Of a DNA stretch of 64,000 bases, positions 1 to 64,000 are shown piece after piece. How positions within the stretch are numbered: position 1 is the stretch's first letter; each line of letters starts with the position of its first letter. Source of the DNA: Escherichia phage UGJNEcP3; sequence record OV876907; one strand, written 5' to 3'. The position numbers and the translations under genes were made by a program. The notes beneath the pieces were generated by a model. It saw only the letters and a list, made by a program, of their open reading frames with translations. It was not told the DNA's origin and ran no database searches.

Positions 1-102
1 TTTCAATTTCCATTCAGCTTTATCATCGGAAGAGAAAGAAGAACCACCTTTCATTGCAGACAGTTGAGCAGCCAGTTGGGAAGGGTCTTTACGTTTGAAC
101 AT
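1..102 (-). CDS. 32: ssDNA-binding protein gp32, N-terminal 34 codons (gene runs off window start)
   Basis: ATG at 100-102 with AAGGT SD; translation MFKRKDPSQLAAQLSAMKGGSSFSSDDKAEWKLK resembles T4 gp32 N-terminus (memory); synteny with 59/33. Confidence 0.85.
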   Translation of the reverse strand, partial: MFKRKDPSQLAAQLSAMKGGSSFSSDDKAEWKLK

Positions 103-192
103 ATTATTTACCTTAGCAGATTTTAGCAGTTGTATTTTATTAACAGTTTTTAACAGATTGAGTTAGTATATTAACACATTTGATATGAAGCA

Positions 193-846
193 TTAAAACT
201 TACAAGATTTGATAATTTCAATGAACAATTTACGAGCTTCTAAATTATCGATTATAAGAATTTTCTTATAAGCATTTAATTTAGTCGAATACTTAGACCA
301 AACAAGGTCGTTGGTCTGTTCATCATGTTTATTTATTATATCCATAAATGAATCAAGCAAAATAAACGTTTCGAACGAAATAACATTCGATTGAAGGAGC
401 TTAAAAATATAGCTCGAGTTAACTTTTTTATTATAATCAAAAATTTCAGAAAGCGCTTGAACTTCCACTTTCTTACTGAAATAATAGATGTTTTTGATAT
501 CATCCTCAAAAACTTGTTTTATTCTTTTAAGTCTACCAATGTATTCTCGGTAAAAGACTAAGGCGTCAGCATCACTGATGTCGCCAATCCATGCGTCTTG
601 GTTAGCTACCAAGTTACTCATGAAGATAAGAGCAAGCTCTTTCAAAGTGTATTTATCACTCAATTTCTCAAAGAAATATTTGTCGCGACGTTTTTGATAA
701 GCCGTATCAGAGATTCGCATGACCCAGTTATATTTTATAACGTCGTATTTGGCGTTGAAGTGATGCTTTAACATCAAATATAGGGAATATACACTTTTGC
801 CATTCACCATACGGTTATTGTTTGGTGGCATGCGAATCTTAATCAT
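193..846 (-). CDS. 59: gp59 helicase-loading protein
   Basis: 217 aa; near-collinear with T4 gp59 as recalled (MIKxRMP...YDVIKYNW...DAWIGDISDADALVFYREYIGRLK); ATGA overlap with gene 33. Confidence 0.9.
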   Translation of the reverse strand: MIKIRMPPNNNRMVNGKSVYSLYLMLKHHFNAKYDVIKYNWVMRISDTAYQKRRDKYFFEKLSDKYTLKELALIFMSNLVANQDAWIGDISDADALVFYREYIGRLKRIKQVFEDDIKNIYYFSKKVEVQALSEIFDYNKKVNSSYIFKLLQSNVISFETFILLDSFMDIINKHDEQTNDLVWSKYSTKLNAYKKILIIDNLEARKLFIEIIKSCKF

Positions 847-1145
847 AACAAGAAATCCAGAGTATTAGTTTTTTGCGTTCGAGCCATTGAAGGTCGAAGC
901 AAGTTATCATCAATGGCTTCGTTCATAATTTTATCAATAATTCCTGCAGGCAAATAACGAGCAAAGTTACCTTCAGGGATGCTGTTCTCTTCCAACCATG
1001 CTGTAGCCGCTTCGAGGTAACTACAACCTTCAGCTTCAACAAAGGCCTCAATATCAAGGCCATTCTGTTGTTTGTTTACCAATACATGGACAGGTTCAGA
1101 AGCGGTATTAACCGCTCCATCAAAATCATTCAAAGATTGTGTCAT
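843..1145 (-). CDS. 33: gp33 late-transcription co-activator
   Basis: 100 aa acidic protein between 59 and dsbA as in T4; C-terminus ...TNTLDFLL. Confidence 0.75.
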   Translation of the reverse strand: MTQSLNDFDGAVNTASEPVHVLVNKQQNGLDIEAFVEAEGCSYLEAATAWLEENSIPEGNFARYLPAGIIDKIMNEAIDDNLLRPSMARTQKTNTLDFLL

Positions 1146-1389
1146 ACAGTTCTACCACTTCAGTTTTTTCGTCTTCGAAACGTTCACGAGTGCCTTTATG
1201 GTACAGGGAGAACAGCTGGTTAAACATTTTACCGTCTACACCAAGTTCAGTCTTAGCACGGTCTTTGATATCTTTAATTTCGTCACCGTAGGCTTCCATT
1301 TTTAATTTAGTATCAGAAGCAGACTTAATCAACTGAGCAAGGGTATTACCATGTTCTTCTTGATTGAATTCAATTTTCTCTTTAGCCAT
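1126..1389 (-). CDS. dsbA: DsbA dsDNA-binding protein
   Basis: ~87 aa from ATG 1387-1389 (AGGTGA SD; track start 1398 is GTG); position between 33 and rnh. Confidence 0.7.
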   Translation of the reverse strand: MAKEKIEFNQEEHGNTLAQLIKSASDTKLKMEAYGDEIKDIKDRAKTELGVDGKMFNQLFSLYHKGTRERFEDEKTEVVELYDTIFE

Positions 1390-1399
1390 TATATTCACC

Positions 1400-2347
1400 T
1401 TAATAAAAATCAGCTACTGTAGCAGTTAGTTTAGACAAACCAGATTTAACGAAATAAGGATAGACTTTGGATTTCGAAGGTTTGTTATACGTATTATATC
1501 TTTCAGTAATTAAAGCAACAATATCATCTGGAATAAAGTCCATATCAATTAAGATTTGGTTTTCACAGAAACGTTCATATTGTTCTTCAGTAAGAAGTGT
1601 TTTAATTATATCATGGTCGTAATAATTCAGAGCAATCGCTTCAAGTTCCTTGGCACGAGTGCTAGGAGTACGTTCGCCTTCAACCATTGTCAACCAGTAA
1701 TCACCACGAACTTTAATACTCGCAACGTTATCCTTGCGGTCGCCTTTAATAACCTTAGTTACACAATCAAGCAACGCATCACCAGATTTTGTTTTGACGA
1801 ATTTTTTCTGCATTGGAGACCATTGTTTCACCCCAGGGAATTTATGAAGTTGGGTAAAGTCACCATCAGAAGAACCAATCATAACGGGGTGACCTAAAGC
1901 CGTAAGGATACGAGTCAATACAGCAATATGGTCATCGGCCTCGATTGTGTCGATATTCATAACAATATAAGGCATGTTTTGTTCAAGCTCATCCACAATA
2001 ATATGCATTGCAGTGAATAAGCCTTCCCAATCAAATGGTGATTCGTCACGTGCCTTAGCACGGTTTTTCTTATAATAAGAAGAATAACGACGACGCCAAT
2101 AACCTGATTTAGAGTTATCAACACAAATGATTAGTTGGTTGTAACCTTGTTTTTTAAAGTCTTTAATGTTTTTCTTGATTGAATTCAAGACGAGATGTCG
2201 AAGCATTGCTGTTGTTACTTTAGGAAATCCGGCGTTCTCGCCAAACTCTTGGAAAGCCGCAGCCATAATGATTTGGCTGAAATCTAGGAGTAAAAACCCA
2301 TCTTTTTGTTGGTCTTCTTCAGGAAGTAAAAAATCTAAATCGTTCAT
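1400..2347 (-). CDS. rnh: RNase H / FEN-type 5'-3' exonuclease
   Basis: Matches T4 RNase H as recalled (LLDFSQ..., GYWRR, YYKKNR, IEADDHIAV, SSDGDFTQLHK); start moved to ATG 2347 (GAGG SD) because track ATG 2380 lies inside a -10 element. Confidence 0.9.
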   Translation of the reverse strand: MNDLDFLLPEEDQQKDGFLLLDFSQIIMAAAFQEFGENAGFPKVTTAMLRHLVLNSIKKNIKDFKKQGYNQLIICVDNSKSGYWRRRYSSYYKKNRAKARDESPFDWEGLFTAMHIIVDELEQNMPYIVMNIDTIEADDHIAVLTRILTALGHPVMIGSSDGDFTQLHKFPGVKQWSPMQKKFVKTKSGDALLDCVTKVIKGDRKDNVASIKVRGDYWLTMVEGERTPSTRAKELEAIALNYYDHDIIKTLLTEEQYERFCENQILIDMDFIPDDIVALITERYNTYNKPSKSKVYPYFVKSGLSKLTATVADFY

Positions 2348-2375
2348 ATGAACCTCTGTCCAATTAGTGTAGAGG

Positions 2376-2410
2376 TTCATTATATCATGACCCTAGAAGA
2401 AGTAAACACT
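2376..2410 (-). promoter_or_regulatory. early-type promoter for rnh (GTTTAC -35, 17 bp, TGaTATAAT)
   Basis: minus-sense GTTTAC (2403-2408), 17-bp spacer, extended -10 over 2379-2387. Confidence 0.5.
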
Positions 2411-2414
2411 TTGC

Positions 2415-2422
2415 TATAAATA
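2415..2422 (+). promoter_or_regulatory. T4-type late promoter TATAAATA upstream of gene 34
   Basis: exact TATAAATA 33 bp upstream of gene 34 ATG. Confidence 0.7.
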
Positions 2423-2454
2423 GTTCTATACCCTGAAAACGAAAAGGAAATAAA

Positions 2455-5400
2455 ATGGCCGATATTTTAAAACCTGCCTTCCGTGCTACATCCGGACTCG
2501 ATGCTGCAGGCGAGAAAGTTATCAATGTTGCCAAAGCCGATTACAATGTATTAGACGACGGCGTCAACGTTGAATTCTTTATAGATGAGAACACCATCCA
2601 GGCGTACGACAAGACGCGCGGATATAAGAAAGGGTTTGCCGTAATCCATGACCAACGTATCTGGGTTGCTCAACGTGATATCGATGCTCCATCAGGAGCC
2701 TTTGTACCAGGTTATTGGACTGCTACCCGTACTGACCCTAAATGGATTACTGTAGCGTCTCCTACACGCCAACTGGCTTCCGGTGAATATATTGCAGTGG
2801 ATTCTGCTGCTAGCTTTACTACATTTACCCTGCCTCCTAACCCTACAGATGGCGATACCGTTGTAATTAAAGATATCGGTGGTCGTGTTGGTTATAACGA
2901 AATAAAGGTTCAGTCCAGTTCTGCTCCTGGCGGCGGTAACCAGAAAATTGTTCGTTTTGGTAATCAGTTTACTGAGACCTTAATTACGAAGCCTTTTTCT
3001 TATAACATGCTTATCTTTGCTAACCGTCTTTGGCATTTCTGGGAATCAGGTAACGAAGAACGTGGTATCCGTGTAGAACCTAACACCGCTCAGTTCCAAG
3101 CCCAAGCTGGTGATAACATCCTCCGTCGTTATACTTCAGGTGCAGTAATTAAGTTTACTCTTCCTAAGTATGCGAACCAAGGCGATATTATTAAAACCGC
3201 TGATATCGATGGTTTAGGAAGTAAATTCCATTTAATCGTTGAAACGTTTGATGCTTCGTCTGCATTAGGTAAACCCGGACAGCATAGCATGGAATTCCGT
3301 ACCTCCGGTGATGGATTCTTTGTTTATAACTCTACCGAAAAATTATGGTATGTTTGGGACGGTGACCTTAAAACCCGTTTACGTGTAATTCGCGATGATG
3401 TTGAACTCTTGGCTAACGAAAGTGTTATTGTTTTTGGCCCTAATAATACAACACCGCAGACGATTAATATCACATTACCTACAGGCGTAGCCCAGGGTGA
3501 TGTCGTTAAGATTGCTCTGAACTATCTCCGTAAAGCTCAGACGGTAAATATTAAGGCCGCTGTAGGAGATAAAATAGCTTCTTCGGTTCAATTGCTCCAG
3601 TTCCCTAAACGTTCTGAATATCCACCGGAAACCGAATGGGTATTGAATGACGTATTGACCTTTAATGGCAATATAAGTTATACTCCGGTTATTGAACTGA
3701 GTTATATCGAAGACACCACTACAGGTGGTAAATATTGGGTTGTTGCCCAGAACGTTCCTACTATAGAACGTGTAGATTCTAAAGATGATTTAACTCGTGC
3801 TCGTTTAGGTGTTATTGCGTTGGCTACGCAGACCCAAGCAAACGTCGACCATGAAAATAATCCTGAAAAAGAACTTGCAATTACTCCTCAGACTTTAGCT
3901 AATCGTGTAGCGACTGAATCTCGTCGTGGTATTGCTCGTATTGCTACTACTGCTCAGGTGAACCAGGATACAACCTTCGCATTCCAGGACGATTTGATTA
4001 TTTCTCCTAAGAAATTAAACGAACGTACTGCAACCGAAACTCGTCGTGGTGTCGCTGAAATTGCTACGCAAGTTGAAACTGATGCTGGTATAGATGATAC
4101 TACAATCATCACTCCTAAGAAGCTACAAGCGCGGCAGGGTTCGGAAAGTCTTTCAGGTATTGTAACATATACCTCTACCGTAGGAACCACTCCTGCGACT
4201 GCTAGGGACACCGTAGGTACTAACGTTTATAATAAGAACGTAGGCAATTTGGTTATTTCTCCTAAAGCACTTGACCAGTATAAAGCTACTCAAGTTCAAC
4301 AGGGTACAGTATATCTTTCCAACCAGTCTGAAGTTAACGCAGGTCAAACTGCAAGTGGATTCGCCAATAGTGCTGTTTCTCCTGAAACATTACATGCTCG
4401 TGTGGCTCTTGATACTCGTACAGGGTTAATTGAAATTGCTACGCAAACAGAGACTGATACTGGAACAGATTATACTCGTGCGGTAACGCCTAAGACGTTA
4501 AATGATAGGAAAGCTACGGAAGGATTGACTGGTATTGCTAGAATTGCAACACAGGTAGAATTTGATGCAGGTGTATTAGATAATGTTATTTCAACTCCGT
4601 TGAAAATTAAAACAAGATTTAATGATACTGCTAGAACTTCTGTCTCAGCAGCCAGTGGTTTGGTTGAATCAGGAACCTTATGGAACCATTATACACTAGA
4701 TATTAGAGAAGCAAATGAGACACAACGTGGCACTGCTCGCCTGGCAACCCAGACCGAAGTCAACGTTGGTACCGATGATAAAACTATCGTCACTCCTTTG
4801 AAATTGCATTCTAAAAAATCTACTGAAAGTTCTGAAGGTATTATTCGTGTTGCAACCAATACCGAAACAACCGCAGGAACTTCTAAAGTTTTGGCTGTAA
4901 GCCCTTCTGGTTTAAAATATGTAGTACAGACCGAAACTACTTGGGAAGCTACTGCACTTCGTCGTGGATTTGTTAAATTAACCGAAGGTGCTTTAACCTA
5001 TTCAGGAAATAAAGTTACTGGTTCTGGTGTTAAATTCAACTCAGGTACAGGCCTTTATGAGAACGATGATACTGTTCTGAACGCAGCGAACTATCCTAAA
5101 ACGGGTTATGCGGTTTCATCTTACGAGATGAATAAAACTTTACAGAACTTTTTACCCATAAATGCTACGGCTGTGAACTCCGAGAAATTGGATGGCCTGG
5201 ATTCACTTCAGTTCATTCGTAGAGACGTCGACCAAACGGTTAATGGTTCTTTAACCCTGACCAAACAATTGAACCTGGCGGCTCCTCTGGTGTCTTCTAG
5301 TACTGCTAATATTACTGGCAATACTATTTTAGGTTCTCTGGAAGTAACTGGAAATTCTACTTTTAAAAATGATGTATCTGTTAGCTCAGGTAAATCTATT

Positions 5401-6504
5401 AAATTTGTAGGACCGCAGTCAGGTGCCGGTACTTGGAACTCTCAAGGAGATACTTTAGCTCCGATTTTTGCCGAGATAAATTCGACCCCAGATGCCAAGT
5501 TCCATCCTATTGTTAAACAACGTTTAGGGCAAGGTACATTCTCTTTAGGCACTGTAAACGACGGAACTCGTGATTTTAAAATACATTATCTTCCATCGCC
5601 GGGTTCTTTAGAATCTTCCTACTGGACCTTTAATACGACTGGTGACTTTGCTGTTAATAGTGGTTCCATTAGTATTTCTAAGAATGCTAATATCACAGGT
5701 ATAACCACTTCTAACGGTGTTTCTACAACCACACTAAATGCTTCTGCTCTGTCTTCATTGCAAAACGTAACTACTTCAGGTACTATCGTTTCCACCGGAC
5801 AGGTATCGGCAAATAATGGTTTGGTTGCTCAAAAATACGTTCGTTCTGTTGGTGTTAAACCTACATTAGCATCCCAGGCCCCTACTGCAGAAACAGTTGG
5901 CTTCTGGTCTGTTGATATCAATGATTCGGCTACATTTAACCTGTTCCCGGGTTATTGGACGATGAAAACTAAACGTCAGGTTAATATCGATACGGTCCAA
6001 ACTAAACCTGCCGGTGTTTCTGATGAGATATGGAATGCTTCTGGTTGGTTGACAGAAACGGGTGCATTTAGTTCTCCGGCTATTCGTTATCGTAACGAAG
6101 ACGGTAGTTTTGGTGACGAAGTTCTCAGTACGTCAGGTCAGAAATTACGTGGTACTTGGTTTGATTATTCTGTTCGTGATAAGGAAGTTAAATATCCTGG
6201 TACGTTAACCCAGTTTGGTAATACGTTAGATTCATGCTATCAAGATTGGGTGTGTTATCCTACAGGGCTGAATGGCGGTACTATCCGTTATACCCGTACC
6301 TGGCAGAAAAATAAAAACGCATGGACTACATTCTCAATGGTCTATACGGCAGATAACCCTCCTTCTGCAGAAGATGTGGGTGCATTGCCTGCTGATAACG
6401 CTACAATGGGTAACATTACAATCCTCGATTGGTTGCGTATTGGTAACGTTCGCATTATTCCTGACCCAGTCACTAAATCTGTCAAGTTTGAGTGGATTGA
6501 ATAA
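2455..6504 (+). CDS. 34: long tail fibre proximal subunit gp34
   Basis: 1349 aa, first of four co-directional fibre genes after rnh; AAGGAAA SD; size and position as T4 gp34. Confidence 0.88.
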   Translation: MADILKPAFRATSGLDAAGEKVINVAKADYNVLDDGVNVEFFIDENTIQAYDKTRGYKKGFAVIHDQRIWVAQRDIDAPSGAFVPGYWTATRTDPKWITVASPTRQLASGEYIAVDSAASFTTFTLPPNPTDGDTVVIKDIGGRVGYNEIKVQSSSAPGGGNQKIVRFGNQFTETLITKPFSYNMLIFANRLWHFWESGNEERGIRVEPNTAQFQAQAGDNILRRYTSGAVIKFTLPKYANQGDIIKTADIDGLGSKFHLIVETFDASSALGKPGQHSMEFRTSGDGFFVYNSTEKLWYVWDGDLKTRLRVIRDDVELLANESVIVFGPNNTTPQTINITLPTGVAQGDVVKIALNYLRKAQTVNIKAAVGDKIASSVQLLQFPKRSEYPPETEWVLNDVLTFNGNISYTPVIELSYIEDTTTGGKYWVVAQNVPTIERVDSKDDLTRARLGVIALATQTQANVDHENNPEKELAITPQTLANRVATESRRGIARIATTAQVNQDTTFAFQDDLIISPKKLNERTATETRRGVAEIATQVETDAGIDDTTIITPKKLQARQGSESLSGIVTYTSTVGTTPATARDTVGTNVYNKNVGNLVISPKALDQYKATQVQQGTVYLSNQSEVNAGQTASGFANSAVSPETLHARVALDTRTGLIEIATQTETDTGTDYTRAVTPKTLNDRKATEGLTGIARIATQVEFDAGVLDNVISTPLKIKTRFNDTARTSVSAASGLVESGTLWNHYTLDIREANETQRGTARLATQTEVNVGTDDKTIVTPLKLHSKKSTESSEGIIRVATNTETTAGTSKVLAVSPSGLKYVVQTETTWEATALRRGFVKLTEGALTYSGNKVTGSGVKFNSGTGLYENDDTVLNAANYPKTGYAVSSYEMNKTLQNFLPINATAVNSEKLDGLDSLQFIRRDVDQTVNGSLTLTKQLNLAAPLVSSSTANITGNTILGSLEVTGNSTFKNDVSVSSGKSIKFVGPQSGAGTWNSQGDTLAPIFAEINSTPDAKFHPIVKQRLGQGTFSLGTVNDGTRDFKIHYLPSPGSLESSYWTFNTTGDFAVNSGSISISKNANITGITTSNGVSTTTLNASALSSLQNVTTSGTIVSTGQVSANNGLVAQKYVRSVGVKPTLASQAPTAETVGFWSVDINDSATFNLFPGYWTMKTKRQVNIDTVQTKPAGVSDEIWNASGWLTETGAFSSPAIRYRNEDGSFGDEVLSTSGQKLRGTWFDYSVRDKEVKYPGTLTQFGNTLDSCYQDWVCYPTGLNGGTIRYTRTWQKNKNAWTTFSMVYTADNPPSAEDVGALPADNATMGNITILDWLRIGNVRIIPDPVTKSVKFEWIE

Positions 6505-6512
6505 GAGGTATT

Positions 6513-7637
6513 ATGGAAAGATTTATGGCAGAATTTGGACAAGGATATGTCCAGGTTCCTACATTATCTGAAAACAATGCTGTAAGGTACAAACTTAGTA
6601 TAGCTGGTAGTTGTACTAAGTCTACCACAAAAGCATATGTTAAATTTCAAGATGGGGACTTCGGTCCCCAGAATTTTCAAAATGGATTAAATCTTATAGA
6701 AATAGACGTTAGTGCCGAACCTAAAGTGGTGGCTAACAAAACTTATAGTTTTACAAAAGATTTTGATGTTATCTCTGAAGCTTTTATTACTTACATAAAT
6801 TCAATACCTGCAAACAGAATAGTTTGTTTAGTATCTTCTGGTAGATTAAACGCTTCACAGAAACTTATTGATTGGTTCCGTGCAGCAGGAAGTACAGCAT
6901 TCCCGTCTAAATGGATGATAGAGCGATTTGAGCCGTCTTATTCGGCCTTTTACGTTTCTGGTAGAAATACCATAGTGATGGAACACGTCCTTTATAATGA
7001 TGGGGTGTTTGTTGAAGATGTTTCTACACCATTAGAAGTCGTTTTTGACGATATCAGTGATGTCGGCGGTACCGGATATCCTATAAGAATAGTAGAAGAT
7101 GAAAATACTTATCTAAGTAATGGTGGGGAGGAAATAAAACGTTTCCCTACGGATTCTCCTACCACTCCTTGTGCTGATTATAATATGAAGCCTGGGGAGT
7201 TCTTTTATCTTAAATTCCAAATGATGTGCGACCAGGAATTAAAAGATTCAGAAGGGACTTCTCAAATGTCTGTTAGATTTTTTGATTCTAATAGTGCTTT
7301 GACCGGTACTGTAAATATGGAAATCCCGACTAATTTCCCTGCCGGGTCTTGGATGACTTTTGAGCGAGTAATTGAAGTTCCTGCTAATACAGAAACATTT
7401 ACATTGTATGCAAGAAAAACAGTGGCCAGTGGAGGTGGTGGTGTACGCAATGTGATGTTTGGGGAAGTATCAGAGCCGGAATCACAACCTAAATCAGCTG
7501 AATTTGGTGTAAATGGTATTCGTATGAATTTCGGTACCGAAACTAAGAATATGGGTATTACTATAGCCCAGTTATACGATAAAACAGGTACTAAACCGGG
7601 GCAGGTTTGGGTATCTGAATTTAGAGAAAAATATTAA
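6513..7637 (+). CDS. 35: long tail fibre hinge/connector gp35
   Basis: 374 aa immediately after gene 34; size and position as T4 gp35. Confidence 0.8.
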   Translation: MERFMAEFGQGYVQVPTLSENNAVRYKLSIAGSCTKSTTKAYVKFQDGDFGPQNFQNGLNLIEIDVSAEPKVVANKTYSFTKDFDVISEAFITYINSIPANRIVCLVSSGRLNASQKLIDWFRAAGSTAFPSKWMIERFEPSYSAFYVSGRNTIVMEHVLYNDGVFVEDVSTPLEVVFDDISDVGGTGYPIRIVEDENTYLSNGGEEIKRFPTDSPTTPCADYNMKPGEFFYLKFQMMCDQELKDSEGTSQMSVRFFDSNSALTGTVNMEIPTNFPAGSWMTFERVIEVPANTETFTLYARKTVASGGGGVRNVMFGEVSEPESQPKSAEFGVNGIRMNFGTETKNMGITIAQLYDKTGTKPGQVWVSEFREKY

Positions 7638-7638
7638 G

Positions 7639-7660
7639 GAACCTTCGGGTTCCTTTTTCG
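7639..7660 (+). terminator. intrinsic terminator hairpin (GGAACC-UUCG-GGUUCC + T-run) after gene 35
   Basis: perfect 6-bp stem with UUCG loop followed by TTTTT. Confidence 0.65.
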
Positions 7661-7712
7661 TTTTCTACGGCCATAAATATATAAAAGGCTATAACTCCCA
7701 AAGGAAACTCAA

Positions 7713-8360
7713 ATGGCAGATTTAAAATTAGGTTCTACAGCAGGAGGTTCGGTATTATGGCACCAAGGTAATTTCCCCTTAACGCCTGTATCAAATGACC
7801 TTCTTTATAAAACATATAAAGTTTACACCGAGTATAATAAACCACAAGCAGTTGATAATGATTTCGTTTCAAAAGCCAACGGCGGTAATTATAAGAACAA
7901 CGTGTATTTTGAAAAAGGTTTGACCTTTAATGATACTAATGGATATGGTATTAAATTAGGAGCAAGAACAGCCGGAGCCCCGTTTACAGCTTCTTTCCGT
8001 ATTAAAGGTGCTTTTGGATACGAAACGGAAGACGGTACCCCGTTTATGATATTTGACCCAAATACAACAGTTGGTGCTAAACGTCTTACCGTAATGGGTG
8101 ATTCATTATTCCGACAAGTATATGATGAATCAGGTCGTGTATTCAGCCCAGGCAACACCCCTACTAAAGCACAAATTGGATTGCCGTTAGTAGATAACGC
8201 AAAACAGGTCCAAATAAATAATACTAATATGCAAACAATGACTGGAGTACTTGCGGCTCCTAACTTCATTTCATTAAATCCGGCCTCTGACGCAGGACAT
8301 GTTCCCCGTTTCGACCAGATTGTTATTAAAGATTCTATCCAAGATTTTGGTTATTATTAA
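7713..8360 (+). CDS. 36: long tail fibre distal connector gp36
   Basis: 215 aa between 35 and 37; size and position as T4 gp36. Confidence 0.8.
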   Translation: MADLKLGSTAGGSVLWHQGNFPLTPVSNDLLYKTYKVYTEYNKPQAVDNDFVSKANGGNYKNNVYFEKGLTFNDTNGYGIKLGARTAGAPFTASFRIKGAFGYETEDGTPFMIFDPNTTVGAKRLTVMGDSLFRQVYDESGRVFSPGNTPTKAQIGLPLVDNAKQVQINNTNMQTMTGVLAAPNFISLNPASDAGHVPRFDQIVIKDSIQDFGYY

Positions 8361-8368
8361 GAGGCATT

Positions 8369-11300
8369 ATGGCTACTTTAAAACAGATACAATTTAAAAG
8401 AAGTAAAGTAGCTGGTGTACGTCCTACGCCAGCGCAGTTGGCTGAAGGCGAGCTGGCTATTAACTTAAAAGACCGTTTGTTATTTACTAAAGATGATACC
8501 GGCGCCATCATCGACCTTGGCTTTGCTAAAGGCGGTAATATTGACGGTAACGTAGTTCATAAAGGAAATTATAATCAAACCGGTGATTATACCTTGAATG
8601 GTACTTTTACCCAAACAGGTGATTTTAATTTAACTGGTATTGCCAGAGTAACCCGTGACATAATTGCGGCAGGTCAAATTATGTCTGAAGGTGGCGAGCT
8701 TATTTCTAAGAGTTCTTCAACTTCTCATTTGAGATTCTTTGATGGTGCATCACGTGAACGTGGTATTATCTTTTCTCCTAATAATGCAGGTTTGACAACT
8801 CAGGTAGTTAATATCCGCGTTCAAGATTATGCTGCAGGAAGTGAAAGCACTTACGCGTTTTCAGGCAACGGCCTATTTACTTCACCTGAAGTATCAGCAT
8901 GGAAATCTATTTCGTCTCCACAAATTCTGACCGATAAAGTTATTACAAATGGTAAGAAAGAAGGTGATTATGATATCTATTCAATGGCCGATAATACTCC
9001 TTTGGCCGAAAGTGAAACAGCAATTAACCACCTACGTGTTATGCGAAATGCGGTAGGAGCTGGTGTATTCCATGAAGTAAAAGATAATGACGGTATCTCA
9101 TGGTATGCAGGCGATGGACTCGATGCATATCTTTGGTCGTTCACCTGGTCCGGTGGATTGAAAGCGGGTCATTCTATTGCTGTCGGTCTTCCGCACGGTT
9201 CTAAAAATTATTCAGAAATGGGGCCTGGCTCGATAGCTTTAGGTGATAACGACACCGGATTAAAATGGCACCAAGATGGTTATTTCCATACAGTAAACAA
9301 TGGGACAAGAACTTTCATCTACGGACCAGAAGAAACGCAAAGCCTTAGAAAAATGGTTATGGGTTATTCTCCGGATGGGATTAATATGACAGTCCCTCCA
9401 ACAGAAAACTATGCCCTGGCAACTGTAGTTACTTACCATGATAATAACGCCTTTGGTGATGGCCAAACTCTTTTAGGATATTATCAAGGTGGTAAGTACC
9501 ATCACTATTTCCGTGGTAAAGGCGCGACGAACATTAACACCGCTGGCGGTTTGTTAGTTACTCCAGGCAATATCGACGTGATTGGCGGTTTAATTAATAT
9601 CGACGGTCGCAGTAATGCTTCAACCTTACTGTTTAGTAGCTATACGTCTGGACAAAGCTCTGTCGATAATATGAATATACGCGTTTGGGGCGATACTTTT
9701 ACTACTGTAGGTGGTACTCGCAAAAACGTAATGGAAATATCTGATGCCACTAGCTGGATGCAATATATTCAACGAACAACTGCAGGTAAAGTCGAATCGG
9801 TTCTAAACGGCACCCAGATTGTTAATGAAAACTTGACCGTAGTAAAAAATGCTACATTTGATGGTACAATCAGCGCAGCAGGTGAAATCGCAACAAATGC
9901 AGTAAATGGCCTTCGTATTTGGAACGATGATTACGGTGCTATTTTCCGTCGTTCAGAAGGAAGTCTTCACATTATTCCTACTGCTTTTGGTGAAGGTAAA
10001 ACCGGAGATATTGGTCCACTTCGTCCATTTAGTATTGCTTTAGATACCGGTAAAGTTGTTATTCCTGACTTGGATTTATCCCATACCACTTTTGCAGAAA
10101 ACGGTTATATTAAATTTGGCGGACACGGCGCTGGTGCAGGCGGATATGATATTCAATACGTCCAAGCAGCTCCTATTTTCCAGGAAATCGATGATGATGC
10201 CGTAAGTAAATATTACCCAATTGTTAAGCAGAAATTCTTACAAGGAAAGGCTGTTTGGTCTTTAGGTACCGAAATTAATTCAGGGACATTTGTTATCCAT
10301 CATTTAAAAGAAGATGGGACCCAGGGCCATACCTCAAGATTTAATGCCGATGGTACAGTTAATTTCCCTGATAACGTGCAGGTTGGCGCTGGTGAAGCTA
10401 CTATTGCTCGTAATGGTAACATCTTCTCTGATATTTGGAAAGTATTTACCTCTGCCGGTGATATAACTAACATTCACGATGCTATTGCCTCTCGTGTTGC
10501 TAAAGAAGGCGACACGATGACTGGAAAATTGACTATTGCCGCTGCGGATGATGCTTTATTGATTAAAGCCCCAAATGCCAATAATAGTTCTCATATCCGT
10601 TCAGAAGTCGCTGGTGCTAATAGCTGGTTTGTTGGTAAAGGCGGTGAAAGTGATACGGTATCTTTTTATAACTACAAAACATCAACCGGTCTAGATTTGA
10701 GTGATAATGGAGTAATTTCATTTAATCCTAAATCATTTAATTTAGCTCAAATGAGTGAAAACCGTCTGTGGATTAATGGAACAAGATGGGTTGCTACAAA
10801 TCCAGGCGCTATTAGCGGACAATTCGCACTTGAGGCTCCTTTATTTGTAGAACACGGTGACCTGAATGGTAACGTTTATTATCCGATTGTTAAAGGCCGA
10901 AGTTCTTCTGCTGGGTTTGGGTACACGTCCTCCGTAGAGCTAGGTACTTTACGTTCAGGTACCGCAGCCTGGGCCACCGGTTGTATAATTGTTCGTTCAG
11001 CTGAAAATACACCAGAACAAGGACATCCTGCCGCGGTTTATCAATTTTTGTCCAACGGGCAGTTTAGTGCTCCCGGAAGAATTGTTTCTGGTTGGGCTGG
11101 TATTGGTGTTGGTGTTGAACCAGCTTGGACCACGCCATGTATTTCTATTGGTGACGCTGATACTGGTATCGTATGGGAATCCGATGGTATCTACAACCTT
11201 TATGCGAATGGACAAGGTGTATTCAGTATTCGTGCTGGACTTGCTCAAACATTCGGTAACGTAGCATTACACGTTAACGCAGGTATGTATGTTCGTGATA

Positions 11301-11647
11301 ACATTGATGTTAACGATGTTTATATCCGTTCTGATATTCGTTGTAAGTCAGAAATTAAGCTTATTAAGAACGCTCAAGAGAAATCTAAACTCTTAGGCGG
11401 CTATACTTATCTGCTTAAAAACTCTGTTACAGACGAAGTTAAACCATCTGCAGGTTTAATTGCTCAGGAAGTTCAAGAAGTATTACCTGAACTTGTTTCT
11501 GAAGATAAAGAGACCGGACTGCTTCGTTTGAACTATAACGGTATTATTGGTTTAAATACAGCTACTATCAACGAGCATACTGACGAAATCAAGGAATTGA
11601 AATCCGAAATTGCTGAGTTGAAAGCATTAATTAAATCATTATTATAA
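8369..11647 (+). CDS. 37: long tail fibre distal subunit gp37 with C-terminal intramolecular-chaperone-like domain
   Basis: 1092 aa; C-terminal ~120 aa ([10 protein letters not shown]...[15 protein letters not shown]...) resembles S74/endosialidase-type autocleaving chaperone domains (memory). Confidence 0.88.
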
Positions 11648-11651
11648 GAAA

Positions 11652-11665
11652 GGGCCTTCGGGCCC
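11652..11665 (+). promoter_or_regulatory. RNA hairpin GGGCC-UUCG-GGCCC between genes 37 and 38
   Basis: perfect stem with UUCG loop directly before the GGAGG SD of gene 38; no T-run. Confidence 0.4.
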
Positions 11666-11676
11666 TGGAGGTTTTT

Positions 11677-12456
11677 ATGGCAGTAGTAGGAATTCCTGGT
11701 TGGATTGGGACTTCGGCCGTCGCTGAAACCGGGCAAAGATGGATGTCGGCCGCTTCGAGGGAACTTCGTTTAGGAAACCCTTCATGGATGTCCCAATTCG
11801 CCGGCCGCTCAAGAGAAATTATTCACACACTTGGAGCAGACCATAACTTTAACGGTCAATGGTTTCGTGACCGTTGTTTTGAAGCCGGTGGTGCTCCTAT
11901 AGTGTTTAATATCACAGGCAACTTAGTATCATATACTAAAGATGTTCCGTTGTTCTTTATGTACGGTGATACCCCTAACGAATATGTTACTTTGAATATT
12001 CATGGTGGCGTTCATATGTGGGGCCGAGGTGGTAATGGTAGCGTAAATGGAAGCCCAGGCACTAATGGTGGCGACGTAATCCAAAATGATATTGGCGGAA
12101 GACTTCGCATTTGGAATTATGGTGTAATAGCCTCCGGTGGTGGTGGAGGTGGTGCAGTATCATTACAGAATAGTTGGCCTGCAAATTCTACCGCAGGTGG
12201 TGGAGGCGGTCGACCATTTGGTCTCGGCGGTGGTGGCGTTAATTGGCCTGGCGGCAATGCTAGTTATGACGGCCCAGGTGGTGGTGGTAATACAAGTCAA
12301 TTTGGCGGTGGTAATGGAGGTGATGCAGGTGGCGCTGGTGGCGACGGATGGGGCAATCACTTATCTAGATCTGGGGGTGGTGCTCCTGGTAGAGCAGTAT
12401 TCGGTTCCTCCCCATCATGGGGTTCTACAGGCACTATCTACGGCTCTTGGTTATAA
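11677..12456 (+). CDS. 38: T2-type glycine-rich receptor-binding adhesin gp38
   Basis: 259 aa; N-terminus [24 protein letters not shown] and polyglycine blocks as in T2/T6-type gp38 (memory). Confidence 0.85.
12127..12360 (+). repeat. GGT-rich polyglycine-coding low-complexity region inside gene 38
   Basis: runs of GGTGGTGG encoding GGGG(G) blocks separating short variable segments. Confidence 0.8.
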
Positions 12457-12472
12457 TACGAAAGTATTAAAT

Positions 12473-12480
12473 TATAAATA
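12473..12480 (+). promoter_or_regulatory. T4-type late promoter TATAAATA upstream of holin gene t
   Basis: exact TATAAATA ~20 bp upstream of t ATG. Confidence 0.7.
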
Positions 12481-12498
12481 TCTTTAAAGGAGAAAAGT

Positions 12499-13152
12499 AT
12501 GGAACCAAAAGTAGGATTTTCATTATCAGACCTACTTTTTGGACTTCTTGATAGAATTTTTAAAGATACTTCTTCCGGGAAAGTAGTTTTTTCCCGGGTC
12601 CTAGTCGTAATATTATTGTTCTTTATGGCATTAATTTGGTATAAAGGCGAGCATATTCTAAACTTTTACAAAGAGACAACTTATGCCTCTTATACTGAAA
12701 TGATTAGACAAGACCAGGACAATAGATTTAAAATTGCGGCTATCGAGCAGCTCCGAATAGTGCATTCTTCTTCAGGCGCAGACTTCACAGCAATATATTC
12801 TTTTAGACCAACCAACATGAATTATTTTGTGGACATGGTGGCTTATGAGGGTAAATTACCGGAAACGGTAGACGCAAAAAATACGGGAGGATTTCCGATT
12901 GACAAAACGTCAGTAGAGTATATGGCGGGAGTTAACGGGAACTATTTTGAATCAAGTACAGAAACTGTGTTCCTTCCTACAAAGAAGAAAACCCAATTCA
13001 CGTATATGTTCTCATGCCCGTTTTTTAATTTGGATAACATCTATGCCGGCTCGATATCATTATATTGGTATGATATCAAACCGGATTTAGGATTTCCTAG
13101 ACTTTCGTCTATGTGTGGTCAGGCCGGGAGGACATTAGGTCGAACTCGTTAA
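12499..13152 (+). CDS. t: holin T
   Basis: 217 aa; SxSDLLFGLLDRxFKD, one TM segment, C-terminal YAGxIxxYWY as in T4 holin (memory). Confidence 0.9.
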   Translation: MEPKVGFSLSDLLFGLLDRIFKDTSSGKVVFSRVLVVILLFFMALIWYKGEHILNFYKETTYASYTEMIRQDQDNRFKIAAIEQLRIVHSSSGADFTAIYSFRPTNMNYFVDMVAYEGKLPETVDAKNTGGFPIDKTSVEYMAGVNGNYFESSTETVFLPTKKKTQFTYMFSCPFFNLDNIYAGSISLYWYDIKPDLGFPRLSSMCGQAGRTLGRTR

Positions 13153-13424
13153 AAATTGGAGGTATACATCATTAGATAACGGTGTATATCTTCATACCCT
13201 TCATTAAATTGCTCAATAAGAGTATCACGTTCGTCTTCAGTTAAAGACTTAAAGAGTTTATTAAAAGATAAGCCGTTAAGTTCCTTTCCATGTTCATTAC
13301 GAATACCTAACTCATTCAAAAAGGCAATAAACTCATCACGACGTTGCATGATGTCTTCACAATCTGTTTTAATCAAAATAGAAACAATAGTAGCAATTTC
13401 GGAAACGATTTCAATTTTAGTCAT
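13149..13424 (-). CDS. asiA: anti-sigma70 factor AsiA
   Basis: 91 aa; ...IVSILIK...FIAFLNE...DEFNEGxExxxRYLxMYT matches T4 AsiA (memory); convergent with t. Confidence 0.9.
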   Translation of the reverse strand: MTKIEIVSEIATIVSILIKTDCEDIMQRRDEFIAFLNELGIRNEHGKELNGLSFNKLFKSLTEDERDTLIEQFNEGYEDIHRYLMMYTSNF

Positions 13425-13465
13425 AATATTCTCTTCAATTCAGTACGTCATTATCTGATAGGGCT

Positions 13466-13494
13466 ATATTAACATATCCTTAGGGATTGTAAAC
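13466..13494 (-). promoter_or_regulatory. early promoter for asiA
   Basis: GTTTAC(13489-13494), 17 bp, TAATAT, then AGCCCTATCAGA transcribed box. Confidence 0.55.
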
Positions 13495-13638
13495 ATGTTC
13501 TTCATTCATTTTAACATATTCCTGATACATTTCTTCGATAGGTTCCTGGAACTTAAAATCAGCTCCTAGGAATTCCTCAAAGCACTCCTGCTCACGTGTA
13601 CGCATACCTGTTACGGTGTTCTCTAAGTTATGACTCAT
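13480..13638 (-). CDS. hypothetical small protein (52 aa)
   Basis: ATG 13636-13638 with AAGGGA-like SD; not in ORF track (<60 aa); ends in asiA promoter. Confidence 0.3.
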   Translation of the reverse strand: MSHNLENTVTGMRTREQECFEEFLGADFKFQEPIEEMYQEYVKMNEEHVYNP

Positions 13639-13727
13639 AGCCTTTTCCCTTATGTTTCTGCTTACGCTTGGACTCTTTAAAATTTTTCTTCTTGTCCTTA
13701 TGAACAGAAGCCTTATTGAAATCGTGC

Positions 13728-14009
13728 TTAGCTACCAGATTGTTCACGTAATTTCCTTAATTGATATTCAAGAGAGCTTATAATTTCTTTATTAGTCGCA
13801 ATATACATATCACGTAGGAATGGCTTCAACCCTTCCATATTTCCATGGATTGTCTTAGAACTAATATTCTTTATATATTCATGGTCTAATGCATCCCAAG
13901 CCGGCTGGTTGACATATGTTCCCCAGTTATCTTCTACCATAGCATTCAGACGTTTAATATGGTTGATATGGGCTTCGATTGCATCAATCTGGAGTTGTTT
14001 AAGATTCAT
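13728..14009 (-). CDS. hypothetical protein at the arn (anti-restriction) position
   Basis: 93 aa between asiA and motA where T4 has arn; not sequence-verified. Confidence 0.5.
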   Translation of the reverse strand: MNLKQLQIDAIEAHINHIKRLNAMVEDNWGTYVNQPAWDALDHEYIKNISSKTIHGNMEGLKPFLRDMYIATNKEIISSLEYQLRKLREQSGS

Positions 14010-14506
14010 TAGTAAAGGTCCTCAGAGTAAAGTTCTTTTTCACTACCACCGCGTTCAATACGAACTTGATTAGCATACGTTGCAATAATCATTGCTTCTT
14101 CACGAGTCCAATAATTTGAATATTGGTCAATAAAACCTTGGTCGTCACCACAAACATGGTCGGACACAAGTTTATCACTTACTTGGTCAAGCACTTCTGC
14201 CATATCTTTGGAATAATGACGTGCACCCGGAATAATAAGTGTTCCACCGTCTTTTAACTTAAAGCGATTGGCTGCACATACAATTCGACGTTGGTATTTT
14301 TCATTGTTATTCCAATGTGCAATCTGCCAACAGATTTCAGGAACCTCTTCTAAAACATCCTCTTCCGAATATTCAGTGTAATCACCGTAGGCTCGTAATT
14401 TAGCTGCAAGACTTTCAGGTGTCTCACGAGAAAGGGCTTTATCCAACAAGGCCATACGGTCTTTAAAGGATAATTCTTTACCTTTTAATGGATTCATTTG
14501 AACCAT
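14009..14506 (-). CDS. hypothetical protein (165 aa)
   Basis: compact early-strand ORF in arn-motA interval; no motif recognised. Confidence 0.6.
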
Positions 14507-14823
14507 CCTTTAACACGTTGCCATAAAGTTTTCTGTTGGGCTTTGTTAACACCTATTGAACGAATAACTGGTTGTGATTCCTGGTATTCTTTGTAGTCTG
14601 CTTTATAGACTTCATAAGCGGCAGGAACAAAAGTGCTGATTGCGGCCATGAAATTCTTGCGAATTCCCATAGAAGCTTCAGAACCACCACGGATGATTAG
14701 GTATTTACCCGCTTTAATCTTAACAATAGTGCCGAGATAAGCGCCGTGGTACCAAATATCCCAACCTTCTTGAGTAGGTTCTACACAACGACGAAGTTCA
14801 TTAACAATATTCAGCTTGTTCAT
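14494..14823 (-). CDS. hypothetical protein (109 aa)
   Basis: compact early-strand ORF overlapping its neighbour by 13 nt. Confidence 0.6.
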
Positions 14824-14837
14824 AATAATTTCCTCAG

Positions 14838-15473
14838 TCAGATAATTGCGTTGGTTACGGTTTTGATAACTTCAGATGATACGTTTTGGAAGTCGATATA
14901 AGTATTCTTACCACCAGTCTTAATCTTAACATCAAGATTCAAGGAAGTAAACACTTGTTTTTCTTTATCAGTCATATTATAACCGAAAATACGCATCATT
15001 CCATCACGACGGACTTCGATTTGACGAATACCATTGGTACGTTTAGCGAATCGAACTTCAAGGTTGCTACGGTTTTCAGCAATTTCACGAATCTCGATAC
15101 GGTCTTCTAATAAAGCTTTAACTTCATCAGCCAGTGTTACCATTTCAGGAGTAACACCACGTGAACTGCGCGTTTTACGTTTTTCCAACATCTCTGGAGC
15201 ATTTTCAGAAGCGAACAGGTCTGCAGCTTTTTGAACGAGGTCCATTGCTTCACCTGTAGCCACTAAACCATCACCGGATTTTTCGATGAATCCTTTCTTA
15301 ATCAATACACCGATGTTAGAGTTAACTACCGCAGCACTAAATTGCTCATTCAGGGCTTCACGGACTTCGCCTGAAGTGATGAAGTTATGCTTGATGATAT
15401 GTACTAAGATTGAAGCAGTTTTTTCATTCAGGGCGTCTTCAGAAGCTTTGATGATATAAGTAATTTTAGACAT
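14838..15473 (-). CDS. motA: middle-transcription activator MotA
   Basis: 211 aa; MSKxTYIIKAS..LNEKTA...SNIGVLIKKG...KSGDGL matches T4 MotA (memory). Confidence 0.9.
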   Translation of the reverse strand: MSKITYIIKASEDALNEKTASILVHIIKHNFITSGEVREALNEQFSAAVVNSNIGVLIKKGFIEKSGDGLVATGEAMDLVQKAADLFASENAPEMLEKRKTRSSRGVTPEMVTLADEVKALLEDRIEIREIAENRSNLEVRFAKRTNGIRQIEVRRDGMMRIFGYNMTDKEKQVFTSLNLDVKIKTGGKNTYIDFQNVSSEVIKTVTNAII

Positions 15474-15504
15474 TTTGTATCTCCGATAACCATTTATTTG
15501 ATAG

Positions 15505-15540
15505 GTCTATAGTATCATGTTTAAAGCAGATGTAAACACT
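15505..15540 (-). promoter_or_regulatory. early promoter for motA
   Basis: GTTTAC(15532-15537), 17 bp, caTGaTACTAT, then AGACCTATCAA box. Confidence 0.6.
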
Positions 15541-15554
15541 TTTTCACTAAACCC

Positions 15555-15576
15555 AAAAAAGGAACCCGAAGGTTCC
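15555..15576 (-). terminator. intrinsic terminator hairpin (UUCG loop + T-run)
   Basis: GGAACC-UUCG-GGUUCC then TTTTTT on minus strand, right after the micro-ORF stop. Confidence 0.6.
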
Positions 15577-15681
15577 TTACTTTTTAAAGTGAGCTGCTAT
15601 TAAACCTATAGCTAGGCCTGTGGCCAGGCCTAGGATAATAGCAAAGATACAGAGTAACAAGAACTCGACTCCAAGGCTCAT
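15577..15681 (-). CDS. 34-aa hydrophobic micro-protein coupled to gene 52
   Basis: ATG overlaps gene 52 stop (ATGA); MSLGVEFLLLCIFAIILGLATGLAIGLIAAHFKK is one TM helix. Confidence 0.45.
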   Translation of the reverse strand: MSLGVEFLLLCIFAIILGLATGLAIGLIAAHFKK

Positions 15682-17057
15682 AGAGACTCCAAATCTTTAA
15701 CATACTCAGTTACAACATCAGTGGTTTTCCAATATTGATGCTCTTCTTTCTTAGCCTTGGCTTCGAGGGCCAGTTTCTTGGCTTCGTCAGAAGTGATATG
15801 GAAAATGTTCATGGCCACTAGTTTATCGGCATATTCGCCATAGACTTTATTACCGGTCAATTCTTCGGTTAAAACCTTACGGGTCTTACCTTGGATAACC
15901 ACTACACCATCAATAACATCTTTGATAAATGTGGCTTTAGCCAATGCTAGTTTGAAAGCTTCTTCGGTTTCGATGATTTTACCATCAATACGTTTTTGTA
16001 CAAAGGTCTTACGGACCTCAACGAAATCACGAATCAGTTCAACTACATCTTCGTAAACCTTAAGTTTACCTTTTTCATTAATGACGGTCAGGTTTTGTGA
16101 ACGACGTTCGATTAACCCGAAGTCCTTCATGAGTTTTTCGTGTTTCTTATCTTCATCGGTAGGCAATTCATATTCTTTACGAATCTTAACCTTGAAGCCA
16201 AAACCGTTCTCGTCACAGTCATCATCATATGTGATGTACCCTTTGTCTTCCAGAGGGTCTAATACCTTAGCCACATATGTTTCACGGTCATATTTGTATG
16301 GGATTTCCGTGATATGCATTTGGGTTCGAGATGTGAACTTATACGTTCCACGAATCTCATAACTACCTGGTTCAATTTCAACAACTTCACCTCGGAATTC
16401 AGGATAAGCCACTTTAGGCTTGGTTACTCGTTTTTCCTGAAGAACTTGCAATACAGCTTTCTTAACAGAATCAAAACTATGAGGAAGAATATTAGTTGCA
16501 TAACCAGTTGCAATACCGGAAATACCATTAAGAAGAACAGTAGGAATAATAGGCAGATAAAAAGCCGGTGGCTTATGTTCGACATCCGCATGAACCGGAG
16601 CATATTCTGTGTCCTTATAAACTTTTGCAAAGTTACTTCCGATACGAGCAAAAATATAACGAGAGGCTGCAGCCTTTTGAACCAATCGAGAACCGAAGTT
16701 ACCTTGACCGTCTAACAATGGATAGTTGTTGTTCCATGTGTTAGCCATCAAAGCCCCTGCTTCCTGAGCAGAACCTTCACCATGGTGATATCCAAGGTCG
16801 GCTACGCCACCAGCAATAGAAGCTAGTTTGTGGAATTTTTCTTTATTACCACGAGCCATATCAAGACAACGAGCAACTACAAAACGTTGTACAGGTTTAA
16901 AGCCGTCAATCATATTTGGAATGGCTCGGTTTTCGACAGTATACATTGCATAAGCCAATGCTTCGTTGTCGATAATACTTTTTAAGTCACGACGAGTGAA
17001 AGAATCATCGTAAACATCTAAAGCCTGTTTAAAAAGGGTATCAATTACATCAGCCAT
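15678..17057 (-). CDS. 52: DNA topoisomerase II medium subunit gp52
   Basis: 459 aa; GyrA-type N-terminus (AMYTVENRAIPNMIDGFKPVQR), T4 gp52 size and position. Confidence 0.9.
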   Translation of the reverse strand: MADVIDTLFKQALDVYDDSFTRRDLKSIIDNEALAYAMYTVENRAIPNMIDGFKPVQRFVVARCLDMARGNKEKFHKLASIAGGVADLGYHHGEGSAQEAGALMANTWNNNYPLLDGQGNFGSRLVQKAAASRYIFARIGSNFAKVYKDTEYAPVHADVEHKPPAFYLPIIPTVLLNGISGIATGYATNILPHSFDSVKKAVLQVLQEKRVTKPKVAYPEFRGEVVEIEPGSYEIRGTYKFTSRTQMHITEIPYKYDRETYVAKVLDPLEDKGYITYDDDCDENGFGFKVKIRKEYELPTDEDKKHEKLMKDFGLIERRSQNLTVINEKGKLKVYEDVVELIRDFVEVRKTFVQKRIDGKIIETEEAFKLALAKATFIKDVIDGVVVIQGKTRKVLTEELTGNKVYGEYADKLVAMNIFHITSDEAKKLALEAKAKKEEHQYWKTTDVVTEYVKDLESL

Positions 17058-17061
17058 AATT

Positions 17062-17202
17062 TTACCATACTAGTGAATGAATAGCCATAATAACATCGGA
17101 AATAAAAAGCACAACTTGGATAAGTCCGAACATTACTCCATAATACAGTGCTACTAATAAAGCAGCAAGGGCTACTGAGTAGCCCAAGATTTTCTTAATC
17201 AT
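17062..17202 (-). CDS. 46-aa membrane micro-protein (52.1 position)
   Basis: ATG 17200-17202 overlapping ac-like stop; hydrophobic. Confidence 0.45.
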   Translation of the reverse strand: MIKKILGYSVALAALLVALYYGVMFGLIQVVLFISDVIMAIHSLVW

Positions 17203-17356
17203 TTTTAATCATCTTAAGTAAACCGACAGAAGTAGAAAGAACCCAGCCAATAAACAGAAAACTTAAGAATACCGGACCAGGGGCCCACACACCTAAAAAG
17301 AAGCAAACTGAACAGACTATAGCCATAATAAGTTCAATAAAAACTAGGATAACCAT
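17195..17356 (-). CDS. ac: Ac-like 53-aa membrane protein
   Basis: ATG 17354-17356 with GAGGA SD; two hydrophobic segments; position between stp and 52 as T4 ac. Confidence 0.5.
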   Translation of the reverse strand: MVILVFIELIMAIVCSVCFFLGVWAPGPVFLSFLFIGWVLSTSVGLLKMIKND

Positions 17357-17366
17357 ATTTTCCTCA

Positions 17367-17444
17367 TTAGCGTCCGAAGACGCCTTTAGTTTTAAGATTG
17401 TTACGATAGAACTGCATCACATGCTCGTTATGGAAATTACTCAT
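17367..17444 (-). CDS. stp: Stp peptide (25 aa)
   Basis: ATG overlaps ndd stop (TAATG); [25 protein letters not shown] matches T4 Stp as recalled. Confidence 0.75.
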
Positions 17445-17893
17445 TAGTATGCCTGCAGAATGAATTTAAAGTTATCAGCCAACATGCGGTTCATTTCTTC
17501 CAGTGTCTGGAGGTCGGAACTATGATTGCGGGTGAAAGCCATTGCAATTTGACCCTTACCAAAACCGGTGGTCAGAGGTTTCATCTTAGAAGCTGGTACA
17601 TAAAGAACTTCATACACAACACCGTTCACTGCCATGGTGCGAGCTGATTGAGAACGTTTCTTACGAATGTTAGCCACGATGCCATCAAGACCTTGGGCCG
17701 AACGTTGATTACCGACATAAAAACGAGCAGCTACGACACGAGAATCAGCTCCACCTTTAACAAAGAAGTAGAAGCCTGGCTGAGCAGAGATTTCTTTAGA
17801 AGGTTTACCATTTTGGTATTCACCGTTCTTAACATAAGCAACAGTAGTAGCACCAGCAGACAGAACGTTACGGCGAGTCATATAAGTATTCAT
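17444..17893 (-). CDS. ndd: nucleoid disruption protein Ndd
   Basis: 149 aa; ...[10 protein letters not shown]...[25 protein letters not shown]...[20 protein letters not shown] matches T4 Ndd (memory). Confidence 0.9.
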
Positions 17894-17942
17894 ATCAATT
17901 TCCTCAGTAGATTAATGTTTTGTTATCCGGTCAACGAGAACC

Positions 17943-17971
17943 ATTATAACATGATTCTCGAGGTTGTAAAC
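17943..17971 (-). promoter_or_regulatory. early promoter for ndd
   Basis: GTTTAC(17966-17971), 17 bp, caTGtTATAAT; inverted repeat CGAGAA/TTCTCG flanks -10. Confidence 0.55.
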
Positions 17972-18315
17972 TATTTTTGTAGCTGTTCTAAAATAAATCC
18001 GCTCGTATAAAAAGAAGCATTATAAACCTTGTTCAGCGGGTTCAAAGCCTGTCCGTAAGTATCACGTAGTTCTTTGATAACATTTTCATAGCTTACATAA
18101 TAACCACTATGATAATACGGGTCCATACTCATACGAAATTTAATAAACCGATAAAATCCTGTTTCTGGGTCTTGAACGAAAACGAAATCGGCACCCATCA
18201 TAATTTTTGAATCTACGCCAGGAATCATACTTTGATTGAATGCCACCGATGCATCCTGAAGGCTGAGTTGTTTAAAGAACATTACCTTAGCATTACCAAA
18301 AAAGATTTTAGACAT
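17971..18315 (-). CDS. hypothetical protein (114 aa from internal ATG)
   Basis: ATG 18313-18315 with AAGGAAA SD after upstream stop; track ORF extends to 18339. Confidence 0.6.
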   Translation of the reverse strand: MSKIFFGNAKVMFFKQLSLQDASVAFNQSMIPGVDSKIMMGADFVFVQDPETGFYRFIKFRMSMDPYYHSGYYVSYENVIKELRDTYGQALNPLNKVYNASFYTSGFILEQLQK

Positions 18316-18325
18316 GATAATTTCC

Positions 18326-18538
18326 TTATTCAGCGTCAACAGAAATAGCCATCAGTTCATCAACAGTAAGACACTGTACACTAGGTCCTACACAAAAGCG
18401 CTTAGTTGAATCATAAAGGTCCGTGGCATTAACAGGTTGTAATTCGGTCCCAACTTGCAAAGGAGAAATGCGAATCAGTTGTTGACCGTTATGTAATACA
18501 AAGCTCTCGCCGACTACCACATCTTTAAAAAGTTTCAT
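18326..18538 (-). CDS. hypothetical protein (70 aa)
   Basis: start moved to MKLFKD ATG with GAGG SD overlapping the micro-ORF stop. Confidence 0.55.
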   Translation of the reverse strand: MKLFKDVVVGESFVLHNGQQLIRISPLQVGTELQPVNATDLYDSTKRFCVGPSVQCLTVDELMAISVDAE

Positions 18539-18548
18539 AATATTTTCC

Positions 18549-18659
18549 TCAGAAGTTAAAGAATACACGTACATGGTCAATCATAAAAACGATTGGGAAA
18601 ATGCTCAATACCATTAACAACACAAACATGTTCCAAATTGCTTTAAGTAAGTTTTTCAT
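18549..18659 (-). CDS. 36-aa hydrophobic micro-protein
   Basis: ATG 18657-18659 with GGAG SD just after an early promoter; MKNLLKAIWNMFVLLMVLSIFPIVFMIDHVRVFFNF. Confidence 0.45.
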   Translation of the reverse strand: MKNLLKAIWNMFVLLMVLSIFPIVFMIDHVRVFFNF

Positions 18660-18679
18660 AATCATCTCCATTAGTTGAT

Positions 18680-18716
18680 AGGTCTATAGTATCATGATTA
18701 ATGGAGATGTATACCG
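18680..18716 (-). promoter_or_regulatory. early promoter (GTATAC -35 variant)
   Basis: GTATAC, 17 bp, caTGaTACTAT, AGACCTATCAACTAA box. Confidence 0.55.
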
Positions 18717-18804
18717 ATTTATGCCAATTTCCACAACAATAAACTAAAACATACGCAAATCACTGGGATACAGGCCATCCAAATAAGGCACCACGTTTTG
18801 CTAC

Positions 18805-19071
18805 TCAAAACACCACCTCTTTTATCTCAATCAATCCCCTGTACAATGCAGTGCGGAGGTCATAAAGAATATCTATGCCGTCAACATTATCCAGTTTTCC
18901 ATCAATAAGCTTTTCTAAATCTTCCTTTGATGCGATTAAAGGACGGAGAAATTTACATTCAGAAAGAGATAACTCTGTAGTAACATCATCACCTTCACCT
19001 GACGCGTCATACATAGCGGCAACAACCATGCCTGTAACTTTGTGTTTAGCGTAATATAATTTGATATCCAT
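18805..19071 (-). CDS. hypothetical protein (88 aa)
   Basis: start at MDIKLYY ATG with GAGGAG SD; track N-extension is translated promoter. Confidence 0.6.
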   Translation of the reverse strand: MDIKLYYAKHKVTGMVVAAMYDASGEGDDVTTELSLSECKFLRPLIASKEDLEKLIDGKLDNVDGIDILYDLRTALYRGLIEIKEVVF

Positions 19072-19127
19072 TTTGTTCTCCTCATTAGTTGATAGGAAGA
19101 TAGTAACACCATCCATGGCATTATAAC

Positions 19128-19355
19128 TTAAGCAATGGAATGTTTTGGATGCTGTTTAGCCCAACCTACTAAAAATTCCCAATACTTTTCGATAGAACCG
19201 TAAAGATTAATTACCGTAGGAGTGGTAACTTCAGTCCAATCTTTTTGAACATTACCTGTTTTAATATTGGTAAGCTTGTGAAACACTTTACCGTTCTCAA
19301 ATTTATATTCTTCGATTTTACGATTGATTGCTTTAACAGAAGTAATAGAAGTCAT
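19128..19355 (-). CDS. hypothetical protein (75 aa)
   Basis: start at MTSITSV ATG with GAGAGGAAA SD; track N-extension is translated promoter. Confidence 0.6.
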   Translation of the reverse strand: MTSITSVKAINRKIEEYKFENGKVFHKLTNIKTGNVQKDWTEVTTPTVINLYGSIEKYWEFLVGWAKQHPKHSIA

Positions 19356-19369
19356 AATATTTTCCTCTC

Positions 19370-19408
19370 GTGTAGTTGATAGGAAGATAGTAACACCATC
19401 CATGGCGT
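19370..19408 (-). promoter_or_regulatory. early promoter
   Basis: GTTTAC(19400-19405), 18 bp, gTGtTACTAT, CTTCCTATCAACTAC box. Confidence 0.55.
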
Positions 19409-19431
19409 ATGTAAACACTTATTTTAAAAAA

Positions 19432-20013
19432 TTATAAGGCGAGATACCAGCCGTTGTAATTGCTCTTACGGACTAGCTTTGTGATGGCTTCTCTGTCGCC
19501 AGAGAACTTAGGAGTGAACAGGACGTCGCCTGCCTCATTTACTGAAGTGTCGAATATAATTATACAGTCTGCAACTTTATGATTCAAGAGCGGTCCCAGG
19601 TTAATCCCTGTTCCATAAGGGAAGTCACCGGAGTATCCTGTAGTACAGGAAATCCACTTAGAATCTGATTGATGGGTCTTGACCTCTACACGTAGTCCAC
19701 AATACATAGGATGAGCTAAAACATCCCATGCATAGGTATAAGGGTCGTCATGGTCTTCCAGACCACTGTTAACATATCCTTTCAACCAATCAGCCACCAT
19801 ATACTCGGCATACGTTGCAATGACACACCGAGTCAATACTTCTTTCTTATCTTGGGACGGGTCTTGGCTTAAGGAATACAGTACGGTATCCTTAATCTTA
19901 ACCTTCATTTCGCCTGTTAAATCAGATGTCTTCAGGGTAAATGTCGGCATCGCTGCCAATCGGAGTAGTCCCGGGTTCGTCTTCACCATAAATGCCTCGA
20001 ATATGAAGTTCAC
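19432..20013 (-). CDS. hypothetical protein at the denB position (start uncertain)
   Basis: 193-aa ORF; upstream part overlaps next ORF so true start is probably an internal ATG (19950 or 19908); DenB identity unverified. Confidence 0.45.
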   Translation of the reverse strand: MNFIFEAFMVKTNPGLLRLAAMPTFTLKTSDLTGEMKVKIKDTVLYSLSQDPSQDKKEVLTRCVIATYAEYMVADWLKGYVNSGLEDHDDPYTYAWDVLAHPMYCGLRVEVKTHQSDSKWISCTTGYSGDFPYGTGINLGPLLNHKVADCIIIFDTSVNEAGDVLFTPKFSGDREAITKLVRKSNYNGWYLAL

Positions 20014-20230
20014 CGTAATAAATTCGGTCGTCGGGTTCTAAAGTATCAGAATCCGCTAAAGGAAACTCGCCTTCGACCACCTCATCGCATTCTAAAAAAG
20101 CGTAATGAACATCGCCAGGGTGTTTAACGAGCTTAGCACAATAAACAGTACCTGCTTTATGGAACCCGCGCAAATTAGAAATCTTGATATCACGTTCACC
20201 GACATTCAGGTAATTAATCATTTTACTCAC
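19922..20230 (-). CDS. hypothetical protein (102 aa)
   Basis: early-strand ORF, acidic C-terminus. Confidence 0.5.
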   Translation of the reverse strand: MSKMINYLNVGERDIKISNLRGFHKAGTVYCAKLVKHPGDVHYAFLECDEVVEGEFPLADSDTLEPDDRIYYGELHIRGIYGEDEPGTTPIGSDADIYPEDI

Positions 20231-20420
20231 CGAAATAAGAAATACGAACCTCTAAACAATGAGCATAAGCACCCATCGCGTCCAGTTGTGCAATCAGTAA
20301 CCCTTGTTGACGGATATCAAGAGTTTCAAAAACACTACCTTCAATAAAGGTTTCTAGTGCATTAATTTTAAGAACTAACTGGTCGTATTCTTCAACTACA
20401 CGCGCTTGAAAACCTAACAT
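20223..20420 (-). CDS. hypothetical protein (65 aa)
   Basis: GAGGAAA SD before ATG 20418-20420; UUCG hairpin at 20437-20452 upstream. Confidence 0.55.
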   Translation of the reverse strand: MLGFQARVVEEYDQLVLKINALETFIEGSVFETLDIRQQGLLIAQLDAMGAYAHCLEVRISYFGE

Positions 20421-20458
20421 AATTTCCTCTTAGGAGGCCGAAGCCTCCGTTTATTGAT

Positions 20459-21490
20459 TTAGTATTTGTATTCGTTTGCGAACTGTTCAGTGACGTCTTC
20501 CAGAACTTCATAATAACATACACGCATTTTAGCATCACCGTAATCGACCGGGATACTAACAACATCACGTGGGTTAACTTTACATGAAACTACTTTACAG
20601 CTTGAGTTACCAAAATGACCGATATAGCTACGAGAGCAAACGTGCAGACCACTTGAACAAGTTACTTCATCATCGTCATTTACACGAGAACGTGGCATTT
20701 TAACCGGTTTGCCTGGTGAGTTATCAAACGTACCGGTACGACAGTCGGTGTAATCAGAGTTAACTACCTTCCACGTAATAAAGTGGCCATCTTCAGTAAT
20801 TTTGATGTCGTTTGCCACCAGGAAGTCGAACAGACGCTGTACAGCTTTTTCGCTTGGGTTTTCTAACAGGTTTTCAAGGAACGGCAGGTAGAATTCGAAG
20901 TCTTCACCATTTTCCATTGAAGTGATAATACGGTCAATCAGCCCTGAACGCAATTCAATGCCTTGGTAAACCAGCCGTCCACCTTCAATACGAACGTTAC
21001 CTTTAACAAATGCTTTAACAGCTTCTTTAATAGAAATCAGTTTAATTGCATCATCGAAACGGGATTCTTTAAGAGCCTGTACGATGGCATCGAAATGTTT
21101 ATTCTTATTAGTAGTGTTCCATACTGTACGACCTTCAGTGATGGATACGAATTTAGAACTGGCATTCCAAATAATTTCAGGACGAGAACCACCAATAGTG
21201 GCTTCAACAGGAACAACCAGCAGGTTAGGAACTGTTACCGTAACATTTCCGGTAATAACCACTTCTGTTGGGGCGTTAAGAGGTACAGTAGGTGCTTTTT
21301 TAAGAGATTCGGCCATAGAATTAGCCACTTGAGAACGTTTAGCTTCTTCAGCATTTTTCAGGACTTTACGAATGGTATCAACCGAAACACTGTACCAATC
21401 GGCTAGTTCTTGCTGGGTATAATTACCAGATTTATAGAGGGAAACTACTTGCTCTTGTTCAGATTTAGCCAGACACTTAATATTGTACAT
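20459..21490 (-). CDS. rIIB: rIIB protein
   Basis: 343 aa; MYNIKCL..SGNYTQQELADW..VSVDTIR.VLKNAEEAKR and C-terminal CYYEVLEDVTEQF match T4 rIIB (memory). Confidence 0.9.
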   Translation of the reverse strand: MYNIKCLAKSEQEQVVSLYKSGNYTQQELADWYSVSVDTIRKVLKNAEEAKRSQVANSMAESLKKAPTVPLNAPTEVVITGNVTVTVPNLLVVPVEATIGGSRPEIIWNASSKFVSITEGRTVWNTTNKNKHFDAIVQALKESRFDDAIKLISIKEAVKAFVKGNVRIEGGRLVYQGIELRSGLIDRIITSMENGEDFEFYLPFLENLLENPSEKAVQRLFDFLVANDIKITEDGHFITWKVVNSDYTDCRTGTFDNSPGKPVKMPRSRVNDDDEVTCSSGLHVCSRSYIGHFGNSSCKVVSCKVNPRDVVSIPVDYGDAKMRVCYYEVLEDVTEQFANEYKY

Positions 21491-21504
21491 AATATTTCCT
21501 TAGA

Positions 21505-23715
21505 TTAAGCCGCTTCCACGGCTTTCATGAATTTAACGATTTGAGCTACAGAAGCCTCGGTAATGGATGTTCCACGACGATACATGTAGTCCGAAACTAA
21601 ATGGTAATCAGATTCAAACTGTACAGTCATTTTATCATTGTTGCTTGAAGCATTATTGGTTAACGTATTAAACGTATTGTTACAAATTCTCTTGGTGATA
21701 TTCAATTTATCATCAGTGATATAACCATGGAAATTCGTATAACGGAATATATCATAGAAATTACTCAGACGAGTATATGCTTCAGACACAGGCTTATCAC
21801 TGAAATACTTGGTCATGAAACCGAGCTCAGGGAACTTAGCAATGATTTCAAGATAATACCTTGCACGGGTATTACTGCCAATATAATCATCAATATCTAC
21901 AGCATCTAATGCTTCAGCATAAGCTTCTAACGTGGTTTCCATCAAGCATTCGCACTGGCCTAACTTTTTAATCTTTTTAGCAATCTGAGGGCGAATGATA
22001 TGGAATTCGGTAACACCAATCAAATTAGCCATACGACACATGGTAGTGGTATTGATGTCAAAGATACCATAAGCTTCGTCCATTCCCATAATATCAGAAC
22101 GACTGCCAAACAGGACATAACCGGTAATTTCTTCTGCTTCAGCGGTGGTCAAATACATGGTCTCTGTTTGCCAGCGCCCGTCTTTAATGAACCAACGATA
22201 AGCACTTGGTGTTTTAGGACGAGGTTCTGATGAACGAACAGTAACCGGAATCCATGGCTTAACAATTTTATTCAGTTCAGAGACTTTATAAAAATGAATT
22301 GTGTCACCTTTAAAAAGTTCTTTAACCTTTTCAAGTTGTTGCATTTGCAACATTGAATTCGGGTCGACAAAAATAAGGTCAGTTCCGTATTTAGGAATAT
22401 TATGCTCTTTAACAACTTTCTTGGCTGAAGCACTGTTGTCCATTGCCAGAGCCCAAAGTCCTCGAACTAATGGCACACGACCCTTTTCGTCGTCATAAAC
22501 AACATGGATTTCTTTCTTATTAATGCCTAATAAACTACTAAGTCCTGCTACCGAAGAAGTATTACCACTTGACTTAATTCGTTTCAAACGTGGGTCTGAA
22601 ACGACTTCGTAAACAACGCCTAAATTAAGAAGGTCGTTTTGAAGTGTATATTTTTGATACAGTTTTTCAAAGGTCAATTTTTCTGTAGTAAACAGGCTAG
22701 TTCCACCTTTTTTGGTAAGATAGTCACGAGCACTGTAACCAAGGTTAGAAAGGTCACGATAAACATGACGTGGGTTATCAGATTCAACCCATTCACGGGT
22801 ATCATTTTTAAAGACTACCGCATCCAGTGCTTCGATACGAGTTGCAATATTTTCCATCGTACGTTTATCAAGAGACAACACTTCACGAGACGGAGCAATA
22901 TCCAGTGAACCCATAGGGAACTTAATATAAACTACATCATGGCGAGTACGCATCCATGTGCCTTTAATATAAGCTGAATCCAATGGATAAACAATACCAC
23001 CATAAACGGCATAAAGTCCTGAACGTTCGAAATCTCTGTAACCGCTATCTGTTACAGCATAGTAGTCATCAAACTCAGGGAAATAATCAATTTCAGCCCC
23101 ATCGACATCACCAAGACCAATGAATGGACGCATGATATAACGAACTTCAGTTTCAAACTTACGGAAATCTTCTTCATCCACAGGAACTGTGATTTCGATA
23201 CCTGTTTTATCACCTGGCTGCATAGGTTCTACGAAAGTAGGTTTAATCTGTGGTCCGTCACCATCCATATAAGCTACATAACCACGAACTTCGCCATTAT
23301 GCCATGAGGTAATATTAAACGTTTCGGTATAACTGAACGGAGATTTTGAACCAAGGCCAAAGCCGCCGATGAAATCATTAGAAGCCGTTTTGGACGACGC
23401 GAAATAAGAGTTATACAAACCTGTTTCGTTTTCATCACCACGAATTTGGAAATCGCTCATACCCGGCCCGAAGTCACGGCATACGAAACGAGGGTCCAGT
23501 TTACCAGGGACCTGTACTTTCCAACGTTCTTTATTACCATTCAGAATATGGGCGTCAATCATGTTGGTAATTAGTTCACGGACTACAGCGCGCACCTTAT
23601 TACTATAAAGGTCTGATGACAGAATTTTAAAGACCTTAGGCGATGCCTGGATAGTAAAGCCTGTGGACTTAGCACCATTACCAATGATTTGTTCTTTTTC
23701 GGTTTCGATAATCAT
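21505..23715 (-). CDS. rIIA: rIIA protein
   Basis: 736 aa; N-terminus ...FKILSSDLYSNKVRAVVRELITNMIDAH... matches T4 rIIA (memory). Confidence 0.9.
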   Translation of the reverse strand: MIIETEKEQIIGNGAKSTGFTIQASPKVFKILSSDLYSNKVRAVVRELITNMIDAHILNGNKERWKVQVPGKLDPRFVCRDFGPGMSDFQIRGDENETGLYNSYFASSKTASNDFIGGFGLGSKSPFSYTETFNITSWHNGEVRGYVAYMDGDGPQIKPTFVEPMQPGDKTGIEITVPVDEEDFRKFETEVRYIMRPFIGLGDVDGAEIDYFPEFDDYYAVTDSGYRDFERSGLYAVYGGIVYPLDSAYIKGTWMRTRHDVVYIKFPMGSLDIAPSREVLSLDKRTMENIATRIEALDAVVFKNDTREWVESDNPRHVYRDLSNLGYSARDYLTKKGGTSLFTTEKLTFEKLYQKYTLQNDLLNLGVVYEVVSDPRLKRIKSSGNTSSVAGLSSLLGINKKEIHVVYDDEKGRVPLVRGLWALAMDNSASAKKVVKEHNIPKYGTDLIFVDPNSMLQMQQLEKVKELFKGDTIHFYKVSELNKIVKPWIPVTVRSSEPRPKTPSAYRWFIKDGRWQTETMYLTTAEAEEITGYVLFGSRSDIMGMDEAYGIFDINTTTMCRMANLIGVTEFHIIRPQIAKKIKKLGQCECLMETTLEAYAEALDAVDIDDYIGSNTRARYYLEIIAKFPELGFMTKYFSDKPVSEAYTRLSNFYDIFRYTNFHGYITDDKLNITKRICNNTFNTLTNNASSNNDKMTVQFESDYHLVSDYMYRRGTSITEASVAQIVKFMKAVEAA

Positions 23716-23722
23716 ATTTTTC

Positions 23723-23926
23723 TCAATTCAGGTTACGTTTAAAAAGATCTGCCACTTCAAGGAGCTCGTCCTTAGTAGCGATGTCGTTGAGTATTTTATA
23801 TCTGATTTCTTTAAAGCGTTCTTTAAAATCCTCAGCCGCATTGATATCAAAAAATCTCTGGATTAACCTGAATTCTTTATGGACGGCTTTATCAAACAAA
23901 TCAATATTCACTTTAAAGTTTGTCAT
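23723..23926 (-). CDS. hypothetical protein (rIIA.1 position)
   Basis: 67 aa directly upstream of rIIA. Confidence 0.55.
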   Translation of the reverse strand: MTNFKVNIDLFDKAVHKEFRLIQRFFDINAAEDFKERFKEIRYKILNDIATKDELLEVADLFKRNLN

Positions 23927-24236
23927 TTTTAACTACCTCATGTTGAACATATTCTCTGGTAGAACCTAGTTCAGCCAGAATTCTTCTCATAGAACCCATT
24001 GTACTTTTGTGCTCTCTGTGGCGATACATTATCTCTAAAACCTTTTCCTGGACAACAGGAGAGAGCGCCTGGTTATCTTTAATCTTTAAGGCAATAGATT
24101 TTACAGCCTTAAGGTATTCAAGTCCCTTACCGCTTGTAGTCACTATTCCTTCATCTTTACAGTTACGAATAGCCGTTTCCATAAAGGATAAAGCCAGGTT
24201 GCCCGTATTCACTATACTGTTATCTTGCATAATCAT
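23913..24236 (-). CDS. hypothetical protein (107 aa)
   Basis: early-strand ORF in the interval that holds gene 60 in T4; unrelated to gene 60. Confidence 0.55.
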   Translation of the reverse strand: MIMQDNSIVNTGNLALSFMETAIRNCKDEGIVTTSGKGLEYLKAVKSIALKIKDNQALSPVVQEKVLEIMYRHREHKSTMGSMRRILAELGSTREYVQHEVVKNDKL

Positions 24237-24309
24237 ATTCTCACCTCTTAGAGAATCGTATCATACTTTTAATCAGTTGTAAACCCCGAAAAGGGCCTTG
24301 CGGCCCTTA

Positions 24310-24510
24310 TTAGTTACTTGAATCGACCTTATAGACTTGCCCGCGGGTTTGGTAAACTTCGCCGTCCCATGTTTCAACTGTGATAGTAACGTACTCTGCA
24401 AAAAGAGGACGTGTATCTGTCCAGAGATAACCATATTCACCTGTGACGAGCGTAACCCAGTACTTTCTCATAAAGTCTCCTTTTGTATGGCACCAATTAG
24501 TACCATACAT
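24310..24510 (-). CDS. hypothetical protein (66 aa)
   Basis: ORF between gene 39 stop and a GNRA hairpin (24295-24308). Confidence 0.5.
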   Translation of the reverse strand: MYGTNWCHTKGDFMRKYWVTLVTGEYGYLWTDTRPLFAEYVTITVETWDGEVYQTRGQVYKVDSSN

Positions 24511-24515
24511 ATTTA

Positions 24516-26333
24516 TTACGACATCCAGGCCTTACGGAGTTGGGGGTCATTACCAAGGAGCATTTCGAACTGTTCTTTCCAATCTTCAGGTAATTGAACA
24601 ACATCAAATTTAGGGTCTTGAATCATTCGGCGGTATTCAGCTTTCTCAAGAGAACCTAGTCCTTTGATATACCGAATAGAATGTTTTGGTAGAGAGTCCT
24701 TAGCTTTGGTATAACTAGGAACATCATAGAACCATTCCTGTTCTTTACCGACCTGGGCAATAATTACCGGAGTTTTACAGAAACGTACTCGGCCTTGTTC
24801 GAACAATTCAGGCCATTGGCTAAAGAAGGCTAGCAATGATGGATAAATCGAACCAGTACCATCCACATCGGCATCAGTCATAATAGCAATATTACGATAG
24901 TTAGTTTTCTCTGCAGGTTCACCAATAATCAATCCAGTGATTGCACAGATATCAAATAGTTCCTTGTTCTTCATGATATCTGTTGCTGTCATTCCCCAGG
25001 TATTCATAACCTTACCACGTAATGGATAGCCACCTTGAAGGTCTTTATTACGGACTTCAATGAAAGGACCCATAGCGGAATCACCTTCGGTTAGGAACAG
25101 GGTTGTATCAGCATCTTTGCCGTATAGGTTAGCTTTAATATGCTTATGGACCTTGGCTTTAGAAGCTTTCTTAGCGGCTTTAGTTTCGGCAGCCTTTTCG
25201 GCTGCTAATTTACGTGCTAAAGCAGCTTCAACGATAGGCATAATCAACCCATCAACTTTAAGAATGGCTTGGGCAATTTTCTTGGCATCAATTTGGATAT
25301 GATTACGAATCTCACCAAACGGAGATGTTAAGCGCTCTTTAGTCTGGGAATCAAAACGCATGTTGCTCATATCACGAATGAACATCACCATCGTAAGGCA
25401 TTCTTTAACACGAGCTTTAGTTACTTCAATTCCACGGTATTTCTTTTTAATACCAGGCAGAAGATGTTCACAGATATCATCGAACACACATTCAACGTGG
25501 TGACCACCATTCTTGGTATGGATATTGTTTACATACGTCAGTTGACGGAACCCGTCCGGAGAAGGAGTAAATGCCATCGAAACATTATCAGTTTCCTGGA
25601 TTACAAAGTCTTCACCAAATTGCTTAGCATACTTTTTAAAGTTGCCATCTACTTTTTTACCATTAAAAGTAAATTGGATATCTGGATAAATTACAGCTAG
25701 TGTTTGAAGTCGGTCTAATGTAATATCCAGATAAATTTGGGACAGGCTATTTTCTTCGAAATGGTTAAAGTCCGGAGTGAATATAACCGAAGTACCCTTA
25801 CCTTTAGATTTCTTAGTAGACCAACCTTTGTTTTCCATTCCGTTTGAACAGTTAACAGTAATCTCATTCTCACCATCAGAGGTGATGCCTGTGAACAAAA
25901 CAGAGAAGATATTAGTTAAACTACTACCGACACCATTCATGCCGCCTGTCTTACGCTCAGCGTCATCTCCAAAGTTACCACCTGCCTTTGGAATAGTCCA
26001 TGCAGCTACAGGACCTGGAATTTGTTCACCATTTTGGTCGGTGACCATTGCTTGTGGAATACCACGACCATTATCAGAAACTGAAACCTGGTTATTCTTA
26101 ATTTGAACATCAATTTTATTTGCGAATTTAAAATTGGTACGAATAGCTTCATCGACAGAGTTATCAATGATTTCGTCAATTAATTTAACCAGTCCAGGAA
26201 CATAGTTTACCTGTGTAAAATTACCAAACAGGAATCGACCGTGAGCTTCATTAGCACTGGAGCCAATATACATCCCACTACGTTTTTTGATATGTTCAAT
26301 GTCGGACAGTACTTTAATTTCATTCTTAATCAT
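24516..26333 (-). CDS. 39: DNA topoisomerase II large subunit gp39, uninterrupted GyrB-like form
   Basis: 605 aa single ORF; GyrB-type ATPase motifs (IDNSVDE, DNGRGIP, GGxNGxGSS) and TOPRIM region; not split into 39+60. Confidence 0.9.
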   Translation of the reverse strand: MIKNEIKVLSDIEHIKKRSGMYIGSSANEAHGRFLFGNFTQVNYVPGLVKLIDEIIDNSVDEAIRTNFKFANKIDVQIKNNQVSVSDNGRGIPQAMVTDQNGEQIPGPVAAWTIPKAGGNFGDDAERKTGGMNGVGSSLTNIFSVLFTGITSDGENEITVNCSNGMENKGWSTKKSKGKGTSVIFTPDFNHFEENSLSQIYLDITLDRLQTLAVIYPDIQFTFNGKKVDGNFKKYAKQFGEDFVIQETDNVSMAFTPSPDGFRQLTYVNNIHTKNGGHHVECVFDDICEHLLPGIKKKYRGIEVTKARVKECLTMVMFIRDMSNMRFDSQTKERLTSPFGEIRNHIQIDAKKIAQAILKVDGLIMPIVEAALARKLAAEKAAETKAAKKASKAKVHKHIKANLYGKDADTTLFLTEGDSAMGPFIEVRNKDLQGGYPLRGKVMNTWGMTATDIMKNKELFDICAITGLIIGEPAEKTNYRNIAIMTDADVDGTGSIYPSLLAFFSQWPELFEQGRVRFCKTPVIIAQVGKEQEWFYDVPSYTKAKDSLPKHSIRYIKGLGSLEKAEYRRMIQDPKFDVVQLPEDWKEQFEMLLGNDPQLRKAWMS

Positions 26334-26354
26334 GTTATTTCCTCATGTAGTAGG

Positions 26355-26385
26355 AGAATATTATCCCATTTCACTTAAAGCATAA
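26355..26385 (-). promoter_or_regulatory. possible MotA-dependent middle promoter for gene 39
   Basis: minus-sense TGCTTTA MotA-box-like motif ~12 bp upstream of TAATAT. Confidence 0.35.
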
Positions 26386-26399
26386 AAGGGCCGAAGCCC

Positions 26400-26660
26400 T
26401 TAATCAAATCGAATGGTCGACTTTTTAAAGAATAGCCCAGAACAAACTGTTCCTTCAACCCTTTTACCTGTCGGACCTACAGCAATAAAGCCTGTACGTT
26501 GGAAATCATCTTCAGAGCAGCCAAATAGGTTGTATCCCGTGATTTGGATTTGTTCATAGCCATTTGCATCCAATACACGGGTAGCATTATCAGCATCAGT
26601 ACATCCAACCAGTGAAACTGCTAATACGAGAGCTGCAATAGAACGATTAATATATTTCAT
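26400..26660 (-). CDS. small lipoprotein (86 aa)
   Basis: signal peptide with lipobox LVGC (MKYINRSIAALVLAVSLVGC). Confidence 0.6.
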   Translation of the reverse strand: MKYINRSIAALVLAVSLVGCTDADNATRVLDANGYEQIQITGYNLFGCSEDDFQRTGFIAVGPTGKRVEGTVCSGLFFKKSTIRFD

Positions 26661-26850
26661 AATTTCTCACTTAGTCAGTAGGTCGTAAAACCCGCCATTA
26701 ACATGTTTAGGAGCCGAGACTAACCGAACAGCCAGCCGTTGGCAATCAGGACAAACATCATTATCTCTTTCAGATATTTTCTTGATTTTTTTCGTATTCT
26801 TTTGCACAGTCTTCTGATTGGCATTTATAATCATAAAGTGGCATCTTCTA

Positions 26851-27222
26851 TTATTCCTTAAAGTGGGCTTTCAACATCTGGTAAACTGTCCAGGCTTCAG
26901 AATTATTAGAGATAGTGATTTTAGTCAAAGGGAATTCGCTTGGCTCAGATGGAGCCGCGTCTTCGCATTCATCTTCGGTATCGTCATCTTTTTCTTCTTC
27001 AAAGAAACGACGCTCATCTTTCTTTATGAATAGGCTCGTAAATTCACCAGTTGATAATTCCATTTTATACACATCACCATCTTCAATTCTGACTGGTCTA
27101 AATCCCTCGCCATTGATTATAGTATCGGCTATATTATCATTATCTGTACATAACAAACGGAATTTGCTTTCGGCATCATTATCTTTAAAATAATACCACT
27201 TATCGGTTTCAAATTTGGTCAT
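26851..27222 (-). CDS. hypothetical acidic protein (123 aa)
   Basis: start at MTKFETD ATG with AGGAG SD inside the upstream ORF end; acidic D/E-rich C-terminal half. Confidence 0.6.
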   Translation of the reverse strand: MTKFETDKWYYFKDNDAESKFRLLCTDNDNIADTIINGEGFRPVRIEDGDVYKMELSTGEFTSLFIKKDERRFFEEEKDDDTEDECEDAAPSEPSEFPLTKITISNNSEAWTVYQMLKAHFKE

Positions 27223-27433
27223 TATAATTCTCCTTCCAGAATTCAGTGCCTTCAGCAGTGATTTCACGGAACACTGCATAGATAGGGGTTTTATCACCCT
27301 GATTTTCGTATACATAAACCGACGATAAATGAGAAAACGTATCAGAATATTCCTTTTGAACCACGATTAAATCAGGGTTGAACAGAACATCTTCAAATTC
27401 TTCACGAGTCGAGTTCACAGTAACTTTAGCCAT
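27209..27433 (-). CDS. hypothetical protein (74 aa)
   Basis: early promoter at 27458-27496 then GAGAGGAAA SD. Confidence 0.55.
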   Translation of the reverse strand: MAKVTVNSTREEFEDVLFNPDLIVVQKEYSDTFSHLSSVYVYENQGDKTPIYAVFREITAEGTEFWKENYNDQI

Positions 27434-27457
27434 TTTATTTTCCTCTCATTTGTTGAT

Positions 27458-27496
27458 AGGGTAATAGTATCACACTACTACCCTGTTGTATACCAC
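27458..27496 (-). promoter_or_regulatory. early promoter (GGTATAC -35 variant)
   Basis: GTATAC, 18 bp, gTGaTACTAT, TACCCTATCAACAAA box. Confidence 0.5.
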
Positions 27497-27506
27497 TTTT
27501 TAAACT

Positions 27507-28058
27507 TTATGCAAAATGAATATCAGCATACTCAACAATAAAACTTTCAGGAACTACTTTAAAGGTGCCAAGGAACACGATGTTATACAGCTTAACACCT
27601 TCTTCAACCCATTGGTCTGTGATATAACCGGACATGCTGGTAGTTTCGTAAGTGGGGCCATACTTGCAATTGTATTCAAACGGTTTAGGTGAAACGAAAA
27701 AGACACCTTTACCTAATTTCCATTTAAAATCAACACCAACATGAGATCGGTCAATAGTTTCAACGTCTTGAGCTACTACGCCACGGATATCATTGCTTTC
27801 ACATACATACCCATCATGGGATTCAACTTCTTCAACTACAGGAGCGATGTATCCGGTAAATTCAGTAGATTCCAAGAATTTAGCACGCACATATCCGAAT
27901 TGAGTTTCGGTCTGGCCATTTTTAGGAATAATACGCACTTTAACTTCTTTAATTCCACCTACTAAATTGGTACGAATACCTGCAACTTCAACTAAACTGC
28001 CCGCAGCTTTTGAACGAGACTTTTTGGATACACGAACAATTTCACCGATAGTAATCAT
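27507..28058 (-). CDS. hypothetical protein, paralog A of a tandem pair
   Basis: 183 aa; C-terminal block ITDQWVEEGVKLYNIVFLGTFKVVPESF shared with next ORF. Confidence 0.65.
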   Translation of the reverse strand: MITIGEIVRVSKKSRSKAAGSLVEVAGIRTNLVGGIKEVKVRIIPKNGQTETQFGYVRAKFLESTEFTGYIAPVVEEVESHDGYVCESNDIRGVVAQDVETIDRSHVGVDFKWKLGKGVFFVSPKPFEYNCKYGPTYETTSMSGYITDQWVEEGVKLYNIVFLGTFKVVPESFIVEYADIHFA

Positions 28059-28100
28059 AATTTTTCTCTCTTGGTTAAAGGATTATAATCCATAAGAGCC

Positions 28101-28129
28101 ATTATAACATGGCTCTCGATAAAGTAAAC
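28101..28129 (-). promoter_or_regulatory. early promoter
   Basis: GTTTAC(28124-28129), 17 bp, caTGtTATAAT. Confidence 0.5.
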
Positions 28130-28131
28130 TA

Positions 28132-28680
28132 TTAATTCAATACATTAACCACTGCACTACGAGGTACTACGCTAAAATCACCAGCATGTACAACGTTCAG
28201 GAGTTCAACACCATCTTCAATCCACTGGTCTGTTACCCAACCACAGATAGGATTATCAAAAGGACGACGGATAGCCACAGCAGCACACAACAGGTCGGTA
28301 GGGCCTTGTTCTTCAACTTCTTGGAACAGGATGAACTCATCTTCATAAACCAGGTTTTTCTCTATTTTGTTATTATCTAACCGGCGGCCGTGGATGACGT
28401 AAGATTTGTCAAACCACTCACTTTTGGCGAATTCTTCAACAATAAATTCGCCTTCGCCAAAAACATCAGTCAGAGTTTTATAACCAGAAATCAAGGCCTT
28501 AATTTTAATTTCAGGTTCAACCAGTTTGTAGGTTTTGCCGATTTCGATAGTCTGAGTAGTCATAGTGGTTTCCTTAATTTCCAGTGGTTTAACAGGGCAT
28601 ACATAAGTGCTTAAAACATCAAAATCAATCAGTTTAGCTGCCGGATTCGGGGTGTATTTAGGGTTGTAATTAAATTTCAT
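28132..28680 (-). CDS. hypothetical protein, paralog B of a tandem pair
   Basis: 182 aa; C-terminal block VTDQWIEDGVELLNVVHAGDFSVVPRSAV. Confidence 0.65.
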   Translation of the reverse strand: MKFNYNPKYTPNPAAKLIDFDVLSTYVCPVKPLEIKETTMTTQTIEIGKTYKLVEPEIKIKALISGYKTLTDVFGEGEFIVEEFAKSEWFDKSYVIHGRRLDNNKIEKNLVYEDEFILFQEVEEQGPTDLLCAAVAIRRPFDNPICGWVTDQWIEDGVELLNVVHAGDFSVVPRSAVVNVLN

Positions 28681-29186
28681 ATTGTTCTCAATTCAATAAA
28701 ATCTACGAGTTCGGCATAAGATTTGCGGAACATTACTTGGCGGCCACCGATGACAACCTCATCTTCTGGTATTTCGTAAACAGCAAGATAGAATCCTTTA
28801 GAAGATAATTCTTTACGCTCTTCACGAGTGAACCAGCGCATCATATCATACTCACTGGCAAAAGCAAAATGGTAGAGGTTAACAAACCAGCCTGGAATAT
28901 AATCGTCGCAGCCTTCATAATCAGGTCGTTTCCACTTAGTTCTAATGGTTTTATTAGAATTTTCTACCAGCAACTTATCTTGACTTGGTAGTGGGATATT
29001 TTTATTAATGCTATGATGATGTCTAAAAATAGGTCTGTCTAAACCTACTTCTAATAACCAGCCTTCACTCCATGAGTCTGTTGTACTTCTATACGGGGTC
29101 ATTTGAGTACAGAGGTCTCGTCGTATTGTGATAGTGTTTCCATCATCTAAGATACTGAACGATGACTCAACTCGATAAATTTTCAT
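28677..29186 (-). CDS. hypothetical protein (169 aa)
   Basis: early promoter at 29208-29245 then GAGGAGAA SD. Confidence 0.6.
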   Translation of the reverse strand: MKIYRVESSFSILDDGNTITIRRDLCTQMTPYRSTTDSWSEGWLLEVGLDRPIFRHHHSINKNIPLPSQDKLLVENSNKTIRTKWKRPDYEGCDDYIPGWFVNLYHFAFASEYDMMRWFTREERKELSSKGFYLAVYEIPEDEVVIGGRQVMFRKSYAELVDFIELRTI

Positions 29187-29207
29187 TTTGTTCTCCTCAT
29201 GTTGATA

Positions 29208-29245
29208 GGGTAGATAATATCATGTCATGAGGAGAAGTAAACACT
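29208..29245 (-). promoter_or_regulatory. early promoter
   Basis: GTTTAC(29237-29242), 17 bp, caTGaTATTAT, CTACCCTATCAAC box. Confidence 0.55.
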
Positions 29246-29246
29246 T

Positions 29247-29921
29247 TTATCGATTTTTTACACTTAATGGGTCTGGATTCTCAGGAACATCTTCTAGGCT
29301 CAAGGCATACCGTTGAGCGTATTTCAGCATCAAGATATCCTTGGCGCAGTCATGGATGGAGTCATGGGCTACAAAGCCATTCAATGTTCCGTTAGGCAGA
29401 GGGCACATGCTTAATCCACGCGTCAGTGAATAGGCTTCAATGGCCGTACGGATATCGCGTTGGTTCCAGAATTTAACCGGTTCCAACTTAGTGGTATCGA
29501 CTTCGTTCTCAGGAACACCTTCAGAACGATAAGCATCACGAATAAGGTCCACTAAGATCGGAAAGTCAAAGGACATTCCGCGGCACCACATCTGGGATTT
29601 CCATTGGTCCACTTCGTTTTTACGACAGTATTCCAGGAAATTACCAATGCCGATAGAAGTACTCACATCAATTTCGGACGGAGCCAGGTTTTTACGTGCT
29701 TCAGGTCCTTGTTCTTTCCACCACTGCAATGTGCTTTTAGAGAACAGACGTTTATCGCGTTGAGAAGCCAAATCGAATTTAATACGAAGGCCGCGTTGAG
29801 TAAGCTCTTCAAACGATTCTACTACCTCTGGATTGGGGTCATAAGCAATTACGGCGAGGTCTATAACTGCTGCATTTTGGGTAGTGGCAAAGGTTTCGAA
29901 GTCAATAATTATATCTTTCAT
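29247..29921 (-). CDS. dexA: exonuclease A (DnaQ/DEDDh-like 3'-5' exonuclease)
   Basis: 224 aa; N-terminal IIDFETFA (Exo I motif) and C-terminal HDSIHDCAKD; position before dda as T4 dexA. Confidence 0.8.
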   Translation of the reverse strand: MKDIIIDFETFATTQNAAVIDLAVIAYDPNPEVVESFEELTQRGLRIKFDLASQRDKRLFSKSTLQWWKEQGPEARKNLAPSEIDVSTSIGIGNFLEYCRKNEVDQWKSQMWCRGMSFDFPILVDLIRDAYRSEGVPENEVDTTKLEPVKFWNQRDIRTAIEAYSLTRGLSMCPLPNGTLNGFVAHDSIHDCAKDILMLKYAQRYALSLEDVPENPDPLSVKNR

Positions 29922-30157
29922 TTAACGTACCTCATAAGGTCTCGGATTTGGCCAACGGTATAGTCTTCAATATAAACCGAAGAGATATTGTCGTCCATCA
30001 GTTTTTGCACTGCAATAAAATCACTTTCAATCTCTTTAAGTGAATGCAAGACCTTATGAGCCTTGCCACGGATATTTGTATCGTCTGGGTTGACCTTAAT
30101 AATATATTCCGTCTCGAATTTCAACTTATAAAATTGGTCTTTAGTTACTTTAATCAT
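29918..30157 (-). CDS. hypothetical protein (79 aa)
   Basis: start at MIKVTKD ATG just after dda stop. Confidence 0.5.
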   Translation of the reverse strand: MIKVTKDQFYKLKFETEYIIKVNPDDTNIRGKAHKVLHSLKEIESDFIAVQKLMDDNISSVYIEDYTVGQIRDLMRYVK

Positions 30158-30164
30158 ATTTTCC

Positions 30165-31496
30165 TCAAACATAATAGGCATCAGTACGAGCACGGGTAAT
30201 ACTAACATAAGCCAGCTGTGAAGCTAAATTGGCATCTGCCATGTGCATGCACGGAGTATAGATGAAACTGTTTTGGACAGTAAGACCCTGTGATTTATGA
30301 ACAGTGCTCACCGGAAGAGCTCGAACCTTAGTGAACATTCGCTTAGCTTTCCAGAAATCAGCCCACTTAGGTTTCTTACCAGTTCCACGCATAGCCTTGT
30401 ACTCAGTAGCCACCTTAGCCAAGAAATAATGGAACTTCTCAACTGAAGCCTCATCAATAACTTTCAAGTGTTCTACATAGTACTCGTCATCCTCATCAAC
30501 AGATTCAACCTGGAGGTCCCAGTAATTAATCATCTGGCGAGTGCCTACATCCTTGGCAGACAAAAACAATGAGGTGTGGTTCACATCTAAAATACGAACC
30601 ATCTGGCCGTTATTAAAAATGGTTTCAGAGAATTTCTTACCGTCGTATTCAAGTTCCTTAATAAAAGGCTCTTGCATCACGAGGATTTCACCCTTAATAT
30701 AAGGCGCATCGGTTTCATAAAGCTTTTTACGAATAATACTATTCAGCTTTTCAACTGATTTATTTGTATAAGCAAACATCCTATTCTCAAACAAGGCATC
30801 TGCGTCTTTTACGATGGAAAAATAATTCATCATAAAATCTTTTAAAGCAGTCTGAGATTTAAAACCATGGACACCGTGTCCTTCGAATACACAATCTCTA
30901 AACCATCCACCATTACGGATTTCAGTAGCCACCTCAATGATAGGAGCATTACTACGCATCACTTCAGTCAAATGCAATTGCTTTATTTTTGGATGCGTAA
31001 AGAATGGAGACAACTGAGGACTACCATCACTTCCAGGTTCCACAGGCTGTAGCTGAGCTCGGTCACCAATCCCTAATACAGTACACCATGGTGGCACGGA
31101 AGACTCAATAATCTTAAACAACTTACCGTCAATCATTGAGCCTTCATCAACAACTAACACATTACACTTGCTCAAGTCAGGAGCTTCTCGTTGTTCAAAG
31201 ATATCCTGGTCTTCGTATGTAGTAGGGTTAATCTTTAAGATTCGATGAATTGTCGATGCTTCTTGGCCTGCGAGTTTAGACAATACCTTTTTGGCTGCAT
31301 GTGTAGGTGCAGTCAAAATAACTCCGAGTTCACCATTCTTGACCAAGTGGTCAAGGATAAATTTAGTAAGGGTTGTTTTACCTGTACCGGCAGGACCGTT
31401 CAATGTAATCCATTCGCCCTTACGTCGTTTAATAGCTTCAATGATTTCTTTAAAGGCCGTCCTCTGGCCGATGTTCAAGTCTTCAAATGTAATCAT
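30165..31496 (-). CDS. dda: Dda SF1 DNA helicase
   Basis: 443 aa; Walker A GPAGTGKTTL, ILTAPTHAAKK, ASTIHRILKINP match T4 Dda (memory). Confidence 0.9.
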   Translation of the reverse strand: MITFEDLNIGQRTAFKEIIEAIKRRKGEWITLNGPAGTGKTTLTKFILDHLVKNGELGVILTAPTHAAKKVLSKLAGQEASTIHRILKINPTTYEDQDIFEQREAPDLSKCNVLVVDEGSMIDGKLFKIIESSVPPWCTVLGIGDRAQLQPVEPGSDGSPQLSPFFTHPKIKQLHLTEVMRSNAPIIEVATEIRNGGWFRDCVFEGHGVHGFKSQTALKDFMMNYFSIVKDADALFENRMFAYTNKSVEKLNSIIRKKLYETDAPYIKGEILVMQEPFIKELEYDGKKFSETIFNNGQMVRILDVNHTSLFLSAKDVGTRQMINYWDLQVESVDEDDEYYVEHLKVIDEASVEKFHYFLAKVATEYKAMRGTGKKPKWADFWKAKRMFTKVRALPVSTVHKSQGLTVQNSFIYTPCMHMADANLASQLAYVSITRARTDAYYV

Positions 31497-31792
31497 GCCA
31501 ATTTTACTCGCTTAACATATAAAGTGTCTAAAACTAATTTAAGTTCTCGGGCTCGTTCTTCGGTAGGATATACTGTTTTAGTTTCCCACTTATCAAACCA
31601 CCATTTTCTTGGCGTGCACACTGTTTCAAGGCGTCCAAGCTGAAGATATCTTTTTGTTGAGATTTCATAAGCCTCTAAAGCAGTGTCGGCTCCAATCTTT
31701 GTCGAATACAAAGTCACTTCACCGGCATCTTCTAATGGAATTTCGTACCCGTCTTTGTCCTTGTGAACTAATACGTATGCATAGTACATCAC
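31493..31792 (-). CDS. hypothetical protein (dda.1 position)
   Basis: 99 aa overlapping dda start. Confidence 0.6.
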   Translation of the reverse strand: MMYYAYVLVHKDKDGYEIPLEDAGEVTLYSTKIGADTALEAYEISTKRYLQLGRLETVCTPRKWWFDKWETKTVYPTEERARELKLVLDTLYVKRVKLA

Positions 31793-31793
31793 G

Positions 31794-32528
31794 TTAACCT
31801 CTAATCAGTGAAAAAATTGAAGCATTCAGCGGAAGACCTTTTTTCAACTTCAATTTGTCAATAAAAGAAAGGTGTTCTAAACGCTCCAGACCTTGAATAA
31901 TTTTATCATACATATCGTAACGCGTTTCTGCTTCAGACAATTTAAACTTGACACGCCAGTCAGGTCCACCAATTAAAGATTTAAGACCTTTTTCCATAGT
32001 ACCAATTGAAGCATTAGAACCATGAATACGAGCCTTAACCGCGATGACAGAAGGGGTCTTATCAGTAGCTCCTGATTTAATAAGGTCCTTAAGTCGTTTT
32101 TCACGCTTTTTAAGGCCTCTTTGGGTGTCTTTAATATTTTTAACGATTTTACGAATTTTATAATAGTTATCGGGGGTGACTTTAAAACTATTAGGCATTT
32201 TAGAACTACCTGAAATACGGACCGCTAAACGGGTTTGTGCACGTTTCAATTCGTCTAGAGACAAATCGGCCCGTAAGCTGTTATACTTGATTTTAACTGG
32301 GATTACATTACCCTCAATATAGCCGATATCATTATTAAAACGTTCAAATGAAATCTTATCACTAACTGAATTCTCATCAAAGCTCTCGCCTGAATAAGCA
32401 CACACTTTTTGTTCGAGAAGTCTACGAACATACTTACTAGACAGATTGAAGTCCTTACCACGTTTATAAGCAGAAGCTTTGGTGTGTTTGCGGCGGTTGT
32501 AAACCTTTAACTCAAATTCAGGGGTCAT
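31794..32528 (-). CDS. hypothetical basic protein at the srd position
   Basis: 244 aa K/R-rich; syntenic with T4 srd; not sequence-verified. Confidence 0.5.
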   Translation of the reverse strand: MTPEFELKVYNRRKHTKASAYKRGKDFNLSSKYVRRLLEQKVCAYSGESFDENSVSDKISFERFNNDIGYIEGNVIPVKIKYNSLRADLSLDELKRAQTRLAVRISGSSKMPNSFKVTPDNYYKIRKIVKNIKDTQRGLKKREKRLKDLIKSGATDKTPSVIAVKARIHGSNASIGTMEKGLKSLIGGPDWRVKFKLSEAETRYDMYDKIIQGLERLEHLSFIDKLKLKKGLPLNASIFSLIRG

Positions 32529-32563
32529 GGTATTTTTCTCATCTTACGGACGATTAGTTGATA

Positions 32564-32601
32564 GGTTCTATAGTATCATGTTGCTTGGTAAAGTAAACAC
32601 T
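32564..32601 (-). promoter_or_regulatory. early promoter
   Basis: GTTTAC(32593-32598), 17 bp, caTGaTACTAT, AGAACCTATCAACTAA box. Confidence 0.55.
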
Positions 32602-32667
32602 TTTTTGCTTTAAATTTTCGACGGTATAATGAATCAAGGACTTTGCCTTTCAATTAAACCGGGTGGT

Positions 32668-33282
32668 TCAGTAAGAAAGAACGGAAAGATTCCAAATGGT
32701 GTAATTATTCCATTTAGGATTTCTCTCAATAGAGTCTACGCGCAGCGTAGTTCCCGCAGGGAACATCATCTCATCTTCATCATTAATTAATTGTAAGTTT
32801 GCTACACGTGTAGATTCAGGAAATGCGCCTGGGAACTCTTCAGGGGGCGCAGCACATAACATTTTAAAGATTTCTTCCTGATAATTGTACACAAATGGTG
32901 CATCATTAATACAAAAGATATTAAATGTGCCGTAGAAGTTATAAGATGCGAAATTCCTTGCCACGTTGAAGTCTTTAGAGAAGCTCATCACGCGGTCGAA
33001 TTCAATTACCGCACCTACACACATTGTGGACTCTAGATACCTCATAGTCTTTTTAGATATGCCGCGATAGAGCTTATCAGGCACTACAGAAGTCAGGTTC
33101 TTACGAATAATTTTGTTCAGAGTTTCCTGGATAGAATCAGGTTTATTTTCCATACACTGCCAGAGCGTGCTCTGTTCTAAATCAGAATACACCTCATCAA
33201 TTTCTATCTGAGTATTCTCACGGAAATCATCGCATTTGACATTGTTGATAAATTCTGCTAATTTATAGCTTGGATATAACAT
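32668..33282 (-). CDS. Mod-type mono-ADP-ribosyltransferase (ModA/ModB family)
   Basis: 204 aa; R-S-E-type motifs: YRG, SFS, E-x-E-like EDEMMFPAG; tandem with a paralog. Confidence 0.75.
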   Translation of the reverse strand: MLYPSYKLAEFINNVKCDDFRENTQIEIDEVYSDLEQSTLWQCMENKPDSIQETLNKIIRKNLTSVVPDKLYRGISKKTMRYLESTMCVGAVIEFDRVMSFSKDFNVARNFASYNFYGTFNIFCINDAPFVYNYQEEIFKMLCAAPPEEFPGAFPESTRVANLQLINDEDEMMFPAGTTLRVDSIERNPKWNNYTIWNLSVLSY

Positions 33283-33299
33283 ATTATTCTCCTCAGTTG

Positions 33300-33340
33300 A
33301 TAGAAAGATAGTACCACAAGCCTCCTTGCCTGTAAACTAA
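33300..33340 (-). promoter_or_regulatory. early promoter
   Basis: GTTTAC(33332-33337), 18 bp, gTGgTACTAT, CTTTCTATCAACTGAGGAG. Confidence 0.5.
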
Positions 33341-33906
33341 AAATCCAACATTTTTAAATGAATTATTTTGTACTCGATTTCGTATGGATCCCTTTTGACG
33401 GTTTCGATTGCAACAATCTCAAATCGCGATAGACTAGAGACCATGAACTCGCATTCAGTTTCAACCATATCATAGAGGTCGATACGAGATTCATCTATTT
33501 CAAGCTCATCCACATTCCCTGCAAGAACAAGGTCGATAGCATGATTGTAGTAGTCGAAAATGAACGGTGCATTCCTGAGACTTAAAATGGTTTTGGTTCC
33601 ATACTCCCATGCCCCTGCGAACTGACGAGCCTGAGAGTATTGTGTACTAAAAGAAGTAACTCGACCAGGAGACCATTGACACCCTACTGAAAGGAGCTCT
33701 AATTGCTCAAGTTCTCTGGGGGTAATCCCGCGATACAACTCTACTGGAACCGCTGAAGTAACATGCTTGCGAACCAGTTTGTCGAGGTCGTAATGGAAGT
33801 TAGGGTCCTTTTTAGCGTCCAGACATTTTTCTAAAAGATTCTGTTCGTGTTTTGAGAATTTGGAATTGATTCGGTCTTGATAAAGACATTTTTGTTCGAT
33901 GTTCAT
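33337..33906 (-). CDS. Mod-type mono-ADP-ribosyltransferase (ModA/ModB family), paralog
   Basis: 189 aa; YRG, TSFS, ECEFMV motifs. Confidence 0.75.
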   Translation of the reverse strand: MNIEQKCLYQDRINSKFSKHEQNLLEKCLDAKKDPNFHYDLDKLVRKHVTSAVPVELYRGITPRELEQLELLSVGCQWSPGRVTSFSTQYSQARQFAGAWEYGTKTILSLRNAPFIFDYYNHAIDLVLAGNVDELEIDESRIDLYDMVETECEFMVSSLSRFEIVAIETVKRDPYEIEYKIIHLKMLDF

Positions 33907-33930
33907 ATGACCTCCAGTGATTTAGAGGTC

Positions 33931-33959
33931 ATTATAACATGAAGGGAGGAGGTGTAAAC
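33931..33959 (-). promoter_or_regulatory. early promoter
   Basis: GTTTAC(33954-33959), 17 bp, caTGtTATAAT, GACCTCTAAATCA. Confidence 0.55.
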
Positions 33960-34213
33960 TACTTAAACACACCAAGTGGGGCGCCAAACACTGCAATGTC
34001 AGCAGCCATGCCTAATGAGGATTGGGTATATGAAGTATAGGAGCTTTTTGATTCATAAGAGCTTTTTGTTTCTGGCTTCTCGGCTTCAATCTTAGGAGCT
34101 TTCGCCTGAATATTTTTTTGCTCGATTTCCTTACGAGCCTGTTTACGGTCGATATCCAACGCCGATGTAGGTATATTAGTCAGCCAATTCATTATTTTAC
34201 CCAAGGAGCCCAA
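33959..34213 (-). CDS. hypothetical protein (84 aa)
   Basis: early-strand ORF; hydrophobic C-terminus. Confidence 0.5.
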   Translation of the reverse strand: MGSLGKIMNWLTNIPTSALDIDRKQARKEIEQKNIQAKAPKIEAEKPETKSSYESKSSYTSYTQSSLGMAADIAVFGAPLGVFK

Positions 34214-34380
34214 GGTGGAGGGTCTAAGTAATAAGAAGCAAGGTCACTAAGGACCTCTTTAGGCAACTTAAAACCGTGCTTCTGTATAATCATATCAAGT
34301 TCGTTGACAAGGTCAACAGGCGGCTCCTGAGTTGTTTCAGGCTCAGGGTCTGGGATGACAAACATATCAAATAAGTCCAT
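34192..34380 (-). CDS. hypothetical protein (62 aa)
   Basis: early-strand ORF overlapping neighbours. Confidence 0.5.
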   Translation of the reverse strand: MDLFDMFVIPDPEPETTQEPPVDLVNELDMIIQKHGFKLPKEVLSDLASYYLDPPPWAPWVK

Positions 34381-34871
34381 TAGTAACCACCGATAGGGCC
34401 GTAACCGTACATACGAGCTCGTAGCTTAGCATCATGAATAGCTTCTTCGGTCGGGGTAAAGCGCAAACCTATATCAAAGTGTTTCCAAATCTGACATTCT
34501 ACTTCCGCCAGGTCTTCGACGGTAGAAATCAGATAAGTACGACCTTTAAGACGTTCGCCTGTCATTGTATCATGACCTTTATAGAAAATATCCGTTGTTC
34601 CTTCGGCATACGGGTCCGCCGGATAACGATAGCCTTTGATATGCAAGGCTTGAGCCACACTAAAAGGGCATCCCTCAGCAACATCAACGTTTTGATTATG
34701 GCGTACTTTCATCATAACATTTTCAGGAAGATTGATATCTTTTAAGCGCGATTCTAACTGGGTGATAGAATTCATACCGTTGTCAACAAGGATAAGACTT
34801 GCTGTAGCATCATAAGGACGCGTTTGGCCGGCAGAATCACGTACATGGAATTCGAGTTCATAGACTTTCAT
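34380..34871 (-). CDS. hypothetical protein (163 aa; mrh position)
   Basis: size and position resemble T4 mrh; unverified. Confidence 0.55.
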
Positions 34872-35025
34872 TATGTTTTCCTCTTCTTAGTTTACCTACT
34901 AAAGGACCATCCGGAATTTTATTTTCTTGGATGTATTTCTCGTTTTCTTCCATCATTTTACTACCAATTTTAAGAAGCAAATCCAGTGCCTCTTTAGCAT
35001 GTTTTTCAGCCTCTTCAGTAGTCAT
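34858..35025 (-). CDS. hypothetical small protein (55 aa)
   Basis: ATG overlaps upstream stop (ATGA); its stop overlaps next ATG; not in ORF track. Confidence 0.4.
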
Positions 35026-35222
35026 GATTTATCCCCATAGATGTCACGCATAATTCTAAGAGCTTCACGTTCTAATTTCTTTTCGCGTTCGTCACGGATG
35101 CCTTTAAGAATCCATTCCTCGGATTCACGTTTCATTTCTGCATTAGCTTGGTCTAACCAACCGTCATCAAGATAATCACCGGGACGGTCTAGCCAATCTT
35201 TAAGCCATGATAAAGGTTTCAT
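35022..35222 (-). CDS. hypothetical protein (66 aa)
   Basis: early-strand ORF, charged. Confidence 0.5.
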
Positions 35223-35557
35223 TAATCACACGAGCTAGACGACGAGTCACAGCTTCCTGAGTCATAAGACGAATAAGAAGAATCACCAGTCCAAGAACTA
35301 ACAGCCGCCGCAACCATAATAGGAGTACTATCAATATGGCTTGTGCGACGAGCTTCTAAATGTTCTTTTAACTTTTCAGAATTCAAAGGAAGGGCACCTG
35401 GGCCTACATTACCTGCTTTTTCAGGTTGCCGGATAACTTCTTCCATCATACCATCGCCCACATAAACATATTCCCTTAACTTAACGTCTGATGGACTAAT
35501 AGGAACCGGACCTTCGCCTGGGGTAATTTTGAATAAATTCTTAAGCCACTGAATCAT
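35222..35557 (-). CDS. hypothetical protein with Ser/Cys-rich C-terminal tail
   Basis: 111 aa ending ...DSSYSSYDSGSCDSSSSSCD. Confidence 0.55.
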   Translation of the reverse strand: MIQWLKNLFKITPGEGPVPISPSDVKLREYVYVGDGMMEEVIRQPEKAGNVGPGALPLNSEKLKEHLEARRTSHIDSTPIMVAAAVSSWTGDSSYSSYDSGSCDSSSSSCD

Positions 35558-35799
35558 AGGAAACCTCGTTTAAATTCAACTTTATCGATATCATCAGTCT
35601 CGTGACGGATTTCAGCATTAAATTCGATAGAACCGTCTTCATGCATCATAAATGAATGGACAATAACTTCGGTATACCAAGGAGTATAAAAGTACTTTTT
35701 CAATACGTGGTTAGCGATAATTTCATCCAAAGTTTTATTAGGTTTAATCCAACGATTTAACATAGTGTTCTCCTCTATAAGGTAAGACCATCTTAACAC
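35554..35799 (-). CDS. hypothetical protein (81 aa)
   Basis: early-strand ORF. Confidence 0.5.
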   Translation of the reverse strand: MLRWSYLIEENTMLNRWIKPNKTLDEIIANHVLKKYFYTPWYTEVIVHSFMMHEDGSIEFNAEIRHETDDIDKVEFKRGFL

Positions 35800-35829
35800 A
35801 ACCTTTCTAGAAAGTAAACCCTTAAAACG

Positions 35830-35854
35830 AAAAAAGGAATCCCGAAGGATTCCT
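35830..35854 (-). terminator. intrinsic terminator hairpin after soc
   Basis: minus-sense AGGAAUCC-UUCG-GGAUUCCU stem-loop followed by T-run. Confidence 0.6.
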
Positions 35855-35859
35855 CATAA

Positions 35860-36102
35860 TTAAACTCCAGGTGATACAGGAGTCGGCGTGAACATTGCTG
35901 CGTTCTTGGTCTTCCAGTCAGCAGCATCAGTCACTACGGTTGAGTAGGCTGCAACGGCCGAAGGAAAAGTCTGATAATGAGCATTGGCAATACGGTGCTC
36001 GTTCGAATAGATTTCAAACGGAACTGATACTTCAACACCTTTAACTTCTTTACCTTCACCAGCTGGATGCGTAAAGGTTTTTATATTAACGAAACCACCC
36101 AT
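35860..36102 (-). CDS. soc: small outer capsid protein Soc
   Basis: 80 aa; ...VNIKTF......HYQTFPS..AAYSTV... matches T4 Soc (memory). Confidence 0.85.
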   Translation of the reverse strand: MGGFVNIKTFTHPAGEGKEVKGVEVSVPFEIYSNEHRIANAHYQTFPSAVAAYSTVVTDAADWKTKNAAMFTPTPVSPGV

Positions 36103-36133
36103 AATTAACTCCTTTGTTGTTTAATTACAGGTG

Positions 36134-36141
36134 TATTTATA
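36134..36141 (-). promoter_or_regulatory. T4-type late promoter TATAAATA for soc
   Basis: minus-sense TATAAATA ~30 bp upstream of soc ATG. Confidence 0.65.
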
Positions 36142-36144
36142 TCA

Positions 36145-36666
36145 TTAATAACCACGGTCCTGACGAGCAAAGTTCTCGGCATTTTTCAGATAATACAGTT
36201 TAAAGATTTCTTCTGCAGTAAGTCCAAGACCCTGGAACATATTCAGAACAAAGTGCAGAATATCAATCATTTCGAATTTAATTTCGAGTTGGTCTTCAGG
36301 AGACAACTCGTCGATACGACGATTACGGAATTCAGCATGCTGAGCTTTCCAAGGCTTCCACACACTAGAGGCTGCTTTTTCACCGTTGGACATACCGCCA
36401 AGAGAAGTCAGCAGTTCACGGAATTCATCGTCAATATAATCTTTCTGGTTGCGAAGCCAATCGACGACTTGACCTGCGGTAGCCAGTTCATCAGGATTAG
36501 AGTTGAATTCTGATTTTTCGGTAGCCAGGCGAACCTGTAAAGATTTCTGCATATCAAGCATAACTTGCAGAGGGTCTTTATCTTCATGAATCAGAGCATT
36601 AAAATAAGCTTCCTCAGCTTTATCAACACCAGAAATCAAACCACTACATTCGTTAAAAAATGCCAT
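36145..36666 (-). CDS. 56: dCTPase/dUTPase (MazG-like) gp56
   Basis: 173 aa; size, position (between soc and 61) and helical NTP-pyrophosphatase character. Confidence 0.8.
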   Translation of the reverse strand: MAFFNECSGLISGVDKAEEAYFNALIHEDKDPLQVMLDMQKSLQVRLATEKSEFNSNPDELATAGQVVDWLRNQKDYIDDEFRELLTSLGGMSNGEKAASSVWKPWKAQHAEFRNRRIDELSPEDQLEIKFEMIDILHFVLNMFQGLGLTAEEIFKLYYLKNAENFARQDRGY

Positions 36667-36670
36667 TATA

Positions 36671-37327
36671 TTATTTCCTATTAAAGTTTTCTATCATTCG
36701 TCGATAACAAATATCAGGATATCCATTATCAACAGCTATTTTATTAAATTTGGTGCGTTTAGGTTTATTATTGTAAACCCATAATTCATAAAGCATATCG
36801 TAACTATTCCATATTTCTCCACGCCTAGGATTTGGCAAACCATATCGAGGGGAATCTTTACCACTAAATCTTCCTTTTCTAGCTTTACTCATATTGGCCT
36901 TGGCTTCATCAGATATAATTTTATCTTTATGAGCCAGGCGCATTTTGGCTTTAGTTTCTTCAGGAGTTTTCATCCCTCTAATCCAGGAAGGTTTACCAAA
37001 CATCGGGTTATTTTTTCCCGAAAATGCTTTAGCGTTATTTTCTCTTAACGTGGCTATAGTTCTACTAGTTAATTTAACTCCTTTATTATATCTCATTAAA
37101 TTAACAGCATAATGTAGACCTTTTACTTCGGGATATATTTTTGTTAAAAGCCTATGAGCTACAAAGTGTTCTCTTGGCAATAAAGCAACTAAATTGTTTT
37201 TATCATCAGAACCATTCATACATCTAGGTATAACATGGTGTTCTTCCGTATAATACGATAAAGACCGCTTAGAACCTCTTAATTTTCCTTTAGATATTAA
37301 TTCCTGGTATATTTTTTCGTAATTCAT
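36671..37327 (-). CDS. HNH homing endonuclease with NUMOD3-like repeats
   Basis: 218 aa; HNH core EEHHVIPRCMNGSDDKNNLVALLPREHFVAH; repeated GKNNPMFGK / GKDSPRYG modules; between 56 and 61. Confidence 0.8.
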   Translation of the reverse strand: MNYEKIYQELISKGKLRGSKRSLSYYTEEHHVIPRCMNGSDDKNNLVALLPREHFVAHRLLTKIYPEVKGLHYAVNLMRYNKGVKLTSRTIATLRENNAKAFSGKNNPMFGKPSWIRGMKTPEETKAKMRLAHKDKIISDEAKANMSKARKGRFSGKDSPRYGLPNPRRGEIWNSYDMLYELWVYNNKPKRTKFNKIAVDNGYPDICYRRMIENFNRK

Positions 37328-37329
37328 GG

Positions 37330-37360
37330 GATAATTGTATCATTAATTTGTAAAGCAAGT
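37330..37360 (-). promoter_or_regulatory. possible MotA-dependent middle promoter for the HNH gene
   Basis: minus-sense TTGCTTTA MotA-box-like motif ~12 bp upstream of TACAAT. Confidence 0.4.
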
Positions 37361-37368
37361 TATAAATA
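37361..37368 (+). promoter_or_regulatory. late promoter TATAAATA for plus-strand small ORF
   Basis: exact TATAAATA 22 bp upstream of ATG 37390. Confidence 0.5.
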
Positions 37369-37389
37369 TTAATTTAACAGGAGGATAAC

Positions 37390-37590
37390 ATGGGCAGTAT
37401 TTTTTACCAAATCTGGAAATTGGCCGAAAAGAAAGACAAGAAAATGATGTTAGGTTTTCTTGCGCTAGACGTATTCCTTTGGAATCTTTTAGTAGTTCCT
37501 GTAGCCGCTAGCCAAGGGGTAATTTTACCAGCGGTTACAATGGAACACGTATTAAGCATAATTGGATTCTTTAGCGGAGTTCCTGTCTAA
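37390..37590 (+). CDS. small membrane protein (66 aa), opposite strand to neighbours
   Basis: AGGAGG SD 6 nt before ATG; hydrophobic segments; own late-promoter motif. Confidence 0.5.
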   Translation: MGSIFYQIWKLAEKKDKKMMLGFLALDVFLWNLLVVPVAASQGVILPAVTMEHVLSIIGFFSGVPV

Positions 37591-38615
37591 ATTTTAGAAT
37601 ATTTTGAAAGCCTCATTTTTGCCATTAACCCTTGGGCTATATTAGCTTTCATATACGCCAATATATCATTTATATCAGCTTTATCTTTCATAACCATATC
37701 ATTTATATCTTTAGAAGGCCATGGAGCCTTGTCCCAGAATAGGACCCTTTCGCCGGCATCAACTAATCGTTGCATACGCTTAATTGTGTCAGGATGACGG
37801 GGTTCATTGTCCATTACCCAAGCACGAGTTTCTTTACATGGAACCATAGCCAAGTCCAACGACCCACCAGTAATTGCTATTGCATTAGGTACGAATAATG
37901 AATCAATAGGACCTTCCATTACCCACACCAATTGACGTTCGTCAACTGTATCCATTCCATATATTTTTGTAGCTTGGTCATGAGCTTTTATTGTAATATA
38001 TTTTTGTGGAGCATCTTTACGCAAGGCTCGGCCCTGAAAACTTTCAATTTGTTTATTCTTATTGAAAATTGGAATAACCAAACGTGGTTCAGGCATTTCT
38101 TTGGAATAGGTCCCTGGATTCACAGAGTTAACTAATGCTGGCCATTCTTTAGTAAACCATAACCGATTCCATTTATTTTCAGGAATGCACCGCAGAGTTA
38201 CATACTTAATAATAGGATGGTCTTTCGGCATTCTATCTAATCGTTCACAGAAATTAAGCTTTTCAATGACAGGCATCTTAGCTTTAATTTTTTCAGATAT
38301 CTCCACCTTAGGTGCAGCTTGTCTCCCAAACGATTGCTCTTTATGTTTCTCAAGAATATATTCGCGATATAAATCAGGCTCATATTCGTATAGGTACTTC
38401 TTAATTCCTGCCGAATAATCACAGTTAAAACAGTGCAGCATTACGGAGCCATCATTAGCTGGATAGGCCCAAAAACGAGCTTTGTTCTCATCTTTTAGGG
38501 AGTCGCCACATACACGACAACGACAGTTTAATTTAAAATCACTACCGGTTACTTGTCTGAATTTAGGTTGGTAATTCAAGGCACGTACAGCAAATTCTCT
38601 ATCGACATATGACAT
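37587..38615 (-). CDS. 61: DNA primase gp61
   Basis: 342 aa; N-terminal zinc ribbon CRCRVCGDS...HCFNC; size identical to T4 gp61. Confidence 0.9.
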   Translation of the reverse strand: MSYVDREFAVRALNYQPKFRQVTGSDFKLNCRCRVCGDSLKDENKARFWAYPANDGSVMLHCFNCDYSAGIKKYLYEYEPDLYREYILEKHKEQSFGRQAAPKVEISEKIKAKMPVIEKLNFCERLDRMPKDHPIIKYVTLRCIPENKWNRLWFTKEWPALVNSVNPGTYSKEMPEPRLVIPIFNKNKQIESFQGRALRKDAPQKYITIKAHDQATKIYGMDTVDERQLVWVMEGPIDSLFVPNAIAITGGSLDLAMVPCKETRAWVMDNEPRHPDTIKRMQRLVDAGERVLFWDKAPWPSKDINDMVMKDKADINDILAYMKANIAQGLMAKMRLSKYSKI

Positions 38616-38831
38616 TGTTTTTCCTTGGGCTCTAAATTAATAGAGCCATTATATCATTCGTTTTCGGATTTTTCTTTACGCTTTTTGGATGGGATTTGTT
38701 CAGGCCCTTTGTTGACGACTGCACCTGAGGTAGTTCCGGAGGCAATATTAGATGGGTTTCCACCTGCATCACCTGCGACCATATCTTCGTTCATAACTTC
38801 TTTAAAAGATTTCATAGGCTCCTGGCCTTAT

Positions 38832-39023
38832 TTATATTACGAAAATAGCTTTATCGCCATTTGCATCAGTGACTTCGTACGTATCTTCGTGGTAAAGTGG
38901 GATAATCCAGGTCACACCATCATCAGCAATAACATGGATAGCTTCTTGGTCTTTTGATACGATTTCATATTCTTCGAACAACTCGAATACAGAAATCTTA
39001 GAGCCCGTACACATTGCACTCAT
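38832..39023 (-). CDS. hypothetical protein (63 aa)
   Basis: early-strand ORF, acidic. Confidence 0.5.
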   Translation of the reverse strand: MSAMCTGSKISVFELFEEYEIVSKDQEAIHVIADDGVTWIIPLYHEDTYEVTDANGDKAIFVI

Positions 39024-39219
39024 ATTGTTCCCTTCTTTTAATCAGGTGGCGATGAGCCTTTTTAAGTTTACGAAGCTGGCGTTTAGTTGGCCGTGCAACA
39101 TAAGCTTGAGTAGTTACTCGTCCAAAAACACCATACTTAGGTGAAGGAGAATCAATAAAGACTTCCCACTGGCAGGAGTAACCATATACCGCTTTAGAGA
39201 ATTGAGTTAAAACAAACAT
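38998..39219 (-). CDS. hypothetical basic protein with RPTKRQ motif
   Basis: 73 aa; VARPTKRQLRKLKKAHR shared with ORF 40363-40659. Confidence 0.55.
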   Translation of the reverse strand: MFVLTQFSKAVYGYSCQWEVFIDSPSPKYGVFGRVTTQAYVARPTKRQLRKLKKAHRHLIKRREQYECNVYGL

Positions 39220-39220
39220 A

Positions 39221-39571
39221 TCAACCTCGATTCATAAAGGCATTAAAAATCTGGTCGTCGACAGACTGTTCTTGAGCTTTGTCTACCCCGTTCAAAATGT
39301 CGTTCGCTTCATCAGATAGCATGACTCCAATTTTGGGATTTCCTGTTATCCAGGCGGCGCAATCACGTACATTCTTTTTATCAAATGGATAGCCACGAGT
39401 ATCTTCATAAGGTCCATTCATTACCAGGAATGAGCGAGCCTTTATGATAATATCATCTTTAACGATAATATAACCAATCGCTTGATTAAACCGAGGGTCG
39501 CGGAATTCATAATGAGCATTACCATCATTATTGCTCGCCAGTTCAAAATTCAGAAAATTGTAATCATTCAT
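39221..39571 (-). CDS. hypothetical protein, member of paralog pair
   Basis: 116 aa; C-terminus SVDDQIFNAFMNRG shared with next ORF. Confidence 0.6.
   Translation of the reverse strand: MNDYNFLNFELASNNDGNAHYEFRDPRFNQAIGYIIVKDDIIIKARSFLVMNGPYEDTRGYPFDKKNVRDCAAWITGNPKIGVMLSDEANDILNGVDKAQEQSVDDQIFNAFMNRG
39223..39252. repeat. ~30-bp direct repeat, copy 1 (copy 2 at 39585-39614)
   Basis: near-identical ...AAGGCATTAAAAATCTGGTCGTC... at both sites, encoding the shared C-termini. Confidence 0.8.
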
Positions 39572-39572
39572 A

Positions 39573-40007
39573 TCAATCTCGCTTCATGAAGGCATTAAAA
39601 ATCTGGTCGTCAACTGAATATACAGGGGTTTCCAGAATTTTCAACAGGCTGTTTTTGATGTACTTGCTAGGGATATCCATATTAACGCAGTCGTTCAATT
39701 CGTTGTTAGGGATGATGTCTTTAAATTCAAACCCTTCAAACTCAACCTTGTCAGGAATACCATCAGCGAAAAAATAAACCAATTGGTGCATTGTATTGCA
39801 TGAAAATAATTTAGACTTCACTGCAATAAGTTCTTGCCAATGGTTTAATTCTCTATTAAGAAGTTTATGGGCAAATACAATCCTATCATCACTATCAACA
39901 ATAAAATAGCCCAGGTATTGATGGTCATCGTTCCAATACATCCTGTATGCCTGGGCATTTGGATTTTTACAACGAAGTTTTTTGATAACCAAATTTCTGT
40001 TAATCAT
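39573..40007 (-). CDS. hypothetical protein, member of paralog pair
   Basis: 144 aa from ATG 40005-40007 (AGGTGA SD, right after sp stop); C-terminus YSVDDQIFNAFMKRD. Confidence 0.6.
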   Translation of the reverse strand: MINRNLVIKKLRCKNPNAQAYRMYWNDDHQYLGYFIVDSDDRIVFAHKLLNRELNHWQELIAVKSKLFSCNTMHQLVYFFADGIPDKVEFEGFEFKDIIPNNELNDCVNMDIPSKYIKNSLLKILETPVYSVDDQIFNAFMKRD

Positions 40008-40008
40008 T

Positions 40009-40302
40009 TTATTCACCTGTAACTTCTTTAACGATATTTTTGTTATCGAAATTAGCATCGCAGTACAGAACATAGTTATACTGCATAACACCACCTGAAG
40101 CTAATTGGTCTGACACTTCTTTAGCCATATCAGGGCGGTCACGTTTAGTGATGTTCATGATATCAGCATAAATCTGATGTTCGACTGATTCTTGGTCTGC
40201 AGTCATAGACCATTCACAAAGGTCTTTATCCAATCCGGCTGTAACTGGAGCTGTACCACATGATGCTACTGTAAGGATTGCTGCGATTAATAACTTTTTC
40301 AT
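40009..40302 (-). CDS. sp: Spackle-like secreted protein with lipobox-like signal peptide
   Basis: 97 aa from ATG 40300-40302 (GAGGAG SD); MKKLLIAAILTVASCG signal; size and position as T4 sp. Confidence 0.65.
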   Translation of the reverse strand: MKKLLIAAILTVASCGTAPVTAGLDKDLCEWSMTADQESVEHQIYADIMNITKRDRPDMAKEVSDQLASGGVMQYNYVLYCDANFDNKNIVKEVTGE

Positions 40303-40323
40303 TTGAATCTCCTCGTTAGTTGA

Positions 40324-40363
40324 TAGGTCTATAGTATCACTACCATAGACCGTTGTAAACACT
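40324..40363 (-). promoter_or_regulatory. early promoter for sp
   Basis: GTTTAC(40355-40360), 18 bp, gTGaTACTAT, AGACCTATCAACTAACGAGGAG. Confidence 0.55.
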
Positions 40364-40659
40364 TATTTTACTTTAGAGTAATCCAAAGTTACTAACTGTG
40401 GTTCCATTGCCAGCCGACGCTGACGACGGAGAACCTCACCACCAACATAAGCTCGAAAAGCTTTTTTGCACTGGCGAATCTGACGCTTAGTAGGGCGAAC
40501 AGTAAATTCGTAGAACTCTACAAAATCCATTTCGCCTTTAGTTTCCTGAGAAAGGACAAGTTCCCAACGACTATTAATACGGTCTACATAAAACTTGTGC
40601 TTACCAAAAGACCGGTCCCAAAAGCCACTTTTAACAGGTTTCATAATTTGAATATTCAT
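40363..40659 (-). CDS. hypothetical basic protein with RPTKRQ motif
   Basis: 98 aa; VRPTKRQIRQCKKAFR. Confidence 0.6.
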   Translation of the reverse strand: MNIQIMKPVKSGFWDRSFGKHKFYVDRINSRWELVLSQETKGEMDFVEFYEFTVRPTKRQIRQCKKAFRAYVGGEVLRRQRRLAMEPQLVTLDYSKVK

Positions 40660-40800
40660 TTATTCCTCACCTTCATGTTTGTGAGCAAATTCTTCGTATT
40701 CGCTGTCGCAGTCTAAACAGGTAGCGTTGTCCCAAGCATCAAATACTGCCTGGTCTTCACATACTGAACAACCACATACTACACATTCAACTTCTTCCAT
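40660..40800 (-). CDS. Cys-rich 46-aa micro-protein (zinc-ribbon-like)
   Basis: MEEVECVVCGCSVCEDQ...CLDCDSEYEE; stop adjacent to next ATG (TAAATG); not in ORF track. Confidence 0.45.
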   Translation of the reverse strand: MEEVECVVCGCSVCEDQAVFDAWDNATCLDCDSEYEEFAHKHEGEE

Positions 40801-41007
40801 TTAGATTTCCTCAATGCGGGCATCATATTCAAAAACTTTATTGTCATTAACAAAGGCTTTCACCAGTGCATTATTCACTTCTGCATACTGCACTGTAACC
40901 CATTCAATCATTTTTTGGTCACTAACATCCAGCGCAGTTTCTTTGGTAAACATATTACCATTTTCAAACCAACCAATAAACACTACGATCTCTTTTAATT
41001 TCCACAT
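40801..41007 (-). CDS. dmd: Dmd-like antitoxin
   Basis: 68 aa; GWFENGNMFTKE...VQYAEVNNALVKAF resembles T4 Dmd (memory); position near gene 41. Confidence 0.65.
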   Translation of the reverse strand: MWKLKEIVVFIGWFENGNMFTKETALDVSDQKMIEWVTVQYAEVNNALVKAFVNDNKVFEYDARIEEI

Positions 41008-41337
41008 TTAGATTTCCTCACAGAAGGCCCATTCAGCATGATAAACCGTAGCGCCTTTAGTATCATTTAAACAAACCACATCTACCGGAGCAATTACACG
41101 ATAAAGACGGGGTTCTCCTCCCACTGAACGAGCTGCTCGTCCAGCATAAATCTTAGCCAAACCGATATCTTCAGTAAAGAACACACGATTTAGGTTTTTC
41201 TTACGACCGGTTTCAGACAGAACTCCTGTTTCCTCGGGAGGACAAAGCATATTACCGATATTAGCAACACTGCAACTTCCGTGATAATACACTTTATATT
41301 CTGTTTTACAGTCGATGGTTTTCATTTTGTTCTCCAA
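41008..41337 (-). CDS. hypothetical protein (109 aa), extra relative to T4 order
   Basis: lies between dmd and 41; motifs YYHGS, NRVFFTED, VYHAEW. Confidence 0.6.
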   Translation of the reverse strand: MENKMKTIDCKTEYKVYYHGSCSVANIGNMLCPPEETGVLSETGRKKNLNRVFFTEDIGLAKIYAGRAARSVGGEPRLYRVIAPVDVVCLNDTKGATVYHAEWAFCEEI

Positions 41338-41342
41338 GTTGA

Positions 41343-41381
41343 TAGGTCTATAGTATCATGCCTATAGGAGATGTAAACCCT
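41343..41381 (-). promoter_or_regulatory. early promoter
   Basis: GTTTAC(41373-41378), 17 bp, caTGaTACTAT, AGACCTATCAACTTGGAG. Confidence 0.55.
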
Positions 41382-41387
41382 TAAAAC

Positions 41388-41408
41388 AAAAAAAGGAGCC
41401 GAAGCTCC
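41388..41408 (-). terminator. intrinsic terminator after gene 41
   Basis: minus-sense GGAGC-UUCG-GCUCC hairpin followed by TTTTTTT. Confidence 0.65.
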
Positions 41409-42848
41409 TTAAAATTTGATAGATGCTGCTAAATCGTCCAAATCACTTCTATTAACACGCGTCTGTCGATTGACCTCGGCTTGTCGATTCATCTCACCTG
41501 TAGCCTCACGAACGGTGTTCACTGGACCCGGGTTGGAATCGTCTTCAACTTCATACCAACGTTGATTTCCTTTCTTAACACCAATCTTAAATTTGTTGTA
41601 GTAGCTCTTATCGCCATAACGAGATTTAAGCTGCTTAACCATCTGCATACCCATCTGGGCAAACTCTTCTGTCTCGACCACACCTAACATGAAGTCTGCA
41701 GTATGTGCAATACCAAAGGATTCAGCAATATCGGCCATATCGATTTCGGCTGCAACGTTCGCACCACGAGTAGTCTGGGCTGCAGTCCACAACAATAATT
41801 TCTTCTCTACTGCAAGTCCACGTAGTTCTTCGGCAACCATCTTAATCAATCCGTAACTGTTTTCAGAGAAAACTTTCGTACGAGACGATGCACAGATGGC
41901 CAAGTAGTCGACGATAACGACCTGTGGGACAAAGTTTTGTTTGAGCTTATATTCGTTTAATAATGCACGGAATGTATCGGCATTCGCACCACCAGTAGGA
42001 TACTGTTTAATCTTTAAACGACCTAAGGTAGCAGTTGAACGCCATTTATCCATCTTAGCTTTATATTCAGGCCATGAGACGTGACCATCATCGATATCGT
42101 CCAGTGACACGTCCAGAAGGTTGGCATCGATACGCTTAGCACATACTTCCTCTGCCATCTCCATGGAGATATAAAGAACATCGTATCCGGATTGAAGGTA
42201 ATCAGCAGCCAATGAACAAAGACCAAGAGACTTACCTACGTTTGTTCCTGCCAACAATACGTTTTCAGTACCAAACTCGGCACCACCCTTGGTAATCTTA
42301 TTCAGAATATTAAGACGGAATGGAACCTTACGTGCTTTATCGGAATAACTTTTGAATCGTTCTTCATAGTCATCCATCCAGTCATGACCTAATTCAGAAT
42401 CGAAACAAATCGATAATGCATCACGCATGATATCCGGAATAGCACCAATACCTGGAAGTTTTCTATTTTGTTGCTCAACCGGAAGGTCGGCATTAGTTTG
42501 GATTTCAATGATTTTTGAAGTTGCATTATACATCGCTGCTTTCTGAACGTATTTCTCCGTCTCTTTAACCAACCATTCTTGGTCTTCAGGTCCGGCATTC
42601 AGCGAACTTAAAAGCTCTTTAGCGCCTTGGTGTTCAACTTCTGAAAGCGTACTGTTATCTAACGCAATACTCAATGCATTCTTAGAAGGCACTGCATTAT
42701 ATTCATTGACATGTTTTTTAATTTCTTTGAAAAGGGTCTTTGCAGGACCCTGGTCAAAATATGAATCATTCATATAAGGCCAAACCTTAGTGAAATAATC
42801 ACTATTGCCTAGCAGTTGAGCCAAAATAGTTTCTACCACTTCCACCAC
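41409..42848 (-). CDS. 41: replicative DnaB-like helicase gp41
   Basis: 479 aa; Walker A GTNVGKS, RecA-like core; T4 gp41 size and position. Confidence 0.9.
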   Translation of the reverse strand: MVEVVETILAQLLGNSDYFTKVWPYMNDSYFDQGPAKTLFKEIKKHVNEYNAVPSKNALSIALDNSTLSEVEHQGAKELLSSLNAGPEDQEWLVKETEKYVQKAAMYNATSKIIEIQTNADLPVEQQNRKLPGIGAIPDIMRDALSICFDSELGHDWMDDYEERFKSYSDKARKVPFRLNILNKITKGGAEFGTENVLLAGTNVGKSLGLCSLAADYLQSGYDVLYISMEMAEEVCAKRIDANLLDVSLDDIDDGHVSWPEYKAKMDKWRSTATLGRLKIKQYPTGGANADTFRALLNEYKLKQNFVPQVVIVDYLAICASSRTKVFSENSYGLIKMVAEELRGLAVEKKLLLWTAAQTTRGANVAAEIDMADIAESFGIAHTADFMLGVVETEEFAQMGMQMVKQLKSRYGDKSYYNKFKIGVKKGNQRWYEVEDDSNPGPVNTVREATGEMNRQAEVNRQTRVNRSDLDDLAASIKF

Positions 42849-43162
42849 CTCTTAGATTTAATTTTATCCAGTTCTTCTTGTATTTGCATTGTAACACATT
42901 TTTCTACATGAAGCGCTAGCTCTTCTTTTCGGTCTTCGGAAGGTGTTCCGAAATCAACCGACACTTTTCCATCTTTCTCAATAACAATATTCATCACATA
43001 AACGATGTGAGCAGTGCCATCGGGTAAAGTAAGCATAATTTCCTGCTTAACAGAACCCATTGACTTACGGATTATATCTAATGATTTCTCATAATAACGA
43101 GGGTCACTAGGACCCTCTTCGGTATCTTTAACAAAATTATCTAAATCAGATAAATCAGTCAT
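42833..43162 (-). CDS. 40: gp40-position protein (head vertex assembly chaperone in T4)
   Basis: 109 aa between 41 and uvsX as T4 gene 40; not sequence-verified. Confidence 0.55.
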   Translation of the reverse strand: MTDLSDLDNFVKDTEEGPSDPRYYEKSLDIIRKSMGSVKQEIMLTLPDGTAHIVYVMNIVIEKDGKVSVDFGTPSEDRKEELALHVEKCVTMQIQEELDKIKSKRWWKW

Positions 43163-44327
43163 CTAAATCCATCTCTTCTAAATCGTTTTCGATATCAGCA
43201 GCGCTTTGGGTATTTCCACCTAATTTAACAGCAACGTTCTTAGAGACGCGAGAGTTAATAAGGTCGTTAACCGCATCGTCAACTTCTTTAATAGAATTAA
43301 TTGCACCGAGCTTATACTTATTCTCGATTGCTTCACGGAACGGAGCATGTTTAAACAGCGGTCCCCAGAACTCAACGCAATCGGTAGCTTTAGCACGCCA
43401 TGCTTTTTCTTCTTGAACCATTTCACCTGTGGTTTCGTCAAGGAATGCACGATTATACCAGCCAGCTTTAGGTTTCACGACAAAGCCGATATCAGTAGCC
43501 ATTTCAAGCAATCCACTGAATGGGTCGATACCACCTTCGAAGTTAACGGTGATAGGGAACGTTGATTTCTCTTTAACCGTACGAGATTTCTCGGCCTTCA
43601 GTGTGAAGTCATAACCTGTGAGCTCGGTACCATCTTTAACCTGACGTTTAGAGATAAAGAATACGGTAGAAGCAGAGTACAGAATACCAGTACCACCACC
43701 CATAATCTCTTTAGGATACATTCCACCAATTTCCATAGCCGTGTGGTTAATTGCTACACAAGGAATATCCTTGATGGTCAGATAAGGCGTTACGATACGG
43801 AACAGAGATTTCAGTGACTTAGCACGAGTCATATCACCTACAACTTTCTCGTTCAAAGCATCTTCGGTTTCTTTCTTAGAAGCAGTGTTACCAATAGAGT
43901 CGATAAAGATAATAACCTTTTCGCCACGAGTAATTTCTTCTAACTGGTTGGTCATATCAACTTTAAGCTGTTCGACTGACTGGATTGGGGTATGAACCAC
44001 ACGTTCCAAATCAACACCCATCGAACGGAAATAAGATTCTGAAGCACCAAACTCAGAGTCATAGAACAAACAAATTGCGTCTGGATATTTCTTCATATAT
44101 GCCGCAACCATGGTAAGTCCAAACAACGTTTTAAAGTGCTTAGATGGAGCAGCAAAGATTGTCAAACCTGATTGTAAGCCTGCATTCAACGCACCACCCA
44201 ATGCAATATTCAGCATAGGGATACGAGTAGGAACTTCGTCACGACCATTAAACAATTTAGATTTGGTCAGGTCGGCAGTCATTTTAGAAGTAGAAGCTTT
44301 AATCAAACGGGATTTTAAATCAGACAT
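43155..44327 (-). CDS. uvsX: UvsX recombinase (RecA/Rad51 family)
   Basis: 390 aa; near-collinear with T4 UvsX as recalled (MSDLKSRLIKASTSK..., YDSEFG, EKSRTVKEKS, WGPLFKH). Confidence 0.92.
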   Translation of the reverse strand: MSDLKSRLIKASTSKMTADLTKSKLFNGRDEVPTRIPMLNIALGGALNAGLQSGLTIFAAPSKHFKTLFGLTMVAAYMKKYPDAICLFYDSEFGASESYFRSMGVDLERVVHTPIQSVEQLKVDMTNQLEEITRGEKVIIFIDSIGNTASKKETEDALNEKVVGDMTRAKSLKSLFRIVTPYLTIKDIPCVAINHTAMEIGGMYPKEIMGGGTGILYSASTVFFISKRQVKDGTELTGYDFTLKAEKSRTVKEKSTFPITVNFEGGIDPFSGLLEMATDIGFVVKPKAGWYNRAFLDETTGEMVQEEKAWRAKATDCVEFWGPLFKHAPFREAIENKYKLGAINSIKEVDDAVNDLINSRVSKNVAVKLGGNTQSAADIENDLEEMDLDD

Positions 44328-44365
44328 TATATTTTTCCATAGGCATCATTATATTTTACTCACGT

Positions 44366-44400
44366 TTTAAGATAGGGTAATTATATCACTTCACATTTAC
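44366..44400 (-). promoter_or_regulatory. promoter-like element upstream of uvsX
   Basis: minus-sense gTGaTATAAT then TACCCTATCTTAAAAC box; no canonical GTTTAC -35. Confidence 0.4.
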
Positions 44401-44404
44401 AGCG

Positions 44405-45298
44405 TTAAAGGACCACGTCCTCATAACTTGGCATTTCGTGCTCAGAATGGATATGGGCACCGAAATAAATGAATTCAGCTAGACCAGGATGGAATACTAA
44501 ACCAGGATTCTCGTGATAAATGATATGAGGTCTTGATTTCAGAATCTGATAATATTCAACCTTACTAGGTTTGAATTTAATAATCTCTACATCAGGACGA
44601 TAGTCTTCACGTTTAAATGAATCATTCGGGTCGGTGATATAAAGGCGAGAACCTTCAGCTGCAGCTTGGTCTACAACTCTTTCGAATTGATAACATTTAT
44701 CAGAGATACGGAATGGATGGAAAATACCATCAATTTTAATAGGCGCTAGACCTTCAGAGTAACGCTCAATTACTGCGGGATTAATTACCTTTTGGTCTAC
44801 AAAAATCTTATCAGAGGACGCACCTCGTGACACCAGGACGTCTTTCTGGCATTGATTCAGGACTGTAGTATAAATCGAACGTTCAACTGAGGACACGTCG
44901 GTATCAATAAACTCGTCGATATAATAACGAGGAACTTCAGGGTCCATTGTAATGTTAAAGTTGAATTGTACAGTCTGAGTGCCATCATAACCTGTGATAT
45001 CGGTTACTAATCCTGAGCAGTCATAGTATTCGATTAACGAATCAACAACGAACTCGTTTTCAGACCAAAAATGTTTACGAGTTTCATAAGCATTTTCTTT
45101 ATACCAAAGCGGTACAAAATTCAGTTCAGGAAATAATTCAATGCATTCTTTGATATCGCTCGAATTTCTAGGATAAGCCAGATAATCACCTGGGCAAGCA
45201 CGGTTTAAATGGAGTTGAAAATTACCGTCCTTAAGGACGGCATATTCACCTGTTTCGTAACTACGCATACTGAAAATAGGAACGATAAACAGACTCAT
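44405..45298 (-). CDS. hypothetical 297-aa protein in the beta-glucosyltransferase locus (candidate DNA sugar transferase)
   Basis: occupies T4 beta-gt position between uvsX and 42-like gene; sequence does not resemble T4 beta-gt; no motif recognised. Confidence 0.6.
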   Translation of the reverse strand: MSLFIVPIFSMRSYETGEYAVLKDGNFQLHLNRACPGDYLAYPRNSSDIKECIELFPELNFVPLWYKENAYETRKHFWSENEFVVDSLIEYYDCSGLVTDITGYDGTQTVQFNFNITMDPEVPRYYIDEFIDTDVSSVERSIYTTVLNQCQKDVLVSRGASSDKIFVDQKVINPAVIERYSEGLAPIKIDGIFHPFRISDKCYQFERVVDQAAAEGSRLYITDPNDSFKREDYRPDVEIIKFKPSKVEYYQILKSRPHIIYHENPGLVFHPGLAEFIYFGAHIHSEHEMPSYEDVVL

Positions 45299-45993
45299 TT
45301 CAGGAATCCTCGAACATAGTCAAAATCACGTTCAAATACATGTGCACTAACCATAGTATGGGAATACGTACCCAGACCAACACCACACTGTTCAGCAATA
45401 AAGGCCATCAGTTTACCCTGCAGATAGAAATCCAGCTGCATAACGATAGCACAGTTCTGTGAACGCATATGAGTGTGTGCATACAGACGTCCATCACGAA
45501 TATAATATGTCACCGAATCGGTACAAGGATATTCTAAGGATTCGTCAGAATCAAGGAGGGCTTGGTCTTGTTCTTGGAGAATCTGGAACACAACTCTTCT
45601 TGAGTTAGGCTTCTCTTTAAGCTCTTTAAGTAAGGCTGGGAGTTGGGCCACAATTCGAGGTCCATAGAAAGTGTTGAAGTTTGCAGGCAATACGTCACTT
45701 TTCGGCTTATCAATGAACTTAGCAACATTAGGGTATTCCTTAAATGCTTCGGCGGCGTCAGTACCACCGGAAATCATAAACTTCCAGAAAGATTCGGCAT
45801 AATCATAGTTGATACGATTAATACGAGGGTCGGTGAATTTATAGGTGCTTGCATCCAGAACTTCAACTGAAGCCGAACCAATTTCATAACAACGACCGAT
45901 ACGAGAATCAACTGCAAACTGTGGAGCTTCCAGGATTTCTTCGTTCATTTGTTTAAATGCATTTTCAAAACTAACAGCGGTAATGTGTTTCAT
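45295..45993 (-). CDS. 42: thymidylate-synthase-family pyrimidine hydroxymethylase (gene 42-like)
   Basis: 232 aa; SRR arginine motif, catalytic-Cys block YPCTDSVTYYIRD, MRSQN...LD with Asp at the gp42 cytosine-specificity position, C-terminal SAHVF. Confidence 0.65.
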   Translation of the reverse strand: MKHITAVSFENAFKQMNEEILEAPQFAVDSRIGRCYEIGSASVEVLDASTYKFTDPRINRINYDYAESFWKFMISGGTDAAEAFKEYPNVAKFIDKPKSDVLPANFNTFYGPRIVAQLPALLKELKEKPNSRRVVFQILQEQDQALLDSDESLEYPCTDSVTYYIRDGRLYAHTHMRSQNCAIVMQLDFYLQGKLMAFIAEQCGVGLGTYSHTMVSAHVFERDFDYVRGFLK

Positions 45994-46526
45994 TTATTCA
46001 CCTCATAATTAATGTATTCATTAAGACGTTTTAATTCTACCATATCGACGTTAAGCAAGTTATTATGGCCGTCGTGATTTAAGATTTTAAACACGTTTTC
46101 AAAACATGTTTCATATTGGCGGATAGTTAGGTTGAACTCATCTTTAGTCAGTTTAATGAGGTCATCTTCAAAGTCTTTATCCAACGGATTACGGGTTAAA
46201 ATAACCTCAATGATATTGAATTCTTTTTTGAAATCAATCCAATCTGCTAGTTCTACATAAGGGTCCATTTCACCACGAAGGAATCCCGAGTAAACAATAT
46301 TACTAGGATAACCACGGTCTAGGATGTAAACGAAATTAGGGTCTAAAAACTTATACAACGTCTCGACTAAAGCCTTGTCATTATCAGTTCCTAACGAAAT
46401 ACATTTACCATTAATCTTTTTAGGAAAATCAATAAGACGATATTTCTTATCAGATAAAAGGGTTTCGATTAAAGTAGACTTCCCGGAATTATCCGGGCCG
46501 TCTATAACAATGATTTTTGGATTCAT
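45990..46526 (-). CDS. P-loop nucleotide/nucleoside kinase
   Basis: 178 aa; Walker A IVIDGPDNSGKSTL at N-terminus (dNK/TMK-like); unlike T4 gp1. Confidence 0.65.
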   Translation of the reverse strand: MNPKIIVIDGPDNSGKSTLIETLLSDKKYRLIDFPKKINGKCISLGTDNDKALVETLYKFLDPNFVYILDRGYPSNIVYSGFLRGEMDPYVELADWIDFKKEFNIIEVILTRNPLDKDFEDDLIKLTKDEFNLTIRQYETCFENVFKILNHDGHNNLLNVDMVELKRLNEYINYEVNK

Positions 46527-46897
46527 GGATGATAGGCCTTATAACTATCAAGAGTTCCTTCGCGAACCATTTCTTTAAAGTGGTCAGGACGAATTGCTCG
46601 GTCATCGATGATAAAAGTATAACTCGGCTTGTGTGTAAGCAAATTGTGATATTTCAATCCAATTTTTTCAAGGTTCTTAACCAATGCAGGAACTACTTCA
46701 ACCAAGATTCGGCCTGGGCCGCATGAAGTCATACCACGGGCAGTGAACAATGTAATCTCATGACCTTCATCGTACAGCTTATTAATCATGGACACCATTT
46801 CGGTGTCCGGTTTAAAGTTTTCATAATCACGGTCATCTTGCCAGTGAGTAATGGTATTATCGATGTCAAAGCACAAATGCATTAAATTTTCTTCCAT
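46523..46897 (-). CDS. HAD-superfamily phosphatase
   Basis: 124 aa; motif I FDIDNTIT (DxDxT), motif II TARG. Confidence 0.65.
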   Translation of the reverse strand: MEENLMHLCFDIDNTITHWQDDRDYENFKPDTEMVSMINKLYDEGHEITLFTARGMTSCGPGRILVEVVPALVKNLEKIGLKYHNLLTHKPSYTFIIDDRAIRPDHFKEMVREGTLDSYKAYHP

Positions 46898-48555
46898 TGT
46901 TTGTGGAGTTCAGTAGAACCTGTAGGTTTATATTTTACACCAGTTTCCTGGTCAAGCAAAACCCACTTATCAGGGCATCGAGTGATAATTTGGGCCGTAA
47001 TAGGGTCACGAACTTCATCGACAAATTCACCTGTAATAAGCTTACGCTTACGAGGATGCCGCTTCAGCAGCACACTCAGTTGATATAGACCGTTGTAATA
47101 AGCGCCCAGAGCTTTCAGAGGGTTATTTTTAAAGTAACCTGCCAACGCCATCCAGATAACAGCAATCCAGAGCTTGTGCTTAAATGTACACATTGGAATA
47201 TCATCTAAAGGCATAACCTTTTCAATATCAACGAATACTCGAGTTCCATTACGAGTTAAGCCACCCCATAGAGGGTCAGAGTTAAATTTGTCATAACCAT
47301 CGATAGAATAAAGCACCTTAGCTTCATCATAAATCGCAGGGCCTTTAGAACTATTACCAAAATAACCGCGTGGGTCGATGATTTTAATATCACCTTCGTC
47401 CGACAGCATAATATTACTGTAGTGCGGGTCGCCGTGAATAAGTTGGTACGGTTCTTTATGTTCAGACAGAATTTCTAGTGCATGACGAAGAAGTTTTTCT
47501 GGGTCGCCTACCTTAAAGTCATTGACATGGGTAATGCCCTGTGGAGCAAAGCCTTCAATCAATCCAGCAATAGAAGCATTACGAATAAGGACCTTGTCCA
47601 ATACTTCTTTCTTAACATCGGAATACCATTGCTCATCGGATGGATTATCGATAGTTCCACCAAATGAACGTAATGCACTAATGACCTTATAAACCATGAG
47701 GACTTTAGTTTCTTTAGACATAAACCGATAGGCATCTGCCATGGTGCGACCAAAGATACGTTCCATTTTAATGAATTCACCTGGAGCAAAGTCTACAATG
47801 CTCGGAACAAATTCAGAATCAATAGAATTATACCAATTGATTTCTTTAGATTGGATTTCTTTACCTAATTCGTTGGTAGGTACTTTAATAGCCAGATTCT
47901 CAGTGAACTCTAATTTATTAAATTCACGGTTAATTTCAGAATCTTCATGGGCCTTAGCCAGTTTCAATTTGTCACCGACATCAACTACAAAGTCCAGCTT
48001 ACGTTCGGTCAAATGGACCATCGAATCTAGGTTATCAGCAAGGTCTTCGCCATAATTAGAACGGTTGAAGCCTGTCCAATTAGCCACCTGATACAAACCA
48101 ACCACACCACCGCCAGTACCAATTTCACGCAAGTACGGTTCTTCAAATGTAAAACGACAGTCAGTCCCGTAGGTATAGCAATAGTCGTTATCCCACTCAA
48201 CTTTATGACCCTCAGGAATGATGTCACACCAGTTAAACAAGACGTTATGGCCAATGATATCTTCAGCAATGCAATCGATAGCATGAGCTGAACCATTAGC
48301 CACATCTACGTTACGAATAGTGAATTTAGGCTTATCACTATTAATCATGTTAATGGATTTAATATAGCCTTTAACGAGGTCGTTAAATTTGCTGTGAATA
48401 ACCAGAATAATTTCATCTGATTGGTTACTATACAAATCATACAAATGTTTTAATACAGTATGTTGTTTGTAGTTAACCAATACCTTCGGGATTTCGTTAG
48501 TAATTGGATACAACCGTGAGCCAAGACCCGCGCCTAAAATAACAACCTTTTTCAT
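46882..48555 (-). CDS. bifunctional sugar-1-phosphate nucleotidyltransferase / APH-fold kinase
   Basis: 557 aa from ATG 48553-48555 (GAGGAA SD); N-terminal ILGAGLGSRLYPIT..PKVLV (RmlA/GlmU-type); C-terminal LIHGDPHYSNIML + IIDPRGYFG (APH/ChoK-type). Confidence 0.75.
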   Translation of the reverse strand: MKKVVILGAGLGSRLYPITNEIPKVLVNYKQHTVLKHLYDLYSNQSDEIILVIHSKFNDLVKGYIKSINMINSDKPKFTIRNVDVANGSAHAIDCIAEDIIGHNVLFNWCDIIPEGHKVEWDNDYCYTYGTDCRFTFEEPYLREIGTGGGVVGLYQVANWTGFNRSNYGEDLADNLDSMVHLTERKLDFVVDVGDKLKLAKAHEDSEINREFNKLEFTENLAIKVPTNELGKEIQSKEINWYNSIDSEFVPSIVDFAPGEFIKMERIFGRTMADAYRFMSKETKVLMVYKVISALRSFGGTIDNPSDEQWYSDVKKEVLDKVLIRNASIAGLIEGFAPQGITHVNDFKVGDPEKLLRHALEILSEHKEPYQLIHGDPHYSNIMLSDEGDIKIIDPRGYFGNSSKGPAIYDEAKVLYSIDGYDKFNSDPLWGGLTRNGTRVFVDIEKVMPLDDIPMCTFKHKLWIAVIWMALAGYFKNNPLKALGAYYNGLYQLSVLLKRHPRKRKLITGEFVDEVRDPITAQIITRCPDKWVLLDQETGVKYKPTGSTELHKQWKKI

Positions 48556-48615
48556 TATCTGTTCCTCAAGTGAATGTAGGTACATTATACACTATTTTTA
48601 ATAAATTGGTATTGC

Positions 48616-49116
48616 TTAAATCTTATCTTTACCGATTTCAATACACTGTTCTATTGCCGCCGGTACTTTGGTCTTGAGCTTATCGATTTGTTTCTTATAA
48701 TCACGAGCTTTACCGAAGCTCTCGGTTTCGAGCATTTCGTAATAACGAGCCTCGTGGATGGAAATCTGTAGATTGATATGGTTTACGCACATCGCATACA
48801 GTTTCTGCTTTTTGTACAAATCATCTTGGCGCTTCATTTCTGCCTGGTGTTTGGCTAGTACCGCTTCACGCTTAGACTCTTGTTCACGTTGGAATTCGAT
48901 TTCCCTTTGAGCATATTTTGCACAGTTATTACCACATTGATTATTAGCTCGGGTATACACAAGTCCAGAACCGGCACGGAATTTCATTTCGCCATCGAAT
49001 TGTTTCTGTTCAGCTGCGATACGAGCTTTACCAACTTCATCGGCTGAAACTGCATCACCATATTGGACCGCACAACCTGATAGGAGCATACTCATTGCGA
49101 TAATTAACTTTTTCAT
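48616..49116 (-). CDS. lipoprotein with coiled-coil-like body (166 aa)
   Basis: MKKLIIAMSMLLSGCAV signal + lipobox; charged helical remainder; GAGGA SD. Confidence 0.6.
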   Translation of the reverse strand: MKKLIIAMSMLLSGCAVQYGDAVSADEVGKARIAAEQKQFDGEMKFRAGSGLVYTRANNQCGNNCAKYAQREIEFQREQESKREAVLAKHQAEMKRQDDLYKKQKLYAMCVNHINLQISIHEARYYEMLETESFGKARDYKKQIDKLKTKVPAAIEQCIEIGKDKI

Positions 49117-49123
49117 AATATCC

Positions 49124-49261
49124 TCAATTAAAACAGTTATACTTAATTTGTGCTATAAGAATAATCCATCCTATGATTAATGTCGGAATCATTGGCGGAA
49201 TTGCCACTGCCCAATAAACGGTAAAGGCAGCCATTATAAGAAATAAAATAATTATCTTCAT
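49124..49261 (-). CDS. 45-aa membrane micro-protein (imm.1-like)
   Basis: ATG overlaps imm-like stop (ATGA); hydrophobic MKIIILFLIMAAFTVYWAVAIPPMIPTLIIGWIILIAQ. Confidence 0.4.
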   Translation of the reverse strand: MKIIILFLIMAAFTVYWAVAIPPMIPTLIIGWIILIAQIKYNCFN

Positions 49262-49494
49262 TGTTTAACGATAATGATTTGTGCGGTTGATTTACGTTCA
49301 GCGACGATAGCCCAGATTAAAGCCACTACCCAACCAATCATCGTCCATCCTAACAGGAGATTAAGGAAGAAGATTCCGACATTGTTACGAGTGCCTCGCA
49401 GAAGAGCTAGAATCCATGGTAAGAAGTAAGCGATGAACATCATAACCAGAGAACCGAATCCTAAAACACCAGCACTAACGATTAAAGCTTCCAT
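49258..49494 (-). CDS. imm: Imm-like superinfection-immunity membrane protein
   Basis: 78 aa with two TM helices; directly downstream of gene 43 as T4 imm; early promoter upstream. Confidence 0.6.
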   Translation of the reverse strand: MEALIVSAGVLGFGSLVMMFIAYFLPWILALLRGTRNNVGIFFLNLLLGWTMIGWVVALIWAIVAERKSTAQIIIVKQ

Positions 49495-49519
49495 TGTAAT
49501 TTCCTCTTAAGTAGTTGTT

Positions 49520-49559
49520 AGGAAGGATAATACCACGTTCCATGTGGTATGTAAACACT
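49520..49559 (-). promoter_or_regulatory. early promoter for imm-like gene
   Basis: GTTTAC(49551-49556), 18 bp, gTGgTATTAT, CCTTCCTAACAACTAC box. Confidence 0.5.
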
Positions 49560-52270
49560 TAAAAGTCAAACATGTCAAATAATGTTGCTTTTTTCTCGTA
49601 GTCGATTTTAGCAGACTCGGTGAAACCGGTAAGAGGTTTGATAAAGGTCTTTTGGAACAATACGTTGTAGTCCATCCAACGGAGGACTTGGTCACGAATC
49701 TGAACTGGAAGTTCAATACCTGATGGCCATGCCATACAAGCTTCACCGAACGGGTTGCCTTCTTTAAGTGGAAGTACATATACCTTTTCACCGTCGACGA
49801 TACGTGGCATAGTCAAATCACCAGCAGAAGCACGCATGTAAGCTAAGCAACCTTTGATGTGATACGGGCATTTAGAACCAGGGAATCCACCTTCATTATA
49901 TTTCTCGATGTTGTTAGCACTGGATACTGCTGCAATGCTTACATAGTTTAGTTCGTTAAATTCCTTATTAAACTGTTTGAAATATTCTTGCAAAGAGGCC
50001 TCGCCTTCCTGAAGCATACGACGGATACATTCTTTCAGAGCTTTCTGAACTGCTTTAGGTGTACTTGATTTCTGAGTTTCGAGACCCATGATTTTCAAGT
50101 GTGGTTCAGCATAACGAGTACCTTCCATGTCCCAAACGTTCAGTGCATAACGTTTCTTGCCTGTCCAGAATCCACCAAGACCTTTAGAACCAAGTGGAGG
50201 TCCTGCGATAGCTTCTCGGTCCATGAACATCAAGTGCTGTTTGTTGTTCATGTATTCACACATCTCACGGAAGCCTGCATCAATAGCAGGTTCCATACGT
50301 TCACGTGCAAATTTATCTAAGAAGTCGACCCAGTGGTTAGTATCACGGAATTTTTCTTCGCCAACTTTATTGATGATGGCATCTGCCTTAACATAAATGG
50401 AGTCAGTATCACCATAGAGCACGAACTTCTGGTTTTCAGTCTTGCACACTCTATTCAGATATTCGTTAACCTTACGTTCAATCCATTGGAGGGCCATTTG
50501 ACCAAACAGTGTGATTGCAGTTGCGTTCCTGAGGTCATAATAACGGAACCATACGTTACCAAGTGCACCATAAAGGGAGTTGATAAGCAACTTACGGTTA
50601 ATCTGAGCAGTGTTACCTGCAACTTCAGTGAGCTCGGCTTTCTTCAACATTTCTCTTAAAGAAGGCCCTGACAGTGCTTTAATCTGGGCTTTGATTTCGT
50701 CAGAGAAGTCAAAACGATAATCGATATCTAGTGGACTATCAACTGAGAGATTAGGATTTTCCAATGCTTCTTTAATTAACTCACCATTACGTTGAGCTGC
50801 AAGCATGTAACCTTTATGTTCTTTACGCTGCAAGAATACCTTGGTGATTTCTGTCGGAATCACACCTTCACGGTCTTTATAATACATCATGCCGTTAGGA
50901 GAGCAACTGTAGGTGTCGCTAGGACGCTGAGCAGTTCCGGCAATATATTCATGTATCGGTGCGTTGGCGAATGTCCCTGCGATGGTCTCTGGGCTTATAT
51001 TCACTTGCCGAATGATACTCGGGTACAGAGATGTAAGGTCAAAACTCATTACATATTTGTAAGCGTTAGGAATAGGTTCCTTAACGAAAGCACCAGGATA
51101 AGGTTGGACCACGTGTGAACGACCCTGTGGAATTACCTTGCCTTGTTCTTTAAGACTATTAAAGATAATAGCGTCCCAAGTCTTAATTGGACTGAACACC
51201 GACTGAATCTGCATCTTGGCATAATAACCCATGTCCAAACTCAGAAGAATGAACTGACGTTTCATATCAATCTGCACTACACGATATACGTCGATAATGT
51301 TATAGGAAATATATCGTTGGTGGTTCGTCTCACGTAACTTAGAGATTGGACCATCATATTTCAACTTACCTACTTTCAATTCATATTCAGAAACATAATC
51401 CAGAGAATAAGAAGGCTGGTTGGTAAAGCTGAATTTTTTATACAGGTCGATATAATCCAGAACAGAGATACCGAACAGTGTAATAATTTCACGAGCACCG
51501 TACATGTTCTCAATAACTTTAACACGAGTTTTACGATGCGGGCTTAATCGCTTAGCAGTGTTCTCACCGAACAGATTTTTCAGACGGTTATAAACGTACG
51601 GCACGTCAAATGACTCAACGTTCCACCCAGTCAAAATCACAGGAGTTTTCTGTTGCCAGAAATTCAGGTACTCAAGCATCATTTCTTCTTCAGAATTAAA
51701 CGAAAGATAAACGATTTTGTCAATGATTTCCTGTGGAACTTCGTCACCACCTTCGTCTTGGAGTTTCTCAGCGATTTTAATCGACCACTCTTCAACAGTA
51801 CCATAAGGCGAAACTAAAAGGTCGAATACATAGAATTTATCGTCAATCGAGTCGTAGTGGGTAATGGCATCGATAGGATGTTTAGCCTGAGCTGGTTCAG
51901 GGAATCCATCAGGAGATGTTACCTCGATGTCGAAGTTAGCAATACGAATCTTAGAAGAATCATATTTGATTTCTTTACGATAGGTATCAGACAAATAGGC
52001 TAATTTATAGTCGTCCATACCCAGGGCTTCGAGACCCATATCGTCCATACGTTTCATCCATTGGGATGCATCACGCATAGAGTCGAATTCTTTCTTAACA
52101 CAACCCTTACCATAGATATCAATGTATTTTACGGCTTGCTCTGGATTGGCATGCATAAACATTGTAGGCTTGTATGGAACTTCACGACTACGTTCGTTAC
52201 CATTTTTATCGATGTAACGTTCGAGAATATTATCACCGATTTGTTCGACTGTCAAATAGAATTCTTGCAT
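49559..52270 (-). CDS. 43: DNA polymerase gp43 (family B, with 3'-5' exonuclease)
   Basis: 903 aa from ATG 52268-52270 (AAGGAAA SD; track start 52330 is TTG); Exo I FDIEV, motif A DLTSLYPSI, motif C YGDTDS; N-terminus closely resembles RB69 gp43 (memory). Confidence 0.93.
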   Translation of the reverse strand: MQEFYLTVEQIGDNILERYIDKNGNERSREVPYKPTMFMHANPEQAVKYIDIYGKGCVKKEFDSMRDASQWMKRMDDMGLEALGMDDYKLAYLSDTYRKEIKYDSSKIRIANFDIEVTSPDGFPEPAQAKHPIDAITHYDSIDDKFYVFDLLVSPYGTVEEWSIKIAEKLQDEGGDEVPQEIIDKIVYLSFNSEEEMMLEYLNFWQQKTPVILTGWNVESFDVPYVYNRLKNLFGENTAKRLSPHRKTRVKVIENMYGAREIITLFGISVLDYIDLYKKFSFTNQPSYSLDYVSEYELKVGKLKYDGPISKLRETNHQRYISYNIIDVYRVVQIDMKRQFILLSLDMGYYAKMQIQSVFSPIKTWDAIIFNSLKEQGKVIPQGRSHVVQPYPGAFVKEPIPNAYKYVMSFDLTSLYPSIIRQVNISPETIAGTFANAPIHEYIAGTAQRPSDTYSCSPNGMMYYKDREGVIPTEITKVFLQRKEHKGYMLAAQRNGELIKEALENPNLSVDSPLDIDYRFDFSDEIKAQIKALSGPSLREMLKKAELTEVAGNTAQINRKLLINSLYGALGNVWFRYYDLRNATAITLFGQMALQWIERKVNEYLNRVCKTENQKFVLYGDTDSIYVKADAIINKVGEEKFRDTNHWVDFLDKFARERMEPAIDAGFREMCEYMNNKQHLMFMDREAIAGPPLGSKGLGGFWTGKKRYALNVWDMEGTRYAEPHLKIMGLETQKSSTPKAVQKALKECIRRMLQEGEASLQEYFKQFNKEFNELNYVSIAAVSSANNIEKYNEGGFPGSKCPYHIKGCLAYMRASAGDLTMPRIVDGEKVYVLPLKEGNPFGEACMAWPSGIELPVQIRDQVLRWMDYNVLFQKTFIKPLTGFTESAKIDYEKKATLFDMFDF

Positions 52271-52330
52271 TTCATTTCCTTTATAGACGAGTGATTGTCT
52301 TTTGTTTGTTGATGAATCATTATACTCCAA

Positions 52331-52349
52331 AAGGGACCGAAGTCCCTTT
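52331..52349 (-). promoter_or_regulatory. RNA hairpin upstream of gene 43 (possible translational operator)
   Basis: minus-sense AAGGGAC-UUCG-GUCCCUU ~60 nt upstream of gene 43 ATG. Confidence 0.4.
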
Positions 52350-52351
52350 GC

Positions 52352-52567
52352 TTAAATTTCTATTGTTTGACGTTTAATGGTTGAATTACCATCTTCGTCT
52401 TTAGTTTTAATCATAGCCTGGAAGACTTGCTGACCGGGGTGTAGTAACTTTTGGAGGTCCTTTTGAAATTCTATTTGGAGCTCTTCGGAAAGGTCAAAAA
52501 TCGTTTGAGTTGGAGAAAGTCCGTATACCTCTTTAAGACGTTCACACGTTTCAATTTCAAGAATCAT
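52352..52567 (-). CDS. hypothetical protein (71 aa)
   Basis: ATG 52565-52567 right after regA stop; track ORF extends into regA. Confidence 0.5.
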   Translation of the reverse strand: MILEIETCERLKEVYGLSPTQTIFDLSEELQIEFQKDLQKLLHPGQQVFQAMIKTKDEDGNSTIKRQTIEI

Positions 52568-52568
52568 A

Positions 52569-52931
52569 TTAATTACCAATGGTATACTTAGACAGTAGTT
52601 CCCAGTCATTTTTCTGCTTAAAGGAAATGACACGGAAGTTATTGGTGATTTCGAACAGCTCAGAGTCGTCTACGATATCAATCAGTCCCCACTCCTTAAG
52701 AAGCTGAGCAATTGAATCTCGACGTTGATAGTCTTCACCATCGATATCAACCTGGCGGCCATCCATACGTAACATCTCTTTAAAGTGGACGATATAATAT
52801 AGCCCTTGCTTTTGCAAAATGTGACAAGATTGATATAGTTTCTTTTCTTTATTATTAGCGATACCCATACGAGTTAGGGTCTCTTTCACTTTCAAGAAGT
52901 CTTCAGGTTGTTTCAGAGTAATTTCAATCAT
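52569..52931 (-). CDS. regA: translational repressor RegA
   Basis: 120 aa; near-collinear with T4 RegA as recalled (MIEITLK.PEDFLKVKETLTRMGIANNK...NNFRVISFKQK). Confidence 0.9.
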   Translation of the reverse strand: MIEITLKQPEDFLKVKETLTRMGIANNKEKKLYQSCHILQKQGLYYIVHFKEMLRMDGRQVDIDGEDYQRRDSIAQLLKEWGLIDIVDDSELFEITNNFRVISFKQKNDWELLSKYTIGN

Positions 52932-52937
52932 TTTAAT

Positions 52938-53510
52938 TTACCATTCCAATGCTTTCTTTTTCAAGTCTTTTTGTTCTTTAACATTTTTAGTTACGGATTT
53001 CAGGAATTCGTCCGTAACCAACCCTTTCATCTTCTTAAGCACCGCCGGAAGATGGCCTTTAATTTTATAAGTCTCGAGATAACGATAAGCGTCATCATTA
53101 TTAATTGAATGGTATTTCATCAATAAACGAGTAATAAAAACTACACTAACTTCATCATCATGGGCCTTAGCCCATTTACCAAATCTCTTACCCTTAGGAA
53201 CCGCGTGTAAAAGATAGTTAAAATGACTTTGGTCATCAAGTTTCAAACAGTTAACCATTGCAGCTTGCATAATGCAATCCACATGTTGGCTCAAACTATT
53301 ATCGAGCCAAAATTGATTGTAGTTTTCCGACTGAGCCAAGTTACGTTGGTTCTTACCATATGTGATATCGTTCATAATGGCGAACAATTCGTTTTCAGCC
53401 TTTTCTTTAAATGAATCGGCCAAGGCTTGAATAGCCGCATCGTTACGTTGTTTCCAAGCAACTTCATGTTCGTTCAGTTCAACGTCATCATCAAAAAGAC
53501 TTATAGCCAT
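52938..53510 (-). CDS. 62: clamp loader small subunit gp62
   Basis: 190 aa between regA and 44; T4 gp62 size and position. Confidence 0.8.
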   Translation of the reverse strand: MAISLFDDDVELNEHEVAWKQRNDAAIQALADSFKEKAENELFAIMNDITYGKNQRNLAQSENYNQFWLDNSLSQHVDCIMQAAMVNCLKLDDQSHFNYLLHAVPKGKRFGKWAKAHDDEVSVVFITRLLMKYHSINNDDAYRYLETYKIKGHLPAVLKKMKGLVTDEFLKSVTKNVKEQKDLKKKALEW

Positions 53511-54460
53511 TGGAGCTCCAGAGCAAGTTGGATGAACAGATAAGTCATGTGAATTTCTGGGTTAGCAGCAATACCATGGTATTGGTTATTTTCACCGACA
53601 ATTTCATACATTCTAACAATGCTTGGCCCAGGCAATTTACCATAGAGTTCGTTAGCCAATGTCATAATAAAGTTGGCATAATCATTGACATGGCGTGGGG
53701 CTAATGCACGGAGTTCTTTAAAGTTTTTATCTTTAAGTGCAGCCACTACTTCATCGATAGGCGAATTGGTATTCATTACAATACTCAAAATGCCTGAATC
53801 GATTTTACCACCGGACGAGTAACGGTCTAGTTGGTTAACTGTTTTACGGAAGTCAGGAAAGTTTTGTTTAACTAAAGCAGCAATAACTTTAAGGTCTTCG
53901 ACTTCGATATTTTCGTTTTTACAGATTGCTACAGCACGATGAATCATTTCTTTCATCATGTTTGTTTGGTCGGCCGGAGTGGCTTCACCAAATTTAATAA
54001 CACGACAACGGGACTGAAGTGGACCGATAATACCATCAATATTGTTCGCTGTAATAATTACAGAACAGTTTGAGGAATAGGCTTCTAAGAACGAACGAAG
54101 GTGACGTTGAGCTTCAGCAACACCGGCCCGGTCGAATTCGTCGATAACAATTACCTTACGCTTACCTTCGATAGATTTAGAAGATGCAAAACGAGTAAGT
54201 TCATTACGAACGAAATCAATACGGCAGTCAGAACCGTTAACAAAAAGCATATCTGAATTTGTATCAGCACACAATGCTTTAGCTACGGTAGTTTTGCCAG
54301 TGCCTGGTGAAGCAGAGACTAGGATAATGTTAGGGATTAGGCCCTTATTAACAATGGCTTGGAGAGTTTCTTTATCATGAGCAGGCAGAATACATTCAGA
54401 TAAAGTACCCGGACGATATTTCTGCTCGAACATGAATTCATTATTATTTACTGTAAGCAT
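53501..54460 (-). CDS. 44: clamp loader large subunit gp44 (AAA+)
   Basis: 319 aa; Walker A SPGTGKTT, Walker B VIVIDEFD; T4 gp44 size. Confidence 0.9.
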   Translation of the reverse strand: MLTVNNNEFMFEQKYRPGTLSECILPAHDKETLQAIVNKGLIPNIILVSASPGTGKTTVAKALCADTNSDMLFVNGSDCRIDFVRNELTRFASSKSIEGKRKVIVIDEFDRAGVAEAQRHLRSFLEAYSSNCSVIITANNIDGIIGPLQSRCRVIKFGEATPADQTNMMKEMIHRAVAICKNENIEVEDLKVIAALVKQNFPDFRKTVNQLDRYSSGGKIDSGILSIVMNTNSPIDEVVAALKDKNFKELRALAPRHVNDYANFIMTLANELYGKLPGPSIVRMYEIVGENNQYHGIAANPEIHMTYLFIQLALELQWL

Positions 54461-54521
54461 ATTAATTTCCTCAGGTTTGTTTTTACATTATACTCCAAGG
54501 GAGGATATTCCTCCCTATGCT

Positions 54522-55220
54522 TTAGAACGAGTGGCTTGAGCCTGCTTCCATAGCCAATACATAAGAAGCTTGTGAACCTTCAAACTTGGCTGCGAAACGA
54601 GCATCCTGACCTTCACCACGAGCCCATAGCAATACATGGTAATCAGCCGGCATCATTTTCATATTGGTTTTGTTAATGATGAACTTAAAGTCAGGGCCAT
54701 CATGGTCTGCAACCACTAAGGAATACAATGGACGTGCCAGGTCCTTATCATCAACTTGTTTGTAGCCATTGATTACAATTTTACCATTGTCTACAGTAAT
54801 AGCAAATGTATCAATACCCAGACCGGAGGACACACGCATCAACTGTTGGTAATCTTCGGCTTTAAGGTCAAAAATAACTTCAGCCACTGGGAACGGAATA
54901 GCTTTGCTTGGGAATGCTATTGTGCTTGGGTCGGCAATAGGCCACTTAATAGTTGAACGTTGGTCTTTAATAATTAAGGTGGTTTGGTCTTCACTTACCG
55001 AAACTTCAGCACTTTCAGATACTAAAGACAGAATACTTAAGAAGCCGTTCAAATCATAAATTGCAGCTTCGATATCAAAGGTATCACTTACAGTAGCTTC
55101 ACCATAACTTGCACCTGTTACTGAACGGGTTAGAATAGTGTTACCAGGTTTAAGCATGATACCTGGGTTAATACCGGAGAAGTTTTTCAGAATGTTCAGA
55201 GTTTCTTTAGAGAATTTCAT
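54522..55220 (-). CDS. 45: sliding clamp gp45
   Basis: 232 aa; ...NFSGINPGIMLK...FINKTNMKM.PADY.LLLWA.G...AKFEG matches T4 gp45 (memory). Confidence 0.9.
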   Translation of the reverse strand: MKFSKETLNILKNFSGINPGIMLKPGNTILTRSVTGASYGEATVSDTFDIEAAIYDLNGFLSILSLVSESAEVSVSEDQTTLIIKDQRSTIKWPIADPSTIAFPSKAIPFPVAEVIFDLKAEDYQQLMRVSSGLGIDTFAITVDNGKIVINGYKQVDDKDLARPLYSLVVADHDGPDFKFIINKTNMKMMPADYHVLLWARGEGQDARFAAKFEGSQASYVLAMEAGSSHSF

Positions 55221-55244
55221 AATGTTTCCTTATCAAGACAAAAA

Positions 55245-55658
55245 TTAAGCAATAACGATCATTTGTTTACGAATGGATTCAGGCAGAGATTCAATATACT
55301 CTGGAATCTGGGAAGCAACAATAGCACCGGCTTCAAGCAGTTGTTCGTCAAAATCTACGCAATAATCATCTTCGAGACGTTCAGAACCATCACGGTCGAT
55401 AACCAGTTTAGCACCTGCGGCCAGCGAATCGTTATAATGACGACGCATGATTTCTACCCACTTATCGGATACGTCGTTATCAATGATACCGTAGAGCATG
55501 AACTTGGTTTCTTGTGGAAGAGACTGCAGACGACGTGCAGAGTCGGTATCAATATTCAGTACCCATGATTTACGAATACGGTTTTGATTGTGTGGGTTGG
55601 AATCGGTACGAATGGTTTTAACTTGGATATCTTTAACAGTAATAGCGTTAGCAAACAT
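55245..55658 (-). CDS. rpbA: RpbA-position protein (RNA polymerase-binding protein in T4)
   Basis: 137 aa from ATG 55656-55658; directly downstream of 45 as T4 rpbA. Confidence 0.55.
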   Translation of the reverse strand: MFANAITVKDIQVKTIRTDSNPHNQNRIRKSWVLNIDTDSARRLQSLPQETKFMLYGIIDNDVSDKWVEIMRRHYNDSLAAGAKLVIDRDGSERLEDDYCVDFDEQLLEAGAIVASQIPEYIESLPESIRKQMIVIA

Positions 55659-55714
55659 AATATTTTCTCTCATTTGGTTGGTAAATGTATTATAAATCTA
55701 TATTTTAAAGCAAT

Positions 55715-55906
55715 TTAATCAAAGTACTCGTAGACAAACCATGCCGGATTTCTATTTGACATGATTTTATCATATTCTGACTTAAAAGCATTTCGGAGAT
55801 ATTCTTCAGTAACAAGATGCTCATCTCCAGAGAAGTTGTTAACTAAAACGTATCTCTTTATTTCTGGAAAGGCCAACAAATGCTGGCCTGTTATAAAATC
55901 ACTCAT
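55715..55906 (-). CDS. hypothetical protein (63 aa)
   Basis: early-strand ORF abutting the GIY-YIG gene. Confidence 0.5.
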   Translation of the reverse strand: MSDFITGQHLLAFPEIKRYVLVNNFSGDEHLVTEEYLRNAFKSEYDKIMSNRNPAWFVYEYFD

Positions 55907-56589
55907 TATGAAGCATCCTTTAATTTACAATTATCAAAGTGCCATCGTTTCATAATGTTGTTAGAGCCAATTTTATCACAATATGGGCACTTTACAGTTG
56001 GTCTGCTTTTAGCTTTTGCAGATTGTTTGCTTTTCATAGCCTGTTTTGCTTCGTCAGACCTAGAATTAAGGGCTATAGAAATTTTATCCCTTGTTTCTTG
56101 GCTATGAGTTTTTCCGAACATAGGGTTGTTCTCAGGCAAATATGTACCATTTCTTATATTACTCTGACGAATTTTTTCTATATGTTCTTTAGATTTATTT
56201 CTTAGCTCTAGGCATTTAGATTTCTTTCTAGTTTTAAAAAGGTTTTCATAAAATGAATACGGTCTATTTTTAGCAGCTATACTCTGTTTAAGTCTGGTTT
56301 CCTCTTTTATAAAAGGTGCGGCATTACCTCCTAAAGAAATATTATATGTAAGAGGGTTCTTTATAAATTCCTCATTGACTATAATTCTTTCCATTTGGAT
56401 AGCCTCTTCTCTGGTATCAAAATTATAAAGTATTTCCTTTCTATGATTTTCCAAACCATATTTTTTAATAGAAGCTTTAATATATAAACCAGAGCCCATA
56501 TACGAATCTTTAATATTTTCAGTACTATGTATCCCTACATAGTACTTATTATTAACTAAATTTATTATTTTGTAAACAAGATGTCTCAT
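55906..56589 (-). CDS. GIY-YIG homing endonuclease (Seg-like) with NUMOD3-like module
   Basis: 227 aa; VYKIINLVNNKYYVGIHS...YMGSG (GIY...YIG core); ENNPMFGKTHSQETRDKIS; C-terminal CPYC; between 45/rpbA and 46. Confidence 0.8.
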   Translation of the reverse strand: MRHLVYKIINLVNNKYYVGIHSTENIKDSYMGSGLYIKASIKKYGLENHRKEILYNFDTREEAIQMERIIVNEEFIKNPLTYNISLGGNAAPFIKEETRLKQSIAAKNRPYSFYENLFKTRKKSKCLELRNKSKEHIEKIRQSNIRNGTYLPENNPMFGKTHSQETRDKISIALNSRSDEAKQAMKSKQSAKAKSRPTVKCPYCDKIGSNNIMKRWHFDNCKLKDAS

Positions 56590-58271
56590 TATTCTAATAC
56601 TGTAAAGCGGCCAACCTTCTTCATTTGTAAATGTTGTCCATACGATTGTGGGTCATGGTCTTTGTGTGAAATTATAAAGACATTAGAATCTTCCAAAGAA
56701 TTTATAATATTTGATACACCTTTAATACCTTCTGCATCAAAACTTCCATCAAAGACCTCATCAAGAATAAGAGTAGATATATTAATGCCTGAAACCTTTG
56801 AAGCAATATCTCGCCAGGTAAATAACAGAGCCACATCTATTCTAGACTTTTCACCTTCACTAAATGAAGCATAACTAAAGTCTTCGCGTCCACGCGACTT
56901 AATCGTCTCATTGAACTCTTCGTCAAGAGAAAAACTATAATCCGCCTCTAACATCTTCAAATAAGAATTTATTTGCTTATTAAAGATAGGAATGTATTTC
57001 TTAATAATGGAACCTTTAATACCAGTGTCCTTCAACATTTCTGTCAGAATTCCACGGTGATATTTTTCCATTACCAATGACGATTTGGTAGAGACGATTT
57101 TATCAAGCTCTGCTTGAAGCGTGGCAATCTCTTCGGCATTACTTACGAACTCTGCAGCCGCTTGGTCAATTAATACTTTAACCTTTTTAGCTTTCTCGAC
57201 AGCAGTAATGGCTTGCTGCTTATGAGTAGCTATCTGAGATTTAATAGCCAGCGCTTTATTACGTTGCTCGGTTACTTGGTCTTTAATAAGTTTGAGCTCT
57301 TGGTACTGCTCATTAATCTTATCCAAAGATTTTTGAAGCTCAAAGTTCTTATCCTTAATTTTAGTAAGGATGTTCCCATGTTCTTCCAATCCTTGCATAC
57401 ATGTAGGGCAGTGACCACCTGTTTCGTATAACTTAACCACCTTTGTAAAGGTTGCCATATCATTTTTGATTGCAAACCCTTTATTACTCAGGTCACTCAT
57501 GGAGTCGCTAGGGTCATCATCTACGATAACATTGAGTAATTCATCAGTCAGGAATTCTATGCTCGCTTTCGCAGTCCTGGCTTCTTTAACGAGCTCATCA
57601 TACATTAATTGTAGTCGTGCCGCATTCTCGCCGGATAATTTACGCTGACGCTCTTCGTTGTCATTATAAATTTTAATTTGCTGGGTAATAGAATCCTGTT
57701 TAACGTCTATCACCTGGATTTGGCTATTAGTCTCACGAATCAAAGATTTGTTCAACTTATCCATATCCGCTAATACAGAAACCTCTAAAAGGTCTTCCAC
57801 CAGCTTTCGACGCGCTGGGGTTGACAAACCCATGAAGGGGGTATACCCTGCCGTGCCAAGAACGACAATCTGTTTGAAGCTTGCATAGGACATTCCGATA
57901 AGCTGTTCAAATTCTGCTTGGAAGTCTTTACTGCTGGCAGATTCATCAAGACGTTCACCGCCACAAGAGATTTCAAAAACGTTCGGTTTTTGTCCGCGTT
58001 TGATATAGTATTCTTTGCCATCGTATTCCATCCACAGTTCGACCAAAAGGTCTTTCTTGTTACTTGAGTTAATCAACTGCCCTTTCTTAACATCACGAAA
58101 AGGCTTACCGAACAGAGCAAATGTTACAGCTTCAAGGAATGTTGATTTCCCTGCACCATTTTTACCAGTGACTAAGGTCTTTTGGACCTTATCAAGTTGG
58201 ATTGTAATGGGCTGCTGCCCGACCGACATAATATTTTTATACGTTACTTTCTTTAACTTAAAAGTCTTCAT
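56589..58271 (-). CDS. 46: recombination endonuclease subunit gp46 (Rad50/SbcC-like ATPase)
   Basis: 560 aa from MKTFKL ATG; Walker A GKNGAGKST, central coiled coil with CPTC hook, C-terminal LILDEVFDG. Confidence 0.9.
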   Translation of the reverse strand: MKTFKLKKVTYKNIMSVGQQPITIQLDKVQKTLVTGKNGAGKSTFLEAVTFALFGKPFRDVKKGQLINSSNKKDLLVELWMEYDGKEYYIKRGQKPNVFEISCGGERLDESASSKDFQAEFEQLIGMSYASFKQIVVLGTAGYTPFMGLSTPARRKLVEDLLEVSVLADMDKLNKSLIRETNSQIQVIDVKQDSITQQIKIYNDNEERQRKLSGENAARLQLMYDELVKEARTAKASIEFLTDELLNVIVDDDPSDSMSDLSNKGFAIKNDMATFTKVVKLYETGGHCPTCMQGLEEHGNILTKIKDKNFELQKSLDKINEQYQELKLIKDQVTEQRNKALAIKSQIATHKQQAITAVEKAKKVKVLIDQAAAEFVSNAEEIATLQAELDKIVSTKSSLVMEKYHRGILTEMLKDTGIKGSIIKKYIPIFNKQINSYLKMLEADYSFSLDEEFNETIKSRGREDFSYASFSEGEKSRIDVALLFTWRDIASKVSGINISTLILDEVFDGSFDAEGIKGVSNIINSLEDSNVFIISHKDHDPQSYGQHLQMKKVGRFTVLE

Positions 58272-58521
58272 CGTTATAAGCATCCTTGATGCATGATTCA
58301 GCCATATGAATTAATGTTTCTGGAGTATCATCTACCATTACATTAAAGCTAAATTCTACAGCCCAATCGGTAGCAACATAAACTTTAATAAGCTCGCCGG
58401 TATCACGAGTGCTCACGGCTTCAAACCAGAACTTAATTGTACTAGGTTGACCATCATCATCAATAACTATACAGTCGTGTTCCAGTTCAAGTCCCGATTT
58501 TTTGAATTCATCTAAAGTCAT
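58258..58521 (-). CDS. hypothetical protein (46.1 position)
   Basis: 87 aa between 47 and 46. Confidence 0.55.
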   Translation of the reverse strand: MTLDEFKKSGLELEHDCIVIDDDGQPSTIKFWFEAVSTRDTGELIKVYVATDWAVEFSFNVMVDDTPETLIHMAESCIKDAYNDEDF

Positions 58522-59540
58522 CGTGTAACCTCATTATAAAGTTGTGCAGCCATAGTCTTAAGGGCTTTAACATCGGCTTCAGTGTGGCCATCAGGAAGGG
58601 CATCGATATAATCATACATCATATCCAAGAGGGATTTAACTTCGTCTTCCTCTTCAGAATCATCAATATCAACACTATTATCTACCTTAGACACAATACG
58701 TAAAGAGTGAACAACCTTTTCAAGCTCTGATTCGAACTTAGTAAGACCGTCATCGATTTTATCGACTATAACACGAACTGCGATATTTGTAAAATCTTTG
58801 TAATCGATAGTCTCGTTAGGATAATGAATCTTACGATGCCAACAGGTTTCATTAATGATGAAATCCATTTTATGAGTTTCGGTATCGAAAATCCAGAAAC
58901 CACGAGGGTCGTTCTCATCGCCTGCAGTAAGGGTCCATGGCGTACCAATGTACTTGACGTTTGCTGCATCAGAAATGGTGTGGAAGTGGCCAGACCATAC
59001 TTGCTTATACTTCTTAAGGAAATCAGGTTCTAAACCATGTGATTTCATTCCTTTATAGAAATAGAAACCATTTAATTCCCAGTGGCCAATACAGAAATCT
59101 GCCGTGGTATTTTTGATATGGTCCATGATATCAGTGGTGTTTTCTTCACACATCCATGGAATCAAATCAATTTCGGTGCCATCAAAGTTAACCGTAGTAG
59201 GTTTCTCAATAACCTTGATATGGTCATATTTACCCAGAACTTCAGAAGCTGCGTTCGGCGTCAGGGTATTTTTGTAGTGGGCATCATGGTTACCAACGAC
59301 CGTATACATGGTAATGCCACTTTCTTTAAGCAAATCAGAGATTTCGCGAGCGAATTCCATACACTTATGGGTAATTGCTTTACGAACGTCAAAGATATCA
59401 CCGTATTGAATCCACACGGTAATACCATTTGCTTTAGAATAATTGATAGCGTCTTGGATACCTTGACGTTGGATATTTTGTACCCACACATCATCGGCCT
59501 TCACTCCAAGGTGCCAGTCACCTGTGTTTAATATTTTCAT
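58518..59540 (-). CDS. 47: recombination nuclease subunit gp47 (Mre11/SbcD-like)
   Basis: 340 aa from MKILNTGDWH ATG; phosphoesterase motifs GDWHLG, GDIFD, GNHD, GHWE, GHFH. Confidence 0.9.
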   Translation of the reverse strand: MKILNTGDWHLGVKADDVWVQNIQRQGIQDAINYSKANGITVWIQYGDIFDVRKAITHKCMEFAREISDLLKESGITMYTVVGNHDAHYKNTLTPNAASEVLGKYDHIKVIEKPTTVNFDGTEIDLIPWMCEENTTDIMDHIKNTTADFCIGHWELNGFYFYKGMKSHGLEPDFLKKYKQVWSGHFHTISDAANVKYIGTPWTLTAGDENDPRGFWIFDTETHKMDFIINETCWHRKIHYPNETIDYKDFTNIAVRVIVDKIDDGLTKFESELEKVVHSLRIVSKVDNSVDIDDSEEEDEVKSLLDMMYDYIDALPDGHTEADVKALKTMAAQLYNEVTR

Positions 59541-59680
59541 AAGCCGAGCACCGTTATCGCAATGCAAAATAAAATTATTGAGATGAACCCATCAGGAGTA
59601 GAAAAGAATCCTATCCAACAGGCTCGTGTGAATGTGTAGAATGCCATGAATAACACGACATATCCTAAAAGTAATTCCAT
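59537..59680 (-). CDS. 47-aa membrane micro-protein coupled to gene 47
   Basis: GAGGAG SD; MELLLGYVVLFMAFYTFTRACWIGFFSTPDGFISIILFCIAITVLGL; stop overlaps gene 47 ATG (ATGA). Confidence 0.45.
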   Translation of the reverse strand: MELLLGYVVLFMAFYTFTRACWIGFFSTPDGFISIILFCIAITVLGL

Positions 59681-59722
59681 ATGTTCTCCTCAGTTGGTTC
59701 ATTTTATCATCCGAATATAAAG

Positions 59723-59745
59723 CAAAAAAGGAGCCTAAGCTCCTT
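59723..59745 (-). terminator. hairpin + T-run terminator
   Basis: minus-sense AGGAGC-UUAG-GCUCCU followed by TTTTTT. Confidence 0.5.
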
Positions 59746-59996
59746 TACCAATTAATACGCCATACAGAGGTTCATGAGAAGACCTGAACTTGATAGGCTT
59801 ATAGGTAATAGTACCTTCATTTTCCGCTTTAATACGAGCAGCTTCAAATTTAAGTATCATCTCATTTTTGTCAGATTTAATCTTATCAAAATCCATCGAA
59901 TTCGTCATTCATAAAACCTCTTAAACTTTTTCGTATTCGTCATTCATAGCTTAAAAATCTGGATGTTCGTCTTTCATTAGCCACCTGTCCATGTTA

Positions 59997-60197
59997 TCAT
60001 CGTTGCCACCACTTCTTAAGTTGATGTGAATCCACCCAAACCTTGGCTACAGGCTCAATCCGAAAAATTTCATCGGAATACTGCCCAACCATTTTATATT
60101 CGGTTTCAGTCTGCTTAATACAAATATTACCGTATGAGCGAAGTCTGAAGGCGGCTCCAATAAGAAGCCGTTTAAAGGGTTTATTTACTAGCGCCAT
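59997..60197 (-). CDS. hypothetical protein (66 aa from internal ATG)
   Basis: start placed after upstream ORF stop; basic. Confidence 0.45.
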   Translation of the reverse strand: MALVNKPFKRLLIGAAFRLRSYGNICIKQTETEYKMVGQYSDEIFRIEPVAKVWVDSHQLKKWWQR

Positions 60198-60492
60198 TGA
60201 TAATTTCCCAAATCTGTTTACGCGTAGTTTCCCACATAACTCTAACGATTTCGTCAGTAGTTGGTTGACGGTAAATACCACGTAATTTAATTATAGCATA
60301 TTTGTAAGCTTCGAAATTGTTTTCGAGAACAGCGCCCTGAGCATGTGTATTAAGACGCTTAATTTCACGGGCATTCTTTTTAAGAATTTTGGCAGCTTGG
60401 GAAGCGGCTTCTTTAGCATTATTCTCTTCTAAACGCTTCTGGGCTTCTTCAATTTGCTCTTCGGTCAATTGAGAAATGTCGGTGCTTTGCAT
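60181..60492 (-). CDS. hypothetical protein (103 aa)
   Basis: early-strand ORF in the 47-55 interval where T4 carries alpha-gt. Confidence 0.55.
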   Translation of the reverse strand: MQSTDISQLTEEQIEEAQKRLEENNAKEAASQAAKILKKNAREIKRLNTHAQGAVLENNFEAYKYAIIKLRGIYRQPTTDEIVRVMWETTRKQIWEIINGASK

Positions 60493-60493
60493 A

Positions 60494-60742
60494 TTAATCC
60501 TTGTAATTCAGTTTTATATAAAAATCTTCGTCGGTAACGTGATAGTTATAAGTTAATGTTCCTTTTTCAGCTTTAATTTCTACCGAATCAGGGTGTTTTG
60601 GGTCTATTACAATAGGAAGCTTGGCAATATCCTTAAGATACATTTTAAGAACATAAGGAATTGCCGAATACTCTCCATCTACTTCTTCTAAAAGGCCTAC
60701 CAGGTTAATCTTGAGTTCCATATAAAAAATCCAGCTCACCAA
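60494..60742 (-). CDS. hypothetical protein (82 aa)
   Basis: ORF directly downstream of gene 55. Confidence 0.55.
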
Positions 60743-61262
60743 CTTTAGATTCGGCGCTCTTATCAGACCCTGGCGCTTTAACTAAAGAGGTTTCATACTG
60801 AGTCATTTTGTCGTAAATATCCTGGATAAAAGTTTCATCTGCGATACCTACCATGTCGTCGTCATTGGCGTCATAAACGTTATGGACGAAGTAGCTGTAT
60901 TTCTTTGCCATTTCTTTACGTTCTTTCTTGATACGCTGAACAAAGGCATTAAAACAAGCCATAGTGATATATGCATGTGGGTTGTCGTATTTTGTTTCGT
61001 CGAAGTTATGAAGACCTTTAATAGAGGCTTCGATTCCATCAGCAATCATTTCTTGCTTCCAAGATTGGGTATATCCGGAGAAGTTGAAACGCTTAGAAAG
61101 GCCTTCAGCAATGAGCATAATAGCCAAGCCGATAACGTCGTTCTGACGAACTATTTTATTAGGGTCGGTATTTTCTCGGAGTTCTGTTTTCCACTGGGTA
61201 ATGGCTTTCAGAAGCTCCTTATTATTTACATAGTTATTTTTAGTCAGTTTAATTTCGGTCAT
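60705..61262 (-). CDS. 55: late-promoter sigma factor gp55
   Basis: 185 aa; [15 protein letters not shown]....[65 protein letters not shown] matches T4 gp55 (memory). Confidence 0.92.
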
Positions 61263-61328
61263 TGTTACCTCAGATAACTCAAATCATAGGTCTATTATAT
61301 CATAGTATTTGGAGACCCGTTTAAAGCA

Positions 61329-61592
61329 TCAACGGAGTAAGCAATAAGCCTGAAATACTGTTTCAAGGATTTGTATGAACTCGGGATAAGAAATTGTATC
61401 AGTACATCCATGTTCGGACATATATCCGCAAAATTCTTTAAAAAGTTCCGGATAATCCCGATGGTTGTATTTGGAAATACGAGACTTCCATACTAAAGAA
61501 GTCTCACCACAAACAAACTCAACATCCATACAGTTATCTATTAAGAAAAATCCGAGACCTTCATAAGCGAGGGTGGTGGATATGGGTTTCAT
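61329..61592 (-). CDS. hypothetical protein (87 aa)
   Basis: 55.x-type early ORF. Confidence 0.5.
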   Translation of the reverse strand: MKPISTTLAYEGLGFFLIDNCMDVEFVCGETSLVWKSRISKYNHRDYPELFKEFCGYMSEHGCTDTISYPEFIQILETVFQAYCLLR

Positions 61593-61855
61593 TGTAGGAA
61601 TCGAGCTCCTTCTAATGCATCATCAAGATTATCAAACTCATCGACGTAATCAATACCGCCAACTTCATCTTTAGCGTATAGCCAGTACCGTTTAAATTCA
61701 TATTCGATAATAAAGTGGTCACCTTCAATCTGGAGAGCCCCATCACCATTAAATTGGACTGCATAACCTGTAAAGCGGACATCATTCAGGAGTTCTTCTT
61801 TCATAGCAATCATTTCCAAGTTTTTATCGTAATTAGAGAGTTTTATTTTAATCAT
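61589..61855 (-). CDS. hypothetical protein (88 aa)
   Basis: 55.x-type early ORF, start/stop overlap with neighbours. Confidence 0.5.
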   Translation of the reverse strand: MIKIKLSNYDKNLEMIAMKEELLNDVRFTGYAVQFNGDGALQIEGDHFIIEYEFKRYWLYAKDEVGGIDYVDEFDNLDDALEGARFLQ

Positions 61856-62096
61856 TTAAATAATCCTCAAATTCATTTAATGTCATGCCTTCATCCCAAG
61901 CTATTTTAGGATCCGGCATTTTCATATAAGTGGTCTTAGAGCTTATAGGAAATATCCTAAAATCGCGATGACTTCCACTTAGCATATTAGCCGCTTTTAT
62001 AATGGTTTCACTATTATTCATCATAGGGGTACGTTGGAAACCGGCTAAAGCTTTAAGGACTATTATAACCGATACATCTTCAGGCAAATTACTCAT
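61848..62096 (-). CDS. hypothetical protein (82 aa)
   Basis: 55.x-type early ORF. Confidence 0.5.
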   Translation of the reverse strand: MSNLPEDVSVIIVLKALAGFQRTPMMNNSETIIKAANMLSGSHRDFRIFPISSKTTYMKMPDPKIAWDEGMTLNEFEDYLND

Positions 62097-62422
62097 TTAG
62101 CTGCCTTAACAATTTTCAGGTCAACGAATTTTTTCTTACGTTGATTCTTCATACGACGGATGGTTTTGTCTGTGATTTCACCTGGCTGCCAAGCTTTAGA
62201 TTCGACACCAAAGGCGGCCACATCAAACTCGTCGAGAATATATTGAACCAGGATTTCACGAATACCGTTCTTACCAATTTTTTGGTCTTTAGAGTGCATG
62301 ATTGGTAACAGTTCAGCAACCCATTGGTCAAGAACCTGAGGAGTTACAAAGCCAGTTTTCATCAGTTCATTAACTTTATCGAAAGCGAAAGAGTTCAGTA
62401 CGTTTTTAATAGCTTGTGACAT
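62093..62422 (-). CDS. hypothetical protein (109 aa)
   Basis: 55.x-type early ORF; basic C-terminus. Confidence 0.55.
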   Translation of the reverse strand: MSQAIKNVLNSFAFDKVNELMKTGFVTPQVLDQWVAELLPIMHSKDQKIGKNGIREILVQYILDEFDVAAFGVESKAWQPGEITDKTIRRMKNQRKKKFVDLKIVKAAK

Positions 62423-62491
62423 AATAATTTCCTCAGTTTAAAAATTTATAATCCGTAGGACCATTATACTCTGGTCCCAAGAGTTTGTAAA

Positions 62492-62692
62492 CTATTTTTG
62501 TGCTAATGCACCTTTCCAACCTTCATACATCATTGCGGCTGATATTAATATTGCTCCTGCGCATTTTGAATATTTGTTATTCCAAAACCAGTTTAGAAAA
62601 ACTTCGTCATCAATACCTTGAGCTATCATATTTTCAAAGAACTGACGACGGGCTTCAGCAATTCGTTGTGATAATTTAGATTCAGGATTCAT
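62492..62692 (-). CDS. hypothetical protein (66 aa)
   Basis: early ORF; hydrophobic C-terminal segment. Confidence 0.5.
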   Translation of the reverse strand: MNPESKLSQRIAEARRQFFENMIAQGIDDEVFLNWFWNNKYSKCAGAILISAAMMYEGWKGALAQK

Positions 62693-62824
62693 TTAAATTT
62701 TCCAGTTGCCGTTTTCATCAATAAATTTAATCCAGTCATTTACTGACCACTTAGTCGTATCGCCTTTTGGAGTAACATTTAAAGTGTATAATCCTTGTTT
62801 AAAAAGCATACGTTTGATATTCAT
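62693..62824 (-). CDS. hypothetical small protein (43 aa from internal ATG)
   Basis: GAGGAAAAT SD before MNIKRM ATG; track ORF to 62917 overlaps upstream gene. Confidence 0.4.
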   Translation of the reverse strand: MNIKRMLFKQGLYTLNVTPKGDTTKWSVNDWIKFIDENGNWKI

Positions 62825-62831
62825 ATTTTCC

Positions 62832-63125
62832 TCAGCTGTAACGATAGCATTCGTTTGATTTACGTTTTGCAACTCGATGAGAAGTATTGTAATCGGGTTC
62901 ATCGTCGCTGTAAACATCTTTTTTCAGTTTTCTCACTTCTTTACGAAGTTGGCGGTTCATTTCATTCTTAACTTCAGAATCAACGCCGCTAAAGCGTTTC
63001 CATTTATCTGACCGGAAGATATTTTCATTCAAAGTTTCTTCCGATACGCCATCAGGTGCTTTACGTCTAGCAATGCAATTAAAATCTCTAGATGGCAATT
63101 CTTTACGACGGATAGTTTTACCCAT
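62832..63125 (-). CDS. hypothetical basic protein (97 aa)
   Basis: K/R-rich early ORF. Confidence 0.5.
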   Translation of the reverse strand: MGKTIRRKELPSRDFNCIARRKAPDGVSEETLNENIFRSDKWKRFSGVDSEVKNEMNRQLRKEVRKLKKDVYSDDEPDYNTSHRVAKRKSNECYRYS

Positions 63126-63127
63126 AG

Positions 63128-63382
63128 TTACCTCAACAGTTTGTATCCAATAAGGTTTTTAATGTACTGGATGTCTTTGATATCCAAATCCAACTTAAGG
63201 TCTTTCAGACGGTCGGCCAGGGTCAAAAAGGTTACATGCTTCCAATTCTTAACAGGACAGCAATAAGTCTTAGGACCATTTGCAATTTCAATATTCTTAT
63301 CAGTGACGGTGAGAAAAATTAGGCGCTCATCATCCAGATTAAGGGTGATGACATTTTTCATTGAATGCAATTTCAGGCTCAT
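63128..63382 (-). CDS. hypothetical protein (84 aa)
   Basis: early ORF coupled to upstream micro-ORF. Confidence 0.5.
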   Translation of the reverse strand: MSLKLHSMKNVITLNLDDERLIFLTVTDKNIEIANGPKTYCCPVKNWKHVTFLTLADRLKDLKLDLDIKDIQYIKNLIGYKLLR

Positions 63383-63557
63383 AATTTAATTTCCTTAGCT
63401 ATCGAACAAAATACACCACGGTCACAAATCATTTTAATATTAAGGTCAATTATGGTATACCACACGTCTAGGCTAGATATTTCAGTTACTAGAACAGCTT
63501 TGCCGTTGATTGAATAATACTGGTTGACTTTAATTTCTTTATCTTGGATAGTCATAA
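63381..63557 (-). CDS. hypothetical small protein (58 aa)
   Basis: GAGGAGAA SD after early promoter at 63578-63616; not in ORF track. Confidence 0.4.
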
Positions 63558-63577
63558 TGTTCTCCTCATGTGTTGAT

Positions 63578-63616
63578 AGGATAGACTATAACACGTGAGG
63601 AGAGGAAGTAAACACT
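63578..63616 (-). promoter_or_regulatory. early promoter
   Basis: GTTTAC(63608-63613), 17 bp, gTGtTATAGT, CTATCCTATCAACAC box. Confidence 0.5.
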
Positions 63617-63980
63617 AATCTTCAATTAAATCTCGGTCATAGCCAAGCTCAATCAAAAGGGATTTGAAGGCAGGAATATTTTCTATTTTCTTATTATCAA
63701 CAAAGATTACAGGATAGCGTATAGCTAAGCTCTTGAAGCCGGCACGTTTGGCCAATGATACTATAAGAGGCTTGTCATATACTGCGCCTGACGGCGTCTG
63801 GTTAATCACAGGATAGAAAGTATGTGGGATAGAAAGGGAATTTAGGAGCGATAGAACTGCAATGCACCCTGGACAGCGCATGACTGCCTCAGGGATACCG
63901 TAAATCTCAATTTTAGTTAACTTTTGGTCCACAGGAAATAACTCCTTGGTAGTCCCAAGTTTTGATAACTTCGTCTTCAT
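63615..63980 (-). CDS. thioredoxin-fold CxxC protein (NrdH/NrdC-like redoxin)
   Basis: 121 aa; beta-strand KIEIYGIP followed by CPGC; region matches T4 nrd accessory genes downstream of 55. Confidence 0.55.
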   Translation of the reverse strand: MKTKLSKLGTTKELFPVDQKLTKIEIYGIPEAVMRCPGCIAVLSLLNSLSIPHTFYPVINQTPSGAVYDKPLIVSLAKRAGFKSLAIRYPVIFVDNKKIENIPAFKSLLIELGYDRDLIED

Positions 63981-64000
63981 TAGTTCCGTATGGGACGTAA

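Follow-up and report, generated by a model that had tools for sequence, protein, structure and literature searches.

Split and unsplit topoisomerase genes in T4 relatives

In phage T4, the gene for the DNA topoisomerase II large subunit is in two parts, separated inside the TOPRIM domain by a roughly 1-kb element. This element gives gp39 an additional tail of 43 aa and gp60 a head of 31 aa, and brings with it a decayed mobA, ORF 60.1 and a 50-nt gap after Gly46 of gene 60. The TEGDSA-type Glu motif is carried by gp39 and the DxD motif by gp60. According to works that cite Bonocora et al. 2011, the split arose when a MobA element with its bypass cassette entered an unsplit gene, as shown by experimental transfer into T2. 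A 2022 preprint (bioRxiv 10.1101/2022.08.31.505936) describes unsplit genes as the "parental" state invaded by the MobA element, which inserted many times independently and does so within gene 39, not downstream of the gene. The limits of the insertion, aa 466–473 to D490/G491 in RB14 numbering for Topo2L, were mapped with empty-site phages 96–99% identical to the invaded ones. Invaded genes carry two insert-derived peptides, a CTE of about 44 aa and an NTE with a unique part of about 30 aa plus homR. The same study reports that "hit-and-run" fused genes occur in Aeromonas phages.

Other T4 relatives have a single gene, as a 2010 review already noted (PMC3014915). T2 and T6 are unsplit and have a two-subunit enzyme, and cryo-EM structures are available for the unsplit T6 gp39 and for T4 gp39–gp60 (PMC11461880). 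The unsplit genes 39 of T2, T6 and RB14, all Tequatrovirus, lack CTE, NTE, bypass gap and mobA. Among T4 relatives, a single-piece gene 39 is thus the usual and long-known condition, and is ordinary.

The window analyzed here is a stretch of 64,000 nucleotides from Escherichia phage UGJNEcP3 (OV876907). Its gene 39 is, with a probability of about 96%, the normal, unsplit gene of a JS98-like T-even phage (Dhakavirus). A search for arguments against this reading brought up nothing. Positions 23000–27000 share 100% nucleotide identity with Escherichia phage UGJNEcP4 (Dhakavirus, OV877765.1), and the gene calls are equal. JS98, JS10 and IME08, also Dhakavirus, have a gp39 of 605 aa with 97.5–98.5% protein identity to the product of the window gene (98.3% for JS98), and their genes follow one another as in the window (39.1 – 39 – small ORFs – rIIA.1 – rIIA). 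The JS98 RefSeq record leaves two of the small ORFs unannotated and otherwise shows no substantive difference. The gene is in one piece in 44 of 44 records with an at least 95% identical protein. More broadly, homologues occur in 2,200 phage records, and in 1,951 of these a single location accounts for at least 80% of the protein. The window is therefore a further example of a normal unsplit gene 39, one that was already in the databases with its annotation, and in this respect matters very little. Its use lies in a clear negative result: there is no hidden frameshift, element scar or mobA remnant.

A complete large subunit on a single chain

Gene 39 is an uninterrupted ORF of 605 aa with an ATG start (24516..26333; minus strand, like all features of the locus described below). 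As the initial annotation had stated, the topoisomerase large subunit is one ORF, and the translation holds a terminal stop only, with zero internal stops. The product is GyrB/ParE-like, with the domain order GHKL ATPase, transducer and TOPRIM that is also found in T2, T6 and RB14. Pfam HATPase_c scored 41.3 bits (cut-off 26.4) and DNA_gyraseB 50.2 bits (cut-off 27), while phrog_543 matched with an E value of 1e-280 over residues 1–605. The N-box, G1 and G2 motifs of the GHKL domain were tested and are present (EIIDNSVDE, residues 54–62; DNGRGIP, 87–93; GGMNGVGSS, 130–138), and the QTK loop of the transducer reads QTKERL (residues 330–335). Within TOPRIM, the catalytic Glu motif TEGDSA occupies residues 415–420 (25074..25091) and the DxD motif TDADVDG residues 486–492 (24858–24878). 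One chain carries all four of the GHKL, QTK, TOPRIM-Glu and DxD motifs, whereas in T4 the last two are divided between gp39 and gp60. Neither the Pfam profile Toprim (18.5 bits, cut-off 23.1) nor the profile TOPRIM_C (21.5, cut-off 29) reached its gathering score, so TOPRIM is assigned from the motifs and from homology over the full length to phage enzymes of solved structure. One of these is T6 gp39 (8ylu), which matches the product across its whole length, residues 1–605 aligning to 1–604 of PDB 8ylu_C.

By homology to the characterized T4 and T6 enzymes (PMC11461880), the product is expected to be active in ATP-dependent DNA relaxation and to pair with the gp52 homologue. The latter is a GyrA-like partner subunit of 459 aa, encoded at 15678..17057 on the minus strand (PF00521 DNA_topoisoIV, 256.6 bits). 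Gene 39 would thus encode the whole GyrB-like subunit of a phage type IIA topoisomerase on a single chain, and the two proteins would form an A2B2 enzyme, as in T2 and T6.

Small ORFs between gene 39 and rIIA

The initial annotation had described the interval between gene 39 and rIIA as a remodelled gene-60 locus with three small unrelated ORFs. Three ORFs on the same strand are indeed present, but the one of 67 aa is rIIA.1, which occupies the same place in T4. No gene-60 locus exists here; rIIA.1 is conserved in position and the other two ORFs are typical of the lineage. The interval is bounded downstream by rIIA (21505..23715, 736 aa), which is in our ORF list and which the identical record OV877765 labels RIIA lysis inhibitor. 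The rIIA.1 homologue (23723..23926) lies 7 nt upstream of rIIA, a position shared with T4, RB14, JS98 and VR7. Its residues 1–67 match positions 1–67 of 67 in the PF24210 T4_RIIA1 profile (103.7 bits, cut-off 27), and it also belongs to phrog_1683. On the other flank, 39.1 lies upstream of gene 39 in T4 as in the window, and a terminator-like hairpin, AAGGGC-TTCG-GCCCTT (26386..26401), lies between the two genes.

The rIIA.1 homologue overlaps by 14 nt the stop of a 107-aa ORF (23913..24236) that encodes a DUF7367 protein. Residues 1–102 match positions 1–101 of 101 in the PF24075 profile (149.4 bits, cut-off 27), and the protein falls in phrog_5382. DUF7367 was found by tblastn in 124 phage records, including Gaprivervirus, Marfavirus, Enterobacter and Edwardsiella phages, and adjoins rIIA.1 in every record inspected. 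The third ORF lies closest to gene 39. It has 53 aa (24310..24471), or 66 aa with the first ATG as its start (24310..24510), and matches phrog_4369 with an E value of 2.9e-29. The second ATG (24471) is most likely the start because AAGGAG precedes it, phrog_4369 covers only residues 14–63 of the long form and GenBank (OV877765) annotates 53 aa. The protein is 66% identical to VR7ORF004c, which occupies the same position in Gaprivervirus.

The content of the spacer from gene 39 to rIIA.1 varies by genus. RB14 has nothing there, rIIA.1 following gene 39 after 54 nt, whereas in the window the two extra small ORFs intervene over about 590 bp. Marfavirus has DUF7367 alone, Dhakavirus and Gaprivervirus have both ORFs, and Mosigvirus ST0 has instead an ORF of 366 aa; the pair is absent from Tequatrovirus. 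Both ORFs occur in all close Dhakavirus records. They are conserved genes that fill a variable spacer and are typical of the lineage. The 0.8-kb interval between gene 39 and rIIA consists of rIIA.1, as in T4, and these two small genes in the genus-variable part.

This variability, together with the signals between the two ORFs, would also fit an accessory cassette, self-contained and acquired in the spacer, that serves in host takeover or anti-defence and has no link to the topoisomerase. A putative terminator, the hairpin GGGCC-GCAA-GGCCC followed by TTTT (24289..24306), was read from the sequence directly after the 53-aa ORF; our consensus scan missed it because the T run has only 4 bases. 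A sigma-70-like promoter match (TTTACA, 17 nt, TACGAT with TG; 24255..24283) lies upstream of the DUF7367 ORF. It is weak evidence, since promoter matches in the region were not above chance (7 found, 10.4 expected), and across 23500–26700 promoter and terminator matches were no more numerous than in shuffled sequence. Against such a role, the families offer only a Pfam DUF and PHROG entries of "unknown function", DUF7367 has no PDB relative by sequence, its single-sequence AlphaFold2 model (four helices) is of low confidence (mean pLDDT 62.9, pTM 0.46), and the GC content of both ORFs is near that of their neighbors. We regard a cassette of this kind as unlikely; it would complement the unsplit gene 39 and not compete with it. 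Slightly more doubtful still is the broader idea that T4-like phages have repeatedly acquired genes in this spacer, in which case the pair shared by Dhakavirus and Gaprivervirus would be an early-expressed, undescribed host-takeover or anti-defence cassette.

An empty MobA target site

T4 gp39 and gp60 together are homologous to the gene 39 product, with 77% identity to each half. Residues 1–474 align with T4 gp39 1–473 and residues 478–605 with T4 gp60 32–159, and the equivalent of the T4 split is at about residue 474–478. This corrects the split point of ~515 proposed in the initial annotation, which had named a stop or frameshift near that residue as the finding that would speak against an intact ORF; translation shows neither. 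T4 gp39 extends beyond the shared region because of its 43-aa insert-derived tail. Codons 471–492 (GEPAEKTNYRNIAIMTDADVDG; 24858..24923), the stretch that the mobile element replaces in MobA-invaded phages, are intact. They lie inside TOPRIM, with the catalytic Glu motif on one side and the DxD motif on the other. The ORF is continuous across residues 460–500, with no split within the reported limits (aa 466–473 to D490/G491). The site that in T4 holds the MobA homing-endonuclease element and the 50-nt bypass cassette is empty here and without a scar.

The position of the bypassed gap was located by comparing the codons of the window with those of T4 gene 60. The 50-nt gap of T4 follows the take-off codon Gly46 (GGA), a position that corresponds to the junction of Gly492 (GGT) and Thr493 (ACT) in the gene 39 product. 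These two codons are directly contiguous (24855..24860), and no bases are inserted between them relative to RB14, so that a coding gap of ~50 nt is absent. The RB14 protein, annotated as '60plus39', is likewise 605 aa and aligns with the gene 39 product end to end, with one offsetting gap per sequence; the two are 78% identical in protein and about 74% identical in nucleotide sequence.

Sequence searches gave no trace of the element. The T4 versions of CTE (43 aa) and NTE (31 aa), used as tblastn queries against the whole window, returned a best E value of 0.098, with no match in gene 39. When the T4 insert was compared with the interval by tblastx, only the C-terminus shared by gene 60 and gene 39 was recovered, and in the tblastx and tblastn searches together all other matches had E values of at least 0.089. 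Remnants of mobA, 60.1, CTE or NTE were not found by tblastx and tblastn in 23.6–24.6 kb (mobA: 23600–24600) or in gene 39. The initial annotation had pointed to mobE as the relevant endonuclease and to 23.7–24.5 kb as the place to look for its remnants; the T4 locus carries mobA, and mobA-like sequence was sought there by tblastx and tblastn, Pfam and PHROGs, with none detected. Gene 39 is the unsplit, empty-site form, in which a gene that was never invaded and one from which the element was lost perfectly cleanly look alike. It is also, as had been proposed, of the ancestral type: CTE, NTE, 50-nt gap and mobA are all missing, and this form is the parental one in the literature (bioRxiv 10.1101/2022.08.31.505936).

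A visible history of invasion and loss is very improbable. Under such a "hit-and-run" scenario, a MobA-type element once occupied the locus and was later lost, and the small ORFs are what remains of gene 60 and mobA. Fused genes of that kind are known in Aeromonas phages, where the clade 7 Topo2L (Manning & Atkins 2022) is a single full-length ORF as in the window, and the mob-type HNH endonuclease encoded elsewhere in the window (36671..37327) shows that such elements circulate in the lineage. The Aeromonas proteins, however, retain CTE/NTE-like insertions at the MobA site, whereas the window protein has exactly the length of the parental RB14 form and no insertion at residues 466–492 (aligned block 455–505), and we rejected the scenario on these grounds. 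Furthermore, the CTE and NTE peptides are unmatched, and the small ORFs lack HNH or other endonuclease domains (Pfam, PHROGs) and mobA similarity and belong to families conserved in several genera. ORFs past the gene 39 stop codon could in any case not be MobA relics, because the element inserts inside gene 39. Least credible is the idea that an artefact of assembly or reading conceals a split or bypass-type gap. No support for it was found, and against it stand the single terminal stop, the contiguity of Gly492 and Thr493 where T4 has its gap, and an equal 1,815-nt single-piece match in 44 independently sequenced Dhakavirus records.

The ordinary, unsplit gene 39 had also been put forward as a comparator for how the T4 split arose. 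Its identity to the T4 group, 77% in protein and ~74% in nucleotide sequence, makes it a poor one: a 77%-identical protein adds nothing to that comparison. Empty-site phages at 96–99% identity have already served to map the insertion. The divergence itself may have a consequence. Over the 66-nt target stretch, the window and RB14 are 74% identical without gaps, and this 26% nucleotide divergence may render Dhakavirus naturally immune to MobA homing. Such immunity, if true, would account for the unsplit gene in all 44 close records. The sole mob-like match in the window is at 37187–37282, 12 kb away from the locus.

Gene 39 and its product

Gene 39 (24516..26333, minus strand, ATG start) is real, correctly placed and ordinary: it is the standard unsplit form of a deposited, annotated Dhakavirus and is already known. 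It encodes the 605-aa DNA topoisomerase II large subunit and is followed by three small ORFs and then by rIIA (21505..23715, minus strand, 736 aa), all on the same strand, and the coordinates and ORF count of the initial annotation are correct. The only stop in the translation is the terminal one, and the stop or frameshift near residue 515 considered in that annotation is absent. The PHROG family phrog_543, ‘DNA topoisomerase II large subunit’, spans residues 1-605 (E 1e-280). HATPase_c and DNA_gyraseB score above the Pfam gathering cut-offs, and Toprim and TOPRIM_C just under them. The TOPRIM catalytic Glu motif, TEGDSA, lies at residues 415-420 and the DxD motif, TDADVDG, at 486-492.

Two PDB chains from 2024 cryo-EM work on T4 and T6 topoisomerase II (PMC11461880) match the protein: the alignment to 8ylu_C covers residues 1-605, and 8yo3_C, a T4 gp39–gp60 fusion, aligns in two stretches. 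With its 611 residues and single-stretch match, 8ylu_C fits the unsplit T6 gp39 expressed in that study. The same work describes two-subunit topoisomerases in T2 and T6, three subunits being unique to T4, and an artificial gp39–gp60 fusion whose activity equals that of the natural split enzyme. By homology, the gene 39 product would assemble with the GyrA-like gp52 (15678..17057; PF00521, 256.6 bits) into an A2B2 type IIA topoisomerase carrying out ATP-driven strand passage.

Over positions 23000-27000 the window shows 100% identity to UGJNEcP4, an Escherichia phage of the genus Dhakavirus (OV877765.1; subfamily Tevenvirinae of the Straboviridae), and 92-96% to QL01, WG01, JS10, IME08 and JS98; the gene 39 ORF is already labelled DNA topoisomerase II large subunit in these records. 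Position 3638 of OV877765.1 corresponds to window position 23000, so that window 1-19362 (~19.4 kb, including gp52 and the long tail fibre genes) would precede its base 1. Either the window crosses the arbitrary linearisation point of that record at rIIB/rIIA, or the two are different permutations of one genome.

Comparison with split and unsplit relatives

T4 gp39 and gp60 were taken from NC_000866, with the two gene-60 exons joined around the annotated 50-nt bypass. Residues 1-473 of gp39 align with 1-474 of the window protein (77% identity, one gap), and residues 32-159 of gp60 with 478-605 (77%, ungapped). The last 43 residues of gp39, its insert-derived C-terminal extension, and the first 31 of gp60, the unique part of its N-terminal extension, have no counterpart in the window protein. 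When the two extension peptides were searched against the whole window by tblastn, the best E was 0.098 and no match fell within gene 39. At the bypass, the T4 codons GAC GCA GAT CAC GAT GGA are separated by the 50-nt gap from TTA GGT TCT ATT, whereas the window reads GAT GCC GAT GTG GAT GGT (D-A-D-V-D-G492) directly into ACT GGT TCG ATT, beginning with T493. The alignment limits and codon comparison together place the split-equivalent point at residues 474-478, rather than near 515 as first proposed, and the bypass equivalent at 492/493. These points fall within TOPRIM, between the Glu and DxD motifs. For the MobA element, Manning & Atkins (2022 preprint) give limits of aa 466-473 to D490/G491 (RB14 numbering), with which both points agree. 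The T4 record and the literature also identify the endonuclease gene of the T4 39/60 locus as mobA, not mobE.

The T4 relative RB14 carries an unsplit gene annotated ‘60plus39’. Its product, JS98 gp39 and the window protein are all 605 aa long, the window protein being 78% identical to the first and 98.3% to the second, and the alignment has no insertion in block 455-505 of the window protein. Equal length and the lack of insertion rule out a split gene. They equally rule out a ‘hit-and-run’ scar of the type reported for Aeromonas phages (2022 preprint), in which the large subunit is fused and the MobA element lost, but an extension-like insertion kept. The 66-nt stretch that the element replaces shows 74% DNA identity between the window and RB14, close to the 73.5% for the whole gene.

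Searching with the 605-aa protein (tblastn) found homologues in 2,200 of 50,697 phage records, 1,951 of which cover at least 80% of it in one place. All 44 records at least 95% identical, the Dhakavirus group, give single-piece matches, 1,815 nt long except in the two records of phage vB_EcoM_005 (query residues 1-600); T4 gives a two-piece match spanning 2464-5317. The preprint reports the MobA element in 28 genomes, amid near-identical ‘parental’ genomes without it, and infers at least ten independent insertions. The unsplit form was therefore rightly called ancestral-type, but this is established knowledge, and as a comparator the window falls well short of the empty-site phages that have already served in this role.

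The gene 39–rIIA interval

The ORF nearest gene 39 runs to 66 aa from its first ATG (24310..24510, minus strand; phrog_4369). A 53-aa form (24310..24471) is more likely, since AAGGAG precedes the second ATG, the PHROG match covers residues 14-63 only and the identical GenBank record has the short form. It is 66% identical to VR7ORF004c, which holds the same position in the Gaprivervirus VR7. Next lies a 107-aa DUF7367 ORF (23913..24236, minus strand; PF24075, 149.4 bits; phrog_5382), overlapping by 14 nt the 67-aa rIIA.1 (23723..23926, minus strand; PF24210, 103.7 bits). The three small ORFs are present as initially described, but they are not all ‘unrelated’: rIIA.1 has a T4 homologue and occupies the same position in the window, T4, RB14, JS98 and VR7. 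Pfam, PHROG and similarity searches of the three revealed no HNH, GIY-YIG or mobA/60.1 similarity.

DUF7367 has homologues in 124 phage records (tblastn), with identities of 95-100% in Dhakavirus, 52-57% in Klebsiella, Enterobacter and Edwardsiella phages and 38-41% in Gaprivervirus, and adjoins rIIA.1 in every record whose features were inspected. Sequence searches found no PDB relatives, and a single-sequence AlphaFold2 model shows four helices at low confidence (mean pLDDT 62.9).

Between gene 39 and rIIA.1, RB14 has an ORF-free 54 nt, Marfavirus EI has DUF7367 alone, Gaprivervirus has both small ORFs, as in Dhakavirus, and Mosigvirus ST0 has a 366-aa ORF without a Pfam match (L007, the ST0 locus, 3361-4461). 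The spacer is a small spot of genus-dependent content across T4-like genera. A ‘remodelled gene-60 locus’ is not borne out, and the MobA element in any event enters gene 39 itself, not the region downstream. Upstream, 39.1 precedes gene 39 in T4, RB14, JS98 and the window, whereas in VR7 (L005, the VR7 locus, 1-403) the adjacent gene is annotated ‘endonuclease VII’ and shares 4 nt with the beginning of gene 39, a further local difference in gene content.

A GC-rich hairpin with a tetraloop, followed by TTTT, lies after the 53-aa ORF (24289-24306), a similar one upstream of gene 39 (26386-26401) and a promoter-like match upstream of the DUF7367 ORF. Promoter- and terminator-type matches in the scanned region show no excess over shuffled sequence, and these signals are therefore only suggestions.

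Neighbouring genes and repeats

A free-standing 218-aa HNH + NUMOD3 homing endonuclease (36671..37327, minus strand) lies between the gp56 dCTPase (36145..36666) and primase gene 61 (37587..38615). Over its N-terminus this protein shares 50% identity with the T4 MobA fragment (E 1.9e-6), and its counterpart is labelled ‘mobE’ in IME08 and VR5. A mob-type element is thus present in the window, yet 12 kb from gene 39. This stretch is fully covered in only 9 close records; ~25% of the query is missing from JS98, QL01 and most other Dhakaviruses, a pattern that fits presence/absence polymorphism of a mobile endonuclease gene.

The rIIB homologue (20459..21490, minus strand, 343 aa) has sub-threshold Pfam matches to HTH_7, Sigma70_r4 and HTH_28 at residues 9-50, these N-terminal helix-turn-helix scores being 18-21 bits against cut-offs of 24-25. 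A family of 34-nt direct repeats (18672-18705, 19086-19119, 19373-19406 and 27450-27483; two copies identical, two 65-74%) is intergenic, just upstream, on the minus strand, of small early-region ORFs, and probably represents repeated promoter or leader boxes. The repeats give ORFs 18805..19116 and 19128..19418 a common N-terminal extension with ‘MDGVTIFLST’, which is probably spurious.

What the first reader, a model, noticed from the sequence alone, without database searches (positions are those of the whole stretch)
27507..28680. Tandem paralog pair sharing a conserved C-terminal domain
Adjacent genes of 183 and 182 aa have diverged N-terminal halves but a clearly homologous C-terminal ~40 residues (GYITDQWVEEGVKLYNIVFLGTFKVVPESF versus GWVTDQWIEDGVELLNVVHAGDFSVVPRSAV). 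Each has its own early promoter. This duplicate-and-diverge pattern is typical of phage proteins that target variable host factors.
Basis: seen in the sequence. Interest (0 to 1): 0.45.

Follow-up and report, generated by a model that had tools for sequence, protein, structure and literature searches.

The report
T-even phage motB and motB.1 genes
The two adjacent genes are the known early genes motB and motB.1 of a T4-like coliphage; they do share a small C-terminal domain, but this was published in 2021, so the finding is correct but ordinary.

Summary
On the minus strand, 27507-28058 (183 aa) and 28132-28680 (182 aa) share a C-terminal block. BLASTP gives 18/36 identical, E=4e-11. Family profiles give 50 aligned columns, E=4e-14.

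The window is a JS98-like T-even phage, 100% identical to Escherichia phage UGJNEcP4. The genes are motB (Pfam PF17613, 186 bits) and motB.1 (phrog_2333, E=3e-86), in the conserved order cef-motB-motB.1-motB.2-dexA.

The shared C-terminal domain with different N-terminal domains, and the duplication idea, were published by Son et al. 2021. Kim et al. 2025 reported the LSm-like N-terminal domain that MotB.1 shares with GoF.

- The N-terminal halves are different domains (KOW-like versus LSm-like), not diverged copies.
- Only motB has its own early promoter. The motB.1 start overlaps the motB.2 stop (ATGA).
- Orthologues evolve under purifying selection (dN/dS 0.05-0.5), which gives no sign of an arms race.

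New by-products:
- The 119-aa MotB.1 of the T4 reference comes from one extra G found only in that record.
- PEi20-like phages carry a single gene joining a KOW domain to a MotB.1-type C-terminal domain.
- The shared domain is acidic and looks SH3-like rather than OB-fold.

The parts
27507..28058 (-). motB CDS (183 aa plus stop), orthologue of T4 MotB
   Evidence: ORF. Pfam PF17613 at 7.7e-55 and 185.6 bits. phrog_1671 at 3.3e-70 over residues 1-183. Annotated 'MotB-like transcriptional regulator' in UGJNEcP4 and JS98. tblastn gives 52% identity to T4 MotB.
27870..28058 (-). MotB N-terminal KOW/SH3-like domain (residues 1-63); strongly basic
27738..27869 (-). MotB acidic linker (residues 64-107); length-variable and predicted disordered
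   Evidence: pLDDT is below 50 for residues 66-107. Length ranges from 12 to 54 residues across the family and net charge is -8.
27510..27737 (-). MotB C-terminal domain (residues 108-183), a five-stranded small beta-barrel
   Evidence: Block-mean pLDDT is 82-93 from about residue 111 to 180. Strands lie at 118-130, 136-152, 155-162, 165-170 and 174-177, with a short helix between the last two.
27534..27641 (-). Shared core block in MotB (residues 140-175)
   Evidence: BLASTP segment, E=4e-11. DNA identity to the motB.1 block is 59%, with 15/36 identical at third codon positions.
28101..28129 (-). T4-early-type promoter of motB (GTTTAC-N17-TATAAT, with TG upstream of the -10)
   Evidence: The pattern has 5 matches in the window against 0.07 expected. 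T4 carries GTTTAC-N18-TATAAT at the equivalent position.
28132..28680 (-). motB.1 CDS (182 aa plus stop)
   Evidence: ORF. phrog_2333 at 3.3e-86 over residues 1-182. Annotated motB.1 in JS98. The exact sequence is UGJNEcP4 CAH1615675.1.
28555..28680 (-). MotB.1 N-terminal extension (residues 1-42); predicted disordered but conserved, and it carries the motif DFDVLSTYVCPVKPL (residues 19-33, 28582-28626)
   Evidence: pLDDT is below 50. dN/dS is 0.05-0.31 against five orthologues. The motif occurs once in the six-frame translation of the window and recurs in the linker of KOW-type relatives.
28309..28554 (-). MotB.1 LSm-like/SH3-like N-terminal domain (residues 43-124); acidic
   Evidence: The AF2 model has strands at 50-53, 78-86, 93-100 and 105-112 and a helix at 61-74. 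phrog_622, the family of the window's GoF-like protein, hits residues 44-126 at E=3.7e-4. Kim et al. 2025 describe the fold. Net charge is -7.
28135..28308 (-). MotB.1 C-terminal domain (residues 125-182), homologous to the MotB C-terminal domain
   Evidence: hhalign E=4.4e-14. Strands lie at 134-137, 145-155, 158-165, 168-173 and 177-181, with a short helix before the last strand. Net charge is -4 and pI 4.3.
28147..28254 (-). Shared core block in MotB.1 (residues 143-178)
   Evidence: BLASTP segment. The stretch C146-G167 is invariant except position 154, and S170-S175 is invariant, in 20 sequences that are 75-95% identical overall.
28677..29186 (-). motB.2 CDS (169 aa). Its stop codon overlaps the motB.1 start (ATGA), so it is probably co-transcribed with motB.1 and translationally coupled to it
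   Evidence: phrog_1106 at 4.9e-51. Annotated motB.2 in JS98.
29214..29242 (-). Early-type promoter upstream of motB.2 (GTTTAC-N17-TATTAT); the probable promoter for motB.2 and motB.1

Best explanation
The region holds the early genes motB and motB.1 of a JS98-like T-even coliphage. Each encodes a two-domain protein built from small beta-barrels. They share a C-terminal barrel of about 55-75 residues with the core G-[YW]-[IV]-T-D-Q-W-[IV]-E-[ED]-G-V-x-L-x-N-[IV]-V. Their N-terminal domains are unrelated: a basic KOW/SH3-like domain in MotB, and an acidic LSm-like domain of the GoF/Frd.2 family in MotB.1, preceded by a conserved disordered peptide.

Shown here: the homology of the C-terminal domains, the different N-terminal families, the conserved gene order, purifying selection, and an old divergence with no recent gene conversion.

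Inferred history: an ancestral gene of the form KOW-linker-CTD, of the kind still found as a single copy in PEi20-like and Karamvirus-like phages, was duplicated. The upstream copy then exchanged its KOW domain for an LSm-like domain.

Inferred mechanism: by orthology with T4 MotB (PMC6070864, PMC7827196), this MotB coats DNA without sequence specificity and remodels H-NS/StpA-DNA complexes early in infection. My inference is that the basic KOW domain supplies the DNA contact. The acidic shared C-terminal domain would then be a protein-binding or self-association module that both paralogs use, so that MotB.1 brings a different N-terminal activity to the same partner. I put this mechanistic part at about 0.35-0.4. 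motB has its own early promoter. motB.1 is expressed with motB.2 from the promoter upstream of motB.2.
For: Identity: the region is 100% identical to Escherichia phage UGJNEcP4 and 92-95% identical to JS98-like phages. Gene order matches JS98 and T4.

Family assignment: Pfam and PHROG hits.

C-terminal homology: with matching strand patterns in two independent AF2 models.

Old divergence: the shared block is 59% identical at the DNA level, 15/36 at third codon positions, and the longest identical run is 8 nt.

Purifying selection: dN/dS 0.05-0.5.

Family size: a C-terminal-domain profile finds only 35 representatives among 1.84 billion proteins. Only two copies occur in the window.

Mosaics and the single-copy state.

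Charge: the MotB KOW domain has net +7 and pI 10.4. The C-terminal domains have net -2 and -4.

Promoters and coupling.

Literature: MotB binds DNA non-specifically, co-purifies with H-NS and StpA, is toxic, and doubles burst size. The C-terminal domain is shared with MotB.1 and a duplication was proposed. The MotB.1 N-terminal domain is LSm-like.
Against: No experiment has assigned DNA binding or H-NS association to a particular MotB domain, and Son et al. 2021 consider either domain possible. Net charge is a crude proxy. T4 delta-motB.1 has no phenotype under laboratory conditions, and MotB.1 had no effect in the RNA reporter assay, so no function is established for MotB.1. The sequence link between the MotB.1 N-terminal domain and GoF is weak here: phrog_622 gives E=3.7e-4, and my own hhalign gives only a 17-column match at E=0.054. 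The direction of the evolutionary scenario (single gene first) is not rooted by a phylogeny. The AF2 models are of moderate confidence (mean pLDDT 68 and 71).
Confidence: 0.88

Rival explanations
1. Whole-gene tandem duplication followed by divergence along the full length. On this reading the N-terminal halves are homologous but have diverged beyond recognition, driven by an arms race with variable host targets.
Against: Profile-profile comparison aligns only the C-terminal domains. The MotB.1 N-terminal domain has its own relatives in the GoF family (PMC12152347). Genes joining a KOW domain to a MotB.1-type C-terminal domain exist, and so do forms with a doubled LSm-like domain, which shows domain shuffling. 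dN/dS is below 0.5 everywhere. The two N-terminal domains have opposite charge.
Confidence: 0.07
2. The shared C-terminal domain is the nucleic-acid-binding module, the OB-fold assignment of Son et al. 2021. Both proteins would bind DNA or RNA through it, and the N-terminal domains would modulate specificity.
For: HHpred in Son et al. 2021 matched the MotB C-terminal domain to the OB domain of aIF5A. The extreme conservation of the core is compatible with binding an invariant ligand such as nucleic acid.
Confidence: 0.3
3. The similarity is maintained or created by recent gene conversion or recombination between the neighbouring genes, rather than by old paralogy under protein-level selection.
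For: T-even genomes are mosaic, and the two blocks lie only about 600 bp apart.
Against: The blocks are 59% identical at the DNA level. Third codon positions are near saturation (15/36) and the longest identical run is 8 nt. Each type of C-terminal domain is separately conserved across genera.
Confidence: 0.02

Closest known systems
T4 MotB (NP_049626; Pfam PF17613; Patterson-West et al. 2018; Son et al. 2021)
   Same: It is the orthologue of the 183-aa gene. It has the same position between cef and motB.1, the same KOW-like N-terminal domain plus C-terminal domain, an early promoter, and 52% identity.
   Different: The window's protein carries an acidic linker insertion of about 24 residues (VVEEVESHDGYVCESNDIRGVVAQD) that T4 MotB lacks. 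No biochemistry exists for this orthologue.
T4 MotB.1 (P39415; Son et al. 2021 'Category 2'; Kim et al. 2025)
   Same: It is the orthologue of the 182-aa gene. It lies immediately upstream of motB and has an LSm-like N-terminal domain and a MotB-related C-terminal domain.
   Different: The window's protein has a 42-residue conserved N-terminal extension that T4 lacks. The T4 reference protein (119 aa) is cut off inside the C-terminal domain by one extra G found only in AF158101/NC_000866. Other T4 records encode 143 aa with the full domain.
Single-copy 'MotB' of Edwardsiella phage PEi20 and Enterobacter phages such as CIP9
   Same: It occupies the same slot between motB.2 and cef. It has a KOW N-terminal domain like MotB and a MotB.1-type C-terminal domain. 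Its linker carries the motif D-x-D-V-x-x-M-Y...P-L that sits at the N-terminus of the window's MotB.1.
   Different: There is one gene instead of two, and no LSm-like domain in that gene.
T4 GoF and Frd.2 (LSm-like fold family, Kim et al. 2025)
   Same: The N-terminal domain of MotB.1 resembles theirs. A GoF-like gene lies about 1 kb away in the window (26851-27315).
   Different: GoF and Frd.2 lack the MotB C-terminal domain. Sequence similarity to MotB.1 is marginal.
Other phage proteins that act on H-NS (T7 gp5.5, T4 Arn), cited from my own knowledge and from Son et al. 2021
   Same: They are early, non-essential proteins that perturb H-NS-dependent silencing. Arn is acidic, like MotB.1.
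   Different: There is no sequence or fold relationship. gp5.5 blocks H-NS oligomerisation and Arn is a DNA mimic, whereas MotB binds DNA itself.

Membership tests
MotB (Pfam PF17613 / phrog_1671) | Full-length match to the family model above the curated cut-off | tested here: met
   The 183-aa protein scores 185.6 bits against a cut-off of 25, and phrog_1671 gives 3.3e-70 over residues 1-183. The 182-aa protein matches only with residues 141-177 (35 bits), so it belongs at domain level only.
MotB (Pfam PF17613 / phrog_1671) | N-terminal KOW/SH3-like domain | tested here: met
MotB (Pfam PF17613 / phrog_1671) | Conserved position between cef and motB.1/motB.2/dexA, with its own early promoter | tested here: met
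MotB (Pfam PF17613 / phrog_1671) | Non-specific DNA binding, co-purification with H-NS and StpA, toxicity on expression | not testable with these tools
   Known only for T4 MotB (PMC6070864, PMC7827196).
MotB.1 (phrog_2333; Son 2021 Category 2) | Full-length match to the family profile, and position immediately upstream of motB | tested here: met
   phrog_2333 gives 3.3e-86 over residues 1-182. Synteny is shown. The best database hits listed are 70-94% identical over 91-100% of the query length.
MotB.1 (phrog_2333; Son 2021 Category 2) | C-terminal domain homologous to the MotB C-terminal domain | tested here: met
   BLASTP E=4e-11. hhalign gives 98.2% probability and E=4.4e-14.
LSm-like fold family GoF/MotB.1/Frd.2 (Kim et al. 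2025) | N-terminal bent five-stranded antiparallel beta-sheet related to GoF | tested here: inconclusive
OB-fold, cold-shock DNA-binding domain (SCOPe b.40.4.5), the published assignment for the C-terminal domain | Five-stranded barrel with a helix between strands 3 and 4, and nucleic-acid binding | tested here: inconclusive

The most novel reading that the evidence does not exclude
The shared, acidic and nearly invariant C-terminal barrel may not be a DNA-binding OB fold. It may be a docking or hetero-association module, SH3/Tudor-like, through which MotB and MotB.1 engage one common partner or each other. The partner could be, for example, H-NS or StpA. On this reading MotB.1 acts as an adaptor or antagonist of the MotB/H-NS system. 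MotB.1 is acidic throughout and carries a conserved disordered peptide (DFDVLSTYVCPVKPL). In single-copy relatives the same peptide sits in the linker between the KOW domain and the C-terminal domain. Published negative results on T4 MotB.1 would also need re-checking. The annotated 13.8-kDa protein is truncated inside this domain, and it is not known here which form was expressed in those experiments.
Probability: 0.2. Interest if true: 0.45.

Novelty: already known. Interest (0 to 1): 0.15.

Why it matters
The main finding adds nothing to the literature. Son et al. 2021 described the C-terminal domain shared by MotB and MotB.1 and proposed a duplication. Kim et al. 2025 described the MotB.1 N-terminal domain.

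The by-products have modest practical value for people working on T4 early genes:
- The reference annotation of T4 MotB.1 (119 aa, UniProt P39415) is truncated by a single-base difference that other T4 genome records lack. Constructs and models based on it lack half of the conserved domain.
- The family is a small set of shuffled modules confined to T4-like phages. This points to domain-dissection experiments to find out which module binds DNA and which binds H-NS.

Tried and rejected
- Sequence searches of both proteins against PDB chains found nothing meaningful; the best E-values were 0.47 and 0.066, both chance hits.
- NCBIfam found nothing. PADLOC gave only a chance Csm5 hit at E=0.008, so there is no link to a known defence or anti-defence family.
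- Direct BLASTP of MotB.1 against the window's GoF-like protein found nothing. A local hhalign of the MotB.1 family against a GoF alignment gave only 17 columns at E=0.054. I therefore rely on the PHROG hit and the published structural work for the LSm-like assignment.
- Gene conversion was rejected on nucleotide identity.
- A third copy of the domain in the window was sought with an HMM and not found; the next best E-value was 0.6.
- A motB.1-specific promoter was sought with a relaxed scan. Only 9/12 matches appeared, 125-190 nt upstream inside motB.2.
- I considered programmed frameshifting to explain the T4 motB.1 frameshift. I rejected it because every other T4 record lacks the extra base.
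- Six long proteins with multiple short matches in the representative search (P0258, P0262-P0264, P0267, P0270) were not examined. They are probably repeat-driven false positives.

Full report
**What is there.** The window carries two adjacent minus-strand ORFs at exactly the reported coordinates: 27507-28058 (183 aa) and 28132-28680 (182 aa). The surrounding 3 kb is 100% identical to Escherichia phage UGJNEcP4 and 92-95% identical to JS98, JS10, WG01, QL01 and other JS98-like T-even phages. JS98 is a Dhakavirus. In JS98 the same genes are annotated motB and motB.1. The gene order there is 39, 39.1, 39.2, goF-like, cef, motB, motB.1, motB.2, dexA, dexA.1, dda, which is also the order in T4.

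**Family assignment.**
- The 183-aa protein matches Pfam PF17613 (motB) at 185.6 bits and phrog_1671 at 3.3e-70 over its full length.
- The 182-aa protein matches phrog_2333 (unknown function) at 3.3e-86 over its full length.
- The 182-aa protein matches the Pfam motB model only with residues 141-177, at 35 bits against a cut-off of 25.

**Is the similarity real?** Yes.
- BLASTP of the two proteins gives one significant segment: MotB 140-175 against MotB.1 143-178, 18/36 identical, no gaps, E=4e-11.
- I built alignments of each family from database homologues. Profile-profile comparison extends the homology to 50 columns, MotB 114-176 against MotB.1 130-179, at 98.2% probability and E=4.4e-14. 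MotB.1 has an 11-13-residue deletion in the first hairpin. Nothing aligns in the N-terminal halves.
- AlphaFold2 models (mean pLDDT 71 and 68) give both C-terminal domains the same run of strands, with a short helix between the last two. In MotB the strands are 118-130, 136-152, 155-162, 165-170 and 174-177. In MotB.1 they are 134-137, 145-155, 158-165, 168-173 and 177-181.
- At the DNA level the shared block is only 59% identical. Third codon positions match at 15 of 36, and the longest identical run is 8 nt. The paralogy is therefore old and is maintained at the protein level, not by gene conversion.
- An HMM of the domain finds exactly two copies in the 64-kb window (E=5e-39 and 8e-24; next best 0.6).

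**Promoters.** An exact T4-early-type element, GTTTAC-N17-TATAAT with a TG extension, lies at 28129-28101, between the motB.1 stop and the motB start. This pattern has 5 matches in the window against 0.07 expected. T4 carries an equivalent element at the same place. motB.1 has no such element. Its ATG overlaps the motB.2 stop codon (ATGA at 28680-28677). The nearest strong match, GTTTAC-N17-TATTAT at 29242-29214, lies upstream of motB.2. Only 9/12 matches occur inside motB.2. The claim 'each has its own early promoter' is therefore true for motB and not for motB.1.

**The N-terminal halves are different domains.**
- MotB.1 has a 42-residue N-terminal extension that is predicted disordered. It is followed by an acidic beta-rich domain at residues 43-124.
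- That MotB.1 domain gives a weak hit to phrog_622, the family of the window's GoF-like protein, at E=3.7e-4.
- Kim et al. [quoted passage not shown]
- My own hhalign against a small GoF alignment was only marginal, at 17 columns and E=0.054. I treat this link as published rather than independently confirmed.

**Distribution and history.** A profile of the C-terminal domain, searched against 1.84 billion representative proteins, found only 35 hits at E<=1e-3. About 29 of them are small proteins resembling those of T4-like phages. The family is therefore tiny and lineage-restricted. The hits and the related loci show module shuffling:
- Some genes join a KOW-type N-terminal domain to a MotB.1-type C-terminal domain (P0245, P0249, P0252, P0253, P0256, P0257, P0260, P0261).
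- Some have two LSm-like domains before the C-terminal domain (P0244; loci L011-L013), and other ~250-aa variants such as P0255 and P0011 carry an extra, unassigned ~70-residue N-terminal segment.
- RB69-like loci have three genes bearing the domain in a row.
- Edwardsiella phage PEi20 and Enterobacter phages such as CIP9 have a single gene between motB.2 and cef. It consists of a KOW domain, a linker and a MotB.1-type C-terminal domain.

The linker of that single gene contains the motif D-x-D-V-x-x-M-Y-x-x-x-[IL]-x-P-[LI]. The same motif, DFDVLSTYVCPVKPL, sits in the disordered N-terminal extension of the window's MotB.1. It occurs nowhere else in the window. The most economical history is duplication of a KOW-linker-CTD gene, followed by replacement of the KOW domain with an LSm-like domain in the upstream copy. 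This is inference, and I did not build a rooted tree.

**Selection.** I compared MotB.1 with five orthologues by the Nei-Gojobori method. dN/dS was 0.05-0.31 for the N-terminal extension, 0.14-0.50 for the N-terminal domain and 0.15-0.33 for the C-terminal domain. This supports translation from the first ATG and gives no hint of diversifying selection. Within the MotB.1 family the stretch C146-G167 (CGWVTDQW-x-EDGVELLNVVHAG, x = position 154) and S170-S175 (SVVPRS) are invariant in sequences that are 75-95% identical overall.

**Mechanism.** T4 MotB binds unmodified and glucosyl-hydroxymethylated DNA tightly, without sequence specificity. It co-purifies with H-NS and StpA, changes the H-NS footprint, is toxic when expressed, and doubles burst size (PMC6070864; PMC7827196). 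By orthology the 183-aa protein should do the same.

T4 delta-motB.1 has no laboratory phenotype, and MotB.1 had no effect in an RNA reporter assay. What the shared domain does is unknown, and Son et al. consider either domain a possible DNA binder. My analysis adds two points:
- The shared domain is acidic in both families, with mean net charges of -2.1 and -4.2, whereas the KOW domain is strongly basic.

I therefore favour, at about 0.35-0.4, a model in which the KOW domain contacts DNA and the shared domain is a protein-docking or self-association module. The main rival is that the shared domain binds nucleic acid, at about 0.3.

**Comparison with what is known, and novelty.** The central observation was published by Son et al. 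[quoted passage not shown] The finding is therefore correct but already known. The 'variable host factor' gloss is not supported.

**By-product on the T4 reference.** In NC_000866/AF158101, motB.1 is annotated as 119 aa and ends ...GWVTDQWIGRWR*, in the middle of the conserved core. The rest of the domain (EDGVELLNVVHAGEYSVVPRSAVVAILN) continues in the next frame. The cause is a single extra G.
- A 201-nt query across the site matches only those two records, which hold the same sequence, at 100% over 201 nt.
- At least 13 other records match over 200 nt at 99.5%. They are 11 other T4 genome records, including T4T, plus RB55 and RB59.
- MT984581 encodes a 143-aa MotB.1 with the complete domain.
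- Neither paper mentions a frameshift.
- The isolated 29-aa RB69 peptide that Son et al. list as 'Category 3' may be a remnant of the same kind. I did not check this.

Noticed in passing
L002:3800-3810 (NC_000866 about 7300-7310), compared with L037 and window 28190-28215: The T4 reference motB.1 (119 aa, P39415) is truncated inside the conserved C-terminal core by one extra G (ATTGGAAGATGG against ATTGAAGATGG). Only AF158101/NC_000866 has it. Eleven other T4 genome records, plus RB55 and RB59, lack it, and MT984581 encodes a 143-aa protein with the full domain. The two papers on MotB.1 do not mention this.
   Followed up: yes
window 29191-29236 (-), upstream of motB.2: An 11-bp hairpin (UUCUCCUCAUG / CAUGAGGAGAA; -19.5 kcal/mol, z=-4.4) pairs the motB.2 Shine-Dalgarno sequence. 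The -10 element of the early-type promoter lies in its loop. Transcripts reading through from dexA would have the ribosome-binding site occluded, and transcripts started at the local promoter would not. This is a layout known for several T4 genes; that statement rests on my own knowledge.
   Followed up: partly
window 28094-28117 (-), between motB.1 and motB; also 27458-27484 (-), upstream of cef: A 9-bp hairpin (GAGAGCCAU / AUGGCUCUU) spans the -10 element of the motB promoter. T4 has a different sequence with the same pairing (GGGACCA / TGGTCCC) at the same place. A 12-bp hairpin precedes cef. These may be 3' stabilisers or terminators for the upstream transcripts.
   Followed up: partly
window 28582-28626 (-), MotB.1 residues 19-33: The motif DFDVLSTYVCPVKPL is conserved in a region predicted disordered. 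It recurs in the linker between the KOW domain and the C-terminal domain of the single-copy relatives, for example PEi20 DTDVAHMYLTQIRPL. A 'DGYV' element in the window's MotB linker (residues 81-84) precedes that motif in several relatives (P0253, P0256, P0257). It may be a docking peptide or an extra strand of the C-terminal domain.
   Followed up: partly
window 28561-28577 (-), inside motB.1: Met40 is preceded by a good Shine-Dalgarno sequence (AAGGAAACCACUAUG). Some database records annotate 142/143-aa forms starting there (P0277, P0286), and T4 MotB.1 starts at the equivalent of residue 44. A shorter isoform may be made alongside the 182-aa protein. The upstream 39 codons are nevertheless under purifying selection.
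   Followed up: partly
L011-L013 (3001-3744); L014 and L017; proteins P0011, P0068, P0244, P0255: Copy number and architecture vary between genera. VR20/VR25-like phages have a MotB.1 with two LSm-like domains in tandem. Variants of about 250 aa carry an extra N-terminal domain of about 70 residues. RB69-like phages have three genes bearing the C-terminal domain in a row, and motB.2 is displaced.
   Followed up: partly
window 62463-62492 (-): An early-type promoter is identical over 30 nt to the T4 motB promoter (GTTTACAAACTCTTGGGACCAGAGTATAAT). Here it precedes an unrelated 109-aa ORF (62093-62422).
   Followed up: no
window 26851-27315 (-) against 27209-27433 (-): The mechanical GoF-like ORF (154 aa) overlaps cef by about 107 nt. 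The conserved start is probably Met32 (MTKFETDKWYYF, at about 27222), which leaves an overlap of about 14 nt with the end of cef. In PEi20-like phages the goF-like gene is about twice as long (276-298 aa) and is followed by a second goF-like gene.
   Followed up: no

Follow-up and report, generated by a model that had tools for sequence, protein, structure and literature searches.

In phage T4, ModA modifies RNA polymerase by ADP-ribosylating Arg265 on each of the two alpha subunits, and ModB uses S1, L2, EF-Tu and trigger factor as substrates of both ADP-ribosylation and RNAylation. In the R-S-E clade of ADP-ribosyltransferases an NAD-binding Arg lies on strand beta-1, an S-x-S/T motif on beta-2 and an E-x-E motif at the ARTT loop/beta-5, with arginine specificity provided by the first Glu of E-x-E and catalysis by the second. 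The R73A/G74A mutant of T4 ModB is inactive (PMC10468400), as is the E165A mutant of T4 ModA (PMC11404850). A different set of T4 genes, comprising e, I-TevI, soc and 49, is preceded by leader hairpins that sequester the ribosome-binding site, and in e and I-TevI the 5' strand of the hairpin holds the proximal promoter, so that translation is expected for promoter-proximal transcripts alone; modB is not among the cases of ribosome-binding site sequestration in the T4 review that describes them (PMC3014915).

The window analysed here, the whole 64,000-nucleotide stretch of Escherichia phage UGJNEcP3 (OV876907), contains two open reading frames of about 200 aa, which a preliminary description of the DNA had read as paralogous Mod-type ADP-ribosyltransferases in tandem:

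33337..33906, minus strand: upstream Mod gene, 189 aa, open reading frame for a predicted arginine ADP-ribosyltransferase of ModB type
32668..33282, minus strand: downstream Mod gene, 204 aa, open reading frame in the modA slot for a predicted arginine ADP-ribosyltransferase

Both frames were recovered at exactly the positions where that description had placed them, on the minus strand and separated by a spacer of 54 nt, and their paralogy holds up as well, with 31% identity across 184 aa (BLASTP, E 3e-26). The proposed membership of the T4 ModA/ModB family is borne out by profile matches, by synteny with T4 and by the annotation of homologues. The PHROG 832 profile ("RNA polymerase ADP-ribosylase") is matched with E-values of 2.7e-44 by the downstream and 3.7e-37 by the upstream protein, in the same region of the profile that T4 ModA and ModB match, and PF26816 is found on 24 of 24 database homologues, where it represents precomputed annotations of these homologues and not a local Pfam-A scan. 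The local Pfam-A scan gave no significant family, the best match, to DRAT at E 0.083, being under the cut-off, and a scan of NCBIfam gave no significant match. The gene order follows that of T4 (mrh/modA.2 - modB - modA - srd - dda), and the placement of a Mod slot between modA.2/mrh and srd-dda.1-dda is common to 11 genera.

The pair itself is already known. UGJNEcP4, which is 100% identical to the window at the DNA level, carries the same two genes, both named "RNA polymerase ADP-ribosylase", and JS98, at 93% DNA identity, carries them under the existing annotation of modA/modB (ABX11042, ABX11043), with the upstream gene as modB and no difference in kind from the genes described here. The JS98 counterparts differ at 4 of the 204 residues of the downstream protein (98% identity) and at 13 of the 189 residues of the upstream one (93%). 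As annotated genes of a sequenced phage, the pair alone therefore adds nothing new.

The explanation that we consider best overall, with a probability of roughly 0.8, is that of two Mod enzymes with likely targets in the host and an expression scheme that combines early promoters with a translational gate. We infer that the two genes specify mono-ADP-ribosyltransferases of the T4 Mod family that are arginine-specific and catalytically competent. By homology, each protein would bind NAD+ through its beta-1 Arg and its beta-2 S-x-S, and the second Glu of E-x-E would move the ADP-ribose to an Arg of a host protein during the first minutes of infection. The upstream enzyme would probably act on the translation apparatus, namely S1, EF-Tu and trigger factor, and NAD-capped RNA may serve as its donor; for the downstream enzyme, the most likely target would be RNA polymerase alpha. 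Each gene would be driven by a separate T4 early promoter of sigma70 type. In read-through transcripts arriving from further upstream, the -10 region would fold onto the Shine-Dalgarno of the upstream gene and the structure would close over the AUG, whereas RNA begun at the gene's own promoter, with a +1 predicted at about 33924 by assuming the standard sigma70 spacing on which the promoter dependence of the hairpin rests, would be devoid of the 5' arm and is expected to be open to translation. No such gate would exist for the downstream gene, whose leader is unusually unstructured.

The correspondence of each paralog to ModA or ModB, which had been considered impossible to resolve by eye, became clear for the upstream gene and not for the downstream one. 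On sequence grounds the upstream gene is of ModB type, with agreement between BLAST bits (85.1 to T4 ModB at 34% identity, 26.2 to ModA), hhalign scores (126 against T4 ModB, 68 against ModA), slot, promoter and leader hairpin. Like T4 modB (NP_049636, 207 aa), it is the first gene of the pair, lies downstream of modA.2, and has a similar early promoter and a similar hairpin joining the -10 region to the Shine-Dalgarno. It differs from T4 ModB by an N-terminus that is 18 aa shorter, by lacking the insertion that precedes the ARTT region (T4 "YTYEDTDG"), and by an E-x-E that reads ECE where T4 ModB has EQE. Its placement in the tree beside T4 ModB itself is not robust, and it clusters with single-copy Mods, with that of PEi26 in 88% of bootstraps and with those of S16/Gravdalen in 74%.

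The downstream gene occupies the modA slot, and its tie to T4 ModA appears weak. It resembles T4 modA (NP_049635, 200 aa) in lying between modB and srd and in having R-S-ExE in register; its protein reaches 86.7 bits to T4 ModA (39% identity over 166 aa) and 89.0 bits to T4 ModB (33% identity), and neighbour-joining puts it with T4 ModA at a bootstrap of 28-40%. In hhalign, the downstream clade scores 391 against the single-copy Mods, 171 against the T4 ModB group and 150 against the T4 ModA group. The pair shares only 32-35% identity with the characterised T4 enzymes, and both paralogs show a closer affinity to the single-copy Mods of other genera than to T4 ModA or ModB. Since the downstream protein is ambiguous in its affinity to ModA and ModB, target specificity cannot be transferred with confidence.

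A credible alternative, although one against which we lean, is that the downstream gene is an independent duplicate of a ModB-like single-copy gene in an ancestor of Dhakavirus, Mosigvirus and Gaprivervirus, with targets that may not be RNA polymerase alpha. The hhalign ranking, the slight excess of bits to ModB and the low bootstrap of the T4 ModA grouping are all in line with such an origin, and the N-terminal half of the protein is likewise nearer ModB (33% and 41%) than ModA (28% and 38%). The C-terminal half, including the region before ExE, points the other way, with 41% and 34% identity to ModA against 24% and 26% to ModB, and the best neighbour-joining topology joins the downstream protein to T4 ModA and P0042 in both samplings. 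Furthermore, the slot between modB and srd is occupied just as it is by T4 modA, a ModA from Tequatrovirus ranks with the top structural matches of the downstream protein, and the protein is never the exclusive sister of its upstream paralog (0 of 500 bootstraps). The last of these results also led us to reject a recent lineage-specific duplication as the source of both paralogs. A chimeric downstream gene, with a ModB-like N-terminus and a ModA-like C-terminus, was considered and found no support: the segment identities differ modestly, and trees from the split alignment did not resolve.

For the expression scheme of the two Mod enzymes, the relevant elements are the following:

33931..33959, minus strand: early promoter of the upstream gene, GTTTAC, 17 nt ending in TGT, TATAAT
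33899..33940, minus strand: leader hairpin of the upstream gene, from folding and covariation
33308..33337, minus strand: internal early promoter of the downstream gene, GTTTAC, 18 nt with TGG, TACTAT
32570..32598, minus strand: early promoter of srd, the next gene, a strict-pattern match that bounds the locus downstream

Early promoters are enriched in the window far beyond chance: the strict pattern, GTTTAC N16-18 TAYWAT, has 14 matches where 0.29 are expected, every one of them on the minus (coding) strand, and this count was reached in 0 of 100 shuffles. An early promoter of its own had been claimed for each paralog, and the early-promoter consensus does precede both genes, from which we infer early (sigma70, pre-replicative) expression of the two. 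In the promoter of the upstream gene, the first G is the final base of the TAG stop of a preceding 84-aa open reading frame, and the spacer ends in TGT, which makes the promoter TGn-extended. Counterparts of it precede T4 modB, the upstream Mods of SP18 and Mosigvirus, and the single gene of S16.

The leader hairpin overlaps this promoter. Its 5' arm (33932-33923) is made up of two bases from the 3' end of the -10 hexamer and 8 further nt, its 3' arm (33916-33907) is the Shine-Dalgarno UGGAGGUCAU, abutting the AUG at 33906, and an outer helix (33940-33936 with 33903-33899) encloses the AUG. The predicted minimum free energy is -17.6 kcal/mol, with a z-score of -4.56 and equal stability in 0 of 200 shuffles. 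Equivalent hairpins were obtained in all 12 of the upstream-gene leaders folded (z -3.7 to -8.5), and the leaders of the downstream gene and of srd gave z-scores of +1.7 and -0.8. Across leaders, the core helix is 85% paired, compared to 33-51% in slid controls, and 8 of its 13 pairs show compensatory changes. In every leader, the 5' arm takes in the -10 hexamer or the 3' part of it, and the 3' arm is in every case the Shine-Dalgarno, with or without the AUG, irrespective of the sequence of the arm. The hairpin is conserved, with compensatory changes, in at least 11 Tevenvirinae genera, whatever Mod allele fills the slot. The outer helix was rejected as a conserved element, as its register varies across genera and pairing is 71% when it is included, against 85% for the core alone. 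Rfam was searched with both the window and the locus and yielded no family, whether the gathering score or E <= 1 was applied; no terminator was found between the preceding open reading frame and the upstream-gene promoter, and the literature searched contained no description of a modB leader hairpin.

The arrangement resembles that of T4 e and I-TevI, in that a helix takes up the Shine-Dalgarno and AUG and the proximal promoter lies inside the 5' strand. In those genes, however, the embedded promoter is late and the hairpin blocks early translation, whereas the promoter embedded in the Mod hairpin is early, and translation would therefore be confined to an immediate-early pulse. The hairpin offers a testable explanation for the brief pulse of a toxic enzyme. 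One could also speculate that it is not a gate at all and instead serves RNA processing or stability, as an RNase III site or as a protector of the 3' end of the upstream message, given that a perfect stem of 10-19 bp suffices for RNase III and that the upstream transcription unit has the hairpin at its 3' end. We regard this as unlikely: the hairpin is not followed by a U-tract, its 3' arm is invariably the Shine-Dalgarno whatever the sequence, and the T4 e and I-TevI precedents, which have the same geometry, act on translation (PMC3014915). The gate and processing roles are, moreover, not mutually exclusive.

Besides the gated upstream gene, the proposed scheme includes a separate promoter for the downstream one. 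A complete early-promoter element had been reported to separate the paralogs, and GTTTAC-N18-TACTAT with a TGn extension is indeed present inside the 54-nt spacer, its first G coinciding with the final base of the upstream gene's TAG stop. The hexamers are kept in JS98 and in six Dhakavirus-type IMG/VR loci, the Mosigvirus version reads GTGTAC..TACTAT / TATTAT, and the promoter is missing at the SP18 and T4 loci. T4 modA, which overlaps modB by 4 nt (ATGA), lacks a promoter to itself, whereas the downstream gene has the spacer, a complete early promoter and its own GAGGAG Shine-Dalgarno, which would mean that the coupling of the enzyme pair varies among lineages. The spacer of the internal promoter also contains a terminator-like hairpin (33314-33335), which we rejected as a part of the mechanism since it is weak and only partly conserved.

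It is conceivable that the internal promoter-like sequence goes unused and that both genes are co-transcribed from the upstream promoter, T4 fashion, as the element matches the generic sigma70 consensus at 9 of 12 positions, has an 18-nt spacer, and is dispensed with by SP18 and T4. This seems quite improbable in view of its exact phage-specific -35 GTTTAC, its TGn-extended TACTAT -10, common to five other strict matches in the window, and its downstream motif CTATCAAC, found also at other early promoters, and in view of the preservation of the hexamers, with a variable spacer, in the six Dhakavirus loci and Mosigvirus.

That both genes encode active enzymes is suggested by their motifs and predicted folds. 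The R / S-x-S / E-x-E motifs attributed to them are seen in the same order in both proteins, as Y72-R73-G74, M-S100-F-S102 and E169-D-E171 in the downstream protein and as Y58-R59-G60, T-S85-F-S87 and E151-C-E153 in the upstream one. When aligned to T4 ModA/ModB, the Arg, S-x-S and E-x-E of both paralogs are in register, with R73 (downstream) and R59 (upstream) on the essential R73 of T4 ModB, and with E171 (downstream) and E153 (upstream), the second Glu of ExE, on E165 of T4 ModA. The preliminary description had named loss of the catalytic glutamates as the observation that would count against it; both paralogs retain the Glu pair as well as the Arg, and the test set beforehand thus leaves the assignment standing. 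No substitution of the R, the G, the first S or either E occurs among 17 proteins drawn from 11 phage genera or among 26 database homologues; in the latter, the third position of S-x-S shows a conservation of at least 90%. Between the two Glu of ExE, the downstream protein has D and the upstream protein C, compared to Q in T4.

AlphaFold2 (AF2) models of the two proteins reach a pLDDT of 91.4 (downstream) and 87.0 (upstream), and both are confidently predicted to adopt a C3/iota-like ADP-ribosyltransferase fold. In the models, the Arg lies in a strand (E70-74 downstream, E56-60 upstream), S-x-S in the next strand (E99-102 and E84-87), and ExE where a strand begins after a helix. Foldseek against the PDB (E <= 1e-3) gave 103 matches for the downstream and 112 for the upstream model, and the best 50 of each are R-S-E ADP-ribosyltransferases without exception, of the types C3, Certhrax, HopU1, iota Ia, CDTa, ExoS/T and Tre1. 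The upstream model matches Certhrax and C3 at E 1e-6, and C3, HopU1 and Certhrax are among the matches of the downstream model, which in BFVD reaches a TM of 0.85 to the "modB" of Serratia CBH8 and the "modA" of Shigella Sf22. The C3-like and binary toxins (C3bot 2c89, Certhrax 4fk7, iota Ia 4h0x, HopU1 3u0j) share the fold and the R / S-x-S / E-x-E arrangement at a Foldseek probability of 1.00 and E about 1e-6, although with only 10-18% identity and a TM of only 0.4-0.57 to the Mod pair; they are bacterial toxins aimed at hosts, in contrast to the Mod proteins, which a phage makes early and directs at its bacterial host. A sequence search of the PDB returned noise alone (chitinase, nucleophosmin) and hence no solved Mod structure. 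That one of the paralogs is a catalytically dead decoy or pseudoenzyme is very improbable, since nothing direct speaks for it beyond the 31% identity of the pair and the departure of the middle ExE residue from the Q of T4, and it is opposed by the invariant residues, by the confident folds and by strong purifying selection on both genes (dN/dS 0.05-0.11 upstream, 0.095 downstream).

Going beyond two competent enzymes with their own promoters, one could view the pair as a wired regulatory module and not as two simple early genes, a tentative reading that we consider rather doubtful when its four parts are taken jointly. First, the synthesis of the ModB-type enzyme would be held to an immediate-early pulse, because RNA from its own promoter alone would escape the hairpin. 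Second, the second enzyme of Dhakavirus and Mosigvirus would be decoupled through its own promoter and unstructured leader. Third, a conserved MotA-dependent promoter would fire antisense into the second gene at middle times, and the resulting transcript could either silence the second gene or serve as a primer for replication (oriA). Fourth, the second enzyme may differ from T4 ModA with respect to RNA polymerase alpha as a target. The names ModA and ModB have been transferred by position across Tevenvirinae, and since both Dhakavirus paralogs appear nearer to the single-copy Mods, the assignments of RNA polymerase alpha, S1/EF-Tu and RNAylation need testing outside T4.

The element on which the third part would depend was found by pattern match:

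32606..32630, plus strand: match to the MotA-box middle-promoter consensus, TGCTTTA, 12 nt, TATAAT

The literature searched yielded no description of an antisense modA promoter and no genome-wide map of T4 start sites. Oriented antisense to the downstream Mod gene, whose 3' end it faces, the element is the sole good plus-strand match among the 18 MotA-box matches in the window, and T4, JS98, Mosigvirus, Gravdalen, phiR1-RT and several IMG/VR lineages have the same element at the corresponding position.

The Mod locus consists of two open reading frames in tandem, separated by a spacer of 54 nt, with a further small reading frame upstream:

33959-34213, minus strand, 84-aa ORF flanked by modA.2 and the upstream Mod gene
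33337-33906, minus strand, upstream Mod ORF, 189 aa, first in the direction of transcription
32668-33282, minus strand, downstream Mod ORF, 204 aa

The preliminary description had proposed two paralogous proteins of about 200 aa at 32668-33906, and the two Mod products are indeed 31% identical over 184 residues (E 3e-26). Over a 3.7-kb region spanning the locus, identity is 100% to Escherichia phage UGJNEcP4 and 92-95% to WG01, KIT01, JS98 and IME08 (the JS98-like group). In JS98, the type of Dhakavirus, the upstream gene is annotated as modB and the downstream gene as modA. The neighbours were identified by Pfam (Mrh-like/modA.3 and the Y01A, or dda.1, protein) and by PHROG and annotation (Srd and a Dda-like helicase), and the locus matches the T4 gene order modA.3 - modA.2 - modB - modA - srd - dda.1 - dda. 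Given the match to annotated genes of JS98 and UGJNEcP4 and to the T4 order, the finding therefore concerns known genes, already annotated, to which three points are added here: a conserved leader hairpin, a lineage-specific internal promoter, and caution on ModA orthology. The 84-aa ORF matches PHROG 14077 (labelled function unknown; E 1.7e-40), has a hydrophobic C-terminus and likely starts at Met8 (34192); T4, where modA.2 abuts modB, has no counterpart at that position. The ORF carries no annotation in JS98.

Both proteins match the same region of the PHROG 832 profile, 'RNA polymerase ADP-ribosylase', as T4 ModA and ModB (E 2.7e-44 downstream, 3.7e-37 upstream). PF26816 is found on 24 of 24 database homologues; a local Pfam-A scan, which did not include the PF26816 model, returned only a sub-threshold DRAT match. 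The R, S-x-S and E-x-E motifs were all located, in the same order in both paralogues as previously described: Y72-R73-G74, S100-F-S102 and E169-D-E171 in the downstream protein, and Y58-R59-G60, S85-F-S87 and E151-C-E153 in the upstream one. Retention of the catalytic glutamates had been left open; on alignment with T4 ModA and ModB both are present in both paralogues, and the Arg, the Gly, the first Ser and the two Glu do not vary; the same holds in 17 proteins from 11 genera and in 26 homologues. The Arg aligns to T4 ModB R73, and the R73A/G74A mutant of ModB has lost both ADP-ribosylation and RNAylation (PMC10468400), and the second Glu corresponds to E165 of T4 ModA, whose E165A mutant is inactive (PMC11404850). 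In the AlphaFold2 models, both of high confidence (pLDDT 91.4 downstream, 87.0 upstream), the Arg and S-x-S lie on consecutive strands, and E-x-E opens the strand following a helix. Foldseek against the PDB gave 103 matches for the downstream and 112 for the upstream model at E <= 1e-3; the best 50 of each are all R-S-E transferases, and those listed (C3, Certhrax, HopU1, iota Ia, CDTa, ExoS/T and Tre1 among them) have probability 1.00, with a best E of ~1e-6. Both genes are under purifying selection (dN/dS 0.05-0.11). The two paralogues are very probably active arginine-specific enzymes. When the Mod profile was compared with 1.84 billion cluster representatives, 102 clusters matched at E <= 1e-3, of which 41 reached E <= 1e-10; proteins of roughly 160-230 aa make up the best matches. 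The weaker ones are ART domains within very large metagenome-library proteins of about 1,000-4,300 aa (P0048, P0061, P0062, P0064 and others), presumably polyvalent or toxin proteins, and apart from these the family is small.

Which paralogue corresponds to which T4 protein can be approached through similarity scores. The upstream protein is clearly of ModB type by its BLAST bits (85.1 against T4 ModB, 26.2 against T4 ModA) and profile-profile scores (126 and 68, respectively). For the downstream protein the scores are ambiguous: the BLAST bits are 86.7 (ModA) and 89.0 (ModB), and the profile-profile scores 150 and 171; its C-terminal half is nearer ModA (41% and 34% identity, versus 24% and 26% for ModB), and its N-terminal half leans slightly to ModB. 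A recent duplication of the two window paralogues was rejected, since they were exclusive sisters in 0 of 500 bootstraps. Neighbour-joining recovers, with 100% support, a clade made up of the Dhakavirus, Gaprivervirus and Mosigvirus downstream genes; in the best tree this clade joins T4 ModA with a bootstrap of only 40% (17 sequences) or 28% (47 sequences, cluster representatives at 50% identity among them). Both paralogues score much nearer to single-copy Mods (hhalign to S16, PEi26, Gravdalen and Pet-CM3-4: 391 downstream, 339 upstream) than to either T4 protein, and the downstream model fits equally well (TM 0.85) to the single-copy 'modB' of Serratia CBH8 and the 'modA' of the Tequatrovirus Shigella Sf22. 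The downstream protein occupies the modA slot and is probably a slowly evolving relative of ModA. Strict ModA orthology is not established, and hence neither is RNA polymerase alpha as its target.

The phage-specific pattern GTTTAC-N16-18-TAYWAT, which we refer to as the strict early promoter, has 14 matches in the window, all on the minus (coding) strand, against 0.29 expected. The elements of the locus, with copies of an octamer that also lie elsewhere in the window, are:

33931-33959, minus strand, early promoter of the upstream Mod gene, strict pattern
33308-33337, minus strand, internal early promoter between the Mod genes, strict pattern
33314-33335, minus strand, small hairpin (ACAGGC / GCTTGT, loop AAGGAG) within the internal-promoter spacer
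32570-32598, minus strand, early promoter of srd, strict pattern
33296-33303, 32557-32564, 29201-29208, 40319-40326, 41338-41345 and 19375-19382, minus strand, examples of the octamer CTATCAAC

The strict matches at 33931-33959 and 33308-33337 agree, at the level of sequence, with the earlier proposal that each Mod gene has its own early promoter, with a complete element between them. In both, the TAG stop codon of the preceding reading frame supplies, with its G, the first base of GTTTAC; the stop of the 84-aa ORF thereby overlaps the -35 of the upstream promoter. The internal promoter, whose -10 (TACTAT) is TGn-extended, is followed by CTATCAAC, a motif lying just 3' of several other early promoters. 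Its hexamers are kept, with a variable spacer, in JS98, six Dhakavirus-type IMG/VR loci and Mosigvirus (there as GTGTAC..TACTAT or TATTAT), and a comparison of Mod loci found it in neither SP18 nor T4. In T4, modA overlaps modB by ATGA and has no internal promoter, whereas here the spacer holds one; the predicted promoter of the downstream gene is a real difference from T4. The octamer occurs 14 times in the window (1.8 expected), 11 of these on the coding strand, and in six cases a strict early promoter has a copy 4-6 nt 3' of its -10; the octamer is thus a conserved initial-transcribed motif of the UGJNEcP3 early promoters. The small hairpin might, tentatively, attenuate read-through into the downstream gene. 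It lies just past the upstream-gene stop and was flagged as terminator-like; its counterpart in the VR5-like locus L015 has a different stem that is still complementary (ACGAG / CTCGT).

The leader of the upstream gene contains a hairpin, and related pairing is found at three other early promoters:

33899-33940, minus strand, leader hairpin pairing the -10 region with the Shine-Dalgarno sequence, outer helix over the AUG
2379-2407, early promoter, weaker paired leader, ATG 2347 (RNase H-like gene), z -4.1
28101-28129, early promoter, weaker paired leader, ATG 28058, z -3.2
62463-62492, early promoter, weaker paired leader, ATG 62422, z -2.1

Folding of 51 nt spanning the start of the upstream gene gives a hairpin with an energy of -17.6 kcal/mol (z -4.56), a stability equalled by 0 of 200 shuffles. 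The first bases of its 5' arm (33932-33923) lie inside the -10 hexamer, its 3' arm (33916-33907) consists of the Shine-Dalgarno sequence, UGGAGGUCAU, abutting the AUG, and the outer helix closes over the AUG itself. All 12 leaders folded behave alike (z -3.7 to -8.5): UGJNEcP3 itself, T4 modB, the upstream Mod gene in SP18 and in Mosigvirus, and the only Mod gene in S16, KPV15, Pet-CM3-4, PEi26, Gravdalen, phiR1-RT and two IMG/VR lineages. The arm sequences vary between lineages. In an alignment of 19 leaders the 13-bp core is 85% paired (33-51% in slid controls), with compensatory changes at 8 core pairs (e.g., AU:8/GC:8, AU:7/GC:7) and a covariation attained by 0 of 500 shuffles. No comparable structure was found in the leaders of the downstream gene, which is unusually unstructured (z +1.7), or of srd, which is neutral (z -0.8). 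Among the 14 early promoters of the window, pairing of -10 and Shine-Dalgarno is confined to the upstream Mod gene (z -6.6) and the three weaker cases, and may represent a recurrent class of early leaders. At sigma70 promoters transcription begins ~7 nt past the -10, and RNA from the gene's own promoter (predicted +1 ~33924) would therefore be without the 5' arm; read-through RNA from upstream would bury the ribosome-binding site. We infer that the hairpin may act as a translational gate on the upstream gene, by analogy with T4 e and I-TevI, for which the same geometry is established (PMC3014915). Their leaders embed late promoters, whereas that of the upstream Mod gene embeds an early one. 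The T4 modB leader is not listed among the RBS-sequestering leaders of T4 in PMC3014915, and we found no description of its hairpin in the literature.

Two further elements lie at the downstream end of the locus:

32606-32630, plus strand, MotA-box middle promoter (TGCTTTA, 12 nt, TATAAT), a perfect consensus match
32529-32560, minus strand, conserved block in the srd leader, from sequence comparison (3287-3320 in the comparison locus L002)

The block, CGTCCGTAAGA(T/C)(G/A)..GA(A/G)AAAATAT, is near-identical in T4, JS98, SP18 and Mosigvirus, with divergent flanks, and no stable structure is predicted on folding the srd leader. Situated on the non-coding strand, in the interval separating srd from the downstream Mod gene, the MotA-type promoter is directed antisense into that Mod gene and might produce an antisense RNA. 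It is conserved: T4, JS98, Mosigvirus, Gravdalen, phiR1-RT and several IMG/VR lineages have the same element in the equivalent position. It does not figure among the tabulated, mapped middle promoters of T4. One could also speculate that it is the 'nearby MotA-dependent promoter' that PMC3016281 invokes in connection with oriA.

The upstream Mod slot is exchangeable, a swappable cassette. SP18 (1896-2456 in its locus, L003) and three IMG/VR loci (L031-L033) carry another, ~30% identical Mod lineage in this slot, and the VR5-like locus L015 (1501-2067) carries a Dhakavirus-type allele there (95%). Between UGJNEcP3 and JS98, dS is 0.35 for the upstream gene, four times the 0.086 of the downstream gene, a contrast that points to mosaic exchange. 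The SP18-type Gapriverviruses lack the internal promoter.
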